Shown here piece by piece: positions 1-50,991 of a stretch of DNA of 50,991 nucleotides. This DNA comes from Planctomycetota bacterium (GTDB lineage: Bacteria > Planctomycetota > Phycisphaerae > WQYP01): the NCBI GenBank assembly GCA_021808105.1, contig JAKBCC010000003.1, positions 1 to 50,991 of the forward strand. Reading direction: 5' to 3'. The translations under genes and the position numbers were made by a program. The notes beneath the pieces are model-generated. The model did not search any database. It was given only the letters and a program-made list of their open reading frames with translations, and was not told the origin of the DNA. Each line of letters starts with the position of its first letter. The first letter of the stretch is position 1.

Positions 1-1
1 A

Positions 2-712
2 TCGGTTCTGCCGGATTATTTTGGCCTGGAAGCCGGGCAATCGGCGGTGGGGGACATATTTAACTGGTTTGTATCGGTGGTGCAGCCCCAGGGGATCGCG
101 GGTTCGCATGAGGCTTTGACCCGGGCCGCCGCGGAAATGAAGCCCGGTGCCAGCGGCCTGTTGACTCTGGACTGGCATAACGGTAACCGCACCATTCTGG
201 TGGATCAGCGGCTCACCGGACTGATCATGGGCCTGACACTGCACAGCACGCCGGCGGAAATTTATCGTGCACTTATTGAAGCCACCGCTTTTGGCGCGCG
301 GGTTATTATGGAACGCTTTGAGGAATTCGGCCTGCCGGTGCATCGCGTTATTAACGGCGGGGGCATATCGGCCAAGAATCATTTTGCCATGCAGATATAT
401 GCAGATGTTATGAACCGGCCCGTGGGCGTTTCCCGGAGCGGACAGACTTGCGCTTTTGGTGCCGCGATCGCCGGGGCGGTTGCTGCGGGAAAAAGCCGCG
501 GCGGCCATGATACATTTGATGACGCCATTGTCCGCATGGTCGGTGAGCCGGCACGAATTTTTACCCCCATAAGCGGCCATGTTGCAGTGTATGAACGGTT
601 GTTTAAACTCTATCGCCAGGTGCATGATGCCTTTGGCCGCAAGGAATCCGTCGCCCATCTCGGCACGGTTATGAAAGAGCTACTGGATATTCGCGATCAG
701 GCCAGGAGTTAA
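2..712 (+). CDS. araB: Ribulokinase (FGGY family), 5'-truncated by window edge
   Basis: Frame is open from base 2 (…GLEAGQSAVGD). Motifs LDWHNGNRT and EIYRALIEATAFG; directly upstream of araD. Confidence 0.9.
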   Translation, partial: SVLPDYFGLEAGQSAVGDIFNWFVSVVQPQGIAGSHEALTRAAAEMKPGASGLLTLDWHNGNRTILVDQRLTGLIMGLTLHSTPAEIYRALIEATAFGARVIMERFEEFGLPVHRVINGGGISAKNHFAMQIYADVMNRPVGVSRSGQTCAFGAAIAGAVAAGKSRGGHDTFDDAIVRMVGEPARIFTPISGHVAVYERLFKLYRQVHDAFGRKESVAHLGTVMKELLDIRDQARS

Positions 713-714
713 AT

Positions 715-1419
715 ATGCCACACGATGAACTTAAGCAGTTGGTATGCCAGGCCAATCGTGATCTGGTGCCGCTGGGGCTGGTGGCGTTGACGTGGGGGAA
801 TGTCAGTGGCGTGGACCGTACCGCAGGTGTTATGGCCATTAAACCCAGTGGCGTACCGTATGAAAAATTGCAGCCCGCCGACGTGGTGGTGCTTTCACTG
901 GCGGATGGTCGAGTCATTGAGGGAACCGCCCGGCCGTCCTCGGATACGCCGACACATTTATATTTGTATCAGAATTGTCCGGACATCGGCGGTATTGTGC
1001 ATACGCACTCCATTCATGCCACAAGCTTTGCACAGGCCAAGCGGGAAATTACCTGTCTGGGCACCACGCACGCTGATACCTTTTATGGTGCCGTACCGGT
1101 AACCAGGGATTTAACCCCGGAAGAAATTCACACGGACTATGAATTAAATACGGGTCGCTTAATTTTGGAATGCTTCAAGGAACATGGGTTGAATCCCGCA
1201 CAAATTCCGGGCGTGCTGGTCGCCAGCCATGCACCATTTGCCTGGGGGCCGACAGCCGCTAAAGCGTTGGAAAATGCGCTGGTTCTGGAATTGGTGGCCA
1301 AAATGCAACTGGAAACCCTGGCTCTGGCACCGGATGTTCAGCCCATTCCGGACGAGCTTCTGGACAAGCATTTTTTACGCAAGCACGGCCCCGATGCCTA
1401 CTATGGCCAGAAGAGCTGA
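715..1419 (+). CDS. araD: L-ribulose-5-phosphate 4-epimerase
   Basis: TWGNVS, IKPSGV, PSSDTPTH, HTHS, GTTHAD and C-terminal KHG..AYYGQ motifs of class II aldolase AraD. Confidence 0.95.
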   Translation: MPHDELKQLVCQANRDLVPLGLVALTWGNVSGVDRTAGVMAIKPSGVPYEKLQPADVVVLSLADGRVIEGTARPSSDTPTHLYLYQNCPDIGGIVHTHSIHATSFAQAKREITCLGTTHADTFYGAVPVTRDLTPEEIHTDYELNTGRLILECFKEHGLNPAQIPGVLVASHAPFAWGPTAAKALENALVLELVAKMQLETLALAPDVQPIPDELLDKHFLRKHGPDAYYGQKS

Positions 1420-1664
1420 CGCCACCCCTACAAGAATTAATGTCCCCGAAAACAATGCAATAATGACCATGGACTGTAAAGGAAAGTTGTTGTAACGGGG
1501 CCGGGCTATTTTCATTATCCGCTTCCAACTGCACGCGCCTGATTATAGCCTGGCATTCCAAGCCGACGGCGAAGCTTACTGAAAATTTCCGGAAGCATCG
1601 TTATGGTGCCTGCTAATCAATTGCGAGTCACGCAGTACCGAACTGGCGGAAGGGCTTGGCGGGA

Positions 1665-2150
1665 TTAACCGACGGACTTTTGCCGTGGTTCTTCTGTCGG
1701 GTGCAAAATCTCCGCAGCCGGTCCGCTATAAATTGCACGCTTGCGATTCATGGCCATATTTGCTAATTCATCGGGCCGCGCATTGGAGCTGCGATAAACA
1801 TGGCGAATCGACCAGGCGGGAATTTGCTGTAATAAATCCATAGCTTGTTGATACAGAGGTCTTAGCGTGGCGTTTTTCACGCGATAAATTCCCAGAATTT
1901 GTCGTACCACCAATTCGCTGTCGGCGCGAATTTCCAGTTTCCGTGCTCCCAGCTTCACTGCCGCATCAGCACCGCGAATTAAACCGCTGTACTCGGCGTA
2001 GTTGTTGGTATGGGTGCCCAGATAATCGCCGAGTTCATAGACCAGATCGCCTGCGGGCGTTGTAAGCGTGACACCGCACCCCGCCGGCCCCGGATTCCCC
2101 CGTGATCCACCGTCAAACTGCATCACCAGCGTTGAATAGTCCAATGACAT
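1665..2150 (-). CDS. rnhA: Ribonuclease HI family protein
   Basis: FDGGSRGNPGPAG, TNNYAEY, DSELVVRQ and N..PDELAN acidic active-site motifs. Confidence 0.88.
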   Translation of the reverse strand: MSLDYSTLVMQFDGGSRGNPGPAGCGVTLTTPAGDLVYELGDYLGTHTNNYAEYSGLIRGADAAVKLGARKLEIRADSELVVRQILGIYRVKNATLRPLYQQAMDLLQQIPAWSIRHVYRSSNARPDELANMAMNRKRAIYSGPAAEILHPTEEPRQKSVG

Positions 2151-2244
2151 GACTCCGAAAACACCGCAGAAGAACCCGGAAACTAACCCCTTAGCCGGGA
2201 TTCAGAAGGTATTATTACCGGGAAAAGATAATTTGAAAATGGTC

Positions 2245-3000
2245 TTAGGCCGATGTCTGCTGGGGAAGCATTTCCGGCAGATAAAGAATTCGCCCGCAGG
2301 ACTGGCATCTGCGGATTTCATCACGCCCGCGCAACAGATTCACATCTTCAATGTTCAAGCCCATAAAGCACCCACCGCAGGTGATGGTGTCCATGTCGTT
2401 TTCGTTGAACTCCACCGGAGCCATGGCATCGCCGGGATAACGCTGACAGATGCGATCATACTGCTTCCGCGATTCGGGAGGCACGGCGTTGGTCGCCTGC
2501 TCGCGGTGACTTTGGAGTTCCCGGATATGAGCTTGCAGTTCCGCAACGCGCTGGCTGCTCTGGCGGCGCGAGTCGTCCAGGCTCTTTTGAGCCACATGCA
2601 ATTGCTCGCGTATACCCGAAGCGGATTTCATATTGGTTTCCAGTTGTCCCATGAAGTCCAGAATCGTGGTTTCAATTTTACTGACTTCTTCTTTTTCGGC
2701 GGAAATCTGGATGAGAATGGCGGAATATTCTTTATTGGTCTTGGCGTTGTTCAAGCTGGTGCGCATTTTTTCAATGTGCTCCTGCCGGCTTTTCATGTCC
2801 AATTCATGGGAAGAGATCGTGGCCTGAAGCTTCCGGCCCGCCGATTCAAATTCCGCCAGGCTGGCATTGAGGCGGGTAATGTTGTTTTCAATGGCTACCT
2901 GATCCTTCATGACTGCGGCGAGGCGATTATTGAATTCATGTAAATCATGATCAATTCGATAAAGCGCCAGAAGAGAAGGGATCATTGTGAATGCCGTCAT
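2245..3000 (-). CDS. Coiled-coil protein with C-terminal C4 zinc ribbon (zf-RING_7/CT398-like)
   Basis: Long heptad coiled coil with NKEY motif, then CGGC…CQSCGRILY. This family is commonly found next to RNase HI. Confidence 0.85.
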   Translation of the reverse strand: MTAFTMIPSLLALYRIDHDLHEFNNRLAAVMKDQVAIENNITRLNASLAEFESAGRKLQATISSHELDMKSRQEHIEKMRTSLNNAKTNKEYSAILIQISAEKEEVSKIETTILDFMGQLETNMKSASGIREQLHVAQKSLDDSRRQSSQRVAELQAHIRELQSHREQATNAVPPESRKQYDRICQRYPGDAMAPVEFNENDMDTITCGGCFMGLNIEDVNLLRGRDEIRRCQSCGRILYLPEMLPQQTSA

Positions 3001-3050
3001 GTCGTAACCTCAAAGTCCTCAATCCCGTAGTGTACCAAAATTGAGCCTTA

Positions 3051-3425
3051 TCAGCCAGCGGTTTTCTCCAGCCAGACCGGCGGTGGTTCGATCGCATCTG
3101 ATGGGCGGCCACCACCATCTTTGGCTCCCGTGCCTTTCCATCGGCTGATAACGCGAACCGTCATGTCCGCGTCGCATAGGACCTGGCAGCTAAGGCGTAA
3201 GCCCGGCTGGGCGGTCAGGCCGCGCTCTTTCATGATGGTTTTCTCGGCTTCTGTGATTTTTGCCGGCGCACCATTTTCAATTTGTACACGGCATGTGGTG
3301 CAGCGAGCGTGGCCGCCGCAGGCGTGGAACTGATCTATTTGCACAATATCGGTCAGTGCATTGACCAGTCGCGTGCCGGCGGGAACTTCAAAATCACCCA
3401 TATTTTCAACAGTGAGCTTAGGCAT
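3051..3425 (-). CDS. 2Fe-2S ferredoxin
   Basis: CGGHARCTTC…RLSCQ cysteine pattern. Start set at ATG 3425, which has AAGGA upstream. Confidence 0.88.
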   Translation of the reverse strand: MPKLTVENMGDFEVPAGTRLVNALTDIVQIDQFHACGGHARCTTCRVQIENGAPAKITEAEKTIMKERGLTAQPGLRLSCQVLCDADMTVRVISRWKGTGAKDGGGRPSDAIEPPPVWLEKTAG

Positions 3426-3532
3426 AGTCGTATCCTTAAAATCGCGGTCCATCCAGGGCCGCATGTTTCATCTGATGAGTATGCAAGCCAACGCCCGGCG
3501 TTGCAAGTCTGTAGGCTGCCCGATTGCCGCAT

Positions 3533-4504
3533 TCACTGCGGATTGATCAGATTCATGATTTCCGCGCTGCCGCGCTTCCGTAGCGTTTCAAGCAGCAAAT
3601 CATACAGGCCGTTAAGCCCTGCGTCGGAAGGGTCTTCAGCCAGCAAGGTAGCGCGGGATATTTTTTTTCCGTCCGGCGTGGCTAGAAAAGCCCGGACAAT
3701 CCACCCGTGAAGGGTGTTGACCGGATTTCCGCGTGGCATGGCGCATACCCCCATGGGAGCCAGGCAGTTGCCCGCTAATGCTGCTACTACCCGCCGCTCA
3801 AACGCCAGCGCCGCCGCCGTACCGGTGTGATTAATCGTCCCGGCGAGCTTACACATAATAGCATCCTGGGTTCGCGCCTGAATTGCCAGAATCCCCTGTC
3901 CTGCGGCAGGGATAAATTCATCCAGCGGCAGGCTCACGGCGGAATCCGGAAACAGATTCGTGCGATCCAACCCGGCTTGGGCCAGAAATGTACCGGCTAT
4001 CACGCCTTCGTTTACCTTGCGCAAACGCGTTTCGATATTGCCCCGCAACGGCTGAACCGTAACATCGGGACGCATGGCCAGAAGCTGCGATTGCCGGCGC
4101 AGCGACGACGTTCCCACCAGGGCAGAGGGGGGAAGGTCAGCAATGGATTTATTTTGAAATCCAATCCATACATCACCGGCCTGCGCACGCAAGGGTGTCC
4201 CGGCGATAATGGTTCCAGGGGCCAGTTCCGCCGGCAGATCTTTAGCCGAATGCACCGCCAGATCAATGCGATTTTCCAGCAAAGCTGTTTCAATTTCCTT
4301 TATAAATAAGCCCTTACCCCCCGATTCCGCCAGGGGGCGATCCTGCTGTTGATCACCGGAAGTTGTAATAAAAACCAGTTCGATTGTCGTGGGCGGTCTG
4401 CCGATGAGTCGGGCTTCAAGCATTTGTTTGACCATGCCCGCCTGCGTGCGCGCCAGCAGACTGGACCGGGTGCCGATTCGGATGGTTCGATCTGGTTCTA
4501 TCAT
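3533..4504 (-). CDS. hemC: Hydroxymethylbilane synthase (porphobilinogen deaminase)
   Basis: IRIGTRSSLLA, GKGLFIKE, AVHSAKD, GTSSLRR, LRGNIETR and GNCLAP motifs. Start moved to MIEPD (4504); the ORF-track extension only reads through a repeat. Confidence 0.93.
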   Translation of the reverse strand: MIEPDRTIRIGTRSSLLARTQAGMVKQMLEARLIGRPPTTIELVFITTSGDQQQDRPLAESGGKGLFIKEIETALLENRIDLAVHSAKDLPAELAPGTIIAGTPLRAQAGDVWIGFQNKSIADLPPSALVGTSSLRRQSQLLAMRPDVTVQPLRGNIETRLRKVNEGVIAGTFLAQAGLDRTNLFPDSAVSLPLDEFIPAAGQGILAIQARTQDAIMCKLAGTINHTGTAAALAFERRVVAALAGNCLAPMGVCAMPRGNPVNTLHGWIVRAFLATPDGKKISRATLLAEDPSDAGLNGLYDLLLETLRKRGSAEIMNLINPQ

Positions 4505-4575
4505 CGCTGTGATGCTAATGGCCCCGGCCCGCCAACGCCAGCGGCCCAGCCCCTGTCGGCCACCGCACCGCATCG

Positions 4576-4624
4576 AAAAAGGTACCTGACACCTTTTTTC
4601 GGAAAAGGTGTCAGGTACCTTTTT
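4576..4624. repeat. Perfect 22-bp inverted repeat, REP-like
   Basis: AAAAAGGTACCTGACACCTTTT-ttcgg-AAAAGGTGTCAGGTACCTTTTT between the divergent hemC and panD genes. Confidence 0.9.
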
Positions 4625-4781
4625 TTGTTTCTGGTGGCGCGTTGGAGGCTTGGATGCGAGACGGCGTTGCGGAAACAGAACTGTGGAGTGCTTTATGGAC
4701 GAACTGGTGCATTCTGCGGTACACTGGTTCAAAGCGCCGGCCCCAATGGCTGAATATGGCCGGCCGGATTCGGAATGTGTA

Positions 4782-5162
4782 ATGTTATTGACCTTACTGC
4801 GAGCCAAGATTCACGGCGCGATCATCACCCAGGCCAATCGTAATTACGTGGGAAGTATCACCATTGACCTTGATCTGCTCAAGCTTAGCGGATTGTTGCC
4901 TAATGAGCGCGTGCTGGTGGCTGATATTCACAATGGCGTGCGTTTTGAAACCTATATTCTTGCCGGGAAAAAAGGTTCCGGTGTGATCGGCATTAACGGC
5001 GCTGCAGCGCATCTTGTTAAGCCGGGAGAAAAGATAATTATCATGGCGTTCGCAGAGATGACGCCGGAAGAAACCGTCGATCATGTAGCGCGCGTTCTGG
5101 TTTTAGATTCGTCCAATAAACCGGTGAAGAACATGACCATTGCGAGCCGATTGGACGTATGA
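4782..5162 (+). CDS. panD: Aspartate 1-decarboxylase
   Basis: LRAKIH, Y.GSITID (Gly-Ser autocleavage site), RFETY and INGAAAH motifs. Confidence 0.95.
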   Translation: MLLTLLRAKIHGAIITQANRNYVGSITIDLDLLKLSGLLPNERVLVADIHNGVRFETYILAGKKGSGVIGINGAAAHLVKPGEKIIIMAFAEMTPEETVDHVARVLVLDSSNKPVKNMTIASRLDV

Positions 5163-5245
5163 CATTGCAAAAGGCTGTGCAGGTGTGCGAGCCGGTCTAT
5201 ACTTGGCGGGCGACAGTCCCCCGCCGTTATATATGGAGATGCTGA

Positions 5246-6679
5246 ATGCTCAAACGCTTGAGACGATCTGCAGGTAGCACATTAAGTTGTCGCGCTGTGT
5301 GGGGCGTGCTGCTGGCAGTCTGGATTCTGCCCCAATTGGGCGGTTGCGCTTCGGTGCCGGGCTGGATGGTCAGCGACAAGCCGTCATGGCGCACGCAATA
5401 TGCCTTGGCGCGGGTATCGCCTGCGGTGGTGCGGATCAACGTGGTCATGCGCGATTTTCAAAATGGCATTCCGGAAAATTTCAGGGCCATCGGCAGCGGT
5501 GTTATTATTGACCGGCAGGGACGGGTGCTGACCAATTTCCACGTGGCCGGGCGGGCGCGGCGAATTGAAATTGTTCTACCGGATCAGGAACGCGTGCGGG
5601 CCACGCTGATCGGTTCGGATCACTGGACTGATCTGGCGCTGGTGCAAATGGATATGGCGCAAATACATGCCCGGCATTTGCATTTCAAATGGGCCTCGCT
5701 GGGTAATTCCAGCCACGTGCAATTGGGCCAACCCGTACTGGCCATTGGCACGCCGTTCGGTCTTGCGCGCACGGTGACCCGAGGCATTATTTCCAACACC
5801 GACCGATTTTTTAACGCCACGACCATTGATGGCTACGAGACCGGCTGGTTCAATAACTGGCTGCAGACCGATGCCGCCATTAATCCGGGCAATTCCGGCG
5901 GTCCGCTGATTAACCTGCGCGGGCAGGTCATCGGAATTAATACGCGCGGCGATCCCACGGCCAACAATCTGGGATTCGCCATTCCGATTAATGTGGCGCG
6001 CCGCGTGATCCCGTCGTTACTGAAATTTCGGAAGGTGGCACGCAGCTACGTGGGGTTGGAACTTGAACCCATGCTGGGGCTTAGTCGCTTTTATCATTTG
6101 CCCGCGCAAACCGGCGTACTGATCCGTTCGGTGGATCATAATTCGCCCGCGTCCATAGGCGGTGTGCATGCTCTGGATGTGTTGCTGTCGGTCAACGGCC
6201 ATCCAACGAATTGCCGCTTTCCCGAGCAGGTTTCCTCTGTGCGACGTTACATTTCCAGTCAGCCGGTGGGTTCCCGAGTCGCACTGCTGGTGGAACGTAT
6301 GACGGACGGTTCAAAAATGCAGCAGAAAACGCTGTATGTTTTCACCCAGCGTCTGGAAAGTGTCATCGCTCCGCGTCATCAGATTAAGCCGTGGGGAATC
6401 GTGGTGCGGAACCTTACCGATGCGTATCTGCGGCAGCAGCAGATGAAAATGATCCGGGGCGTGTTGGTTACCAGCGTGCAAAGCGGATCGATTGCCGACA
6501 CCGCCGGTATGGAAGATGGCGACATTATTCGCCGGGTAGGCAGTATCGGAATAGTCGATAGCCTGCAACTGAAAGTTCTGGCGGATCGTATGGCTAAAAC
6601 GAAAAAGCCCTATGCCGTCGTGGTGAAACGGGGACGCACGGAACGCACCCTGGTTTTCAGTCCGGGCAGCGGAAGTTGA
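5246..6679 (+). CDS. HtrA/DegP-family serine protease with two PDZ domains, probable lipoprotein
   Basis: Catalytic triad motifs TNFH, TDLA and TDAAINPGNSGGPL; PDZ domains; LGGC lipobox. Confidence 0.9.
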   Translation: MLKRLRRSAGSTLSCRAVWGVLLAVWILPQLGGCASVPGWMVSDKPSWRTQYALARVSPAVVRINVVMRDFQNGIPENFRAIGSGVIIDRQGRVLTNFHVAGRARRIEIVLPDQERVRATLIGSDHWTDLALVQMDMAQIHARHLHFKWASLGNSSHVQLGQPVLAIGTPFGLARTVTRGIISNTDRFFNATTIDGYETGWFNNWLQTDAAINPGNSGGPLINLRGQVIGINTRGDPTANNLGFAIPINVARRVIPSLLKFRKVARSYVGLELEPMLGLSRFYHLPAQTGVLIRSVDHNSPASIGGVHALDVLLSVNGHPTNCRFPEQVSSVRRYISSQPVGSRVALLVERMTDGSKMQQKTLYVFTQRLESVIAPRHQIKPWGIVVRNLTDAYLRQQQMKMIRGVLVTSVQSGSIADTAGMEDGDIIRRVGSIGIVDSLQLKVLADRMAKTKKPYAVVVKRGRTERTLVFSPGSGS

Positions 6680-6738
6680 ACTCCGGCGGAGTATACTTTA
6701 ATCATGACCTTTAACTTTTTTGGATCAGGAAACTTACT

Positions 6739-8154
6739 ATGACGTATCGATCAGTGTTGCATCGCGTATCGGCCCTGATGTGCATTTCCGGCAGTATTCT
6801 GGCGGCGGGTGCAACAGCTTCCGCAGCGCCGAGGGTGGCCAAACGGGTTCCCGGAATTGCCCGCAGTATTGTGGTGGTGCAATACACCGCGGAAAATGAA
6901 TTTCATAAAACCAATAAGGTCAGCGGACAGGGCATTGTGCTCAATAAAAAGGGCGTAGTGCTGGTGTCCTCGGATCTTATCCCGCAGGACGTTCCGTTGG
7001 GGTACATCCATCACTTGAAAATCCGACTGGCACAGGGCGACATGCCCAAAATTTCCGCCCAGTATCTGGGACGCACCGTGGATGGTTTGTTCTGTTACGT
7101 GCGGGCGCTTAAGCCGCTGGATGCAACCCCATTGCCAATTTCCTCTACCGGCAAGGCCTATCTGGCCGAGCGTGTCTTTTCAGTGGGACGACTGGGGAAG
7201 GATCAGGCATACGGTGCCTTTGTGGGGGTCAACCGCATCAAGGCGATGATCCCGCTGGTTCATACGCTTATTGCCACAGATTCCTTTGGTCTGACGGATG
7301 CCAATAGCCCGGTCTTTGATTTCCGCACGGGCAAATTCATCGGCTTGACCGTACCGAATCCGGGTGATGGCATGATTCTGACCCTGCTGGGCCGATCGGT
7401 TCCGGTTACCCTGCGGGACAATCAGCAGGTTGGCATGTTTATCGGGTACAACTCCATCAAGCAGGATTTGACTGATATTCCGACCAAACGCTTCGTGGCC
7501 AAAATTCCCTGGTTGGGCACCCTGGACAGCACGGGGTTAAGATCGGCCGTGCGAAGACTCTACAACATTAAGCAGCCGGCGGGATTGATGGTGGGGCAGG
7601 TGATTCCGGGAATGCCGGCCGCCAAAGGTGGCTTGAAGTCGCGCGATATTATTCTGACCGTCGATGGAAAGCCATTTGCCCATACGCCGGTGGCGACTTT
7701 GATGGTGGAGCGTTTTGAGCACCGAATGCAGCAATTAAAACCCGGGCAGATTATTAAACTCGGCATTCTACGCAATGGGAAGTCCAAGACTATTTCCATC
7801 ACCATAGGACAGGCTCCCACACCACCCAGCCGCCTGCCACGATATTATGATCGCAAAATCGGCCTGGTGGTGCACAATCTGGCATTTATTGACGCTTATT
7901 CCCGTAAACTCCCCTTGACGCAAAAAGGGGTGTATGTGGTTCTGGTGCATAATGGCAAGCCGGCGTCGCTGGGAACCACACCGGTGCAGCCCGGTTACAT
8001 TATCACGCGCGTGGATGATCACCGTGTTGATGATATTACTGCGTTCAAAAAACTGGTAACCCAAGCCCAGACCACCGCGGGCAAGCCGGAAATTATTTTT
8101 GAAGTTATCAAGGTCAACGGTCGCACGGCTGCGTGCCACGTGAGTTTGAATTGA
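6739..8154 (+). CDS. Secreted PDZ-domain protein with degenerate trypsin-like domain
   Basis: Signal peptide; GQGIVLNKKGVVLV resembles the HtrA N-terminus; PWLG and PAAKGGLKSRDIILTVDG PDZ motifs. No His or GNSGG nucleophile motif. Confidence 0.75.
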   Translation: MTYRSVLHRVSALMCISGSILAAGATASAAPRVAKRVPGIARSIVVVQYTAENEFHKTNKVSGQGIVLNKKGVVLVSSDLIPQDVPLGYIHHLKIRLAQGDMPKISAQYLGRTVDGLFCYVRALKPLDATPLPISSTGKAYLAERVFSVGRLGKDQAYGAFVGVNRIKAMIPLVHTLIATDSFGLTDANSPVFDFRTGKFIGLTVPNPGDGMILTLLGRSVPVTLRDNQQVGMFIGYNSIKQDLTDIPTKRFVAKIPWLGTLDSTGLRSAVRRLYNIKQPAGLMVGQVIPGMPAAKGGLKSRDIILTVDGKPFAHTPVATLMVERFEHRMQQLKPGQIIKLGILRNGKSKTISITIGQAPTPPSRLPRYYDRKIGLVVHNLAFIDAYSRKLPLTQKGVYVVLVHNGKPASLGTTPVQPGYIITRVDDHRVDDITAFKKLVTQAQTTAGKPEIIFEVIKVNGRTAACHVSLN

Positions 8155-8266
8155 CGGCTCTAGGGTGCCTTGGATACACCGCTGCCCTGCAGGAGGTTTT
8201 TCAACATGGGCCATCGCTTCTTTCGGCAAGCTCCCGTCACACCCCGTGTCGTTTAAGGAACGGTTC

Positions 8267-9526
8267 ATGCCGCAGAAAGCTCCAGTTCTACAATTCCCTG
8301 CCCGTCAGCGCATGGGGCGGTTTATGCAGCAGGTGCGCCGACGTTTGCGACTGGAGCACTGGTTTCCCCATTTGCCGGTCGCCGCCGCAGCCGCCATTCT
8401 TGGCCTGTTGAATCTGTTGGACGGCATTTCGCGGTTATCCAAAGCGTTTCCCTTACTCAAGCAGCTTAAACCTGTATTACATATCGGTCAGATCGCCAGA
8501 GTTCCGGGACTAAGCGGATTGCCGGAAGCCCTGGCCGGTGCCGTCCTTCTGACGATGTCGTTTGGATTGGCATTTCGCTCCCGGCTGGCTTGGGTCATGG
8601 CACTACTTATTTCCGCAGCGACGCTGGCGCTGGTGCTCCATCAGGCCAGTTTCCGGTGGGGGGCGTTAACCCTGCTCAATGGGGTGGTGCTGGTGGCGCT
8701 GCTTCTGTTTTATCGGCAGTTTTCAAAATCCAGTCTGGCCACTGGAACCATGTTCAGCCTCATGAGCGTGATATTGCTTCTGGGCTACAGTGTGTTCGGG
8801 TCGTTTGTGCTGGGACAGGGCTTTACACCGCCCATCAAAAATTTAACCGGTGCGCTCTATTTTTCAGTGGTTACGCTTTCGACCGTCGGCTACGGTGATA
8901 TTGTGCCGAAAAGCAGCGACGCGCGGTTTTTTGTCATTTCTCTTATTATTTTAGGCATCACGGTTTTTGCCACGTCCATCTCGGCCGTGATCGTGCCGTT
9001 GGTCAATGGACGAATGCAGCGGTTGCTCTCTGGAGAAAAACGCCGTATGAAACAAGATCATTATATTGTCATTGGGGACAATTCATTGTCACATAACACG
9101 TACCGGGAACTGAAAACCCGGCATCTGGCCGTGGTTGTAATTGTGCCTAAAGAGCCGGATACGCTCTGGATGGATGCCGCGGACATGCTGGTCGGGGACG
9201 CATCGGACATTGAAGTACTACGGAAAGCAGGGGGAGAAAAGGCCCTGGCTATTCTGGCTTTACGGGCGGATGACAGTGAAAACGCTTTTATTGTCATGGC
9301 GGCCAAAGAACTGTCGGGCAGCGCGCGGACGGTGGCGGCGGTTAAAAACAGTAAAAATCTGCAGCGCATTGAACGGGTTGGACCGGATCTGATTATTGCT
9401 CCGGATATTCTGGGCGGTGAATTGCTGGCCATGGCCATCAGCGGAGAACAGTTAAGTGGTGATCATATTTTGAAGAACCTCTTTATTTCCAGGGCCGCTG
9501 CGGTGCCGGCAAAAGAAAAGAAATAA
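8267..9526 (+). CDS. kch: Kch-type potassium channel with RCK (TrkA-N) domain
   Basis: Multiple TM helices, pore signature TLSTVGYGD and C-terminal RCK domain. AAGGA RBS before ATG 8267. Confidence 0.88.
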   Translation: MPQKAPVLQFPARQRMGRFMQQVRRRLRLEHWFPHLPVAAAAAILGLLNLLDGISRLSKAFPLLKQLKPVLHIGQIARVPGLSGLPEALAGAVLLTMSFGLAFRSRLAWVMALLISAATLALVLHQASFRWGALTLLNGVVLVALLLFYRQFSKSSLATGTMFSLMSVILLLGYSVFGSFVLGQGFTPPIKNLTGALYFSVVTLSTVGYGDIVPKSSDARFFVISLIILGITVFATSISAVIVPLVNGRMQRLLSGEKRRMKQDHYIVIGDNSLSHNTYRELKTRHLAVVVIVPKEPDTLWMDAADMLVGDASDIEVLRKAGGEKALAILALRADDSENAFIVMAAKELSGSARTVAAVKNSKNLQRIERVGPDLIIAPDILGGELLAMAISGEQLSGDHILKNLFISRAAAVPAKEKK

Positions 9527-9593
9527 GGCAATATTTTAGCCGTTATGGTAGCGTCCGATTGGTTGCTGGAAAAAGAAAGGACAGTGTGTCAAG

Positions 9594-10262
9594 ATGCCTC
9601 GAACAGCGCGGGCCGCCATGGGCGGCGTTATTTATCATGTTTGTAACCGCGGGAGAAACGGTAAGACGCTGTTTCGCTCATCGGATGATTTTCAGGCGTT
9701 TGTGGAATTACTTATTGAAGGTACAGCCCAGGCGTCGGTTGAAGTTTTTGGCTTTTGCCTCATGCCGAATTACTGGCACATGATTTTGCGGCCGCGTGGA
9801 AAGAGGGATTTATCCAAATATATGTCCTGGGTGGCCAATACCCATGTCAAGCGGCACCGGGCACGCTACCCGCGTTCGCTGGGGAAAGTGTATCAGGGGC
9901 GGTATGAAAGCCTGCCGGTGCAAAAAGGGGAAGATTTTGTCCAGCTGGTTGGATATATCGAAGCGATCCCGCTGCGTGCACGGTTCGTGCAGCGTGCTGA
10001 GGATTGGGCCTTTTCCAGTCTCGGTTGCGAGAAAAAGCCCGCCCGGCAACTGCTTAGTGCGTGGCCGGTTGACCGACCGGAGCGGTGGAAAAAATGCGTC
10101 AATAAGCCGCTGGATAATTCTGTGCGCGGCCGCCTGGAAGTGAGCCTGAAGCGTGCCCGGCCTTTAGGCGACGATCAGTGGAGTGCTAAGATCGCCAAGA
10201 AAACAAACACGGAACATAAGCTCCGGCCGATCGGGCGTCCTGTGAAAAAACGTGCTGGATAA
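9594..10262 (+). CDS. REP-associated tyrosine transposase (Y1_Tnp/RAYT) homologue with altered HUH motif
   Basis: MPRTAR…YHVCNRG, F.S.DDFQAF, FCLMPNYWH, QGRYES, WAFSS and C-terminal RPIGRP are all typical of RAYTs. Confidence 0.82.
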   Translation: MPRTARAAMGGVIYHVCNRGRNGKTLFRSSDDFQAFVELLIEGTAQASVEVFGFCLMPNYWHMILRPRGKRDLSKYMSWVANTHVKRHRARYPRSLGKVYQGRYESLPVQKGEDFVQLVGYIEAIPLRARFVQRAEDWAFSSLGCEKKPARQLLSAWPVDRPERWKKCVNKPLDNSVRGRLEVSLKRARPLGDDQWSAKIAKKTNTEHKLRPIGRPVKKRAG

Positions 10263-10266
10263 TTGA

Positions 10267-12201
10267 ATGCCGGAACAAGTGACAAAGAAAAAAGTGGTTA
10301 AACGCTGGTGGAGTTGGGAAGACGCGTTGCTGATTGTTCTGCTGGCGGGAGCCTTATACCTGCCGGGACTGGCCCGCATTCCTCTCTTTGACCGCGATGA
10401 GCCGCGGTTTGCCACCGCGGCGCGGGAAATGCTGCGCTCCGGGAATTTGATCGTGCCGCGCTTTATTGGTGTGTTGCGTCCGGAAAAGCCGCCGATGATT
10501 TACTGGCTTATGGATGTCAGCTATAAACTTTTCGGCGTCAGCGGGATGGCGGCGCGACTGCCGAGCGTGCTGTTTGGCACGTTGACCCTGCTGGTGGTGT
10601 ATGGGATGGCGGGCCGGCGTTTCGGCCGGGCGACGGGTTTGCTTTCGGCGCTGATGTTATCGGTGGCCTCACTTTATTTCGTGGAAACCCGCATGGCTAC
10701 CGCGGATTCCGTGTTGATTTTTTTCACCACCTTGTGCATGGCCTGCGTCTGGGAGGCGTGGGATTCGCAGATCTCCGATGATGGCGTGCCGAAATTGCGT
10801 CCCCGCGTGGATCATCTTACGGATTGGGCCGGCGGCGAGATCCTTAATGAATCGTATGTGGCATCGCGGGGGCATGTGTCCATTGGGGTTGTGCTGATTT
10901 TCTGGGCATCGATGGCAGCAGGCATTATGACCAAGGGCGTAACCCCCATTTTTGTGCTGGCCACGATGTTAACGCTTTCCATGACCACGGGCCGGGCGGC
11001 CGACCTATGGCGCGACTGGTGGAAAAGCCCGGGCTTGGGGCGCGTTATTCACTTGCCGGAACTGATTTTTGGATTGTTTCGTAAAGGCAACTGGAACTGG
11101 TGGCGGCGCTTGCGTCCGCTGATGGGTTTGGGCGTTTTAATTGTGCTGGTGCTGCCCTGGTTCATCGCCGCCTGGCATGCCACTCATGGCCGGCTCATTG
11201 AGCAAATGCTCTTTCGCAATCTGGTGCAACGCACCTCCACCGGCCTGCATGTCCATGGGGAGCCGTTCGGATTTTACCTGCTGGTCATCTGGGGTATTTT
11301 CTGGCCATGGAGTGTGCTACTGGTGCCGGCGGCTTATCACGCCCTTCGGCGTGTGCGCGGCAAGCTGGTGATGTCCATTGACCCGTCGCCCTATCAATTT
11401 ATTCTCGCATGGATTATTCCTTCGTGGCTGATTTTTGAGTGCATTGTCACGAAGATGGTGGAATATGTCTTGCCGTTATTTATCCCCCTGGCGATCCTTT
11501 GCGCTGATACGCTGGTACAAAGTTGGCACAGGATGACCGACGTGCTGTCGCCTAAATGGTTTGCGGTGGCGCGGTGGGTGTGGATGGCGGTTTGGCTGGG
11601 TCTGGGTATGGGCGCTGTGGTGGGGGGGTGGAGGATGTTTGTGCCAGATCATCCCCAACAGTTTTATCATCTGGTTCCGCTGGCTGCGGCACTGTTTGCC
11701 ACCGGAGCGGCGGGCGCCATTTCCTGGAATCGCCCGGCGTGGCCCTATGTGACGGTATTGTGCTTCGGGCTGACATTAATGATTGCGGATATTTCGACGC
11801 TGCCAAGTATCAAAGCTCTGCAGCTAAGCCGCGAGGCAGGGCAGCAGATGCGGCGCCTGCGTGCAGAGGGCTTTGCACTTGGTGCCGTTGGCTACACCGA
11901 ACCGAGTCTGGTTTTTTATGCCGACGCCGATGTCCATTTCTTCGCCACCCCGCAGCAATTGTTGACCTATGTTCCATTTAACACTTCCGGTAGGGCCACT
12001 ACGCGGATACTGCACAAGTATTGCATTGTGGCGGACCGGCGATCTGTGGCTTATTTCAAAAAAAAGCATATTCAGTATTACGTGTGGGATTGGTTTAATG
12101 GCATGAAGGTCGCGAAAGGGCGGATGGTGCGCATCACGCTGCTCACCAATGTGGATCCCTGGCCCAAGACTCCTGCCGCCACCAGACCGGCCGGGAAGTA
12201 G
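10267..12201 (+). CDS. ArnT/GT83-family integral membrane glycosyltransferase
   Basis: DRDEPRFA..AREM, EKPP.IYW, ARLPS, MTKG, PW and Y.LP motifs; many TM helices. Confidence 0.85.
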   Translation: MPEQVTKKKVVKRWWSWEDALLIVLLAGALYLPGLARIPLFDRDEPRFATAAREMLRSGNLIVPRFIGVLRPEKPPMIYWLMDVSYKLFGVSGMAARLPSVLFGTLTLLVVYGMAGRRFGRATGLLSALMLSVASLYFVETRMATADSVLIFFTTLCMACVWEAWDSQISDDGVPKLRPRVDHLTDWAGGEILNESYVASRGHVSIGVVLIFWASMAAGIMTKGVTPIFVLATMLTLSMTTGRAADLWRDWWKSPGLGRVIHLPELIFGLFRKGNWNWWRRLRPLMGLGVLIVLVLPWFIAAWHATHGRLIEQMLFRNLVQRTSTGLHVHGEPFGFYLLVIWGIFWPWSVLLVPAAYHALRRVRGKLVMSIDPSPYQFILAWIIPSWLIFECIVTKMVEYVLPLFIPLAILCADTLVQSWHRMTDVLSPKWFAVARWVWMAVWLGLGMGAVVGGWRMFVPDHPQQFYHLVPLAAALFATGAAGAISWNRPAWPYVTVLCFGLTLMIADISTLPSIKALQLSREAGQQMRRLRAEGFALGAVGYTEPSLVFYADADVHFFATPQQLLTYVPFNTSGRATTRILHKYCIVADRRSVAYFKKKHIQYYVWDWFNGMKVAKGRMVRITLLTNVDPWPKTPAATRPAGK

Positions 12202-12307
12202 CCGTCGGTAATATCTCGCCTACAATTAGCCAATAGCGGCCAGTGGATGGCTGCGGCCTGTGAGGCAGTAGCGTAAGAAGTTAAACCCTCTATTTTCAGG
12301 AAGTATT

Positions 12308-13327
12308 ATGACCCATAGCACCAGCACCACGACATCCGCGGCACTGCCGCACAATCGCCTGGGAATTAATTACCGCTCTGTGCCGCCGCGGAAAATTCCC
12401 GGATTAATTATTGACGCCCATACGCACACGCGCGAGCCGGCGCTGACGCGGGAATTTCTGCGTGCGGCGGATGCGTATGGCATTGGCAAAATCTGGACCA
12501 TGGCACCACTGGAAGATGTGGATGCACTTCGCGAAGCATTTCCCGGACGATTTGAATTTATTGCCATTCCAAAATGGCAGAATCTGGGGCCCGGTGAAGA
12601 TTTTATAAAAGAATGGCGAAGACGCATTGATGAATTCTACGCCCGCGGTTCGCGCTTAATTAAATTTCACAACGCACCCGGCACCCAGAAGCGCATGGGC
12701 ATGAATCTCGATCATCCGGAAATGCAAAGCATCATGCGGCAGGCGTATGATCTGGGCTATCACTTTATGACCCATGTCGGCGATCCGAAAGCCTGGTTTG
12801 GTGAAGGAAAAAAATACGACCCGAAGGATGGGCAGAAAAGTTTTATTGAACAATTTGCCATGCTCGATCGCATGTTGGAGAAATATCCCGATCGCATCCA
12901 CCTGGGTGCCCATATTGGCGGCAGCGTGGAGGAACTTGAATTGTTGCAAGGGCGACTCGACCGCTTCCCCCATTACATCCTGGATTCCAGCGCCACCAAA
13001 TGGATCATTCGCGGCATCGCCCAGCAGCCCCTTGAGCCGGTGCGGGAATTCTTTATCCGTAATCAGGATCGGATTCTCTTTGGCAGTGATCTGGTGGTTG
13101 GCGAAAAATATGACTTTGATCATTATGTCAGTCGTTACTGGGTGCATCAGCAGCAATGGGAAACCTCTTACTCCGGTGAATCCCCCATTGACGACCCGGA
13201 TGCCGAAGATGGTATACCCCGACTGCACGGCCTGAATTTGCCCGCTGAGGTGCTGGAAAAGCTGTACCGCACCAACGCCGAAAAATGGCTCTTCGGGAAA
13301 GTCCTGGGGCAATCTTCAGTGAGCTAA
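12308..13327 (+). CDS. Amidohydrolase family protein (Amidohydro_2)
   Basis: IDAHTH, KFH, THVGD, AHIGG and RILFGSD metal-binding motifs. Confidence 0.82.
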   Translation: MTHSTSTTTSAALPHNRLGINYRSVPPRKIPGLIIDAHTHTREPALTREFLRAADAYGIGKIWTMAPLEDVDALREAFPGRFEFIAIPKWQNLGPGEDFIKEWRRRIDEFYARGSRLIKFHNAPGTQKRMGMNLDHPEMQSIMRQAYDLGYHFMTHVGDPKAWFGEGKKYDPKDGQKSFIEQFAMLDRMLEKYPDRIHLGAHIGGSVEELELLQGRLDRFPHYILDSSATKWIIRGIAQQPLEPVREFFIRNQDRILFGSDLVVGEKYDFDHYVSRYWVHQQQWETSYSGESPIDDPDAEDGIPRLHGLNLPAEVLEKLYRTNAEKWLFGKVLGQSSVS

Positions 13328-13392
13328 TGCCCTTTATCGCATTGGGGTGCCGGGCGTTTCAAGGGACTGAAAATTATTATTTGTGTTTTTGC

Positions 13393-13422
13393 TTGACATG
13401 AAGATGAGTGGTGGCATATAAT
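13393..13422 (+). promoter_or_regulatory. Sigma70 consensus promoter
   Basis: TTGACA (13393-13398), 18-nt spacer, TATAAT (13417-13422) in an AT-rich intergenic region. Confidence 0.8.
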
Positions 13423-13430
13423 TTGATCCA

Positions 13431-13444
13431 TGTAAGCGGTTTCA
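13431..13444. promoter_or_regulatory. LacI-family operator O1
   Basis: TGTAAGCGGTTTCA, an imperfect palindrome with central CG of the LacI/CcpA type, just downstream of the -10 box. Confidence 0.72.
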
Positions 13445-13618
13445 TTATTGCCGCGAAAGGGTGGAAGCCCTGGGGAATCTTTTCTGGAAATCTTTCAGAA
13501 TAGTCCAAGGCGTTCCGTAAAAGGTCAATTTGGTTAAGTAGGAGCTTGTCCGCCGCAGGAATCTTGGTGCGCGTTGTGAAAGGCAGATCAGAACAGCGCA
13601 TGTTTTTATACCCCGCAA

Positions 13619-13632
13619 TGTAAGCGGTTGCA
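13619..13632. promoter_or_regulatory. LacI-family operator O2
   Basis: TGTAAGCGGTTGCA, 13/14 identical to O1 and 188 bp downstream. Confidence 0.7.
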
Positions 13633-13716
13633 TCATCGGGTATAGATATTGATATGGATTTTTCAAGGCTGTGAGGCTTTTCTTTTCCGGTGCGTCATTT
13701 TTTTGGGAGGTCACTG

Positions 13717-14706
13717 ATGAAGACAAACATTATTTTATCCTGTGCTTCCGCGCGGGACCAGCGCTATGCGCCGGACAGCGGACGGATTATACCGTTGCGG
13801 ACTATCATCCCGGGCCGTCGGATCCATGCAAATGGGACCGCCTTCACATTGGTAGAATTACTGGTTGTCATATCAATTATTGCGCTATTAATTTCGCTGC
13901 TCCTGCCCGCTTTAGCCGAGGCCAGAGCACTGGCGGAATCCACGGTATGTCTTTCGAACCAGCAGCAATTGGCCCTGTCCAATCTTGAATTCAGCCAGAT
14001 CCATCAAGGTTTTATCCTGAAAGACTGGTTCAACGGGATATGGCCCAATGGCGTTGAAGACGGGCCATTCTACGGATCAGCTCAGGTTTGGGACGGAAAA
14101 TCCACGAGCACGGTCACCAATTGGTCATGGGATCAGTACTTGTGCCGTAAATATCTCGATGGGAACCTGGGAATTTTCCGTGATCCGGCGGACAGCACCA
14201 ATAACACGCGATGGAATAGTGCCACGGCGGAAATTCCCGGTTTTGTTCCGGCGTCTTACCGAATGGACTTCAGTAATCAGCCGGGTGATCCCGGAAACCC
14301 CGGAGAACCCTACCAATTCGCGACGGCTTACAATGTTCGTCAGGTGTCCAATCCGCAGGAATCCATTCTGATATGTGATGGCGACTATTACGGTCCCTAT
14401 TGGCAGTACGAAGGCGGGATTGACATCGTCAATGGTCCCGATACTCAGTGGGGAGCATCGCCGACCTATCCGACTGTTGTCGGCAATATTGAAACCGTCG
14501 GGGGCAACGTGGCGGCGATCCGGCACATGGGAAAAGCGAACTATGCCTTTCTCGACGGCCACGCGGAAACACTGGCGTACGCGCAGACCTGGCAGCCGAT
14601 TGGCTCTCCTCTGAGCGTCGGCGGGTACAAGGTCTACGAGGCTCCGACCATGTGGCGACAAATTTTCAGCCCCGGATATTTCCCGAATTATCCGGGTACG
14701 CCGTAA
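13717..14706 (+). CDS. Prepilin-type N-terminal cleavage/methylation protein with H-X9-DG domain (DUF1559-like)
   Basis: AFTLVELLVVISIIALLISLLLPAL, C.SNQQQL and C-terminal RHMGKANYAFLDGHAE. GGGAGG RBS. Confidence 0.9.
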   Translation: MKTNIILSCASARDQRYAPDSGRIIPLRTIIPGRRIHANGTAFTLVELLVVISIIALLISLLLPALAEARALAESTVCLSNQQQLALSNLEFSQIHQGFILKDWFNGIWPNGVEDGPFYGSAQVWDGKSTSTVTNWSWDQYLCRKYLDGNLGIFRDPADSTNNTRWNSATAEIPGFVPASYRMDFSNQPGDPGNPGEPYQFATAYNVRQVSNPQESILICDGDYYGPYWQYEGGIDIVNGPDTQWGASPTYPTVVGNIETVGGNVAAIRHMGKANYAFLDGHAETLAYAQTWQPIGSPLSVGGYKVYEAPTMWRQIFSPGYFPNYPGTP

Positions 14707-14957
14707 CGCCATCATGGCGAAGGGGGCAGCCCCAGCCACGCACAGAGGCGGAAAAAGTTTAAGGTGTTTTAGTAAGGCGGAGTAGTTAGAGATCACATGC
14801 AGTTGTGGAAGCTTCCGGTCGAAACATGGGATTTCAGAAGTCCACACATAGGATAGTCTTTTGAACCGGATTGGCTTAATGGAAATGTTTGACGGTTAGC
14901 TCCGGAGGGATGTTACCTTTGAGAAGTTGGCCGGGGGTTTGTTCATGGGAGGTCTTT

Positions 14958-15968
14958 ATGACCACGCATTTCAAGTTTCTCACAGTGTTGGCCGCCGGAT
15001 CGCTTTTCGCAGCCGGTGCAGCTGGTGCGGCTCCGTTTCTGACCGAGTCGTTCAACTACGGCAATTTAACGCCATCGGGCGGGGGTTACCAGGACATGTC
15101 AGGCCAGACCGGCGGCACGGGTTTCCAAGGCGGGTGGGTAACCAACTATGTCAATACAGTCGGCCCCAATTCCACCTACACCAATACCGGCTTGACATTT
15201 GGAAGCGAAGGTGTGGGTGGCGCAGCCTATTCCGGTATGCCCGATCTGGGCAATGGCGGTGGGGAATGGTCTCTGTTCAGCCGGCAACTCAATGTCACTG
15301 CCACCGGCACCGTTTACGGCAGCTACCTTTTTAATGCCACCAGCGCTCCCTATAGCGGCGTCGCGGATATGGTGATCGGAAACGAGAATTCCACCGACGG
15401 CGGACCGATTGCGCTAGGTGCGCAGGAATATGGAAGCGGCACATCCGGGGTCGCGAATGCCTGGAAGGCCGGCAGCAGAATTTCCGGGCATACGGCAACG
15501 GTCACCGGACCTACGCTAACCAACAACACAACCTACAAATATCTTTTCCAACTTGGTAATGTTGGCGGAACATCCGGGCCTGAGACTATTAATTCATGGA
15601 TACTCACTGCGGCGCAGTACAACACATTTGCAACGGCCGGCCAGCTTAACGAAGTTGCCCTGAACGCCGCGACGACGGGCACGGCAGCAGGCGACGTAAC
15701 TGAGATACTTTCAAATTCCTACACGCCCAGCACGTATGGCAGCATCACACCGACTTCCTGGCTGACTTTTTACGTGTTCAATGCCAGTAAGGTTGCCGCC
15801 AGCAAGGTGATGTTTGATGAAGTGGCGATGTCACAGGTAAGTCTCGCGGATGCCACGACCGCTGCTGCTGCGGTTCCCGAATCCACATCCGTTGCCGTCA
15901 TGGGATTGGGGCTGTTGGCGGGTGGGTTGCTGCTGCGACGGCGTACCATCCAGCGCTTTGTCGCTTAA
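14958..15968 (+). CDS. PEP-CTERM sorting-domain surface protein
   Basis: Signal peptide, Gly/Thr/Ser/Asn-rich body, and C-terminal VPESTS + TM helix + RRR. GGGAGG RBS. Confidence 0.88.
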   Translation: MTTHFKFLTVLAAGSLFAAGAAGAAPFLTESFNYGNLTPSGGGYQDMSGQTGGTGFQGGWVTNYVNTVGPNSTYTNTGLTFGSEGVGGAAYSGMPDLGNGGGEWSLFSRQLNVTATGTVYGSYLFNATSAPYSGVADMVIGNENSTDGGPIALGAQEYGSGTSGVANAWKAGSRISGHTATVTGPTLTNNTTYKYLFQLGNVGGTSGPETINSWILTAAQYNTFATAGQLNEVALNAATTGTAAGDVTEILSNSYTPSTYGSITPTSWLTFYVFNASKVAASKVMFDEVAMSQVSLADATTAAAAVPESTSVAVMGLGLLAGGLLLRRRTIQRFVA

Positions 15969-16043
15969 GCCGGGAATTCCGGACCCTACACATGAGAAGT
16001 TCGCCGAAGGACTTTAACCAGGACTGACTGTGGCGACTCAACG

Positions 16044-16082
16044 GGTTGGGATGAAGGCTTACCGCCTTCGTCCCAACCTTTT
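16044..16082 (+). terminator. Rho-independent terminator
   Basis: 15-bp stem GGTTGGGATGAAGGC/GCCTTCGTCCCAACC (one G-U pair), 5-nt loop, followed by TTTT. Confidence 0.7.
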
Positions 16083-16266
16083 AATCATGGGAATTGTTTA
16101 TTAAACCGGGAGGGTAATCCCTGGGAATTATTGGCCGGGGATTTAATAAACGTATTATCGCTGCTTAATGCGGGAAAGCGGCTAAAATAATGTTGGTCCA
16201 GTTGGTACGATGAATACGTAAAAACAGGTGCGCCGCACCGAAGCGATGAGCGAACAGGAATTTGTA

Positions 16267-17340
16267 ATGAATCCACGGAATCCGAAAAAAAACAGTGCCC
16301 TCCCTGAGAAACGCGATAATAGCCGGCGTCCCACAATTTACGACGTCAGCAGACGTTCCGGATTTTCAACGGCAACCGTTTCAAGAGTCTTCGCAAACTA
16401 CCAGGGGGTTTCTCAATCCACGCGTGATCGCGTGCTGGAAGTCAGTCGCGATCTGGGCTTTTCCCCCAGTCACATCGGTCGCTGCCTGGCGCAGGGAAGC
16501 ACCGGGAATGTAGCCGTGATGTTTCCCGATATGGCCAGCGGCTTTTATGCTGAAGTACTGGCCGGGATTGATGAAGTTCTGGCGGAACACGGCTTTAATA
16601 CATTGACCGCATTTTACGGACGCGGACGGGATGCTAAATCAGTGTTCACGCGATTAAATACAGGCTTTCTGGCCGACGCTCTGATCATAGCCAGCTCCTA
16701 TGACATTGGTGACGTATCCCAATGGTCTGGAACGTGTGATACGCCCATGGTCCTCCTGGATCGTCCGCTGGCAAAAGCCGGAATAAGCACTGTGTGCATT
16801 GATAACGCCTCCGGGGTTGCGGCCATGGTCCGGCATCTGCACACGAACGGCCATCGTCACATCGCGGTCATTTCCGGTCCCGAAGGTACGTGGGATGCTG
16901 AACAGAGAATGGCCGGCTTCCGTGCAACGATGCGGGAAATCAAGCTCGATGTTAATCCCCTGCTGATCTGGGCCGGCAACTTCACATTTGAAAGCGGCCG
17001 CCATGCGATGCGGACGGCCCTGGCGGGGCGGCTATTGATGGACGCGGTTTTTTGTTTTAATGACGAGATGGCGTTAGGGGCGATTGCCGCCATCAATGAA
17101 GCGGGCTTGAAAGTTCCTGACGATATTGCAGTCGCGGGGTTTGACGGAATCTCCGCTGCTGAGGGTGTACAGCTCACGACTGTCGCCTGTCCGATGCGTG
17201 CGGTAGGGCGCAGTGCCGGAACTATGGCGGTTTCGCTGATAAAACGCACCGAGAATCCGTCGAACCAGATCATTCCGGTGCGCCTGGTTATTCGCCGTTC
17301 ATCAGGAAAGAGAACGGCCCATTGGACGAAGGCGATGTAG
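16267..17340 (+). CDS. LacI-family transcriptional regulator
   Basis: TIYDVSRRSGFSTATVSRV HTH, and a sugar-binding domain with FCFNDEMALG and VPDDIAVAGFD. Start uncertain (16246 or 16267). Confidence 0.95.
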   Translation: MNPRNPKKNSALPEKRDNSRRPTIYDVSRRSGFSTATVSRVFANYQGVSQSTRDRVLEVSRDLGFSPSHIGRCLAQGSTGNVAVMFPDMASGFYAEVLAGIDEVLAEHGFNTLTAFYGRGRDAKSVFTRLNTGFLADALIIASSYDIGDVSQWSGTCDTPMVLLDRPLAKAGISTVCIDNASGVAAMVRHLHTNGHRHIAVISGPEGTWDAEQRMAGFRATMREIKLDVNPLLIWAGNFTFESGRHAMRTALAGRLLMDAVFCFNDEMALGAIAAINEAGLKVPDDIAVAGFDGISAAEGVQLTTVACPMRAVGRSAGTMAVSLIKRTENPSNQIIPVRLVIRRSSGKRTAHWTKAM

Positions 17341-17374
17341 AGAACCCTGTCGGCTACGAAAGCATGGGCCTTGA

Positions 17375-18772
17375 ATGTTTGAAAGCAAAACGAAAGCCAG
17401 GTACTTGTTGCGGGCGTGGCCGGCGATTTTTGCCGGTTTGATATGTTTCTTAGCGGGTTGCAAGGCCCAAAGCCCTTCTGTGGCCGGTGCCGATCAGGCG
17501 GTTCAATCGCAAACGCGTTCCGTCCGCCGCCCAAGTCAACAGGTTTCGCGTAATCGGAATCAGTTTCTGGCCGGTATTGAACACCGGAGTTTCGCCTATT
17601 TCTGGGATGAGATGGATCAACATAACGGCCTGATTCCCGACCGCGCGCGGGCGGCGGGGGGTGGTGCCCGCATTGCGAGCATTGCTGCGGAGGGTTTCGG
17701 CTTAACGGCTCTCTGTATCGCCGACGAGCATCATTGGGAACCACACGCGGAGATTTATGCACGGGTACTTCGAGCACTGGATTTTTTCCGTTACCACGCG
17801 CAATGCGTGCATGGCTTTTATTACCATTTTCTGGCATTAAACAGCGGTCGTCGGCAATGGAAGTGCGAGGTTTCATCTATTGACACAGCTCTGCTGATGG
17901 CGGGGGTCCTGACGGTCCGCGAGCATTTTTCCGGGACCGCGGCCTCCCGGATCGCCGCCTATCTCTATCGCCGTGTGGACTGGCCCTGGATGCTTAACGG
18001 AAAAAAAACACTTTCAATGGGTTGGAAACCCGGCAGCGGATTTTTGCCGTACCGATGGAAACAATTTAACGAGGGACCGCTGATCTACCTGCTGGGTATC
18101 GGGTCGCCAAGCCATCCGCTGCCGGCGGCAAGCTGGGCGGCCTGGCAACGCGGCCCGCTATGTACGTATGGGGGTTACACATTCATGTGCTGTCCGCCGT
18201 TGTTTACGCACCAATATATGCAGGCATGGTTTAACCTGCGCGGACTTCGCGATCATTTTGCCGATTATTTCAGAGATTCGCGCTATGCAACGCTGGCTAA
18301 TCGTGAACTGTGTATAAGCCTGGGCAAACGCTTTTCCGATTACGGGCCCGATGCCTGGGGAATCACCGCCTCGGACTCGGCCTCGGGCTACCGGGCATGG
18401 GGAGGTCCGCCCGCAACGCCCGGTATCAACGGAACGTTGGTTCCATGTGCCGCCGGAGGCAGTATCCCCTTTGCGCCACGGCAATGTGTTGCGGATTTAA
18501 GACGCCTCAAGAAGAAATACTCGTCTATGCATATCTACGGCCGGTACGGGTTTGTGGATGCTTTCAATCCGCTTACCGGCTGGGTGGATAAGGACGTTCT
18601 GGGAATTGATCAGGGGATTACCTTGATCATGGCGGAAAATTATCGTACGGGGTTTGTCTGGAAAACCTTTATGGCTGATCCGGTAGCGCAACGGGCGTTG
18701 CGCCGCGCCGGATTTCGCAAAATGACGGCGACCGACAAGCTCCCGAAAAACACGTCTGTTTTCAGACGCTAA
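17375..18772 (+). CDS. GH144-like endo-beta-1,2-glucanase (glucoamylase/DUF3131-like), lipoprotein
   Basis: FLAGC lipobox. Motifs SIAAEGFGL, GFYYHF, EVSSIDTALLMAG, PLFTHQY, WGITAS, GRYGFVDAFN and GIDQG…AENYRTG. Confidence 0.8.
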   Translation: MFESKTKARYLLRAWPAIFAGLICFLAGCKAQSPSVAGADQAVQSQTRSVRRPSQQVSRNRNQFLAGIEHRSFAYFWDEMDQHNGLIPDRARAAGGGARIASIAAEGFGLTALCIADEHHWEPHAEIYARVLRALDFFRYHAQCVHGFYYHFLALNSGRRQWKCEVSSIDTALLMAGVLTVREHFSGTAASRIAAYLYRRVDWPWMLNGKKTLSMGWKPGSGFLPYRWKQFNEGPLIYLLGIGSPSHPLPAASWAAWQRGPLCTYGGYTFMCCPPLFTHQYMQAWFNLRGLRDHFADYFRDSRYATLANRELCISLGKRFSDYGPDAWGITASDSASGYRAWGGPPATPGINGTLVPCAAGGSIPFAPRQCVADLRRLKKKYSSMHIYGRYGFVDAFNPLTGWVDKDVLGIDQGITLIMAENYRTGFVWKTFMADPVAQRALRRAGFRKMTATDKLPKNTSVFRR

Positions 18773-18865
18773 GGCCACTGGAACACCAGCCGATTATAGC
18801 GACGTGTGAAGGCCCGAATGTCCGCATGGAAATCCGTAGAGAACGGTAAACGCCCTGGAGTTTTT

Positions 18866-21301
18866 ATGAACAACTGTATCTCGTCACGTACCCTCCACCT
18901 TATGGATCGCATCTGTAAAGGGTTTTCCCGCTACGGAAAATATGCAGGTCCCCGGCGGCTTGCAAAAAGAGTTGACTGCAAGAAACATGTCAACGTCACA
19001 GCGGGAGTATGGCGGCCCGGTATTTTGGTTATGGTCGTGTGGGCCTTCGGGGCCGCAACGCCGTTGCATGCCGGGGCCGTCGCGCCGGCACTATCTCCTG
19101 TGGCAGGCAGCGGAAGAGCCTGGATGAATCCGCGGTTGTCCGTAGACCAACGCGTATCGGATTTGCTGTCGCGCATGAGTCTGCAGGAAAAGATCGGCCA
19201 GTTACTGCAGATTGACTGGAATAAGAAATTGGCCGTGATCGCCCCGGCGATCAAGGCGGGTCAGGTTAGCTCGCTTCTGGGGTTCAATCCGCCGCACGGC
19301 AAATTATCGGGTAACAATTATTGGGCTTATCGGATTTCACAATATAACGCCGCGCAGAAACTGGCGGTTGAAGATACTCGTTTGGGTATTCCACTTCTGT
19401 TTGGCAGCAACGTGTTGCATGGATTCCGGACATCTTTTCCCATTCCATTGGCGCTGTCGTGCTCCTGGGATGCGCAACTGCTTAAGCGTTGCGCGCGGGT
19501 GTCGGCGCGTGAAGCTTCGGCGGCGGGTGTGGACTGGACCTTTGCGCCCATGATTAATATTTCGCATGATCCACGCTGGGGGCGGGTGGCGGAAAGTTTC
19601 GGCGAAGATCCTTATCTGAACTCCATTTTGACAGCGGCAGCGGTACGAGGTTACCAGGGTAAAAATCCAGCCGCGCCGGGGCATCTGATTGCCTGCCTCA
19701 AACATTATGTTGGATATGGCGCTGTGGAAGGAGGGCGGGATTACAATGCGGCGGAAATTACCCGATTTACGCTCTGGAATTATTATTTGCCCGCGTACCA
19801 CGCGGGCATCCAGGCGGGAGCCTTAACGGTGATGAGCTCCTTTAATTCAATCGGTGGCACACCCTGCACCGCCGACCGTTACACCCTGCACGATATTTTG
19901 AGACGCGATTGGGGTTTCCACGGTTTTGTTGTCAGTGATTGGCAGTCGGTGAAACAGCTCATTGACTGGGGCTATGCCTATGATAATGCGGACGCCGCGC
20001 GCCGGGCATTGTATGCCGGTGTGGATATGGAAATGGCCAGCGACACGTACAATACGCTGGCCCGACAGGTGGCTGAAGGAAAGGTTTCATTGGCCACTGT
20101 CAATGCCGCTGTGCGACGGGTGCTGCGCGTGAAGTTTGAAAGTGGGTTATTTGAGCATCCCTACGCCAGCACAACACGATGGCATCATGCTTTTCTGAAA
20201 CCCGCTTATAAAAAATGCGCGTTGCAGGCGGCCGAGCGGTCGTGCGTGTTGCTTAAAAACACGGGCGATATTTTGCCGCTGGTCAAAATTCCACCTCGTA
20301 TCGCGATTCTTGGCCCGCTGGCTGACAGCCGATCGGAATTTCTTGGCTGTTGGCACAGTCAGGGCATCGCGAAAGGTATGCAGTCCTTGCCGCAATGTCT
20401 GCGCCAGGCTCTGCCGGCCAATGTTATTATCTCGGTGGTGCGTACGGGTATGAGTCATACGCATTATTTTCACCGCGCCGTTGCCGCGGCGAAGCAATCC
20501 GATCTTATCATCATGATGGTCGGTGAGAAATCTTCAATGAGCGGGGAGAACACCAGTCGGGTTCGCATTGGATTGCCGGGGCAGCAGCAGCGTCTGTTCG
20601 ATGAGGTGGCGGCTACCGGAAAACCCATTATTACGCTGCTGTTTAACGGCCGGCCCTTAGCAATTCCCAATGTGATCAAGAAATCCCAAGCCGTTCTGGA
20701 ATGCTGGCAGTTGGGCACCGAAACCGCCCCGGCGATATCGAATATATTGCTGGGAAAATATAATCCTTCCGGCAAACTCACCATGGATTTTCCAAGGTCG
20801 ATCGGGCAGATACCCGTCTATTACGATCACCTGAATACCGGGCGGCCAAAACTCGGTAAGTTTATTGACGGATCGCGCCAACCGGAGTTCTGCTTTGGCT
20901 ATGGGCTGTCGTACACCCACTTCACTTTAGGTGCGGTACGATTAACTGCCCCAAGGCTGCGAATCGGTGGAACTATCCGCGCGCATGCGGTGGTCGTAAA
21001 TTCAGGCAGCTGCGCCGGCACCGAAATTGTCCAACTTTATATCCGAGGTCTGTATTTCAAGGATGGCGGCCGCCCCGTGCGGCAGTTGGTGGCCTTTCAA
21101 CGAATCCATCTTCTCCCGGGTCAGCGAAAGACACTTACATTCACGTTGGGGGATCGTCAGTTGGGGTATTACAGTTCCGCCGGGAAATGGCTTGTTGATC
21201 CCAGCCATTTTGATGTTTGGATTTCATCGGATTCCCAGTCGGGTAAGCCGGCGTCTTTTGATCTTGTGGTCAGTGAACGTCGCACCGCGCGGAGGGAATA
21301 A
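18866..21301 (+). CDS. GH3 beta-glucosidase (BglX-like) with Fn3-like C-terminus
   Basis: RLGIPL, DPRWGRVAESFGEDP, KHY, nucleophile VVSDW, MSGE and FGYGLSYT motifs. Start uncertain; a signal-like segment precedes the mature region. Confidence 0.92.
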   Translation: MNNCISSRTLHLMDRICKGFSRYGKYAGPRRLAKRVDCKKHVNVTAGVWRPGILVMVVWAFGAATPLHAGAVAPALSPVAGSGRAWMNPRLSVDQRVSDLLSRMSLQEKIGQLLQIDWNKKLAVIAPAIKAGQVSSLLGFNPPHGKLSGNNYWAYRISQYNAAQKLAVEDTRLGIPLLFGSNVLHGFRTSFPIPLALSCSWDAQLLKRCARVSAREASAAGVDWTFAPMINISHDPRWGRVAESFGEDPYLNSILTAAAVRGYQGKNPAAPGHLIACLKHYVGYGAVEGGRDYNAAEITRFTLWNYYLPAYHAGIQAGALTVMSSFNSIGGTPCTADRYTLHDILRRDWGFHGFVVSDWQSVKQLIDWGYAYDNADAARRALYAGVDMEMASDTYNTLARQVAEGKVSLATVNAAVRRVLRVKFESGLFEHPYASTTRWHHAFLKPAYKKCALQAAERSCVLLKNTGDILPLVKIPPRIAILGPLADSRSEFLGCWHSQGIAKGMQSLPQCLRQALPANVIISVVRTGMSHTHYFHRAVAAAKQSDLIIMMVGEKSSMSGENTSRVRIGLPGQQQRLFDEVAATGKPIITLLFNGRPLAIPNVIKKSQAVLECWQLGTETAPAISNILLGKYNPSGKLTMDFPRSIGQIPVYYDHLNTGRPKLGKFIDGSRQPEFCFGYGLSYTHFTLGAVRLTAPRLRIGGTIRAHAVVVNSGSCAGTEIVQLYIRGLYFKDGGRPVRQLVAFQRIHLLPGQRKTLTFTLGDRQLGYYSSAGKWLVDPSHFDVWISSDSQSGKPASFDLVVSERRTARRE

Positions 21302-21491
21302 CTCATTATTGCGTCGGATAATGTCGGTCAAATTCGAGCCTGAACGGCGGTCGTTGTGCGCGCATTTCTGCAAGCGTCCCAAAAAAAATATCGTCTTAAT
21401 ATTTTTCGCAACCCAGCCGATATGACATGGTTACTGCTGCGCGCTGGGCCTGCGTTATAGGCCGGGCGTGCGCTGCTTGCGAGGTTGTAGG

Positions 21492-22394
21492 ATGCGAAAG
21501 AATAATCAACGCGCCGGCGATTCAGACTGCGGAATCTTGCCAACTGTCAGAGCGTGGAATGCGCCTGGAGGTCAAAGCGTCCGCGGATTTTCCCTCATAG
21601 AAATGCTGGTCGTGCTGCTGATTATCGTGATTCTAATTTCCATCTTGCTGCCGGCAATTTCGCGGGCGCGGGAGCTGGCACGCACTGCCGCCTGTGAGGC
21701 GAGTCTGCGCAGTTTAGGTCAGGTGACGTTGGAATATATTAATCAATCGCAGGGGGTCTTGCCCTATGGAACCTACGGCAACCCCAAATTTGTGGTGAGT
21801 TCCTATAATTCATACTTCGGAGAGTGGGCTAATCTGGATTTTTATCTTTTGGTCGGCCCGCCGGTGCTGATGACGAATAATGGCGTCATTGGCGAAAATA
21901 TTCCCCCGGATTTAGCGGATAAATGGGCGTCCATCTTCTGGTGCCCGGATCGCGTGGAACCGATGGTCGCCCAATGGGGTCTTAATTACGCGGCGAATCC
22001 TAATGTGTTTCTGGTTCCCATTACCAATCCCATTACCGGCGATGCCCTGAATCAGAGTCTCAATTACAGCGCCATCGCTGATCCGGCGCAGGTTATTGAA
22101 ATCGGCGATACCAATCAGAGTTTCCCCGGCGGCAATTGCGCCTCATTTCTATTTTCCTGGACGCCCAGTCAATTATCCTGGCAGTATGGCAGTTATACGT
22201 CTGCAACCACCATCCCCGTGAATCCGGGAAATACCGACGCCACAACCTCGATTATCAATCATCAGGGCCTGCGCTATCGTCATAATTCATATTCGCCTAC
22301 CACCGGCGACGCCAACGCCACATTTTGTGATGGCCACGTGGAGTCCATTCCGCAAAATGGATTGCATGTGTCTAATGTGCTTCCTGGAAATTAA
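21492..22394 (+). CDS. Prepilin-type N-terminal cleavage/methylation protein with H-X9-DG-type domain (DUF1559-like)
   Basis: RGFSLIEMLVVLLIIVILISILLPAISRARE, FWCP and C-terminal RYRH…ANATFCDGHVE. Confidence 0.9.
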   Translation: MRKNNQRAGDSDCGILPTVRAWNAPGGQSVRGFSLIEMLVVLLIIVILISILLPAISRARELARTAACEASLRSLGQVTLEYINQSQGVLPYGTYGNPKFVVSSYNSYFGEWANLDFYLLVGPPVLMTNNGVIGENIPPDLADKWASIFWCPDRVEPMVAQWGLNYAANPNVFLVPITNPITGDALNQSLNYSAIADPAQVIEIGDTNQSFPGGNCASFLFSWTPSQLSWQYGSYTSATTIPVNPGNTDATTSIINHQGLRYRHNSYSPTTGDANATFCDGHVESIPQNGLHVSNVLPGN

Positions 22395-22619
22395 TTAATC
22401 ATAGATGCTTGTCTTCGGCTAACGTGCGTTCCGACGTACACTTAACCGGCTGCTGAAGAGTAGAGCTTTTGCGCCCTGAAATACAGTCTGTGATGACGGC
22501 TGAATTCCCAAAAACCCATGCCGATTTCGGCACCTGGAGTTTTGCGGGTTTCATCTGACCCAAAAAGTCTACTTCACGCTACAATAAGGAGCTTAGATAG
22601 CGGTTGCAGGATGCAGTGA

Positions 22620-23168
22620 ATGAAACCCAATGAAACGCCCCAAAAAATTCTGAAAGTGCCCCGTCTGGCGGGATGGAGCGCAGTATTAACAGTGCTGGCG
22701 GCCATGATCCTGGCCCTCTGTTTTGAGATGCACGGCGATGTGCGCGGCCGCACCGCCCGATATCCTAACCTGCCGCAGGCGAACGTGATGCTGGGACATA
22801 CAACCGTCAAACTCTGGGTGGCGGCGTCCACGCGTACGCGGGATCGCGGCTTGATGTTTATTCACAAAATGCCCAACAACTGCGGTATGTTGTTTGTATT
22901 TCGCCGCATCAGGCCGCAAACTTTCTGGATGAAACATACCTTGATTCCGCTTGATGTGATTTTTCTTAATCAACATGGCGTCATTGTGCGGCACTACTTC
23001 ATGCCGCCCGATAATGGAAAAAAGCGATATCCCAGCGGCCAGCCGATCCATTACGCAATCGAACTCAACGCCGGTGAATTTCAACGCCTGCACTTGCGCG
23101 ACTCCATGCACATAAGCATTCCAAAACGATATTCACCTCCATCCCGGAAAGCGACCGGTGCGTCATGA
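22620..23168 (+). CDS. DUF192 family protein
   Basis: R.RGLMF, GMLFVF, FWMKHTLIPLDVIF and YAIELNAG motifs; N-terminal membrane anchor. Confidence 0.9.
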   Translation: MKPNETPQKILKVPRLAGWSAVLTVLAAMILALCFEMHGDVRGRTARYPNLPQANVMLGHTTVKLWVAASTRTRDRGLMFIHKMPNNCGMLFVFRRIRPQTFWMKHTLIPLDVIFLNQHGVIVRHYFMPPDNGKKRYPSGQPIHYAIELNAGEFQRLHLRDSMHISIPKRYSPPSRKATGAS

Positions 23169-23181
23169 TCTGGAGGCCTCT

Positions 23182-24018
23182 GTGAATACAAGATCCGCCT
23201 CCGGGCGACCGCGCAAAGGCTCGGGATTTTTAAGCCGACGCTACCGTCCTAAATCAAGTACGAGCTGGATATTAGCCGTCCTGATTCTGATCGCTCTGAT
23301 TATTGCTGCCATCCTGGCGTTGATCCTTCTTCCCCCGTACTGGTATCGTCCAATTCGTACCATGAGTGATGCGGTTTATAACCAGTCTGATCACGCTCAG
23401 GCCTCCCTGATGGCCTTAAGGAATAAACTGCGAAAGCCCCATGTCGGAACGATTACCTGGACCATTACCCAACGCGAAGTGAATAGCTTGCTGGCGGTTG
23501 CGTATCGCGTGGAGAAAAAGAAGAAAACACCGCCGCGTAAGCTCCCTGGATTAACCGACCCGTTCGTCCGGTTCACTGACAATCAAATTACTTTTGCCGT
23601 ACGTGATAACCGAATGCCGGGCCGGCCCGTAGCCAGTGCAGGCGTCAATGTGGCCTTACTGCCTGATCTTGGCTCTGGACCGCGGGCGCGTATTACCATC
23701 AATGCTTTGCATGTCGGTGATCTGCCGTTGCCGCCTTCGCTGCTGATCAACCGTTTGAAAACATTGCTGCCGCGTTTGGCACCTGTGGTGGAAAAAATTA
23801 TTGATGTGTATGCCGGTCCGCGTTATGCCCGCGTTGCCACGCCGCAAATTGTTCATTCGGTTGCCGCCATATTTTCGGGCAGGCCATTCCCCACGGAATT
23901 GCGACTCAACCATCGCAAACTGGTGATCGACAAGCTGATCATCCACGGCCCGTCGGTGGATGCGGCCGGCCATGCGCAACCGGCGGCCCTGACATTTGAA
24001 CTGGTGCCGGAGCCGTAA
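23182..24018 (+). CDS. Hypothetical membrane-anchored protein
   Basis: GGAGG RBS before GTG 23182; single N-terminal TM helix; in an apparent operon with its neighbours. Confidence 0.7.
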   Translation: MNTRSASGRPRKGSGFLSRRYRPKSSTSWILAVLILIALIIAAILALILLPPYWYRPIRTMSDAVYNQSDHAQASLMALRNKLRKPHVGTITWTITQREVNSLLAVAYRVEKKKKTPPRKLPGLTDPFVRFTDNQITFAVRDNRMPGRPVASAGVNVALLPDLGSGPRARITINALHVGDLPLPPSLLINRLKTLLPRLAPVVEKIIDVYAGPRYARVATPQIVHSVAAIFSGRPFPTELRLNHRKLVIDKLIIHGPSVDAAGHAQPAALTFELVPEP

Positions 24019-24079
24019 TCCGCCATGTCAGAGCAAGAGCACTTCGTTACCCCTTGGTTACACCGGCTGGAATCTACCA

Positions 24080-24988
24080 ATGCAACGTAAAGATATTGAA
24101 GAAATACTCACTGCCGCCGGCACGCGGCCCACGCGCCGTCTTGGTCAGCACTTTATGATGGACCAGCGCATACTGGACCAGATCATCGCTGCCGCCGCAC
24201 TTGACTGCCAGGATATTATTCTGGAAGTGGGGCCGGGCCCGGGGAACCTGACCTCCCGATTATCGCCGCTGGTTCAAGCGGTTCTGGCGGTGGATCTGGA
24301 CGCATCGCTGCTGGCCGCAGCCTCACGCTATTGGGAAAAATTATCCAATGTGCAATGGATGACCGCTGACGTGCTGGCCGGCAAGCATTGTCTCAATGCT
24401 TTGGTAATTCAGGCGTTGCTGGCATTAAAGCCGGCGGGTTCCACCGGTTCCGTGAAACTGGTGTCCAATTTGCCTTATAATGTCGCCAGTCCTTTGATTA
24501 TTGATATTCTGGCGGCCCAGTGTGCCGCAAGTTCACAGCCCTTGGATCCTCCGTCGGTGTGCTTTGAACGCCTGGTTTTTACCGTGCAGTGGGAAGTGGG
24601 ACAGCGGATGCGGGCGTTGCCCAATACGGAACACTACGGATCACTGTCCGTATTGATCGCATTAATGGCCGATGTGGAAATTCTGGCTGCGATTGCTCCG
24701 GGAGCGTTCTGGCCGCCGCCAAAAGTAAAATCGGCACTGGTGCGCGTAGTTCCGCGTGCTGAGAAATTCACTCGTATCAGAGATGTGCAACGATTACAGA
24801 GCACGGTATCCAATCTGTTTTCGCATCGGCGGCAAAATATCAGCAATGCCATTCGGCATTCCTTTGAAGTACCTGTGGCAGCGCAGGTGCTGGAAAAAGT
24901 CCGGGCGATAAACATGGATCCGACCCGCCGCGCGGAGACTCTGGCACCTGAAGAATTTCTGCGGCTTTCCGAATGCTGGCCCCGGTGA
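24080..24988 (+). CDS. rsmA: 16S rRNA m6,2A dimethyltransferase
   Basis: LGQHFM, LEVGPGPGNLT, VSNLPYN, Q.EV..R, YGSLSV, F.PPPKV.S and RRAETL motifs. Confidence 0.93.
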   Translation: MQRKDIEEILTAAGTRPTRRLGQHFMMDQRILDQIIAAAALDCQDIILEVGPGPGNLTSRLSPLVQAVLAVDLDASLLAAASRYWEKLSNVQWMTADVLAGKHCLNALVIQALLALKPAGSTGSVKLVSNLPYNVASPLIIDILAAQCAASSQPLDPPSVCFERLVFTVQWEVGQRMRALPNTEHYGSLSVLIALMADVEILAAIAPGAFWPPPKVKSALVRVVPRAEKFTRIRDVQRLQSTVSNLFSHRRQNISNAIRHSFEVPVAAQVLEKVRAINMDPTRRAETLAPEEFLRLSECWPR

Positions 24989-25006
24989 TATTGTAAATAG
25001 CAACCT

Positions 25007-25942
25007 GTGAGTGAACCTATGAATGAATATATTGTACTTAATGGCCAGATTACACCGGTAGAAGATGCCGGAATTTCTTCTTTCGATGCGGGCTTACTTC
25101 ACGGGGCAGGCCTTTTTGAAACGCTCCACGTGCTGAACGGCATGCCGTTAAACCTTGCCGATCATCTGCAACGGCTAAGCGAAAGTGGTCAATGCTTTGG
25201 CATGGATATTCAACTTGATCCCACTGTTGTCACGGGCTGGCTGTCGGATTTGCTGGAACTGCATTGCCTTCGCGACGCCCGGGCACGGCTTACCGTTACC
25301 CGCGGAGATACCCGCCAAACTGCCGAACAACAATTCACCATCGCGCTAAGCGCGGTTCCCTTTGAACCGTATGCCCCGGCATTGTATGAAAACGGCATGG
25401 CTGTGATTGTTTCCCAATATGCGCAAAATCCCATGGGACCGCTTACGGGGCATAAGACAACCAGCTACATGGACCGACTTCTGGCTTTGCGGGAGGCCCG
25501 CTCGCTTCATGCCGGGGAGGCTCTCTGGTTTACCGGCGCTGATAAAATTTTAGCCGAGGCCTGCGTAAGCAATATTTTTATTGGTTTTTCCGATGGGACG
25601 CTTGCCACGCCCCCCAGTCGATTTCCCGTACCGTCGCCTCTGCCGAATAATGGTCATACCGCTGGTTTTACACCGCGTCTGGCGCTGCCGGGAATAACCC
25701 GCAAGCACATTCTGCGCCTGTGCACCGATAACCGCATTCCCGCGGTGGAAAAAATGATGACCATCCATGATGTTCTTTCCGCACGGGAAATATTTCTAAC
25801 CAATGCCATCATGGATGTGATGCCTGTAACGCATGTTGAGGGCCACACGGTTGGCGACGGGAAACCCGGACCGCTGACGCAGCGTCTGGCCGGCTTGTAC
25901 AACGCATTCATTCAGGAGCAGAGTCATGGCACAGCGCATTAA
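25007..25942 (+). CDS. Aminotransferase class IV (IlvE/PabC family)
   Basis: G.GLFET, HLQRL, HKTTSY, E…SNIF, LPGITR and EIFLTNA motifs. Confidence 0.88.
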   Translation: MSEPMNEYIVLNGQITPVEDAGISSFDAGLLHGAGLFETLHVLNGMPLNLADHLQRLSESGQCFGMDIQLDPTVVTGWLSDLLELHCLRDARARLTVTRGDTRQTAEQQFTIALSAVPFEPYAPALYENGMAVIVSQYAQNPMGPLTGHKTTSYMDRLLALREARSLHAGEALWFTGADKILAEACVSNIFIGFSDGTLATPPSRFPVPSPLPNNGHTAGFTPRLALPGITRKHILRLCTDNRIPAVEKMMTIHDVLSAREIFLTNAIMDVMPVTHVEGHTVGDGKPGPLTQRLAGLYNAFIQEQSHGTAH

Positions 25943-27149
25943 ATCCTCTAAAACCAGGAAAAAAGTGCCGCGTCCGCCCACGCGTTTGGTGTCAGCAAAG
26001 TCCGATGCTCCCAACCGCATAGGCACCCTGCAAATCATTCTGGATTATCTTAACGCCGTTATTCCCCTTCATTTCGCGGAACCATGGGACAAGGTCGGGC
26101 TGCTGGCAGGCCCGCGATCGGATATCTGCAATCGCCAGAAGATTCGACGTATTCTTATCGCCCTGGATTTAACTCCGGCCGTGCGGGATCAATGCGTGGC
26201 ACGAAAAGTTGACCTGCTGATCTGTTATCATCCCCCAATTTTCAAAGCGCTTGATCGGCTATGTGTTCTGGGGGATACCCCGGCTGATCTGGCCGTGGAA
26301 TTAGCCCAAAATAAAATTTGGATTTACAGCCCGCACACCGCTCTGGATGTGGCCGATGGCGGTACCAATGATGTTCTGTCCCAGGCGTTGGGTTTATCGC
26401 CCCGTGCATCTCTGATTTTACGACAACCCGCAGAGAAACATTTGAAGCTTGTGGCATTTGTGCCGGAGAATCATGTGGAGGAAATGGCCTCGGCGGTCTT
26501 TGACGCCGGTGCGGGAAAAATCGGCAAATTAAGCCGCTACACGCAATGCAGTTTTCGTACGCCCGGCACCGGCACATTCTTCGGGGATACCAGCACATCC
26601 CCGGCGGTGGGCACCAGCGGCCGCCTGGAATTCGTGCGGGAGATTCGCTTTGAAACCATTCTTCCTGAATCCTGCGTGCCGGAAGTTATCGCTGCTCTGC
26701 GTCGCGTGCATCCGTATGAAGAACCCGCCTTTGACCTACTGGTGATGGAGGCGGAAAAAACAGAACCCGGTATGGGCCGCATCGCGGATGTTAATGGCGA
26801 GGAAACGCTGGAAACTCTGGCCCGCCGATGCAAAAAAATGTTGGACTTGAAATCTGTTCAGGTGGTCGGTTCCGCAGGCCGGCGTATTAAAACCGTCGGA
26901 ATCATGGCCGGCAGTTGTGGCACCGTGCCGTTGCAAGGCGTTATGAAAATGGATTGTATGATCACCGGTGAATTAAAACATCATGATCAGTTGGCATTTC
27001 AAGCCGCCGGGATAGCGGTGATCATACTGGGCCACGCGGAAAGTGAAAACCCGGTGCTCGCTTCCCTGGTGACGCGTTTGACGGCGGCATTTCCCGCCAG
27101 CCGCACGGAGTTGGCCAACACAACTCCGGTAGCCGACCACGTGCTGTAA
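25926..27149 (+). CDS. Nif3-like dinuclear metal centre protein with PII-like insert (YqfO type)
   Basis: EPWDKVGL, YHPPIF, HTALD, KLVAFVP…HPYEEPAFD, TGELKHH and GHAESE motifs. Confidence 0.9.
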   Translation: MAQRIKSSKTRKKVPRPPTRLVSAKSDAPNRIGTLQIILDYLNAVIPLHFAEPWDKVGLLAGPRSDICNRQKIRRILIALDLTPAVRDQCVARKVDLLICYHPPIFKALDRLCVLGDTPADLAVELAQNKIWIYSPHTALDVADGGTNDVLSQALGLSPRASLILRQPAEKHLKLVAFVPENHVEEMASAVFDAGAGKIGKLSRYTQCSFRTPGTGTFFGDTSTSPAVGTSGRLEFVREIRFETILPESCVPEVIAALRRVHPYEEPAFDLLVMEAEKTEPGMGRIADVNGEETLETLARRCKKMLDLKSVQVVGSAGRRIKTVGIMAGSCGTVPLQGVMKMDCMITGELKHHDQLAFQAAGIAVIILGHAESENPVLASLVTRLTAAFPASRTELANTTPVADHVL

Positions 27150-27152
27150 AAA

Positions 27153-28808
27153 TCAGCGCCTGGGTCCCATGGTGCCATCAGAATCAGCGAGTTTATGATT
27201 ATTCAGCGGCAAGGTTATCCGGAAAGTAGTGCCGCCGCCCACGCGCGATGTGGCCTCAATTTTTCCGCCATGCTCTTCCACAATTTTTTTGGTTACCGCC
27301 AATCCCAGACCGGTTCCTTTCTGTCCCTTGGTGGAATAGAACGGCTGGAAAATCTGCTGGAGATTTTTCGGCGAAATACCAACGCCGTTATCCTGCACTT
27401 CAATAATGGCGTTCTGGCCCGCGGAATCAACATCACTGGTAAGTGTAATCACGCCGCGACCGGATTCGACCGCGTCCAGGGCATTGGTTAAAAGATTCAA
27501 TACCGCCTGATGTATACCGTCGGCGTCCGCGGGGACGGGGGTTTGATCTTTATTAATTTCTGTCAGCAACGTGACTTTTTTGTCCTGTGCCTGCGTGGTC
27601 ATCAGCTCCAGGCATTCCCCCAGCACATACGCCAGATTGGTCAGTTCAAGGCTTGGCGTGCGCGGCTTGCTGTACGCCAGCATGTTCATGGTCAGGGCCT
27701 GAACTTTGTCCAGATTGCGTTGCAGAATTCCCCATCCCATGCGGATTTGTGTAATATCGTTGCCTTTCAGGCCCATATCCACCACATCGGCACCGCCGCG
27801 CATGCCTTGAAGAATATTTTTAATGGAATGCGACAAAGAAGCAACGGTCTGTCCGGTGGCAGCCAGGCGTTCCTGCTGCACGTTATCATGATAAAGCTGC
27901 GCGATTTCAATGGCCAGGCCGGTTTGCAATCCAATGGCCGTTAAAAGCCGCAGTTGGTCCGGCGTATACGAATAGTTGGCCACGCTGGAGTCGATATGCA
28001 AAACACCCAGTTGCTTTTCGCGACCCTTAATGGGTACACAAATGGCCGAGCGAATAGCCATATTATGAACCGACTTGCCTTTAAGAAACCGCTGATCGGT
28101 CATGGCGTTACTGGAAAGCACCCCCTCATTTTTTGCCAGCACGTGGCGAATAATGGTTTGACTGACCGCAATTTTTCCCACCTGTTCTTCATCGCGGTAC
28201 CGCACCACTACCGGAACCACCTGCCCGGAATCCTGCTCCAGAAGACCGATAAATCCACGATCAGCCCGCAATTGTTCAAATACCAGATCCATCACTTTAT
28301 TAAGCAATTGCTGCTGATCAAACACACTGGCGATGGCACTGGAAATTTGTAACAGCACGCGGAAATGGGCCATGGCCACCTGGGATGGCTCGGGTGCCGC
28401 AAGAATAACTGAATCATCACTGCTGGGAACCGTGCTGATAATGGATGAATCGCCCGGATTGCCTTCCGGCGCGGCATCGACTTCATCGGTGGATGCCAGA
28501 TTCACACTATGGACCGGTGCTCCGAAGACCATCAGGGTTGACCCCAGACGAATCTGATCACCTACCTTAAGTTTTGAGGATTTATTGATCCGCACGCCGT
28601 TGACAAATACGCCGTTGGCTCCGCCCTCATCAAAAAGTACCCACGCATTATCACTCCATTCCAGCCGCGCGTGGCGGCGGGATACGGTCAGGTCCGCCAG
28701 CGGCACCTGTTCACTGGCCCGGCCTAATGAAACCGGCTCGTTGGCGCTGAAGTCAAATTGCCGACCTTTATCCGGCCCCTGCAACACGTATAAGAAAAGC
28801 TCTGCCAC
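27153..28808 (-). CDS. FHA-GAF-histidine kinase
   Basis: FHA (GR…VSRRHA…NGVFVNG), GAF (NAMTDQRF…SAICVPI), H-box SHSIKN, and N/G boxes NLLTNA, DNGVGI, F.PFYSTK, GTGLGL. Likely GTG start at 28808. Confidence 0.92.
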   Translation of the reverse strand: MAELFLYVLQGPDKGRQFDFSANEPVSLGRASEQVPLADLTVSRRHARLEWSDNAWVLFDEGGANGVFVNGVRINKSSKLKVGDQIRLGSTLMVFGAPVHSVNLASTDEVDAAPEGNPGDSSIISTVPSSDDSVILAAPEPSQVAMAHFRVLLQISSAIASVFDQQQLLNKVMDLVFEQLRADRGFIGLLEQDSGQVVPVVVRYRDEEQVGKIAVSQTIIRHVLAKNEGVLSSNAMTDQRFLKGKSVHNMAIRSAICVPIKGREKQLGVLHIDSSVANYSYTPDQLRLLTAIGLQTGLAIEIAQLYHDNVQQERLAATGQTVASLSHSIKNILQGMRGGADVVDMGLKGNDITQIRMGWGILQRNLDKVQALTMNMLAYSKPRTPSLELTNLAYVLGECLELMTTQAQDKKVTLLTEINKDQTPVPADADGIHQAVLNLLTNALDAVESGRGVITLTSDVDSAGQNAIIEVQDNGVGISPKNLQQIFQPFYSTKGQKGTGLGLAVTKKIVEEHGGKIEATSRVGGGTTFRITLPLNNHKLADSDGTMGPRR

Positions 28809-28909
28809 GGACCGAAAACCCAATGGACAATAAAACCAGGCAACACAAACCAGAAAGTTATTTTACGATGTTTGCAAATTTTTCGATAGCCCCGCCGCCA
28901 CGCCCGATT

Positions 28910-29413
28910 TTATTGAATCGGGCACGCTTCGGTAATAGGCTTACCCGCCGTCGAAAACAACTCCCTTAGCACCTTAACGCGCTGGAGTCCTTCACGATAA
29001 AGCTGCTCAAAGAGAGTTTTTACCTGCCCACTGACTGCTACGGTGGCATAGCGGCTGTAAAAACTGATGGAACGTTTCTCGCTGGCCACAATTAATCGCA
29101 TCGCTTCATCAAAGCGGGCATCGTCGCGCGCGTCAACAAGTCGCGGACCTACGCAGACCAGGCTTTTATCCTCCGCCGTAAGAAAAAAGCACGCCGCAGG
29201 AAAAAGCTGGGTTAAAAGCGCCTGGACGGCCTCCCGCTGGGCATTTTCCTGCCGGACCATTTCCTGAAACGCGGCACGCAGCGAATCCGTGGCGGATTTC
29301 TCCGTCAGGACGCTATAACGATACGCCGAGACGGATTCCCCATACGCGGCAATAGCCAACGCCTTATCATCGCCAATCCGTGCGGCATCAAGATGCGGCA
29401 AACGCTTAACCAT
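28910..29413 (-). CDS. Ferritin-like/rubrerythrin-like four-helix protein
   Basis: Duplicated pattern AL.IA..GE..S…Y and AMRL…SEKRS..FY…F..L..E. Start set at MVKRL. Confidence 0.6.
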   Translation of the reverse strand: MVKRLPHLDAARIGDDKALAIAAYGESVSAYRYSVLTEKSATDSLRAAFQEMVRQENAQREAVQALLTQLFPAACFFLTAEDKSLVCVGPRLVDARDDARFDEAMRLIVASEKRSISFYSRYATVAVSGQVKTLFEQLYREGLQRVKVLRELFSTAGKPITEACPIQ

Positions 29414-29523
29414 AATCGTAATGATACCAGAACCTCGTCCGATTCCCACGCGCGACGCACCACATCGGCAGTCCGCAGCCCCAACTGAAGCGACATTCCC
29501 GCTCCACATGGCCGTGCGGGAAA

Positions 29524-29554
29524 CCCCACATAGCCGCCGGCTTTGCCGGTGGTG
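29524..29554. repeat. REP-like palindrome (family B)
   Basis: CCCCACATAGCCGCCGGCTTTGCCGGTGGTG, 29/31 identical to the copy at 35406-35436. Confidence 0.75.
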
Positions 29555-29730
29555 GAATGCACCCCATACGCATCCCGCCGCACCGGAACTAATCGGTGTG
29601 ATTTGCCTCGATTTGGCGCTATCTTGGTCTCGCCCGGAAAAATTGCCGCGCCCTGCCGTAAGGGAGGCAGCGCGTGCATGCGTGCGGTTGCGGGCGGTAG
29701 GGGACACCGTTAGTATTGCCGACGTGAAAG

Positions 29731-31005
29731 GTGGCCATGACGGCGTTACCGCCAACGGGTAAAGTGATGGATGCGATCTCAGCTATACCTTCCGACTCTT
29801 CGGCCGCCGGGCGCGACCCAAGCGAACAATCGCTCGCGTTGCTACAGACACCTGACCTACTCAAAATTTGCGGGAAATATGAAGCGGACGAGCGCTGTAG
29901 GCGCGAGGCCGTCGGCTTGAACGTGTTTACCATTGTCTCGAACACTTATTACCGGGAAAATTTTCACAGCGATATTTGGGCGACCTTTTTGGATAGGAAC
30001 AAGCCCCATGGCGGCGGTGCCGAGTACTTCCGTCACTTCCTCGCGTTCCTAAAGGCGTGCTCCCCACAGCACGACGATATCCCGGACGCCGATGCTTTCG
30101 GTGATTATGTGACGGAGCGGGAGAAGGATCGTATCGACGTGGGTATACGGGGTGAAGGCAAGAATCAGTGCCGGCCGAAAGCCATCATCATCGAAAACAA
30201 GATCTACAAGGCAATAGACCAGCCGGGGCAGCTGCCTCGCTACTACAACGAACTGAGCAAGGATTTCGATGTTGTTGCGGTCGTTTACCTGTCACTCTGC
30301 GGCGATAAAACACCCGACAAATCGGGCTGGAGCGCTGAAGATAGAGAATCGATAGATAAAAAGCTTATTTGCGTCGGGGCATTTACAAATGGCAAAGGCC
30401 CGGATTTGCTAACTCATTGGATACAGCCGTGTATCGTTGCCGCGGAAAATATCGATGCCGTTGTGATCCTTCGGCAATATGGAAAACTCTTGCGCTATTT
30501 AGGGGCCGACATTATGAACAGTCCGGTGATGGGCGAATTCTGGAAATTTATGAGACAGGGCGGTAACTACGGTGCTGCGCTTACGGTCCGCGACCTGGTG
30601 CAGCAGATACCGGAGTACCTCGCGAGCAAGACCAGGGACAAGTATCAAGGGGAGTGCCGCCCATTCGACAAAACCTGGGTCTACGCGGATACCACGACCG
30701 TGTTCGCAGGCCTCAAATTCGGCGGTGCCACTATTGCCGCCGACCTCGAATTCCAAGAGACGGGAACCACCATCCTAACCATTTTCGACTGCCACAGATG
30801 GGACGCACCCGAAGGGGGCACTTGCGTAGTCCAAGAACTGTTACAGAAGGCCGGTCTGACCGCCTATTTCGAAGAGGTCGATTTCAGCAACGGAAGACGA
30901 CACCTTCTTACGCCAGCTTTCACTTTGCCAGCACAAGAGGACGAGCTGCACAGATTTTTGAGCGAAACGTTCCTTCCTAGCCTCCAAAAGGCGACCACTA
31001 CGTAA
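29731..31005 (+). CDS. PD-(D/E)XK nuclease family protein (PDDEXK_4-like)
   Basis: LNVF…RENFHSD…FLD…H, RE..RIDV…IIIENKI.A.DQPGQLPRYY, VYLS. Start uncertain. Confidence 0.82.
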   Translation: MAMTALPPTGKVMDAISAIPSDSSAAGRDPSEQSLALLQTPDLLKICGKYEADERCRREAVGLNVFTIVSNTYYRENFHSDIWATFLDRNKPHGGGAEYFRHFLAFLKACSPQHDDIPDADAFGDYVTEREKDRIDVGIRGEGKNQCRPKAIIIENKIYKAIDQPGQLPRYYNELSKDFDVVAVVYLSLCGDKTPDKSGWSAEDRESIDKKLICVGAFTNGKGPDLLTHWIQPCIVAAENIDAVVILRQYGKLLRYLGADIMNSPVMGEFWKFMRQGGNYGAALTVRDLVQQIPEYLASKTRDKYQGECRPFDKTWVYADTTTVFAGLKFGGATIAADLEFQETGTTILTIFDCHRWDAPEGGTCVVQELLQKAGLTAYFEEVDFSNGRRHLLTPAFTLPAQEDELHRFLSETFLPSLQKATTT

Positions 31006-31305
31006 CAGGTAACGCGTCCGCATTTCAATATCGCGCGGCGGTGCTCTCGCCGGTCGGACGGTGGCAACGCGACGAAAGAACCCGGGTGAGACCTCGCTTC
31101 CCAGGCTTTTCAGCGGAGGGTGTCCACCCCCCGCAGGCACTTTTGGAAGTTATCCGGTGCTCTTCACCAGCGCCAAAACCACCAACCTGATATGCGCCGG
31201 CGGGGAGGGCCAAGGCTCGTTGTCCAGCGCCAGATCAGAATTCTGTTCGACTGACGCGGATTTTGCTGCGGCAGTTTTGAAAACATGCGATCACCACGGG
31301 AGGGA

Positions 31306-31645
31306 ACCGCGGATTGCGCGGATAACGCGGATACGAGGGTATCGGGCTGCGGCCCGATAGAGCCGGTGAAAGAAGAGAGTTGAGCAGTAGAGCAAATTCG
31401 GCTGGTACAAAAGAGTGGCGGTCGCCGAGACAAAACGGAGCCTGCGGTCTGCTTTCAACTTTCTGGTCCGCTTTCTCTCAAGTCTCCATAACGTAGATTG
31501 GTTTTGGAATCGTTGCGGCATTGGCGGCTGACAAAAATAGTTCTGATTGCCAAAACAGTTATCAAACGGCGCTTTGAGTGGCGCTTCGGGAGGTAGCAAG
31601 CATGGAGGCCCGGCGTTTATCCGCGAAATCAGCGGAATCCGCGGT
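31306..31645. mobile_element. MITE-like 340-bp segment with 28-bp imperfect terminal inverted repeats
   Basis: Left ACCGCGGATTGCGCGGATAACGCGGATA versus reverse complement of right ACCGCGGATTCCGCTGATTTCGCGGATA (24/28). No convincing ORF inside. Confidence 0.5.
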
Positions 31646-31775
31646 CTTTTTTTACGGTCAATTCTTCGTGCGTCCAGGAAAATTGGCGCGTCCGGCCGCA
31701 GTGCCCGGCCATCGCTGCAATCGGCGGTGCGGTGGGTTATAATGTTTTGGTGAAGTTGATCAGCGGAGCTGTCGA

Positions 31776-32018
31776 ATGACAAAAAAAGATGAAAAATTGC
31801 CGACCTTTGAGGAATCCATCGCCCGCCTGGAAGGCATTGTCGAACAGATTGCCTCCGGGAAGGTGGGCTTGGAAGAGAGTTTGGTCATGTATGAAAAAGG
31901 CATGGAACTGGTGCAACGCTGCCGCGCGATTCTAGACAGCGCTGAAAAGCGCATTGAGCTTTTATCACAGGCGGGCGGCACGCTGAAGGCCGCACCGCTG
32001 GAATCTCAAAGCCTATAA
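31776..32018 (+). CDS. xseB: Exodeoxyribonuclease VII small subunit
   Basis: TFEESIARLEGIV…LEESL..YEKG..L…C…L..AE.RI; GGAG RBS. Confidence 0.93.
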   Translation: MTKKDEKLPTFEESIARLEGIVEQIASGKVGLEESLVMYEKGMELVQRCRAILDSAEKRIELLSQAGGTLKAAPLESQSL

Positions 32019-32055
32019 AAAAGCGATCCGCAGTTGTTTGCAACTGCGGATCGCT
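32017..32055 (-). terminator. Rho-independent terminator, possibly bidirectional
   Basis: Perfect 15-bp stem AGCGATCCGCAGTTG/CAACTGCGGATCGCT with a U-tract on the minus strand, between convergent xseB and glnK. Confidence 0.8.
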
Positions 32056-32134
32056 CCCGTTAGTTCACGTTTCATTTCATAAGCGATCCTGAATCGGGGC
32101 ATGTCCCAGTGCTGCAGAATCGCAATCGCGTGCG

Positions 32135-32488
32135 TCAGATGGCGTCGCTGCCAACCGTGCCATCGCTGACACGCACCACGTTATCCAGAGGCATGATAAA
32201 CATCTTGCCATCGCCGATCTGGCCTTTTCCACCGGGTCCACTGCGTGCCGCTTTGACAATGGCATCGACCGTGGGCTGGACAAAATTTTCATTCACGGCA
32301 ATTTCCAGACGTACTTTGCGAATCAGATTGACCTGCATCGCCTGACCGCGGAAGTATTCCGTGTGGCCCTTCTGCCGGCCATAGCCCTGCACATCGCTGA
32401 CGGTCAGACGAAATACTTCGACATCCGTCAGGGCCTGTTTCACTGCTTCCAGGCGATGGGGTTGGATAATGGCGATAATTAATTTCAT
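32135..32488 (-). CDS. glnK: Nitrogen regulatory protein P-II
   Basis: MKLIIAIIQP, GYGRQKG, K58 and G.IGDGK.F motifs; adjacent to amtB. Confidence 0.93.
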   Translation of the reverse strand: MKLIIAIIQPHRLEAVKQALTDVEVFRLTVSDVQGYGRQKGHTEYFRGQAMQVNLIRKVRLEIAVNENFVQPTVDAIVKAARSGPGGKGQIGDGKMFIMPLDNVVRVSDGTVGSDAI

Positions 32489-32513
32489 TGAGGTTTCTCC
32501 ATTTCAAGTTTTA

Positions 32514-32550
32514 TAAAAGCCCCCGCCTCGATACCCGCTCGAGGCGGGGG
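32514..32550 (-). terminator. GC-rich hairpin with U-tract between amtB and glnK
   Basis: 12-bp stem CCCCCGCCTCGA/TCGAGGCGGGGG, 7-nt loop, followed by CTTTTA on the minus strand. Confidence 0.6.
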
Positions 32551-32580
32551 GCCTGTTAACAACACTACTTTCAGCACCGT

Positions 32581-34089
32581 TTAGTTGGCACCGAATGGCA
32601 ACGCCACGGACTGTTCGGGGAAGGTATTGGTATCCAGGCCGACCTCGCCGTGTATTCCCAAATCCAATCCTTCGATTTCCACCTGCTCGGAGACACGTAT
32701 CTCCATGAACAGTCGCATCACAAATATGATAATCGCAGTCACGACGCCCGCATAGACCACGGCATCGCTGGCGGCGAGAATCTGCAATAACACCTGATGG
32801 AAGTTGCCGTCAATCCAGCCTGCAACGCCGTTAATGGCGGTACTGGCGAACACACCGGTCAACACGGCACCAAGGAATCCACCGATGGCATGCACGCCAA
32901 AGGCATCCAAAGCGTCATCGTAACCGAAGATCGTCTTGATCTGGGCACCCCAGTAGCAGACGATGCCGGCAGCCAAGCCGATAATCGGCGATGACCAGAG
33001 CGCGACATATCCGCAAGCCGGTGTAATGGCGACCAACCCCGCGACAAATCCTGAGGCCATGCCCAAGCTTGTAGCGCGGCGATGATGCATCCATTCCGCA
33101 AAGTTCCAGGCCAGACCGGCCATGGCTGTGGCTACGGTGGTGTTGAGGAATGCGGCGCAAGCCAGGCCGTTGGCGGCATTGGCCGAACCGGCATTAAAGC
33201 CATACCATCCAAACCAGAGCAATCCAGCACCGGTGAGGGTGTTGAACAACGAGTTGGGCTGAATAACATTCGGGAACCCTTTTCGTTTGCCGATCATAAT
33301 CGCGGCAACCAGGCCCGATACACCGGATGAAATATGCACAACCGTACCACCGGCAAAGTCTACTGCACCCATCTGTGCCAACCAGCCGTTGCCCCAGATA
33401 AAGTGGGCCAGGGGGTCATACACCAGCGTGCCCCACAGGAGAATAAATACGCACCAGGCACCATATTTCATACGTTCGGCAATGGAGCCGGCGATCAGAG
33501 CGGGCGTAATAACCGCGAACATGGCCTGAAACATATTGAAAATGGTTTCCGGAACGGGAAATTGCCCGCCGGCGGGAGCGCCAGCCACGCCCGTGATGGC
33601 GTTGATGGGATCCAATCCCAGCATCAGCAGCCGGCTGGGATCCCAGCCGATAAATTTCTGCACCATGGGATTTGCCGAGGTACCGAAGGAGAGCATATAC
33701 CCAAACAGGAACCACTGAACGATAATCACGCCCAGGGCTGAGTAAGAGGTCATCATCGTGGCCAGGAAGTTTTTCTTCCGGACAATACCGCCGTAATACA
33801 ACGCCAGACCGGGCATCATGACCATCACCAGTGCGGTGGCCGCCAACATCCATGCGGTGCTGCCGGTGTCATAGGTCTGCTGTGCCCACGCTCCGGTTAC
33901 CGGGGCCGGGGCGGTCGTGGTGGCGGCCGGTGCCGTAGCTGCGACTGCGGTGGTAGCTGCCGCTGTAGCCGGTGCCGTCTGAGCAAATAACTGTCCGGCC
34001 ATAGTCATTACGAGCACAACCGCGGCCAAGCCGAACATCCACCGGATTGTACTTGCTCTTGCGAGCTTGGTGAGTTTAGTAAAACCCAT
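32581..34089 (-). CDS. amtB: Ammonium transporter
   Basis: PGLALYYGG, FQAMFA.IT, DFAGGTVVH, LLWFGWYGFN, GLVAITPACG and DDALDAFGVH (both conserved His). GGAGG RBS before ATG 34089. Confidence 0.96.
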   Translation of the reverse strand: MGFTKLTKLARASTIRWMFGLAAVVLVMTMAGQLFAQTAPATAAATTAVAATAPAATTTAPAPVTGAWAQQTYDTGSTAWMLAATALVMVMMPGLALYYGGIVRKKNFLATMMTSYSALGVIIVQWFLFGYMLSFGTSANPMVQKFIGWDPSRLLMLGLDPINAITGVAGAPAGGQFPVPETIFNMFQAMFAVITPALIAGSIAERMKYGAWCVFILLWGTLVYDPLAHFIWGNGWLAQMGAVDFAGGTVVHISSGVSGLVAAIMIGKRKGFPNVIQPNSLFNTLTGAGLLWFGWYGFNAGSANAANGLACAAFLNTTVATAMAGLAWNFAEWMHHRRATSLGMASGFVAGLVAITPACGYVALWSSPIIGLAAGIVCYWGAQIKTIFGYDDALDAFGVHAIGGFLGAVLTGVFASTAINGVAGWIDGNFHQVLLQILAASDAVVYAGVVTAIIIFVMRLFMEIRVSEQVEIEGLDLGIHGEVGLDTNTFPEQSVALPFGAN

Positions 34090-34292
34090 CAATAGTTCCT
34101 CCAAAGAACTTTTCCTGAAAAATCTGAACGGCTCTGTCGCACCGCACGACAGAACTTCTTGTCTGATGAGGGACTCCATGAAATCTCCTTGCTGAAAAAT
34201 GCCCTTGCGCCGCAGGCCGCCTGCACTGCGCTGATTGCTGTAAGTCATCTGGAATTACAATTTCCTGACAACGTCAACTCGTAGACTCTGCA

Positions 34293-34751
34293 TCAGGAGA
34301 GCCGGTTAGCTTTGGGGTTCGCTTCCGGACTCAATACGTTGTCATAACTATGTGTAGAATTGAATTCATAACGATTGCCGTTGATGGTTGTGAAGTGTTC
34401 CAGCCATCGCGTCCGCGAGCATCGAATTGCAATACGATCAATGGCACATTTTTCCACCACGTCCGGTGCAACGGGTGCTGACAAGCCACTACGGTCGCTC
34501 GGCATTTGGGACGGTGCACTGTGAAAGCCGGAAATCTGTAAGCCGGCATGGGGGATATTTTGCGGATCAAATGTCGTAATTCCTGCCCGTGTGCCCCCCG
34601 TGTGATAGGGCGTAACATAGTTGTATCCCGCCGATTGATGCGATGGAAAATGATTGACAGCGGTGAGATTCAGGAAAAAAGCCAGCACCACCAGGGTTGC
34701 CACAAGGAGTTCCCATGATTCCAACAGCATCCGGACCTTTTTTCCGTTCAT
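34293..34751 (-). CDS. Hypothetical protein with N-terminal TM helix
   Basis: ORF with hydrophobic segment LLVATLVVLAFFLNLTAV, between the sigma54 promoter and amtB. No recognised family. Confidence 0.35.
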   Translation of the reverse strand: MNGKKVRMLLESWELLVATLVVLAFFLNLTAVNHFPSHQSAGYNYVTPYHTGGTRAGITTFDPQNIPHAGLQISGFHSAPSQMPSDRSGLSAPVAPDVVEKCAIDRIAIRCSRTRWLEHFTTINGNRYEFNSTHSYDNVLSPEANPKANRLS

Positions 34752-35032
34752 GATCACGGTATGCACTGGCTGCGGATGGTAAATCTGTCCACTTTGTCCG
34801 AAGCTGTGGTTGCCGGAAAAACTTGGTCTCGGTTGCAGTTGTCGCCGACGGAAATGGTGCACGAGTACTCCAAACCACATGCCCGGATGACACGATCATC
34901 CGAGGACCATCCCGCCATCAGCGGGTTATCGGCGTCCATTCCGACACAAAATTAAAAGCTAAGCCGCCTGACGCGCCTGTATCCATTCAAGCCAACGCCA
35001 GCGGGCCGAAACCGATCCGGCATTGTTATTAA

Positions 35033-35049
35033 AGCAATTTCTATGCCAG
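35033..35049 (-). promoter_or_regulatory. Sigma54 (-24/-12) promoter facing amtB-glnK
   Basis: Minus strand reads CTGGCATAGAAATTGCT, i.e. GG-N10-GC with TGGCA…TTGC consensus. Confidence 0.75.
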
Positions 35050-35061
35050 AGGCTTGGCCAC

Positions 35062-35215
35062 TACCTAAAATTTAGGCAAAAGGGTGGAAAACAAGGGATT
35101 TTATAGTCAAATGGCCCGTCTCGCCGTGATGCGCCGGCAAGCATCAAGCCTAATAAACAGTCAGCCGCTGTTGCCTGCGGTGAGAAAACAGATCGCCGTG
35201 CATCAAAATCAGGCA
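35062..35215. promoter_or_regulatory. Candidate NtrC-type activator boxes
   Basis: TACCTAAAATTTAGGCA (35062-35078) and TGCATCAAAATCAGGCA (35199-35215), TGC-N11-GCA type with AT-rich centres. Confidence 0.55.
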
Positions 35216-35268
35216 CGGGGTCGGTTCGAAGAGGAATGAATAGAAATTACGCAGGGCGCACAATTTAT

Positions 35269-35581
35269 CACAAAGCCGCCGGCTCTGCCGGTGGTGCAAG
35301 GTACGAGGTTATAGGTTACAGGGGACCGGTTACAGGGGGGCCAGCTATCTGGGACAGGTTGCGGTTAGCTGGAAGATAGCCCAGCACCGCGCCGATGTCC
35401 CGATGCCCCACAAAGCCGCCGGCTCTGCCGGTGGTGCAAGGTACGAGGTTATAGGTTACCAGGGGACCGGTTACAGGGGGGCAAGCTATCTGGGACAGGT
35501 TGCGGTTAGCTGGAAGATAGCCCAGCACCGCGCCGATGTCCCGATGCCCCACAAAGCCGCCAGATCTGCCGGTGGTGCAGG
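35269..35581. repeat. Tandem repeat of 140/141-bp unit (2 full copies plus a partial third), each starting with a REP-like palindrome
   Basis: Units start at 35269, 35409 and 35550 (CACAAAGCCGCCGGCTCTGCCGGTGGTG…). Units 1 and 2 differ by one indel and one substitution. Confidence 0.92.
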
Positions 35582-35615
35582 CTCCGACATTATCGGAGCG
35601 GTCGATCTCGCGAAC

Positions 35616-35715
35616 GATTTCAAATTCCAGATTTCCGATTTGCAATTCCAGCTGCCAGATGCAACGCTCCAGATTCCAGGTCCCCGGTCCCAGGCCCCCG
35701 GTTCCAGGTCCCCCC
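35616..35715. repeat. Degenerate heptamer tandem repeats
   Basis: 7-nt periodic runs: ATTTCAA ATTCCAG ATTTCCG ATTTGCA ATTCCAG … GTCCCCG GTCCCAG GCCCCCG GTTCCAG GTCCCCC. Confidence 0.7.
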
Positions 35716-35732
35716 AGGCCGCTTTCGCTCCG

Positions 35733-36578
35733 TCACGCAACGACCAGATTATCAATCAGCCGCGTGGTTCCCAGCGTGGCCGCTATTAGAAATACACACG
35801 GTGTGGCAACAGTCTGGCGATATACTTCCAGTGTTTCGGGGTGACAGGCCAAGGCATACTGTACTTCCAGGCCGGCCTGTCCGATGCGCTCACTTAAGCC
35901 GGCTTCCAAAGCCCCGGCATCTCTCACGCCGCCGCTATATTCATGTCGTGCCCAGCTTAACGCTTGGTAAATGCTGCCGGCTTGAGCTCGTTGATCAGGG
36001 GATAAATAGCGGTTGCGGCTGCTCATGGCCAGGCCGTCCGGCTCGCGCAGCGTAGGGGCGGTGACAACCTCTACCGGCATATTCAAATCCCGCACCATGT
36101 GCTTCAGGATCAGTTGCTGCTGAAAATCTTTCTGTCCCAGAATCATTGAGGCCGGCTCAACAATGCCCAGAAGTTTGGCAACCACCGTACACACGCCCCG
36201 AAAATGTCCGGGGCGAATGGCCCCGTCCAGCACGCTGCCCAGCGGTCCTGGATCAATGCTCATCGCGCTGCCGGGGGCGTACATTTCCTCCGGTGATGGG
36301 AAAAACACCGCATCCGCTTCCCATGCCGCGAGATGGGCTAAATCCTGTTCAAAAGGGCGGGGATACTTATGAAAATCTTCCTGCGGCCCGAACTGTGTGG
36401 GATTGACAAAAATGGATACCGCAACGATTCCATCCGACCCCGCCAGACGCCGAGCCATGCGTACCAAACTTCCATGCCCTTCATGCAACGCTCCCATGGT
36501 AGGCACAAAGATTACTTTGCCGCCTGCCGCGGACCGCCGATACCGGCGAAATTCAGAAATTGTTTTACAAATGTTCAT
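35733..36578 (-). CDS. panC: Pantoate--beta-alanine ligase
   Basis: VPTMGALHEGH, SIFVNPTQF, RPGHFRGV, GQKDFQQ, DGLAMSSRN and RLIDN motifs. Confidence 0.96.
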   Translation of the reverse strand: MNICKTISEFRRYRRSAAGGKVIFVPTMGALHEGHGSLVRMARRLAGSDGIVAVSIFVNPTQFGPQEDFHKYPRPFEQDLAHLAAWEADAVFFPSPEEMYAPGSAMSIDPGPLGSVLDGAIRPGHFRGVCTVVAKLLGIVEPASMILGQKDFQQQLILKHMVRDLNMPVEVVTAPTLREPDGLAMSSRNRYLSPDQRAQAGSIYQALSWARHEYSGGVRDAGALEAGLSERIGQAGLEVQYALACHPETLEVYRQTVATPCVFLIAATLGTTRLIDNLVVA

Positions 36579-36602
36579 CCGGCAATCTCTTTTGATTCAG
36601 AC

Positions 36603-37088
36603 TCAGGGACACGACCCCATCGGACATGCCCGCAAAAGCGCCATCATGGATTTTCCCAGCAGAGGATGGATCATTTCCGGGGCAATTTCCGCCAATGGCC
36701 GCAACACAAATAATCGATCATGCAGCCGGGGATGCGGAATGGTTAAGTCCGGTTTCTCCAATATCAAATCATTATAAAAAAGAATGTCCAAGTCTATCAG
36801 GCGCGGGCCATGCCGTATTTCACCGGTTCGAAACCGCCCCAGCTTCCGTTCAACGCCGGCCAAAGCCGTCAAAAGGTCTTCGGGTGACATTTCCGTTGTC
36901 AGGCGCGCGGCAGCGTTGCAGTAATCTTCCTGTCCGGGCGGTCCGCCCACCGGGGCGGTGATAATAAACTGGGATACGCGTTCCACCTGTGTTCCCGGCA
37001 ACTCTGCAATTGCCGCCAGCGCCTGGCGCAGATTCTCTTCCCGATTTTCCAGGTTGCTTCCAAGTGCGATGTAACAAATTGCGGCCAT
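36603..37088 (-). CDS. folK: 2-amino-4-hydroxy-6-hydroxymethyldihydropteridine diphosphokinase
   Basis: YIALGSNL, GPRLIDLDILFY and LTIPHPRLHDRLFVL.PL.EI motifs. Confidence 0.96.
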   Translation of the reverse strand: MAAICYIALGSNLENREENLRQALAAIAELPGTQVERVSQFIITAPVGGPPGQEDYCNAAARLTTEMSPEDLLTALAGVERKLGRFRTGEIRHGPRLIDLDILFYNDLILEKPDLTIPHPRLHDRLFVLRPLAEIAPEMIHPLLGKSMMALLRACPMGSCP

Positions 37089-37105
37089 GTAAGACGTTAT
37101 CCTGT

Positions 37106-38464
37106 TCAGAGATTTCCAGCGGTTGAAATTGCGGTATCAGGTGATGCGGAAGGCAACGGCTGATCGTTGATGCGCGTCGTGAAAATCACCAGCATAAGCA
37201 GCACCGAGGCCCAAAGCGATACACCGATGGTCAGCATCCAGCGATGGCCGTCGGGGCCGAAAATTTTTGCGACATCGGTCGTTAAAAACATCAGAAAAGC
37301 CGCGGCGGATAAGGCGGTTAACGCCCGACGCCGTGTGATGTAAGCCATCCGCGGATCGGACAAAATCATTCCCACCGCCAGCAGGGTAAGAATCAGCGTG
37401 ACAAAATGCGGCACCCAGGTCCGTGGCGAAGCCCAGAGCATAAAAGCCGCTACCGCTCCGATTTCCATCACATATCGGCGATCGCGAAGGGTTGGTAACA
37501 CTTTCCGCGACCACCATAAACCGATCAGCCCGATCACAATAAGAACCATGCGGATAATCATATCGGAAGCCGGCCCTGACACGTTGATGACATTGACATA
37601 ATGAGCCGGATGTAGTCGATCCGGGTGCATCGGAAATGCCGGCACATGGCGAATCAGCCGGGCGATGAAAACCGGTATGGATTGCCCGACAAAATAGGTC
37701 AGATGGCCGCCCTTCAGGTACGGCACAATCATGATGCGTGCCCATTGCCGCAGCCACGCCAGATTCTGAGTCCACCCAAATATTGCCGCAGGAATTAATA
37801 GCAGGCCCAGAAGCAGGCCCGCCAGAAAACCGCCCGCGACATGCCATTGACGTTTCCACAAAAAATAAATGAAAAACACCAGTGGAGTTACCTTAATGCA
37901 CACCGCAAACGCAATGAGAATGCCCCCCAGCCATTTCCATCCCGGTGCATCAAGCTGGGCCGCGCATAACCCCAGCGTCAGCGGGAGCAGCATGAATAAA
38001 TTGGTCTGCCCTTCCTGAATATCCTGTAATGCCGGCCAGAACCAGACGGCTAACATCAGCAGAATCGCGGTGACGGACAACTTTACCCCCGCCTGCCGGG
38101 CCATGCGATACACCGCCCAGAATATGCCGATGGAAAAAATATATTTGCATATCGCCCAGATAAACTCCGCATTCGGCGGCGAAAACCAGGTCAACGGCCC
38201 GAAAACAGCCAGCGTTACCGGGGGGGTTGGAAAGGTATCACTGGTGTAGGGCACATGGTGCTGAATAAACGGCGGCACCACGACCATCCAGCGGTCAAAG
38301 TCGTTCACGTAATGGGTGGAACCGGTTTTTTCCCGATGGATTACCCGCGCACGCGCCTGAAAAGCTGCGACAATGGTGACGATCAACCCGACCGCCAGAA
38401 TAATGCTGACGGCAAGTCGATGGGGGGACATTGTGTTGCTTTTTGCATTCACAATTGCAACCAA
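37106..38464 (-). CDS. GT87/DUF2029-family membrane glycosyltransferase
   Basis: DF..W, P.PP, GQTNL, IKVTP and SP.TW.PH motifs; polytopic membrane protein. Confidence 0.75.
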   Translation of the reverse strand: MVAIVNAKSNTMSPHRLAVSIILAVGLIVTIVAAFQARARVIHREKTGSTHYVNDFDRWMVVVPPFIQHHVPYTSDTFPTPPVTLAVFGPLTWFSPPNAEFIWAICKYIFSIGIFWAVYRMARQAGVKLSVTAILLMLAVWFWPALQDIQEGQTNLFMLLPLTLGLCAAQLDAPGWKWLGGILIAFAVCIKVTPLVFFIYFLWKRQWHVAGGFLAGLLLGLLLIPAAIFGWTQNLAWLRQWARIMIVPYLKGGHLTYFVGQSIPVFIARLIRHVPAFPMHPDRLHPAHYVNVINVSGPASDMIIRMVLIVIGLIGLWWSRKVLPTLRDRRYVMEIGAVAAFMLWASPRTWVPHFVTLILTLLAVGMILSDPRMAYITRRRALTALSAAAFLMFLTTDVAKIFGPDGHRWMLTIGVSLWASVLLMLVIFTTRINDQPLPSASPDTAISTAGNL

Positions 38465-38506
38465 TTCTTTCCTGTCTTTCCTGCCGCCGCACCTGGCTCT
38501 TTTCCG

Positions 38507-39673
38507 CTAAAGCTTCAGCGATCCAATACGTGCAACCGCTTCGCGCAAACGGGATTCATCCACGGTCAGCGCCATACGCAAATACCCTTCGGCCGCCGGA
38601 CCAAAGCCCGCACCCGGCACGGTTACCACGTGCACCTCTTCCAGCAGGCGGTTGCACAAATCCATGGAACTTATTCCCTGAGGAGTATTTACCCAGCAGA
38701 AAAACCCGGCTGTGGGTTTGCGAAACTTCCAGCCCAGGGCGGACAAACCGCCATGCAGCGTATCGCGCCGCCGCCGGTAAATATCCATCTGTTGTTTCAC
38801 ATCAGGATGGTCATAATGTTCCAATGCTGCGGCTCCGGCCACCTGAACGGCATTAAATTGTCCGGAATCCACATTGCCTTTCACCTGCCCCAGGGCCGCC
38901 ACCACCGCCGGACTTCCTACCGCCCAGCCAATGCGCCAGCCGGTCATATTGAAACTCTTGGATAACGAATGAAATTCAATGGCGACATCCATCGCACCGG
39001 GTACCTGCAAAATGCTGCACGGCGGATGCTCAAAATAAACCTCGCCATACGCCAGATCATTGGCGATGATCCAGTTGTACTGTTTGGCCATGGCCACCGC
39101 TTTTTCATAAAAGCTTAGCGGGGCGGTTGCGGCTGTGGGGTTGTTGGGATAATTCAACCACAGCAGCCGAGCGTGCTGCCGCACGTCTTCGGGGATGGCG
39201 TCTAAATCCGGGAGAAAATCATTGCTCTCCAGTAAGGGAAGATGATGCACCCGTCCGCCGGAGAAGATGGCTCCGCTGGCATACACCGGGTAACCGGGCT
39301 GGGGAACCAGGACCACGTCGCCGGGATTAATAACCGCCAGGGGCAAATGGGCAATGCCGTCCTTGGAGCCGATGGTGGTGATGATATTTTTATCAGCATC
39401 CACGGTGACCCCAAAGCGTTTCTGCATGAATCGTGCCGCCGCGTGCCGAAATGCCGGCACGCCCTCATCAAAGGGGTAGCGGTGATTTTTTGGATCGTAA
39501 ATGGCTTTGGCCATTTCATCAATAATAAATTTGTGCGTGGGCAAATCCGGATCACCCACCCCAAGGTTAATGACATCTTTGCCCGCGGCCAGCAGGGCGC
39601 GCTTTTTACGGTCAATTTCAATAAACAAATAAGGGGGCAAAGCCTGCAGGCGTTGGGACTTGGTAAACGACAT
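38507..39673 (-). CDS. dapL: LL-diaminopimelate aminotransferase (class I/II PLP enzyme)
   Basis: LPPYLF, INLGVGDPD, GSKDGIAHLP, NYPNNPT, DLAYGE, EFHSLSKSFNMTGWRIG and KGNVDSG motifs. Confidence 0.85.
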   Translation of the reverse strand: MSFTKSQRLQALPPYLFIEIDRKKRALLAAGKDVINLGVGDPDLPTHKFIIDEMAKAIYDPKNHRYPFDEGVPAFRHAAARFMQKRFGVTVDADKNIITTIGSKDGIAHLPLAVINPGDVVLVPQPGYPVYASGAIFSGGRVHHLPLLESNDFLPDLDAIPEDVRQHARLLWLNYPNNPTAATAPLSFYEKAVAMAKQYNWIIANDLAYGEVYFEHPPCSILQVPGAMDVAIEFHSLSKSFNMTGWRIGWAVGSPAVVAALGQVKGNVDSGQFNAVQVAGAAALEHYDHPDVKQQMDIYRRRRDTLHGGLSALGWKFRKPTAGFFCWVNTPQGISSMDLCNRLLEEVHVVTVPGAGFGPAAEGYLRMALTVDESRLREAVARIGSLKL

Positions 39674-39794
39674 TCAGAATTTCCTTCCATTACCGGGAAA
39701 ACAAATTAACGCTGCCGCAGTGAATATCCGGGGCACCGGGCAGTTACGCCAGTGTAAGAAAGATTGAACTTCCGGTAAAGTAGGGCGGCGCTAA

Positions 39795-39950
39795 GTTACG
39801 GGTTACAGGGGACAGGTTACAGTGCAGGGGGGGGAGGAGTTAGGAGTTGGACGAGCATTCAGGAGTTAGAAGTTAGAAGGCTTTGGAAGCGCTGCGCTTT
39901 TGCAAGATGCGAAATGCTAGATGCTAAATTCCAGATTCCAGGTTCCCCCA
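39795..39950. repeat. Heptamer repeat patch (GGTTACA, AGGAGTT/AGAAGTT, TTCCAGA types)
   Basis: Seen directly in the dapL-lgt intergenic region. 39861-39900 matches 49136-49174. Confidence 0.75.
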
Positions 39951-40011
39951 ACCGTCCCGGAAACGCAGTAACCGGACGTTCGTTTAACTTGAATGGAGAC
40001 ATACGGTTCTG

Positions 40012-41289
40012 ATGCTGGCTTATTATATTCAAACGCTTAATCCATTTATTTGGCAATGGGGAAATTCCGGATTTGGTATCCGCTGGTATGGAACGGCTTA
40101 TCTGCTGGGCTTTATCATCGCGTACCTGTTGATGAAACGCTTCATCCGCACGGGCCGCATGTTGCTGCCCATGGAGCAACTGCCGGATTTTGTCCTTTTT
40201 GTTGCAATTTTCGGCGTATTAATTGGCGGGCGCCTCGGCGAGGCGCTGCTATATCGCCCCAGCATGTTTACCAATTTCTCTCCGCCGTTTCCGTATTGGG
40301 GATTATTAAAAATTCAGGATGGCGGCATGGCAGCCCATGGCGGAATTGTCGGCGTGTTTACCGCGTCCTACGTCTTCGCCAGACGCCGCGGCTACCGTTT
40401 TCTGAACTTGGTGGATTGCGGTGCCATGGTGGCTCCCATTGGAATATTTTTTGGTCGCATCGCTAATTTTATTAATGGCGAAGTGTATGGCCATATTTCG
40501 CACGCGAAATGGGCGGTGCAGTTTCCCACCGAATTGATTTACCAATCGCAACCGCTGGACGCACGGATTCGCCACCTGGCCGCAAAAATTGCCGCCAAAC
40601 ATCCGACCAGTGCCCATTTAATGAATCAAAATCCGGTCGCGGGAATGGTGCGCTATATCAGCCATCACCTGCAATGGCATCACCCCAGCCTCGTGCCCGC
40701 GCTGGCCCTGCATCCAAAAGAGGAAATCATCAAACTGGCGCAAAACGGCAAATCCGCCTTTCTCAACGCGCAACTCCAACAGATTCCGGATTTCCTTCGC
40801 AAAATTAAGCTGGATGTTCAGGCCCGCCATTTGGCCCAGCAGGTGATGGTTCGCTATCCTGATCTCGCCGGTGCCATACGCCGGAACCCCAATATGGAAT
40901 TAATTAATCTGGCGCGGCAAGGCAACGCGTTTGTTATTACCCACCTGCGTGAAATTCTTAACCCGCGGATTCCCTCGCAACTTATTGAAGCGTCACTGGA
41001 GGGGCTGCTGCTGTTTCTGCTCTGTTTTTTCATCGGGTCCCGGTGGAAAAAGGAAGGCATTACCGCCGCCTGTTTTGCCACATTCTACCCCATCATGCGA
41101 ATGATCGGAGAGCAATTCCGCGCCGGCGATCAGCCCAAACTGATTTTTGGCCATTGGATATCCCTGGGTGATTTATACAGTTGGCCCATGCTGATTCTTG
41201 GCCTGATATTCCTGATCTGGGCCATCCGCCGCCCGCCAACAGCCGCCGCGACGGGGCGAGGGGAAAAGGAGGTAGGAGTTAGAAGTTAG
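40012..41289 (+). CDS. lgt: Prolipoprotein diacylglyceryl transferase with large insertion
   Basis: IRWYG, GGRLG, GGMAAHGG, FFGRIANFINGEVYG, PSQL.E and R…EQFR motifs. Confidence 0.93.
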   Translation: MLAYYIQTLNPFIWQWGNSGFGIRWYGTAYLLGFIIAYLLMKRFIRTGRMLLPMEQLPDFVLFVAIFGVLIGGRLGEALLYRPSMFTNFSPPFPYWGLLKIQDGGMAAHGGIVGVFTASYVFARRRGYRFLNLVDCGAMVAPIGIFFGRIANFINGEVYGHISHAKWAVQFPTELIYQSQPLDARIRHLAAKIAAKHPTSAHLMNQNPVAGMVRYISHHLQWHHPSLVPALALHPKEEIIKLAQNGKSAFLNAQLQQIPDFLRKIKLDVQARHLAQQVMVRYPDLAGAIRRNPNMELINLARQGNAFVITHLREILNPRIPSQLIEASLEGLLLFLLCFFIGSRWKKEGITAACFATFYPIMRMIGEQFRAGDQPKLIFGHWISLGDLYSWPMLILGLIFLIWAIRRPPTAAATGRGEKEVGVRS

Positions 41290-41378
41290 GAGCCGCGTCA
41301 GGTTACAGGTTACAGGTTACAGGTTACAGTTGGCTACAGAAAAAAAACTGTCCCCTGTAACCCGTCACCTGTAACCTC
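41272..41378. repeat. Heptamer repeat hairpin
   Basis: AGGAGTT AGAAGTT AGGAG, then (AGGTTAC)x4 and the inverted arm CTGTAACCCGTCACCTGTAACCT. Confidence 0.8.
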
Positions 41379-41439
41379 GTCCGTCCCGCATCTTCTGGAC
41401 ACATCCGCCAACGCTTTGTAGGATAATACTCCCGTAGCC

Positions 41440-41513
41440 GGGCGATTAGCTCAGTTGGTTAGAGCGCATGCATGACACGCATGAGGTCACAGGTTCGAAT
41501 CCTGTATCGCCCA
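41440..41513 (+). tRNA. tRNA-Val (GAC)
   Basis: Cloverleaf: GGGCGAT acceptor / ATCGCCC-A, D arm GCTC/GAGC, anticodon stem CATGC/GCATG with loop AT-GAC-AC, T arm ACAGG-TTCGAAT-CCTGT. CCA not encoded. Confidence 0.97.
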
Positions 41514-41750
41514 ATATATTGATATGTTCATTGGTACGCGTGTTGAGAAGCGAGAGCAGTGCGACGCGAAACAGTCCTTGTTGCGGATCGGTCGGCTTGG
41601 ACAGCAAGGGTCTGGTTAATATCCGGGGCAGCGAAGCGCCATGCAAGATTATGGGTCGTATCCATAACAGCGTTGGTTCCAGTTCGCATGGAAGGGGAAA
41701 AAAGTGCGTAATTCTCAGCAATCACATGAGATAGACCTAAGGAGCATCAC

Positions 41751-43433
41751 ATGAACTTGTGCGCAGGCCGGTATGCCTTTGTGTTGGTGGCGTTGACATT
41801 TATTTCCACGAGCGGTCCGCGCTTGCTGGCGGCTGCGGTTCCCCCCGACCTCGCCGGTTTGCTGTCGCCGGCGCTTTCCAAGGCGAATCGCGTTATCCGC
41901 ATTCGGCAATCCCCTGATGCGACGAGCGTCCAGATTGCCTCGCTTAACGCCAAACAGGCGGCGGCGTTGCAGCGCCTCAAGGGTTCCATTCTCGGCAGGA
42001 GGGCGGTCGCGGTATTGGTGGTAAATGACGTCGTGAACGACAGTGTAAGCGGTGGGTACGACGTGGATGGAACAATCGTTCTACCCCAGCGACGCTTCTA
42101 TAATCTTGCTGCCCGGAGGGATGCTACGGCCGCGCGCTCCGCGTACTCTAAAACCCTTGGCGAGATCGCCAAAACAGATTACAACGACGAATTTACGCAT
42201 CCCGTAAGGCAAAAAAAGAAGGATGAGAAATCGGCATTGATCCAACTGCGCGAGAACGTCAGCCACATCAACCGATTGGTCGCTCCACCCTCCCAGAAGA
42301 TCGTGCTGCACACCTTTAACCCCAAGGTGGCTGCTTGGAATCCCGGCCAAACCCGGAAAGTGCTCGGCCGCATCATCGATTTGCGCATGCGGGCCGAAAC
42401 CTACTCCTACCCGGATTCATCGGACACCGATAACGGCGGGGACTACGTTTCCTGCACTGTCTATATGCATTGGATCGCAGAAATCCCATCTCGGTCCGCC
42501 AAAGTAGCAATCCGCGCGGTGGGCCAGCGGCGCGGAGCCGCCGTTGCTGCGAAAGCACTACCGACTGTGTACCTTAGCTCCATCATGCAACCGGCCCTGT
42601 ACAAGGCCAATAAAATAATCCGTGAAAGGCAGGTGCCGAACGCGACCGACGTTCAGATCGCCGCCTTGAACGCCAAACAGGGCGCGGCGCTATCACGGTT
42701 CAAGGGCAGACTACTGGGGAAAAGGGTTGTCGCGGTGTTTGTGGTTACTAACGTGACCAGTGATACACAAAACGGAGGCTTCGATGTCGATGGAAAGATC
42801 CAACTCCACCAAGCGCTGTTTTACAATACGGCGGCACGCGGCGCCATTGCTGCGTTGAATAAAGCCCCGACGGTGTTGAGCTATTCACGGGGTGGTGGTT
42901 TCGGCCCACCGGGAGGCTTTGGCCCACCGGGAGGTTTCGGGGCGACGGCAGGATCCCACGCATCCGGGAACAGCAGGGCCGTGAAGGCCGTGGCCGCAGC
43001 GGTGGCCCCGCCCGTTCAACAGATTGTGGTTCATACTACCAGCCGCAAGGTGGCCGCTTGGGCGGTCGGCCAAACACGAGTGGTATTTGGCACCATCAGC
43101 CGGGTGAATGCGAGCGCGGAAGCCTACGGCGGAGTTCTTGGAGGTTATCCTGATTCCTCCGATACAGATAACGGTGGGGATTACGTCGTCTGCACCATCA
43201 CCATGGAATATATAGCGGATCACGCTCCAGCAGCAGTTGCCCAAATAGCCGTTGCGCCTAAACCCGGGCCGCACGCACGGTTTGAAATTATCCTTAAAAA
43301 TGGGGATAAAATTCGTGCAACCGCGTGTGTCAAACGCAACGGGGACTACGATATTACGGAATATGGCATTGATGTGGAAATACCGGCCACGCGGGTTGCC
43401 AAGGTGATCGCGCTACCGCAAAGCGGCCGCTGA
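41751..43433 (+). CDS. Secreted hypothetical protein with two homologous domains and a small C-terminal beta domain
   Basis: AAGGAG RBS, signal peptide, and duplicated blocks (KAN..IR.RQ.P.AT.VQIA.LNAKQ.AAL; YPDSSDTDNGGDYV.CT). Confidence 0.8.
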   Translation: MNLCAGRYAFVLVALTFISTSGPRLLAAAVPPDLAGLLSPALSKANRVIRIRQSPDATSVQIASLNAKQAAALQRLKGSILGRRAVAVLVVNDVVNDSVSGGYDVDGTIVLPQRRFYNLAARRDATAARSAYSKTLGEIAKTDYNDEFTHPVRQKKKDEKSALIQLRENVSHINRLVAPPSQKIVLHTFNPKVAAWNPGQTRKVLGRIIDLRMRAETYSYPDSSDTDNGGDYVSCTVYMHWIAEIPSRSAKVAIRAVGQRRGAAVAAKALPTVYLSSIMQPALYKANKIIRERQVPNATDVQIAALNAKQGAALSRFKGRLLGKRVVAVFVVTNVTSDTQNGGFDVDGKIQLHQALFYNTAARGAIAALNKAPTVLSYSRGGGFGPPGGFGPPGGFGATAGSHASGNSRAVKAVAAAVAPPVQQIVVHTTSRKVAAWAVGQTRVVFGTISRVNASAEAYGGVLGGYPDSSDTDNGGDYVVCTITMEYIADHAPAAVAQIAVAPKPGPHARFEIILKNGDKIRATACVKRNGDYDITEYGIDVEIPATRVAKVIALPQSGR

Positions 43434-43534
43434 CGGCCAACTTCCCAATATGTTCTACCGCGTGCCCGGCCAGGCAAGTATTCGCGGCGACGCTCGGATC
43501 TGAGTGGGAAATCCCGCCAACGGAGTTGCAGTTG

Positions 43535-44176
43535 TCAGGCACCGGTCCCACTTTCCAAACACTGGCTTGGCGAATTACTTTCGCAGCGCGGACATTTATC
43601 GAGCCGATTTGCTTTTATCCAGTCGCAAATCGTGTCAATGCACCCGTAGCTGGCGTTACAAAGGTGGCACATGTGAAATATTTTGACCCCTCTTGCCACC
43701 AAACGGCCAAGGGAATTGGAAATGCCTTGGCCCCGGCGATCCCGACTGATGAACTTCTGTGCCTTCGCCCCGTGGATAATTACGGCACGTAGCCTCGGCA
43801 TATTATCAAGCAGTACCTCGACCACCCGATCGTTCGCGACCTTTTCTTCTTCCTCCCCCCTTTCCGCCTCATTGCAGTAAACATTGGTTTCGACGCAGGG
43901 TATACCGTGGTGTTTCCGGAAGTGAGCGAGGTTGCGTCGCGTTGGAGAAATCTTGGGGCGAACCTCGCTGTATTTTAGGGTCAATTTCTCGTATTCAAAG
44001 CCTCTCTCGTCGCTCCAGAAGTCCCACCAATTCGTGTCAAGTTTCGTCGCCGGGTTCTGGCCGATGATGATCGCCTCCGACTGGCAAGGAAATCCCTTGC
44101 AGACAAATGGGCGAAGGCCCGTGCAATCATCCGGAACTTTCGCCTTAACCTTAAGCAGTTCTTCCCATTTGCCCAT
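43535..44176 (-). CDS. Uracil-DNA glycosylase superfamily-like protein
   Basis: LRPFVC…IIIGQNP (motif A), ETNV, VIIHG.KA and H-containing motif B; Cys-rich tail. Confidence 0.6.
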   Translation of the reverse strand: MGKWEELLKVKAKVPDDCTGLRPFVCKGFPCQSEAIIIGQNPATKLDTNWWDFWSDERGFEYEKLTLKYSEVRPKISPTRRNLAHFRKHHGIPCVETNVYCNEAERGEEEEKVANDRVVEVLLDNMPRLRAVIIHGAKAQKFISRDRRGQGISNSLGRLVARGVKIFHMCHLCNASYGCIDTICDWIKANRLDKCPRCESNSPSQCLESGTGA

Positions 44177-44409
44177 GTGAGTTCTCTGTGTCTGGTGCCG
44201 CTGCCTGCACTAACCCTATGCGACGAATATTGTGATTTTGAGTATAGAACGGCCCAATCTGACCGTCAAATTTTCCGGAATCCACGGTTTGCCCATTACC
44301 TGCACTATCAGCGCGGATCGCAGCAAACGGTGACTTCGCGGATGGAGGTTCATACAATGTATTCGGCTGGGCCGTTGATGAGACTTGGCCGGCCGGGTGG
44401 GGGGCGTCG

Positions 44410-44469
44410 GTAGCGCAGGCGTCCCGCTTACTTTTTGCGTTCTGGATGCAGACAAGATCCCTGCGGTAC
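44410..44469. repeat. REP doublet (REPIN-like, family C)
   Basis: GTAGCGCAGGCGTCCCGC…GATGCAGACAAGATCCCTGCGGTAC, homologous to 47705-47766. Confidence 0.7.
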
Positions 44470-45028
44470 AAGCAGTTCCACCGGTGGTTAGTCCCAAGGC
44501 ACCGCAACTGGCGATCGTACGCAGCACCGAGGCGTTAGAACTTAAAGACGTTGACACCCAGCGAGCCGCTGGGTTTATCCCACCGGGAATGTCGCCGGGA
44601 ATGTTAGCCGGCACATTTAATGTGCCGGTGGCCCACGGTAACTTGATATAGGATTACGGCAACGGGTTTTACATGATCGATGCCTTCGCGCTTATTTGCC
44701 GCGAACATGGCCAAGTGTATCATCCACCTCGGATTACGCAGAAGGGAATGCGCGCTTGGTTGCAACGGAAGAAAGAGTTTCGGAGTCCATACTTCCCGGC
44801 GACCGCCGCAACCGGGGGCACCGGACCGCAGACATCCTGTCTGCCCGACGCCGCAGAACCTCCATTTCCTCCACCGCCTCTGTGGTGAACTTCGCTGATC
44901 AAAGATCACGGATCACGGACCAGAAATGGGAAAGTCAAATGATTTGTTCACTGATCGTTACTCATTGACCATTGAGCGCAGCGTCCGCGGGTAAGCCATG
45001 ACGTGTAAGGCGATAGGAGAAGAATTTT

Positions 45029-45508
45029 ATGTGTCCAGTGCAAAATGTCACCGCCCCTGCCTTGGCGGTACCGGTTCGCGCTGCTGATGCCACGGATTTC
45101 CTCGACGGTTGGCGTGGCTTAGCCGCGCTGGAGGTGGTTGTTTGCCACCTGTTTGCGCTGACCATGGCAAGCAAGCTGTTTGCACCACCGCCGGGAAGTT
45201 CCGATGTGTTAACCCGGACGGCGTTTTATATTCTGGCAGCGCCCTTCCGTTTCGGCGTGGCGGCGGTTTGGTTCTTCTTTGTCATTCATCTTCCCATCGC
45301 CACGTTCGTTTGCGCCATTGTTCTGCGCTGGCTGGGACCCCGTGCGATCGGGCAGCGGCTTGCGACGACGCCGGCCATTCTTGTATTGATTCTTGTGATA
45401 GCCTATTTCCTGCACTTATTTGTGGAGCGGCCCTTCCTGGCTAAGTCGCGTCGAGCATCGCTACCCCAGCCGATTGCGGCGGTGGTCGATCCTACACGCC
45501 AAGCCTGA
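45029..45508 (+). pseudogene. Acyltransferase-3 (OafA-like) gene with in-frame internal deletion
   Basis: The N-terminal LDGWRGLAAL.VV..H and V.FFFVI motifs are joined directly to the C-terminal IHLPI…AYFLHLFVERPF. Only 159 aa. Confidence 0.7.
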
Positions 45509-45860
45509 TGGCCGGCGGAATTGGTGTACACATCGGCGGTTTGTAGAGGGTCGCGGATTGCGAAAGTGCTAAAGCGCATGATAATGGTACGGCTTCGCTG
45601 AGAGCAGATGTTTAGAGCAGGCGAGCCGCAGTGCGAATCGGGCTGCGGCGCAGTTGAGCAGCTGAATTTAGAGAGTTGAAGGGTGGAATAAATGGGGCGG
45701 ACAAAAGAGTGGCTGTCGCGGCAGCGAGGCGCTTCTCCTGCGGCCACCTGCTCGCCGGCATCGCTGAACAGGGTGCCAAAAAAATAGCGCCGTCGCAAAG
45801 CGGTCTTTTCTCGGAAAAGCTCTTGCGAACGTGATCGAAATGGCTGTAGCAACCCGGCAA

Positions 45861-46205
45861 TTACGCGGACCGGTTTCCGGCTTGAGCCAGAGCGGATTCG
45901 ATTTTTTCGATGGTGCGGATATTGGGCGTCTGGCTACCGCTTTCGACGTTGGCCACCGTGGCCTGCCGGATGCCGGCGGCGGCGGCGAGCTGTCGCTGAG
46001 ACCACCCCAGCGCCAGGCGGCCTTGCAGTACGTCACGAGCGATGGAAGCTCGCAGAGAGCCGATGGCGTCATAATCGCCGTCAGGCCTGCGGAAACTTTC
46101 GGCATTGTCGGGTGTGATTTGCATCCGCCACTTGGCCGGGATTTTCTTCCAGCGCTCGATCGGAACGGCCACGTATTCGCGTCCATCAATAGTCAATGTG
46201 GTCAT
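45861..46205 (-). CDS. XRE-HTH antitoxin (HigA-like)
   Basis: R…GWSQRQLAAAAGIRQATVANVESG…P…TIEKI..AL HTH; immediately downstream of the toxin gene. Confidence 0.85.
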   Translation of the reverse strand: MTTLTIDGREYVAVPIERWKKIPAKWRMQITPDNAESFRRPDGDYDAIGSLRASIARDVLQGRLALGWSQRQLAAAAGIRQATVANVESGSQTPNIRTIEKIESALAQAGNRSA

Positions 46206-46208
46206 GTT

Positions 46209-46463
46209 TTAGTCCTCGTAAATATCCTTTCGGTGACCGACTTTCACGATTCGGATCACCTGGTCCCTCGGTTGGAAGATGATCCGGTAATCACCCGTAC
46301 GGATGCGGAAGCGCCCGGCCCACGGGCCAGTCAGGCGTTTATAGCCACTGACTTCGGGCCAATGTCGCAACCTTTCGGCGGTGGCCAACACGCGGGTCCG
46401 CACGGACAGCGGTAGTTCCATTGCCTGGGCATGAGCCTCCGGCGAAAACAGCACTTCCTTCAT
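46209..46463 (-). CDS. RelE/ParE-family toxin
   Basis: 84 aa; KRLTG…FRIRTGDYRIIF…I.IVKVGHRKDIY RelE signature. Confidence 0.92.
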   Translation of the reverse strand: MKEVLFSPEAHAQAMELPLSVRTRVLATAERLRHWPEVSGYKRLTGPWAGRFRIRTGDYRIIFQPRDQVIRIVKVGHRKDIYED

Positions 46464-46470
46464 TCTGTTA

Positions 46471-46490
46471 TGATACGCTTTGGCGTATCA
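46471..46490. promoter_or_regulatory. Palindromic operator of the TA operon
   Basis: TGATACGC-tttg-GCGTATCA, a perfect 8-bp inverted repeat 7 nt upstream of the toxin ATG. Confidence 0.7.
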
Positions 46491-46719
46491 GATAGCAACT
46501 TCCGCTTCAGCCAGAGAGGTTTGGCTTGAAGCATTTCAATTTGGAACAGGAGTAAGAAATTGACCATGGAGTGCGATCAGATTAAAACCACCTGACGTGG
46601 TTGTCATTTATGTCGGATAATGGTAACATTAAAGGTTTGTCAGGGCATGAAAGATATGCTTTTATGAACCTTGACGACGTTGCCGGAATTGTTACAACAG
46701 AGGAAATCGGGTTTAACAC

Positions 46720-47646
46720 ATGACGACCACAACCGCTCCAATCGTAAATTCATCCACGCCGCGCGATGCGGGCAGGGCCAAATCTCTTTTTGAGCAGGCT
46801 ATGAAGTTCGCGCATGCCGGCAATATTGTGCAGGCCGCTGACAAGCTGGAAGAGGCGCATCAGGTTGATCCGGAAAATGAGGATGTGGCATTCAAGCTGG
46901 CTTATTACGCTGATCTTCTCGGTGATGATGAATTGTCGCTTTCCATTTATGAATCTCTGGCACAGCATCAACCCACGCGTGAAGGCGTGCTGTTAAACCT
47001 TTCCGTGCTGTATGAAGATGCCGGATTTTATGATGAAGCGGAAGAATGCCTGCATCGGCTCCTGTCAGTAAAACCCAATAATCCGCATGGACGCATGTAT
47101 TATGAACATGTGGATAGCTCCATGTATATGGAAGTGCAGGATGATTCTGATAAACGCATCCTGCCGCGCAATATGCTTCTGGAATTGCCCACCACGGATT
47201 TTGAACTTTCCGTGCGTGCCCGCAACTGCCTGAAGAAAATGAATATCCGGACGCTGGGTGATCTGGTGCGTACCAGCGAGGCCGAGCTTATCAGCTACAA
47301 AAACTTTGGCGAAACCAGCCTGGATGAAATCAGGGAAATGCTATCCCGAAAAGGTCTGCGACTGGGTCAGGCCGTGGATGAAGCCCGGCAGCAGCAGCGG
47401 CAGGAACTTATTAAACAGGTCGCCGCCAAGGTGCCTGAAGCCGTATTAAATAAGCTCGTCACAGAAATGGATCTTTCCGTTCGCGCCAGCAAGGCCCTGC
47501 AACGCCTGGGCATCAACACCTTGGGCGATTTAGCCAGCCGCACCGAAGCGGAACTCATGGGCGTGAAAAACTTCGGTCAGACCAGCTTGGAAGAAGTGAA
47601 GCAGAAGCTCACCGAGTTCGGCTTGTCTTTACGTCGCGTTGAGTAG
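46720..47646 (+). CDS. TPR protein with two RNA polymerase alpha-subunit C-terminal domains
   Basis: N-terminal TPRs, then ELSVRARNCLKKMNIRTLGDL…KNFGETSLDEI and DLSVRASKALQRLGINTLGDL…KNFGQTSLEEV. Confidence 0.9.
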   Translation: MTTTTAPIVNSSTPRDAGRAKSLFEQAMKFAHAGNIVQAADKLEEAHQVDPENEDVAFKLAYYADLLGDDELSLSIYESLAQHQPTREGVLLNLSVLYEDAGFYDEAEECLHRLLSVKPNNPHGRMYYEHVDSSMYMEVQDDSDKRILPRNMLLELPTTDFELSVRARNCLKKMNIRTLGDLVRTSEAELISYKNFGETSLDEIREMLSRKGLRLGQAVDEARQQQRQELIKQVAAKVPEAVLNKLVTEMDLSVRASKALQRLGINTLGDLASRTEAELMGVKNFGQTSLEEVKQKLTEFGLSLRRVE

Positions 47647-47704
47647 CACCCGCTCCGGCAGGCCGGCCTGAGGCCACTGAATTCGGTTGCGAGAGGGCAT
47701 ACAG

Positions 47705-47766
47705 GTACCACAGGCGTCCCGCCTGCCTCTGTCGTATTTTCGATGCAGGCAATACGCCTGCGGTAC
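47705..47766. repeat. REP doublet (REPIN-like, family C)
   Basis: GTACCACAGGCGTCCCGCCTGC…GATGCAGGCAATACGCCTGCGGTAC, two inverted REP hairpins. Confidence 0.78.
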
Positions 47767-47867
47767 AACGGCTTCCATCGCCTCTTTGTCCCGTTGGGTG
47801 GCGATCGGAGTATAGTATTGCAAACATCCTCCACGCCTGTTGGCATCTTACTGCAAAGGGGTCATGG

Positions 47868-49109
47868 ATGATCCGGAGCGCACGGCGAGCACCGCGTTTT
47901 ATTCTTTTTACCGCAGCCTTGGTAGCCGGATCACTGCTTGTCGGTTGCCAGACTGTCCCTACAACTGTTTCTTATCATACAGTTCCGCCGCCCCCCAGCG
48001 TCAACTCCCTGACACCGGAATCTGGTCCGATTGTGGTAGCGCCAGTATTGCCGCTCGCATTTCCGACTGTGCCTGCAATGTTGCCCAAACCCAAAATTCT
48101 CGGGGCGTTATATCCGGGTATTATTCATCTGGCTTCGTGGATGCAGGAGCCATGGATTCGCGTGCGCATTACGCAGGAATCCGTCACGCCCCCTTACATC
48201 AATGCTCATCTCTACCGCGGGGTTGTGCGAATTGTGCATCTGGCGGACGGAAAATACGCCGCTATCAACAGTTTACCCATGGAAAGTTATCTCGCCGGCG
48301 TGCTTTCGCGCGAACTGTATCGCAACTGGCTCCCCGCCACGTACCGGGCGCAGGCCATTGCAGCGCGAACGTATGCGCTCTATCAGATCGAAACCTTTGG
48401 CCGCACCCACGCCTGGGATGTTACCGGCGGCCAAAACTCCCAGGTGTACGGCGGAAAAAATGCGGAAACGCCAAACGCATGGAATGCCGTCCGCGCTACC
48501 ACGGGCGATATTATGGAAACGCGGGACAACCAGGAAATGGGCTTGTTCTGCGCCTTTTATTCCGCCTGTAACGGGGGCGCTTCGCAAAGTGCGGCAGAGG
48601 CCTGGGGTGATGCTTCCATACCACCCCTGGTCAACCGCCTGTTTGGCACACTGGATGCCAACTGCCCGGAATTTACCTGGCCGACCATGACCTTCAGCCT
48701 GGCGCAAATTACCCAGGCTGTGACGTGGTGGGGACAGAAAAATGATCTGCCATATCTCGCGGAGCTTGGGCCTCTTGTGTCGGTGCGTATAACGCAGCGC
48801 AACCCCGTGACCCGCCGCCCGATGATTATTACACTGACGGATAATGCGGGACATGTTGGAAAAATGCGGGCGGAGGAATTCAGGCTCGCCCTGGCGCTGG
48901 ATCCGATGCGGACAGTGCCCGCGCCGCCGAGCAGTTTTTTCAAGATTCAACCTGACGGCAAGAACATTCAACTCGTAGACGGTCACGGTTTTGGCCACGG
49001 CATCGGATTATCACAGTGGGGCGACCAAACACTGGCCCAGCGCGGATGGCGCGCGCGATCCATTTTACAAACCTATTATCCACACTCCTGGATTCACAAG
49101 GAATGGTAA
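47868..49109 (+). CDS. SpoIID/LytB-domain lytic transglycosylase-like lipoprotein
   Basis: LLVGC lipobox; YRG, IN.L.MESYLAGVL..E, AQAIAARTYA, SQVYGG, GHGFGHGIGLSQWG and IL..YY motifs. Confidence 0.9.
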   Translation: MIRSARRAPRFILFTAALVAGSLLVGCQTVPTTVSYHTVPPPPSVNSLTPESGPIVVAPVLPLAFPTVPAMLPKPKILGALYPGIIHLASWMQEPWIRVRITQESVTPPYINAHLYRGVVRIVHLADGKYAAINSLPMESYLAGVLSRELYRNWLPATYRAQAIAARTYALYQIETFGRTHAWDVTGGQNSQVYGGKNAETPNAWNAVRATTGDIMETRDNQEMGLFCAFYSACNGGASQSAAEAWGDASIPPLVNRLFGTLDANCPEFTWPTMTFSLAQITQAVTWWGQKNDLPYLAELGPLVSVRITQRNPVTRRPMIITLTDNAGHVGKMRAEEFRLALALDPMRTVPAPPSSFFKIQPDGKNIQLVDGHGFGHGIGLSQWGDQTLAQRGWRARSILQTYYPHSWIHKEW

Positions 49110-49119
49110 GGATAGGACC

Positions 49120-49240
49120 AGAAGTTTAGGAGTCAGGAGTTAGGAGTTAGAATGTTTTGGAAGCGCTGTCGCTTCTATTTTGCTTTGCCAGTAAACCTGC
49201 CGCTTCATTAGGTCTTCTAACTTCTAACTCCTAACTCCTG
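49120..49240. repeat. Heptamer-armed inverted repeat between convergent spoIID-like and gyrB
   Basis: Left arm CAGGAGTTAGGAGTTAGAA, right arm TTCTAACTTCTAACTCCTAACTCCTG. Confidence 0.8.
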
Positions 49241-49259
49241 CGTTCTCGCACCGCTACGC

Positions 49260-50990
<1,731 letters not shown>

Positions 50991-50991
50991 G

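What the first reader, a model, noticed from the sequence alone, without database searches (positions are those of the whole stretch)
13393..22394. Transporter-less, pilin-bracketed beta-1,2-glucan utilisation locus
Seen: one co-oriented block of promoter plus operators, prepilin/H-X9-DG protein, PEP-CTERM surface protein, LacI, GH144-like lipoprotein, secreted GH3 and a second prepilin/H-X9-DG protein, inserted between housekeeping genes. Known: GH144 endo-beta-1,2-glucanase paired with a GH3 glucosidase is the enzyme core of beta-1,2-glucan loci, which in Bacteroidota carry SusC/SusD and in Firmicutes an ABC transporter. DUF1559-type pilin-like proteins are greatly expanded in planctomycetes and their function is unresolved. 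Inference: the two pilin-like proteins and the PEP-CTERM protein take the place of SusCD, capturing glycan on a type IV pilus-like fibre or surface layer. This would be a planctomycete-style polysaccharide locus with a predictable substrate, which makes it testable.
Basis: partly seen in the sequence, partly recalled or inferred. Interest (0 to 1): 0.8.

Follow-up and report, generated by a model that had tools for sequence, protein, structure and literature searches.

The report
Pilin-led beta-1,2-glucan utilisation operon
A planctomycete gene cluster for digesting beta-1,2-glucan is switched on together with its own pilin-like and lectin-like surface proteins, giving concrete gene candidates for how these bacteria capture polysaccharides without the usual outer-membrane importers.

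Summary
On the + strand a perfect sigma-70 promoter (13393-13422) and two LacI-type operators precede a prepilin/H-X9-DG gene, a PEP-CTERM protein, LacI, a GH144 lipoprotein with the catalytic Glu, a BglX-like GH3 and a second prepilin-like gene.

The enzyme core is an ordinary beta-1,2-glucan system. The front end is not.
- A prepilin-like gene lies within 7 kb of GH144 in 17 of 20 PVC-labelled or Phycisphaerae-class loci. It lies there in 0 of 68 other loci, 49 of which carry a TonB-dependent receptor instead.
- The same operator sits in front of the pilin gene in related genomes.
- One pilin subfamily is co-inherited with GH144.
- In this genome, 10 of 23 pilin loci have a glycoside hydrolase within two ORFs, against 4 of 30 random loci.

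"Transporter-less" and "bracketed" are local traits, not conserved ones. Glycan binding and fibre formation remain untested.

I read the locus as a PVC-style polysaccharide utilisation locus, a new variant of a known kind. This scan has noted the same cassette plan before on other PVC DNA. I found no paper describing it.

The parts
13393..13422 (+). Sigma-70-type promoter TTGACA-18-TATAAT
   Evidence: 12 of 12 consensus positions; the only perfect match in 13000-23200.
13431..13444 (+). LacI-type operator O1 (TGTAAGCGGTTTCA), 9 bases after the -10 box
   Evidence: one of the only two copies with 0-1 mismatch in the 3.86-Mb genome. The same motif lies upstream of the pilin gene in L002 and L003.
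13619..13632 (+). LacI-type operator O2 (TGTAAGCGGTTGCA), 188 bases downstream of O1 and about 85 bases before the pilA1 start
   Evidence: An identical 14-mer sits before the pilin genes of L002 (11909) and L003 (626).
13717..14706 (+). pilA1: prepilin-type, H-X9-DG pilin-like protein (ORF opens at GTG 13690; ATG 13717 follows GGGAGG)
   Evidence: TIGR02532 and TIGR04294 score just above cut-off. AF2 model has pLDDT 76.5 and pTM 0.81. Fold matches are dominated by type IV pilins and pseudopilins, best Z 5.1. 5530 homologues at E <= 0.001 among 8000 candidates.
14958..15968 (+). PEP-CTERM-anchored secreted protein with a probable ConA-like lectin body (ORF opens at 14889)
   Evidence: TIGR02595 scores 18.5 against a cut-off of 16. 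Only 10 homologues found. Model pLDDT is 49.9. Foldseek and VIA matches are all ConA-like lectins, glucanases or lyases, best Z 9.9. ESM Atlas neighbours are PEP-CTERM, LamG and legume-lectin clusters.
16228..17340 (+). LacI-family repressor
   Evidence: PF00356 plus Peripla_BP_3/1. No NCBIfam equivalog reaches its cut-off.
17375..18772 (+). GH144 endo-beta-1,2-glucanase-like lipoprotein
   Evidence: PF10091 E = 1.8e-68. 8xul (XCC2207) 1.4e-72 and 5gzh 5.1e-51. Glu233 aligns with the mutated catalytic residue of the E239Q chain (PMC12102758 passages). Lipobox LAGC29.
18806..21301 (+). GH3 beta-glucosidase, BglX-like, with N-terminal signal-like segment (start codon uncertain)
   Evidence: PF00933, PF01915 and PF14310. 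NF011678 BglX scores 641.9 bits, just under its 666 cut-off. 5xxl periplasmic beta-glucosidase 1.3e-167; Lin1840 3e-139.
21468..22394 (+). pilA2: second prepilin-type DUF1559 protein (prepilin motif from 21585; RH-x15-DGH variant)
   Evidence: PF07963, PF07596 and TIGR02532 above cut-off; no TIGR04294 hit. Conserved at 82% in L001 only. Head is 28-33% identical to own paralogues on C31, C180 and C162.

Best explanation
This is a LacI-repressed operon for using beta-1,2-glucan in a Phycisphaerae-type planctomycete. It is built to a PVC-specific plan: sugar regulator, surface-anchored lectin-like protein, an operon-private pilin-like protein, then exported glycanases.

Shown here:
- the genes, the promoter and the two operators;
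- the GH144 and GH3 identities;
- the conserved linkage and shared operator of the pilin gene;
- the presence of prepilin peptidase, PilB/GspE-, GspF- and PilT-type proteins, a secretin and two exosortases in the genome;
- the apparent lack of TonB-dependent receptors.

Inferred mechanism:
1. Without inducer, LacI binds O1 (at the transcription start) and O2 and shuts the promoter.
2. Sophoro-oligosaccharides release LacI.
3. PilA1 and PilA2 are cleaved by the prepilin peptidase. The shared type IV filament machine builds them into or onto a fibre.
4. The PEP-CTERM protein is placed on the cell surface by exosortase.
5. Together they hold beta-1,2-glucan at the surface. PilT-type retraction helps bring it to or through the outer membrane.
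6. The GH144 lipoprotein cuts the glucan to oligosaccharides, and the GH3 enzyme releases glucose.
7. Unlinked ABC systems import the products.

The pilin and lectin pair thus does the outer-membrane job that a TonB-dependent receptor (or SusC/SusD) does in other phyla.
For: Enzymes; catalytic Glu.

Regulation:
- 12/12 promoter.
- Two operators unique in the genome.
- The same operator lies directly upstream of the pilin gene or the PEP-CTERM-pilin unit in L002, L003 and L175, L176, L177, L181.

Linkage:
- pilin -> PEP-CTERM (CBM_4_9) -> GH144 -> GH3 occurs in L002-L005 with different flanks and different regulators.
- LacI -> (PEP-CTERM) -> pilin -> GH144 occurs in L007, L012, L013.
- All 8 class-level loci with GH144 at 47-53% identity have a pilin. 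It is immediately upstream in 6 of 8.
- Of 79 GH144 loci, 8 have a pilin, 50 a TBDR, 0 both and 21 neither. Fisher p = 1.6e-4; relatedness is not corrected for.

Orthology: the L013 pilin head was searched against whole genomes G144 (41 pilin matches) and G130 (30). The only full-length matches are the three GH144-adjacent pilins (3e-51, 1e-42, 2e-21). All others match only the N-terminal 40-70 residues or score E >= 1e-9.

Genome-wide plan in this genome:
- 28 pilin-like genes lie at 23 loci.
- A glycoside hydrolase lies within +-2 ORFs at 10 of 23 loci, against 4 of 30 random loci (p = 0.016).
- A Peripla_BP_3 regulator lies within +-2 ORFs at 6 of 23, against 0 of 30 (p = 0.004).
- 15 of 65 PEP-CTERM-like ORFs lie within 3 kb on the same strand as a pilin gene. 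The expected share is 2.5-5% (p <= 6e-7).
- A second cassette on C162 has the same promoter-plus-two-operators layout.

Machinery:
- Two PilT-family ATPases above the NCBIfam cut-off, PilB/GspE-like and GspF-like genes, and a 1314-aa secretin.
- An A24 peptidase and two exosortases.
- No short canonical pilin was found.
- No TonB Plug or OMP_b-brl_4 match.

Pilin features: E5 and P22 are invariant in 58 homologues, and the model has a pilin-type fold.

Literature: dextran bound to pili-like fibres in two planctomycetes, with no genes named (PMC5394234, passages). Two reviews call the players unknown (PMC12673574 and PMC12078418, passages).
Against: - No binding, localisation or expression data exist. 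No RNA holder is listed.
- The pilin heads next to orthologous GH144 genes fall into at least five unalignable subfamilies. pilA1 and pilA2 are not homologous in the head to the pilins of L002-L004, although GH144 and GH3 are 70-79% identical. The head is therefore not tied one-to-one to the substrate.
- No sugar-binding fold was detected in the pilin head. Foldseek gave nothing at E <= 0.001, and the best VIA Z is only 5.1.
- The PEP-CTERM model is of low confidence (pLDDT 49.9). Its fold matches (Z 8-10) are only a little above what the tool calls common.
- 13 of 23 pilin loci in this genome show no glycoside hydrolase within two ORFs, so the family is not restricted to glycan operons.
- The hydrolase-adjacency test is only moderately significant. 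I read the +-2 ORF counts from the tables by hand.
- A secretion role fits most of the genomic evidence equally well.
Confidence: 0.47

Rival explanations
1. Export or display helpers. The operon-private pilin-like proteins are pseudopilins of a type II secretion-like machine. They help the operon's own exported proteins (GH144 lipoprotein, GH3, PEP-CTERM protein) across or onto the outer membrane, rather than capturing glycan.
For: - NCBIfam gives weak GspG, GspH and ComGC hits.
- Fold matches include EpsG (Z 3.8) and PulG (Z 3.5).
- GspE-like and GspF-like genes are present.
- All three neighbours carry export signals.
- Type II secretion was reported as up-regulated on fucoidan in a planctomycete (PMC11685898, one passage).
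- The conserved linkage and shared regulation fit this reading as well.
Against: - Orthologous cargo (GH144 at 70-79% identity) goes with non-homologous pilin heads.
- Acidobacteriota-type loci export the same enzymes without a private pilin. What they carry instead is an importer, a TonB-dependent receptor.
- Two PilT-family retraction ATPases pass their cut-off.
Confidence: 0.25
2. Substrate origin rival. The locus trims or recycles the cell's own periplasmic cyclic beta-1,2-glucan rather than foraging for foreign glucan.
For: - The genome encodes a 2937-aa NdvB-type cyclic beta-1,2-glucan synthase (8rf0, 1928 bits).
- Of the 13 class genomes with an orthologous GH144, 7 also have the synthase. 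Among the other 188 genomes, 38 have it (p = 0.011, not corrected for relatedness).
Against: - The synthase was not found in 6 of the 13 genomes. Five of these are 92-99% complete: G006, G130, G144, G171, G178.
- In family f1, 19 of 27 genomes have the synthase but only 6 of 27 have GH144.
- A repressor-controlled consensus promoter and surface-directed partners suit inducible foraging better.
Confidence: 0.12
3. Membrane-tethered binding proteins. The DUF1559 proteins stay in the inner membrane by their N-terminal helix and act as periplasmic solute-binding proteins that feed ABC importers. This is what the Pfam name SBP_bac_10 implies.
For: - Pfam name PF07596 SBP_bac_10.
- Two papers call them solute-binding proteins (PMC2754498 and PMC4807772, passages).
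- ABC binding protein and permeases follow the pilin-GH144 pair in L007, L012 and L013.
Against: - Fold matches are pilins and pseudopilins, not periplasmic binding proteins.
- Glu5 and Pro22, hallmarks of assembled pilins, are invariant in 58 homologues.
- Those same loci already encode a classical SBP_bac_1 binding protein.
Confidence: 0.1
4. No functional link. The pilin-like genes are merely abundant paralogues that happen to lie next to glycan genes.
For: The genome holds 28 paralogues, and 13 of 23 loci have no hydrolase within two ORFs.
Against: - The pilin-GH144 adjacency is conserved across three families and two phyla.
- The operator lies in front of the pilin gene.
- The only full-length homologues among 41 and 30 paralogues are the GH144-adjacent ones.
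- Adjacency exceeds that of random control loci.
Confidence: 0.03

Closest known systems
Beta-1,2-glucan loci built on GH144 endo-beta-1,2-glucanase plus GH3 beta-glucosidase (Chitinophaga pinensis CpSGL, Xanthomonas XcSGL, Bacteroides BT_3567 region)
   Same: The GH144 is close to XcSGL (8xul, 1.4e-72) and CpSGL (5gzh, 5.1e-51), and the catalytic Glu is kept. The GH3 is closest to 5xxl-5xxo (1.3e-167). That 5xxl is BT_3567, and that Bacteroidota loci carry SusC/SusD, is recalled and comes from no call.
   Different: No SusC/SusD or any TonB-dependent receptor is present in the locus, window or genome. A pilin-like and a PEP-CTERM protein head the operon instead.
Acidobacteriota-type GH144 - TonB-dependent receptor - LacI - GH3 loci (unpublished; seen here in L006 and 48 other non-PVC-labelled loci, plus L074, labelled Verrucomicrobiia)
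   Same: The same enzyme pair (GH144 at about 50% identity, GH3 at about 41%) and a LacI regulator.
   Different: These loci carry a CarboxypepD_reg/OMP_b-brl_4 receptor. None of the 50 has a prepilin-like gene, and none of the 8 pilin-bearing loci has the receptor.
Type IV pilins and type II secretion pseudopilins (PilA, GspG/EpsG/PulG, ComGC)
   Same: Class III signal motif, Glu5, a long N-terminal helix and an alpha/beta head.
   Different: - The mature protein is about twice as long (269-288 aa).
- It carries an H-X9-DG C-terminal motif.
- There are 28 paralogues per genome.
- The genes sit in sugar-regulated catabolic operons, far from the assembly genes.
[quoted passage not shown] 2017)
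   Same: The proposed job is the same: fibres bind a polysaccharide that then appears in the periplasm (PMC5394234, passages; PMC12078418, passage).
   Different: No genes were assigned there ('pilin' occurs 0 times). Those organisms are Planctomycetia and the substrate was dextran. Here the evidence is genomic only.
Firmicutes sophoro-oligosaccharide system (Listeria innocua Lin1840 GH3 with ABC transporter)
   Same: The GH3 matches Lin1840 at 3e-139. ABC binding protein and permeases accompany GH144 in L007, L012 and L013.
   Different: The window has no ABC genes and no GH94 phosphorylase in the locus. The layout of the Listeria locus is recalled, not checked here.

Membership tests
GH144 (endo-beta-1,2-glucanase) | Match to the family domain model (Pfam PF10091) above its curated cut-off | tested here: met
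   230.8 bits against a cut-off of 27, E = 1.8e-68. dbCAN was not available.
GH144 (endo-beta-1,2-glucanase) | Full-length similarity to characterised members (XcSGL, CpSGL) | tested here: met
   8xul 1.4e-72 over residues 25-448; 5gzh 5.1e-51.
GH144 (endo-beta-1,2-glucanase) | Clan-defining residues E239, F286 and Y367 of XcSGL (PMC12102758, passages) | tested here: inconclusive
   Glu233 aligns with the Gln of the E239Q chain, and a Phe aligns with the position I count as F286. The Tyr lies in a gapped stretch where the query has W, with a Y three residues before. The numbering offset of the chain is my inference.
GH144 (endo-beta-1,2-glucanase) | Hydrolysis of beta-1,2-glucan | not testable with these tools
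   Needs an enzyme assay.
GH3 beta-glucosidase (BglX type) | GH3 N-terminal, C-terminal and Fn3-like domains | tested here: met
   PF00933 2.1e-71, PF01915 3.4e-44, PF14310 1e-17.
GH3 beta-glucosidase (BglX type) | NCBIfam equivalog NF011678 above its cut-off | tested here: not met
   641.9 bits against a cut-off of 666. I file it as GH3, BglX-like, not as the equivalog.
Type IV pilin / pseudopilin class | Prepilin-type N-terminal cleavage/methylation motif with Glu5 | tested here: met
   TIGR02532: pilA1 16.4 and pilA2 24.2 against a cut-off of 16.3. Glu5 is invariant in 58 sequences. pilA1 has Ala, not Gly, before the Phe.
Type IV pilin / pseudopilin class | Pilin fold of the head domain | tested here: inconclusive
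   The VIA list is dominated by pilins (best 6xxd, Z 5.1, rmsd 3.6, 119 aligned), but Z is low. Foldseek aligned only the helix.
Type IV pilin / pseudopilin class | Assembly into a filament | not testable with these tools
   Only the assembly genes are shown to exist.
DUF1559 / H-X9-DG prepilin-associated family (PF07596, TIGR04294) | Match to PF07596 or TIGR04294 above cut-off | tested here: met
   pilA1: TIGR04294 19.7 against 19, with no PF07596 hit. pilA2: PF07596 24.7 against 23.3, with no TIGR04294 hit. Sources name the homologues H-X9-DG proteins.
PEP-CTERM / exosortase substrates | C-terminal PEP-CTERM sorting domain | tested here: met
   TIGR02595 18.5 against 16. The tail reads VPES here and VPEP in 10 of 10 homologues.
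PEP-CTERM / exosortase substrates | Exosortase encoded in the genome | tested here: met
   Two PF09721 matches, 1.5e-55 and 7.6e-48.
Bacteroidota-type polysaccharide utilisation locus (SusC/SusD) | Adjacent SusC-like TonB-dependent transporter and SusD-like lipoprotein | tested here: not met
   None in the window. No Plug or OMP_b-brl_4 match in the genome, which is 94.6% complete. SusD models were not searched genome-wide. I do not file it as a member; it may work like one.
LacI family repressor with operator control | LacI helix-turn-helix plus periplasmic-binding-protein-like sugar domain, and palindromic operators at the promoter | tested here: met
   PF00356 and PF13377. Two operators lie next to the promoter. 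Binding itself is not tested.

The most novel reading that the evidence does not exclude
The expanded DUF1559/H-X9-DG family of PVC bacteria is a repertoire of substrate-inducible pilins. Each glycan operon brings its own pilin and an exosortase-anchored lectin. One shared, PilT-retractable type IV filament machine turns these into glycan-specific 'fishing' fibres. The fibres replace TonB-dependent or SusC/SusD import at the outer membrane.

This locus would be the beta-1,2-glucan channel of that system. Pilin subfamily A (L013, L175, L180, L181, L007, L012) would be its widespread specific subunit.
Probability: 0.33. Interest if true: 0.9.

Novelty: new variant of a known kind. Interest (0 to 1): 0.74.

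Why it matters
Two open questions meet in this locus.

1. How do planctomycetes get polysaccharides across the outer membrane? A 2025 review still calls the players unknown (PMC12673574, passage). A 2024 census says CAZyme clusters of the phylum are functionally uncharacterised, with 30-34% of cluster genes unassigned (PMC11131199, passages).
2. What does DUF1559 do? It is the largest paralogous family of these bacteria: 68 copies in Planctopirus, two of them essential, function unknown (PMC10632474, passage).

The locus ties a pilin-like gene and a lectin-like gene to enzymes whose substrate can be named, so binding, uptake and induction experiments can be designed directly. The complementary distribution with TonB-dependent receptors indicates which step the pair may replace.

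If the reading holds, pilin plus PEP-CTERM pairs would serve as marker genes for PVC polysaccharide loci, as SusC/SusD do for Bacteroidota.

Tried and rejected
Steps that gave nothing or could not run:
There is no result.
- Expression: no RNA holder is listed for the stretch. The 8 DNA rows come from 2 studies, and I laid no reads.
- The Pfam PF07596 search of the own genome found only 2 matches. The model is insensitive in this lineage, so I used a prepilin motif scan instead. It gave 29 hits; I dropped one 49-aa fragment, leaving 28.
- Foldseek on the pilin model gave nothing at E <= 0.001.
- The sequence search of PDB with the PEP-CTERM protein gave nothing meaningful (best E 0.019).
- Pairwise comparisons found similarity only in the sorting tail or the N-terminal helix. 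This held for the window PEP-CTERM protein against those of L013 and L003, for pilA1 against the L003 pilin, and for pilA1 against pilA2.
- The metagenome scan with the PEP-CTERM alignment gave only 3 loci. One (L136, 39% identity) has a pilin gene next to it. This is too few to count.
- Terminator-like and promoter-like counts in the region are not above the shuffles, so the operon ends are not defined.
I read the sequence instead.
- I considered a Tat signal for the GH3 (PRRLAK) and rejected it, because it lies about 20 residues before the hydrophobic segment.
- The search of earlier findings by place found nothing for this genome or for look-alike stretches.

Literature searches that found no description of pilin-like genes in PVC glycan operons:
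- 'DUF1559': 4 papers.
- 'H-X9-DG': 1 unrelated paper.
- GH144 with Planctomycetes.
- prepilin / Planctomycetes / glycoside hydrolase / polysaccharide utilization.
- PEP-CTERM / CAZyme / pseudopilin.
- pilin-like / Planctomycetes / polysaccharide / crateriform.

Subscription journals and supplements were not searched.

Full report
**What is there.**
The stretch 13393-22394 holds six co-oriented ORFs on the + strand.

Upstream lies a perfect TTGACA-18-TATAAT promoter at 13393-13422. It is the only 12/12 match in 13000-23200, although the number of promoter-like sites there (5) is below the shuffle mean of 8.9. Two near-identical LacI/cre-type operators follow, at 13431-13444 and 13619-13632. 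In the whole 3.86-Mb assembly, 20 sites match the operator core with up to 2 mismatches. These two are the only ones with 0 or 1.

The genes are:
- a prepilin-type H-X9-DG protein, pilA1 (TIGR02532 and TIGR04294 just over cut-off);
- a PEP-CTERM protein (TIGR02595 over cut-off; its body has no Pfam family);
- a LacI repressor;
- a GH144 protein;
- a GH3 protein;
- a second prepilin/DUF1559 protein, pilA2.

pilA2 lacks a TIGR04294 hit and reads RH-x15-DGH. The flanks are housekeeping genes, and the 51-kb window holds no sugar transporter. The nearest relatives are records titled Planctomycetota and Phycisphaerae MAGs.

**The enzymes.**
The GH144 protein matches PF10091 at 1.8e-68. It also matches the solved GH144 enzymes XCC2207 (8xul, 1.4e-72) and the Chitinophaga endo-beta-1,2-glucanase (5gzh, 5.1e-51). 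8xul is the E239Q catalytic mutant of XcSGL (PMC12102758, passages), and the window protein has Glu233 opposite that Gln. It carries a lipobox, L-A-G-C29.

The GH3 has the three GH3 domains. It scores 641.9 bits on the BglX equivalog, just under the 666 cut-off. It is closest to the periplasmic beta-glucosidase 5xxl-5xxo (1.3e-167) and to Lin1840 (3e-139).

The enzyme core is thus an ordinary beta-1,2-glucan degrading pair.

**The pilin-like proteins.**
pilA1 has 5530 homologues at E <= 0.001 among 8000 scored candidates. Sources name many of them H-X9-DG proteins. In an alignment of 58 sequences, Glu5, Pro22 and the DG of the C-terminal motif are invariant.

The AlphaFold model (pLDDT 76.5, pTM 0.81) finds nothing at E <= 0.001 with Foldseek. 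The exhaustive structural search returns a list dominated by type IV pilins and pseudopilins. The best is PilA4 (Z 5.1, rmsd 3.6, 119 aligned), with EpsG at Z 3.8 and PulG at Z 3.5. I therefore read an enlarged pilin fold. I found no separate lectin domain.

**The PEP-CTERM protein.**
Only 10 homologues were found. The model is poor (pLDDT 49.9).

All significant Foldseek rows are concanavalin-A-like lectins, glucanases or lyases. So are all 50 rows of the exhaustive search, where the best match is peanut lectin (Z 9.9, rmsd 3.8, 174 aligned). The language-model neighbours include LamG and legume-lectin PEP-CTERM clusters.

In related loci the protein at this place is a different, shorter PEP-CTERM protein with a CBM_4_9 domain.

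**Is the pilin tied to the enzymes? Relatives.**
- L001 (GH144 at 88% identity) has the whole gene order.
- L002-L005 (65-74% over the whole match; 70-79% in the BLAST segments) have pilin -> PEP-CTERM/CBM_4_9 -> GH144 -> GH3. Their flanks are unrelated to each other. L002 has a LacI regulator, and L004 (with L005, which shares the adjacent ORF) an AraC-type one.
- A Planctomycetota MAG (L013) and two Verrucomicrobiota MAGs (L007, L012) have LacI -> (PEP-CTERM or unknown) -> pilin -> GH144, followed by an ABC binding protein and permeases.

A search of 201 genomes of the class found GH144 homologues (E <= 1e-40) in 26. I fetched 20 loci, one or two from each of 19 of the 20 matching genomes outside the window's own family.
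- All 8 loci with a GH144 at 47-53% identity have a prepilin-like gene within 7 kb. It is immediately upstream on the same strand in 6, LacI is present in 6, and a PEP-CTERM-like ORF in 8.
- Of the 12 loci with distant GH144 paralogues, 3 have a pilin.
- None of the 8 shows the GH3, so the pilin-GH144 pair is kept more widely than the GH144-GH3 pair.

The wider scan covered 79 loci, of which 11 have PVC labels in their titles. Eight loci have a pilin (all PVC-labelled), 50 have a homologue of a TonB-dependent receptor, none has both and 21 have neither. Three PVC-labelled loci lack a pilin:
- L016;
- L024, a 4.5-kb contig;
- L074, which has the receptor.

Counting the window, that makes 17 of 20 PVC or class loci with a close GH144.

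**Shared regulation.**
The window's operator 14-mer recurs just upstream of the pilin gene in L002 and L003. Operators of the same family (at most 2 mismatches to the idealised palindrome) lie in two kinds of place:
- before LacI in L174, L175, L176, L179 and L181;
- directly before the pilin gene or the PEP-CTERM-pilin unit in L175, L176, L177 and L181.

None was found in L178 or L180.

**Orthology of the pilin.**
Head domains next to orthologous GH144 genes fall into at least five groups that do not align with one another. pilA1 and pilA2 belong to two of them. Their nearest relatives among the sequences compared are own paralogues at 34% and 28-33% identity.

One group (L013, L175, L180, L181, L007, L012) spans two phyla. 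I searched whole genomes with the L013 head. G144 gave 41 pilin matches and G130 gave 30. The only full-length matches were the three GH144-adjacent pilins. The link is therefore inherited within subfamilies but has been re-made with different pilins. This argues against a strict one-head-one-substrate rule.

**The plan in this genome.**
A motif scan finds 28 pilin-like genes at 23 loci. I scanned 216 ORFs from 24 fetched loci: 22 pilin loci plus the second GH144 locus and the synthase locus. Before scanning I dropped ORFs under 110 aa and ORFs more than 30% overlapped by a longer one.

- A glycoside hydrolase lies within two ORFs at 10 of 23 pilin loci. They are C15 GH95, C28 GH53, C31 a GH13 branching-enzyme-like gene on the other strand, C46 CE8/GH28, C95 GH5, C122 GH27, C162 GH16, C201 GH5/GH2, C205 GH78, and the window.
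- A Peripla_BP_3 regulator lies within two ORFs at 6 of 23 loci.
- Among 30 random loci (111 neighbour ORFs) the figures are 4 and 0. Fisher one-sided p is 0.016, or 0.033 without C31, for the hydrolases, and 0.004 for the regulators. One random locus fell on the second GH144 gene.
- Several pilin loci end at contig ends, which lowers their counts.
- Of 65 PEP-CTERM-like ORFs (a few are false), 15 lie within 3 kb on the same strand as a pilin gene, against 2.5-5% expected.

The C162 cassette reads PEP-CTERM/CBM_4_9, PEP-CTERM, pilin, GH16, LacI, GH16. It has its own TTGACA-17-TATACT promoter with two LacI-type operators.

**Machinery and what is missing.**
The genome has:
- seven T2SSE-type ATPase matches over the Pfam cut-off (an eighth lies below it). 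Two are PilT-family proteins above the NCBIfam cut-off, and there are PilB/GspE-like proteins;
- two GspF-like proteins;
- one 1314-aa secretin;
- one A24 prepilin peptidase;
- two exosortases.

No short canonical pilin turned up. No TonB Plug or OMP_b-brl_4 match was found in the genome, which is 94.6% complete.

Sugar ABC systems homologous to the one in L013 exist on C177 and on C22, the latter next to a GH3-CBM6 gene.

**Whose glucan?**
The genome encodes a 2937-aa NdvB-type cyclic beta-1,2-glucan synthase. In the class sample, 45 of 201 genomes have it. Among the 13 genomes with the orthologous GH144, 7 have it and 6 do not. Self-turnover is therefore possible here but is not what the locus type needs.

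**Reading.**
The best-supported view is a LacI-controlled beta-1,2-glucan utilisation operon whose front end does the outer-membrane work of capture, and perhaps uptake. The front end is the pilin-like and lectin-like surface proteins. Other phyla use a TonB-dependent receptor for that step.

The genes, the regulation sites, the linkage and the machinery are shown. Binding, fibre assembly, retraction-driven uptake and the inducer are inferred. A role of the pilins in exporting or displaying the operon's proteins fits much of the same evidence and is the main rival.

**Known or new.**
Fibres that bind dextran were seen in two planctomycetes, without genes (PMC5394234, passages). Reviews speak of pilin-like 'fishing rods' and of unknown players (PMC12078418 and PMC12673574, passages). 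DUF1559 is described as a large family of unknown function (PMC10632474, PMC4807772, PMC2754498, passages). A 2024 census of Planctomycetota CAZyme clusters does not mention pilins (PMC11131199, passages).

My six searches found no paper that describes pilin-like genes as parts of PVC glycan operons. Subscription journals and supplements were not covered.

This scan's own earlier notes report the same cassette plan on other PVC genomes. The present case adds four things:
- a nameable substrate;
- the complementary distribution with TonB-dependent receptors;
- the operator footprint;
- the whole-genome orthology test.

Noticed in passing
L103:4960-13773 (-) = G000:C105: A 2937-aa ORF matches cyclic beta-1,2-glucan synthase NdvB (8rf0, 1928 bits). 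The organism probably makes the polymer that the window's locus degrades. Homologues were found in 45 of 201 genomes of the class.
   Followed up: partly
L102:7869-9242 (-) and 9239-10711 (-) = G000:C8: A second GH144 gene (39% identical to the window's) lies directly next to a GH39 gene, with no pilin-like gene nearby.
   Followed up: no
L091:416-7600 (-) = G000:C162: A laminarin-type cassette with the same plan: TTGACA-17-TATACT promoter, two LacI-type operators, then PEP-CTERM/CBM_4_9, PEP-CTERM, pilin, GH16, LacI and a GH16 with its own PEP-CTERM tail.
   Followed up: partly
L100:140-9020 (+) = G000:C209: Another pilin-bracketed block: pilin, LamG_3/PEP-CTERM, two more PEP-CTERM proteins, BNR_4, an unknown 653-aa protein, pilin.
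   Followed up: no
L007:9896-12955 and L012:5896-8895: In two Verrucomicrobiota MAGs the GH144 domain is fused to a DUF3131 domain and a CBM9 module in a protein of about 1000 aa.
   Followed up: no
window 9594-10262 (+) and 1665-2150 (-): An IS200-like Y1 transposase gene lies just upstream of the PMT_2 gene, and an RVT_3 (RNase H-like) ORF lies further up.
   Followed up: no
window 46720-47646 (+): An ORF combines TPR repeats with two matches to the RNA polymerase alpha C-terminal domain, an unusual pairing.
   Followed up: no
L139:1900-6616 = G000:C55; L140:3140-6249 = G000:C49: PilB/GspE-like and PilT-family ATPase genes lie together. One PilB-like protein has an MshE-type cyclic-di-GMP binding motif. 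No pilin genes lie beside them.
   Followed up: partly
L123:824-5761 (-) = G000:C91; L108:471-3059 = G000:C198: Two of the random control loci held type III CRISPR (Csm/RAMP, Csm6) genes and a VgrG-like baseplate hub next to a pentapeptide-repeat protein.
   Followed up: no
G156:C101:4910-7177: The NdvB-like synthase of a same-genus genome carries one in-frame TAG within the matched stretch.
   Followed up: no
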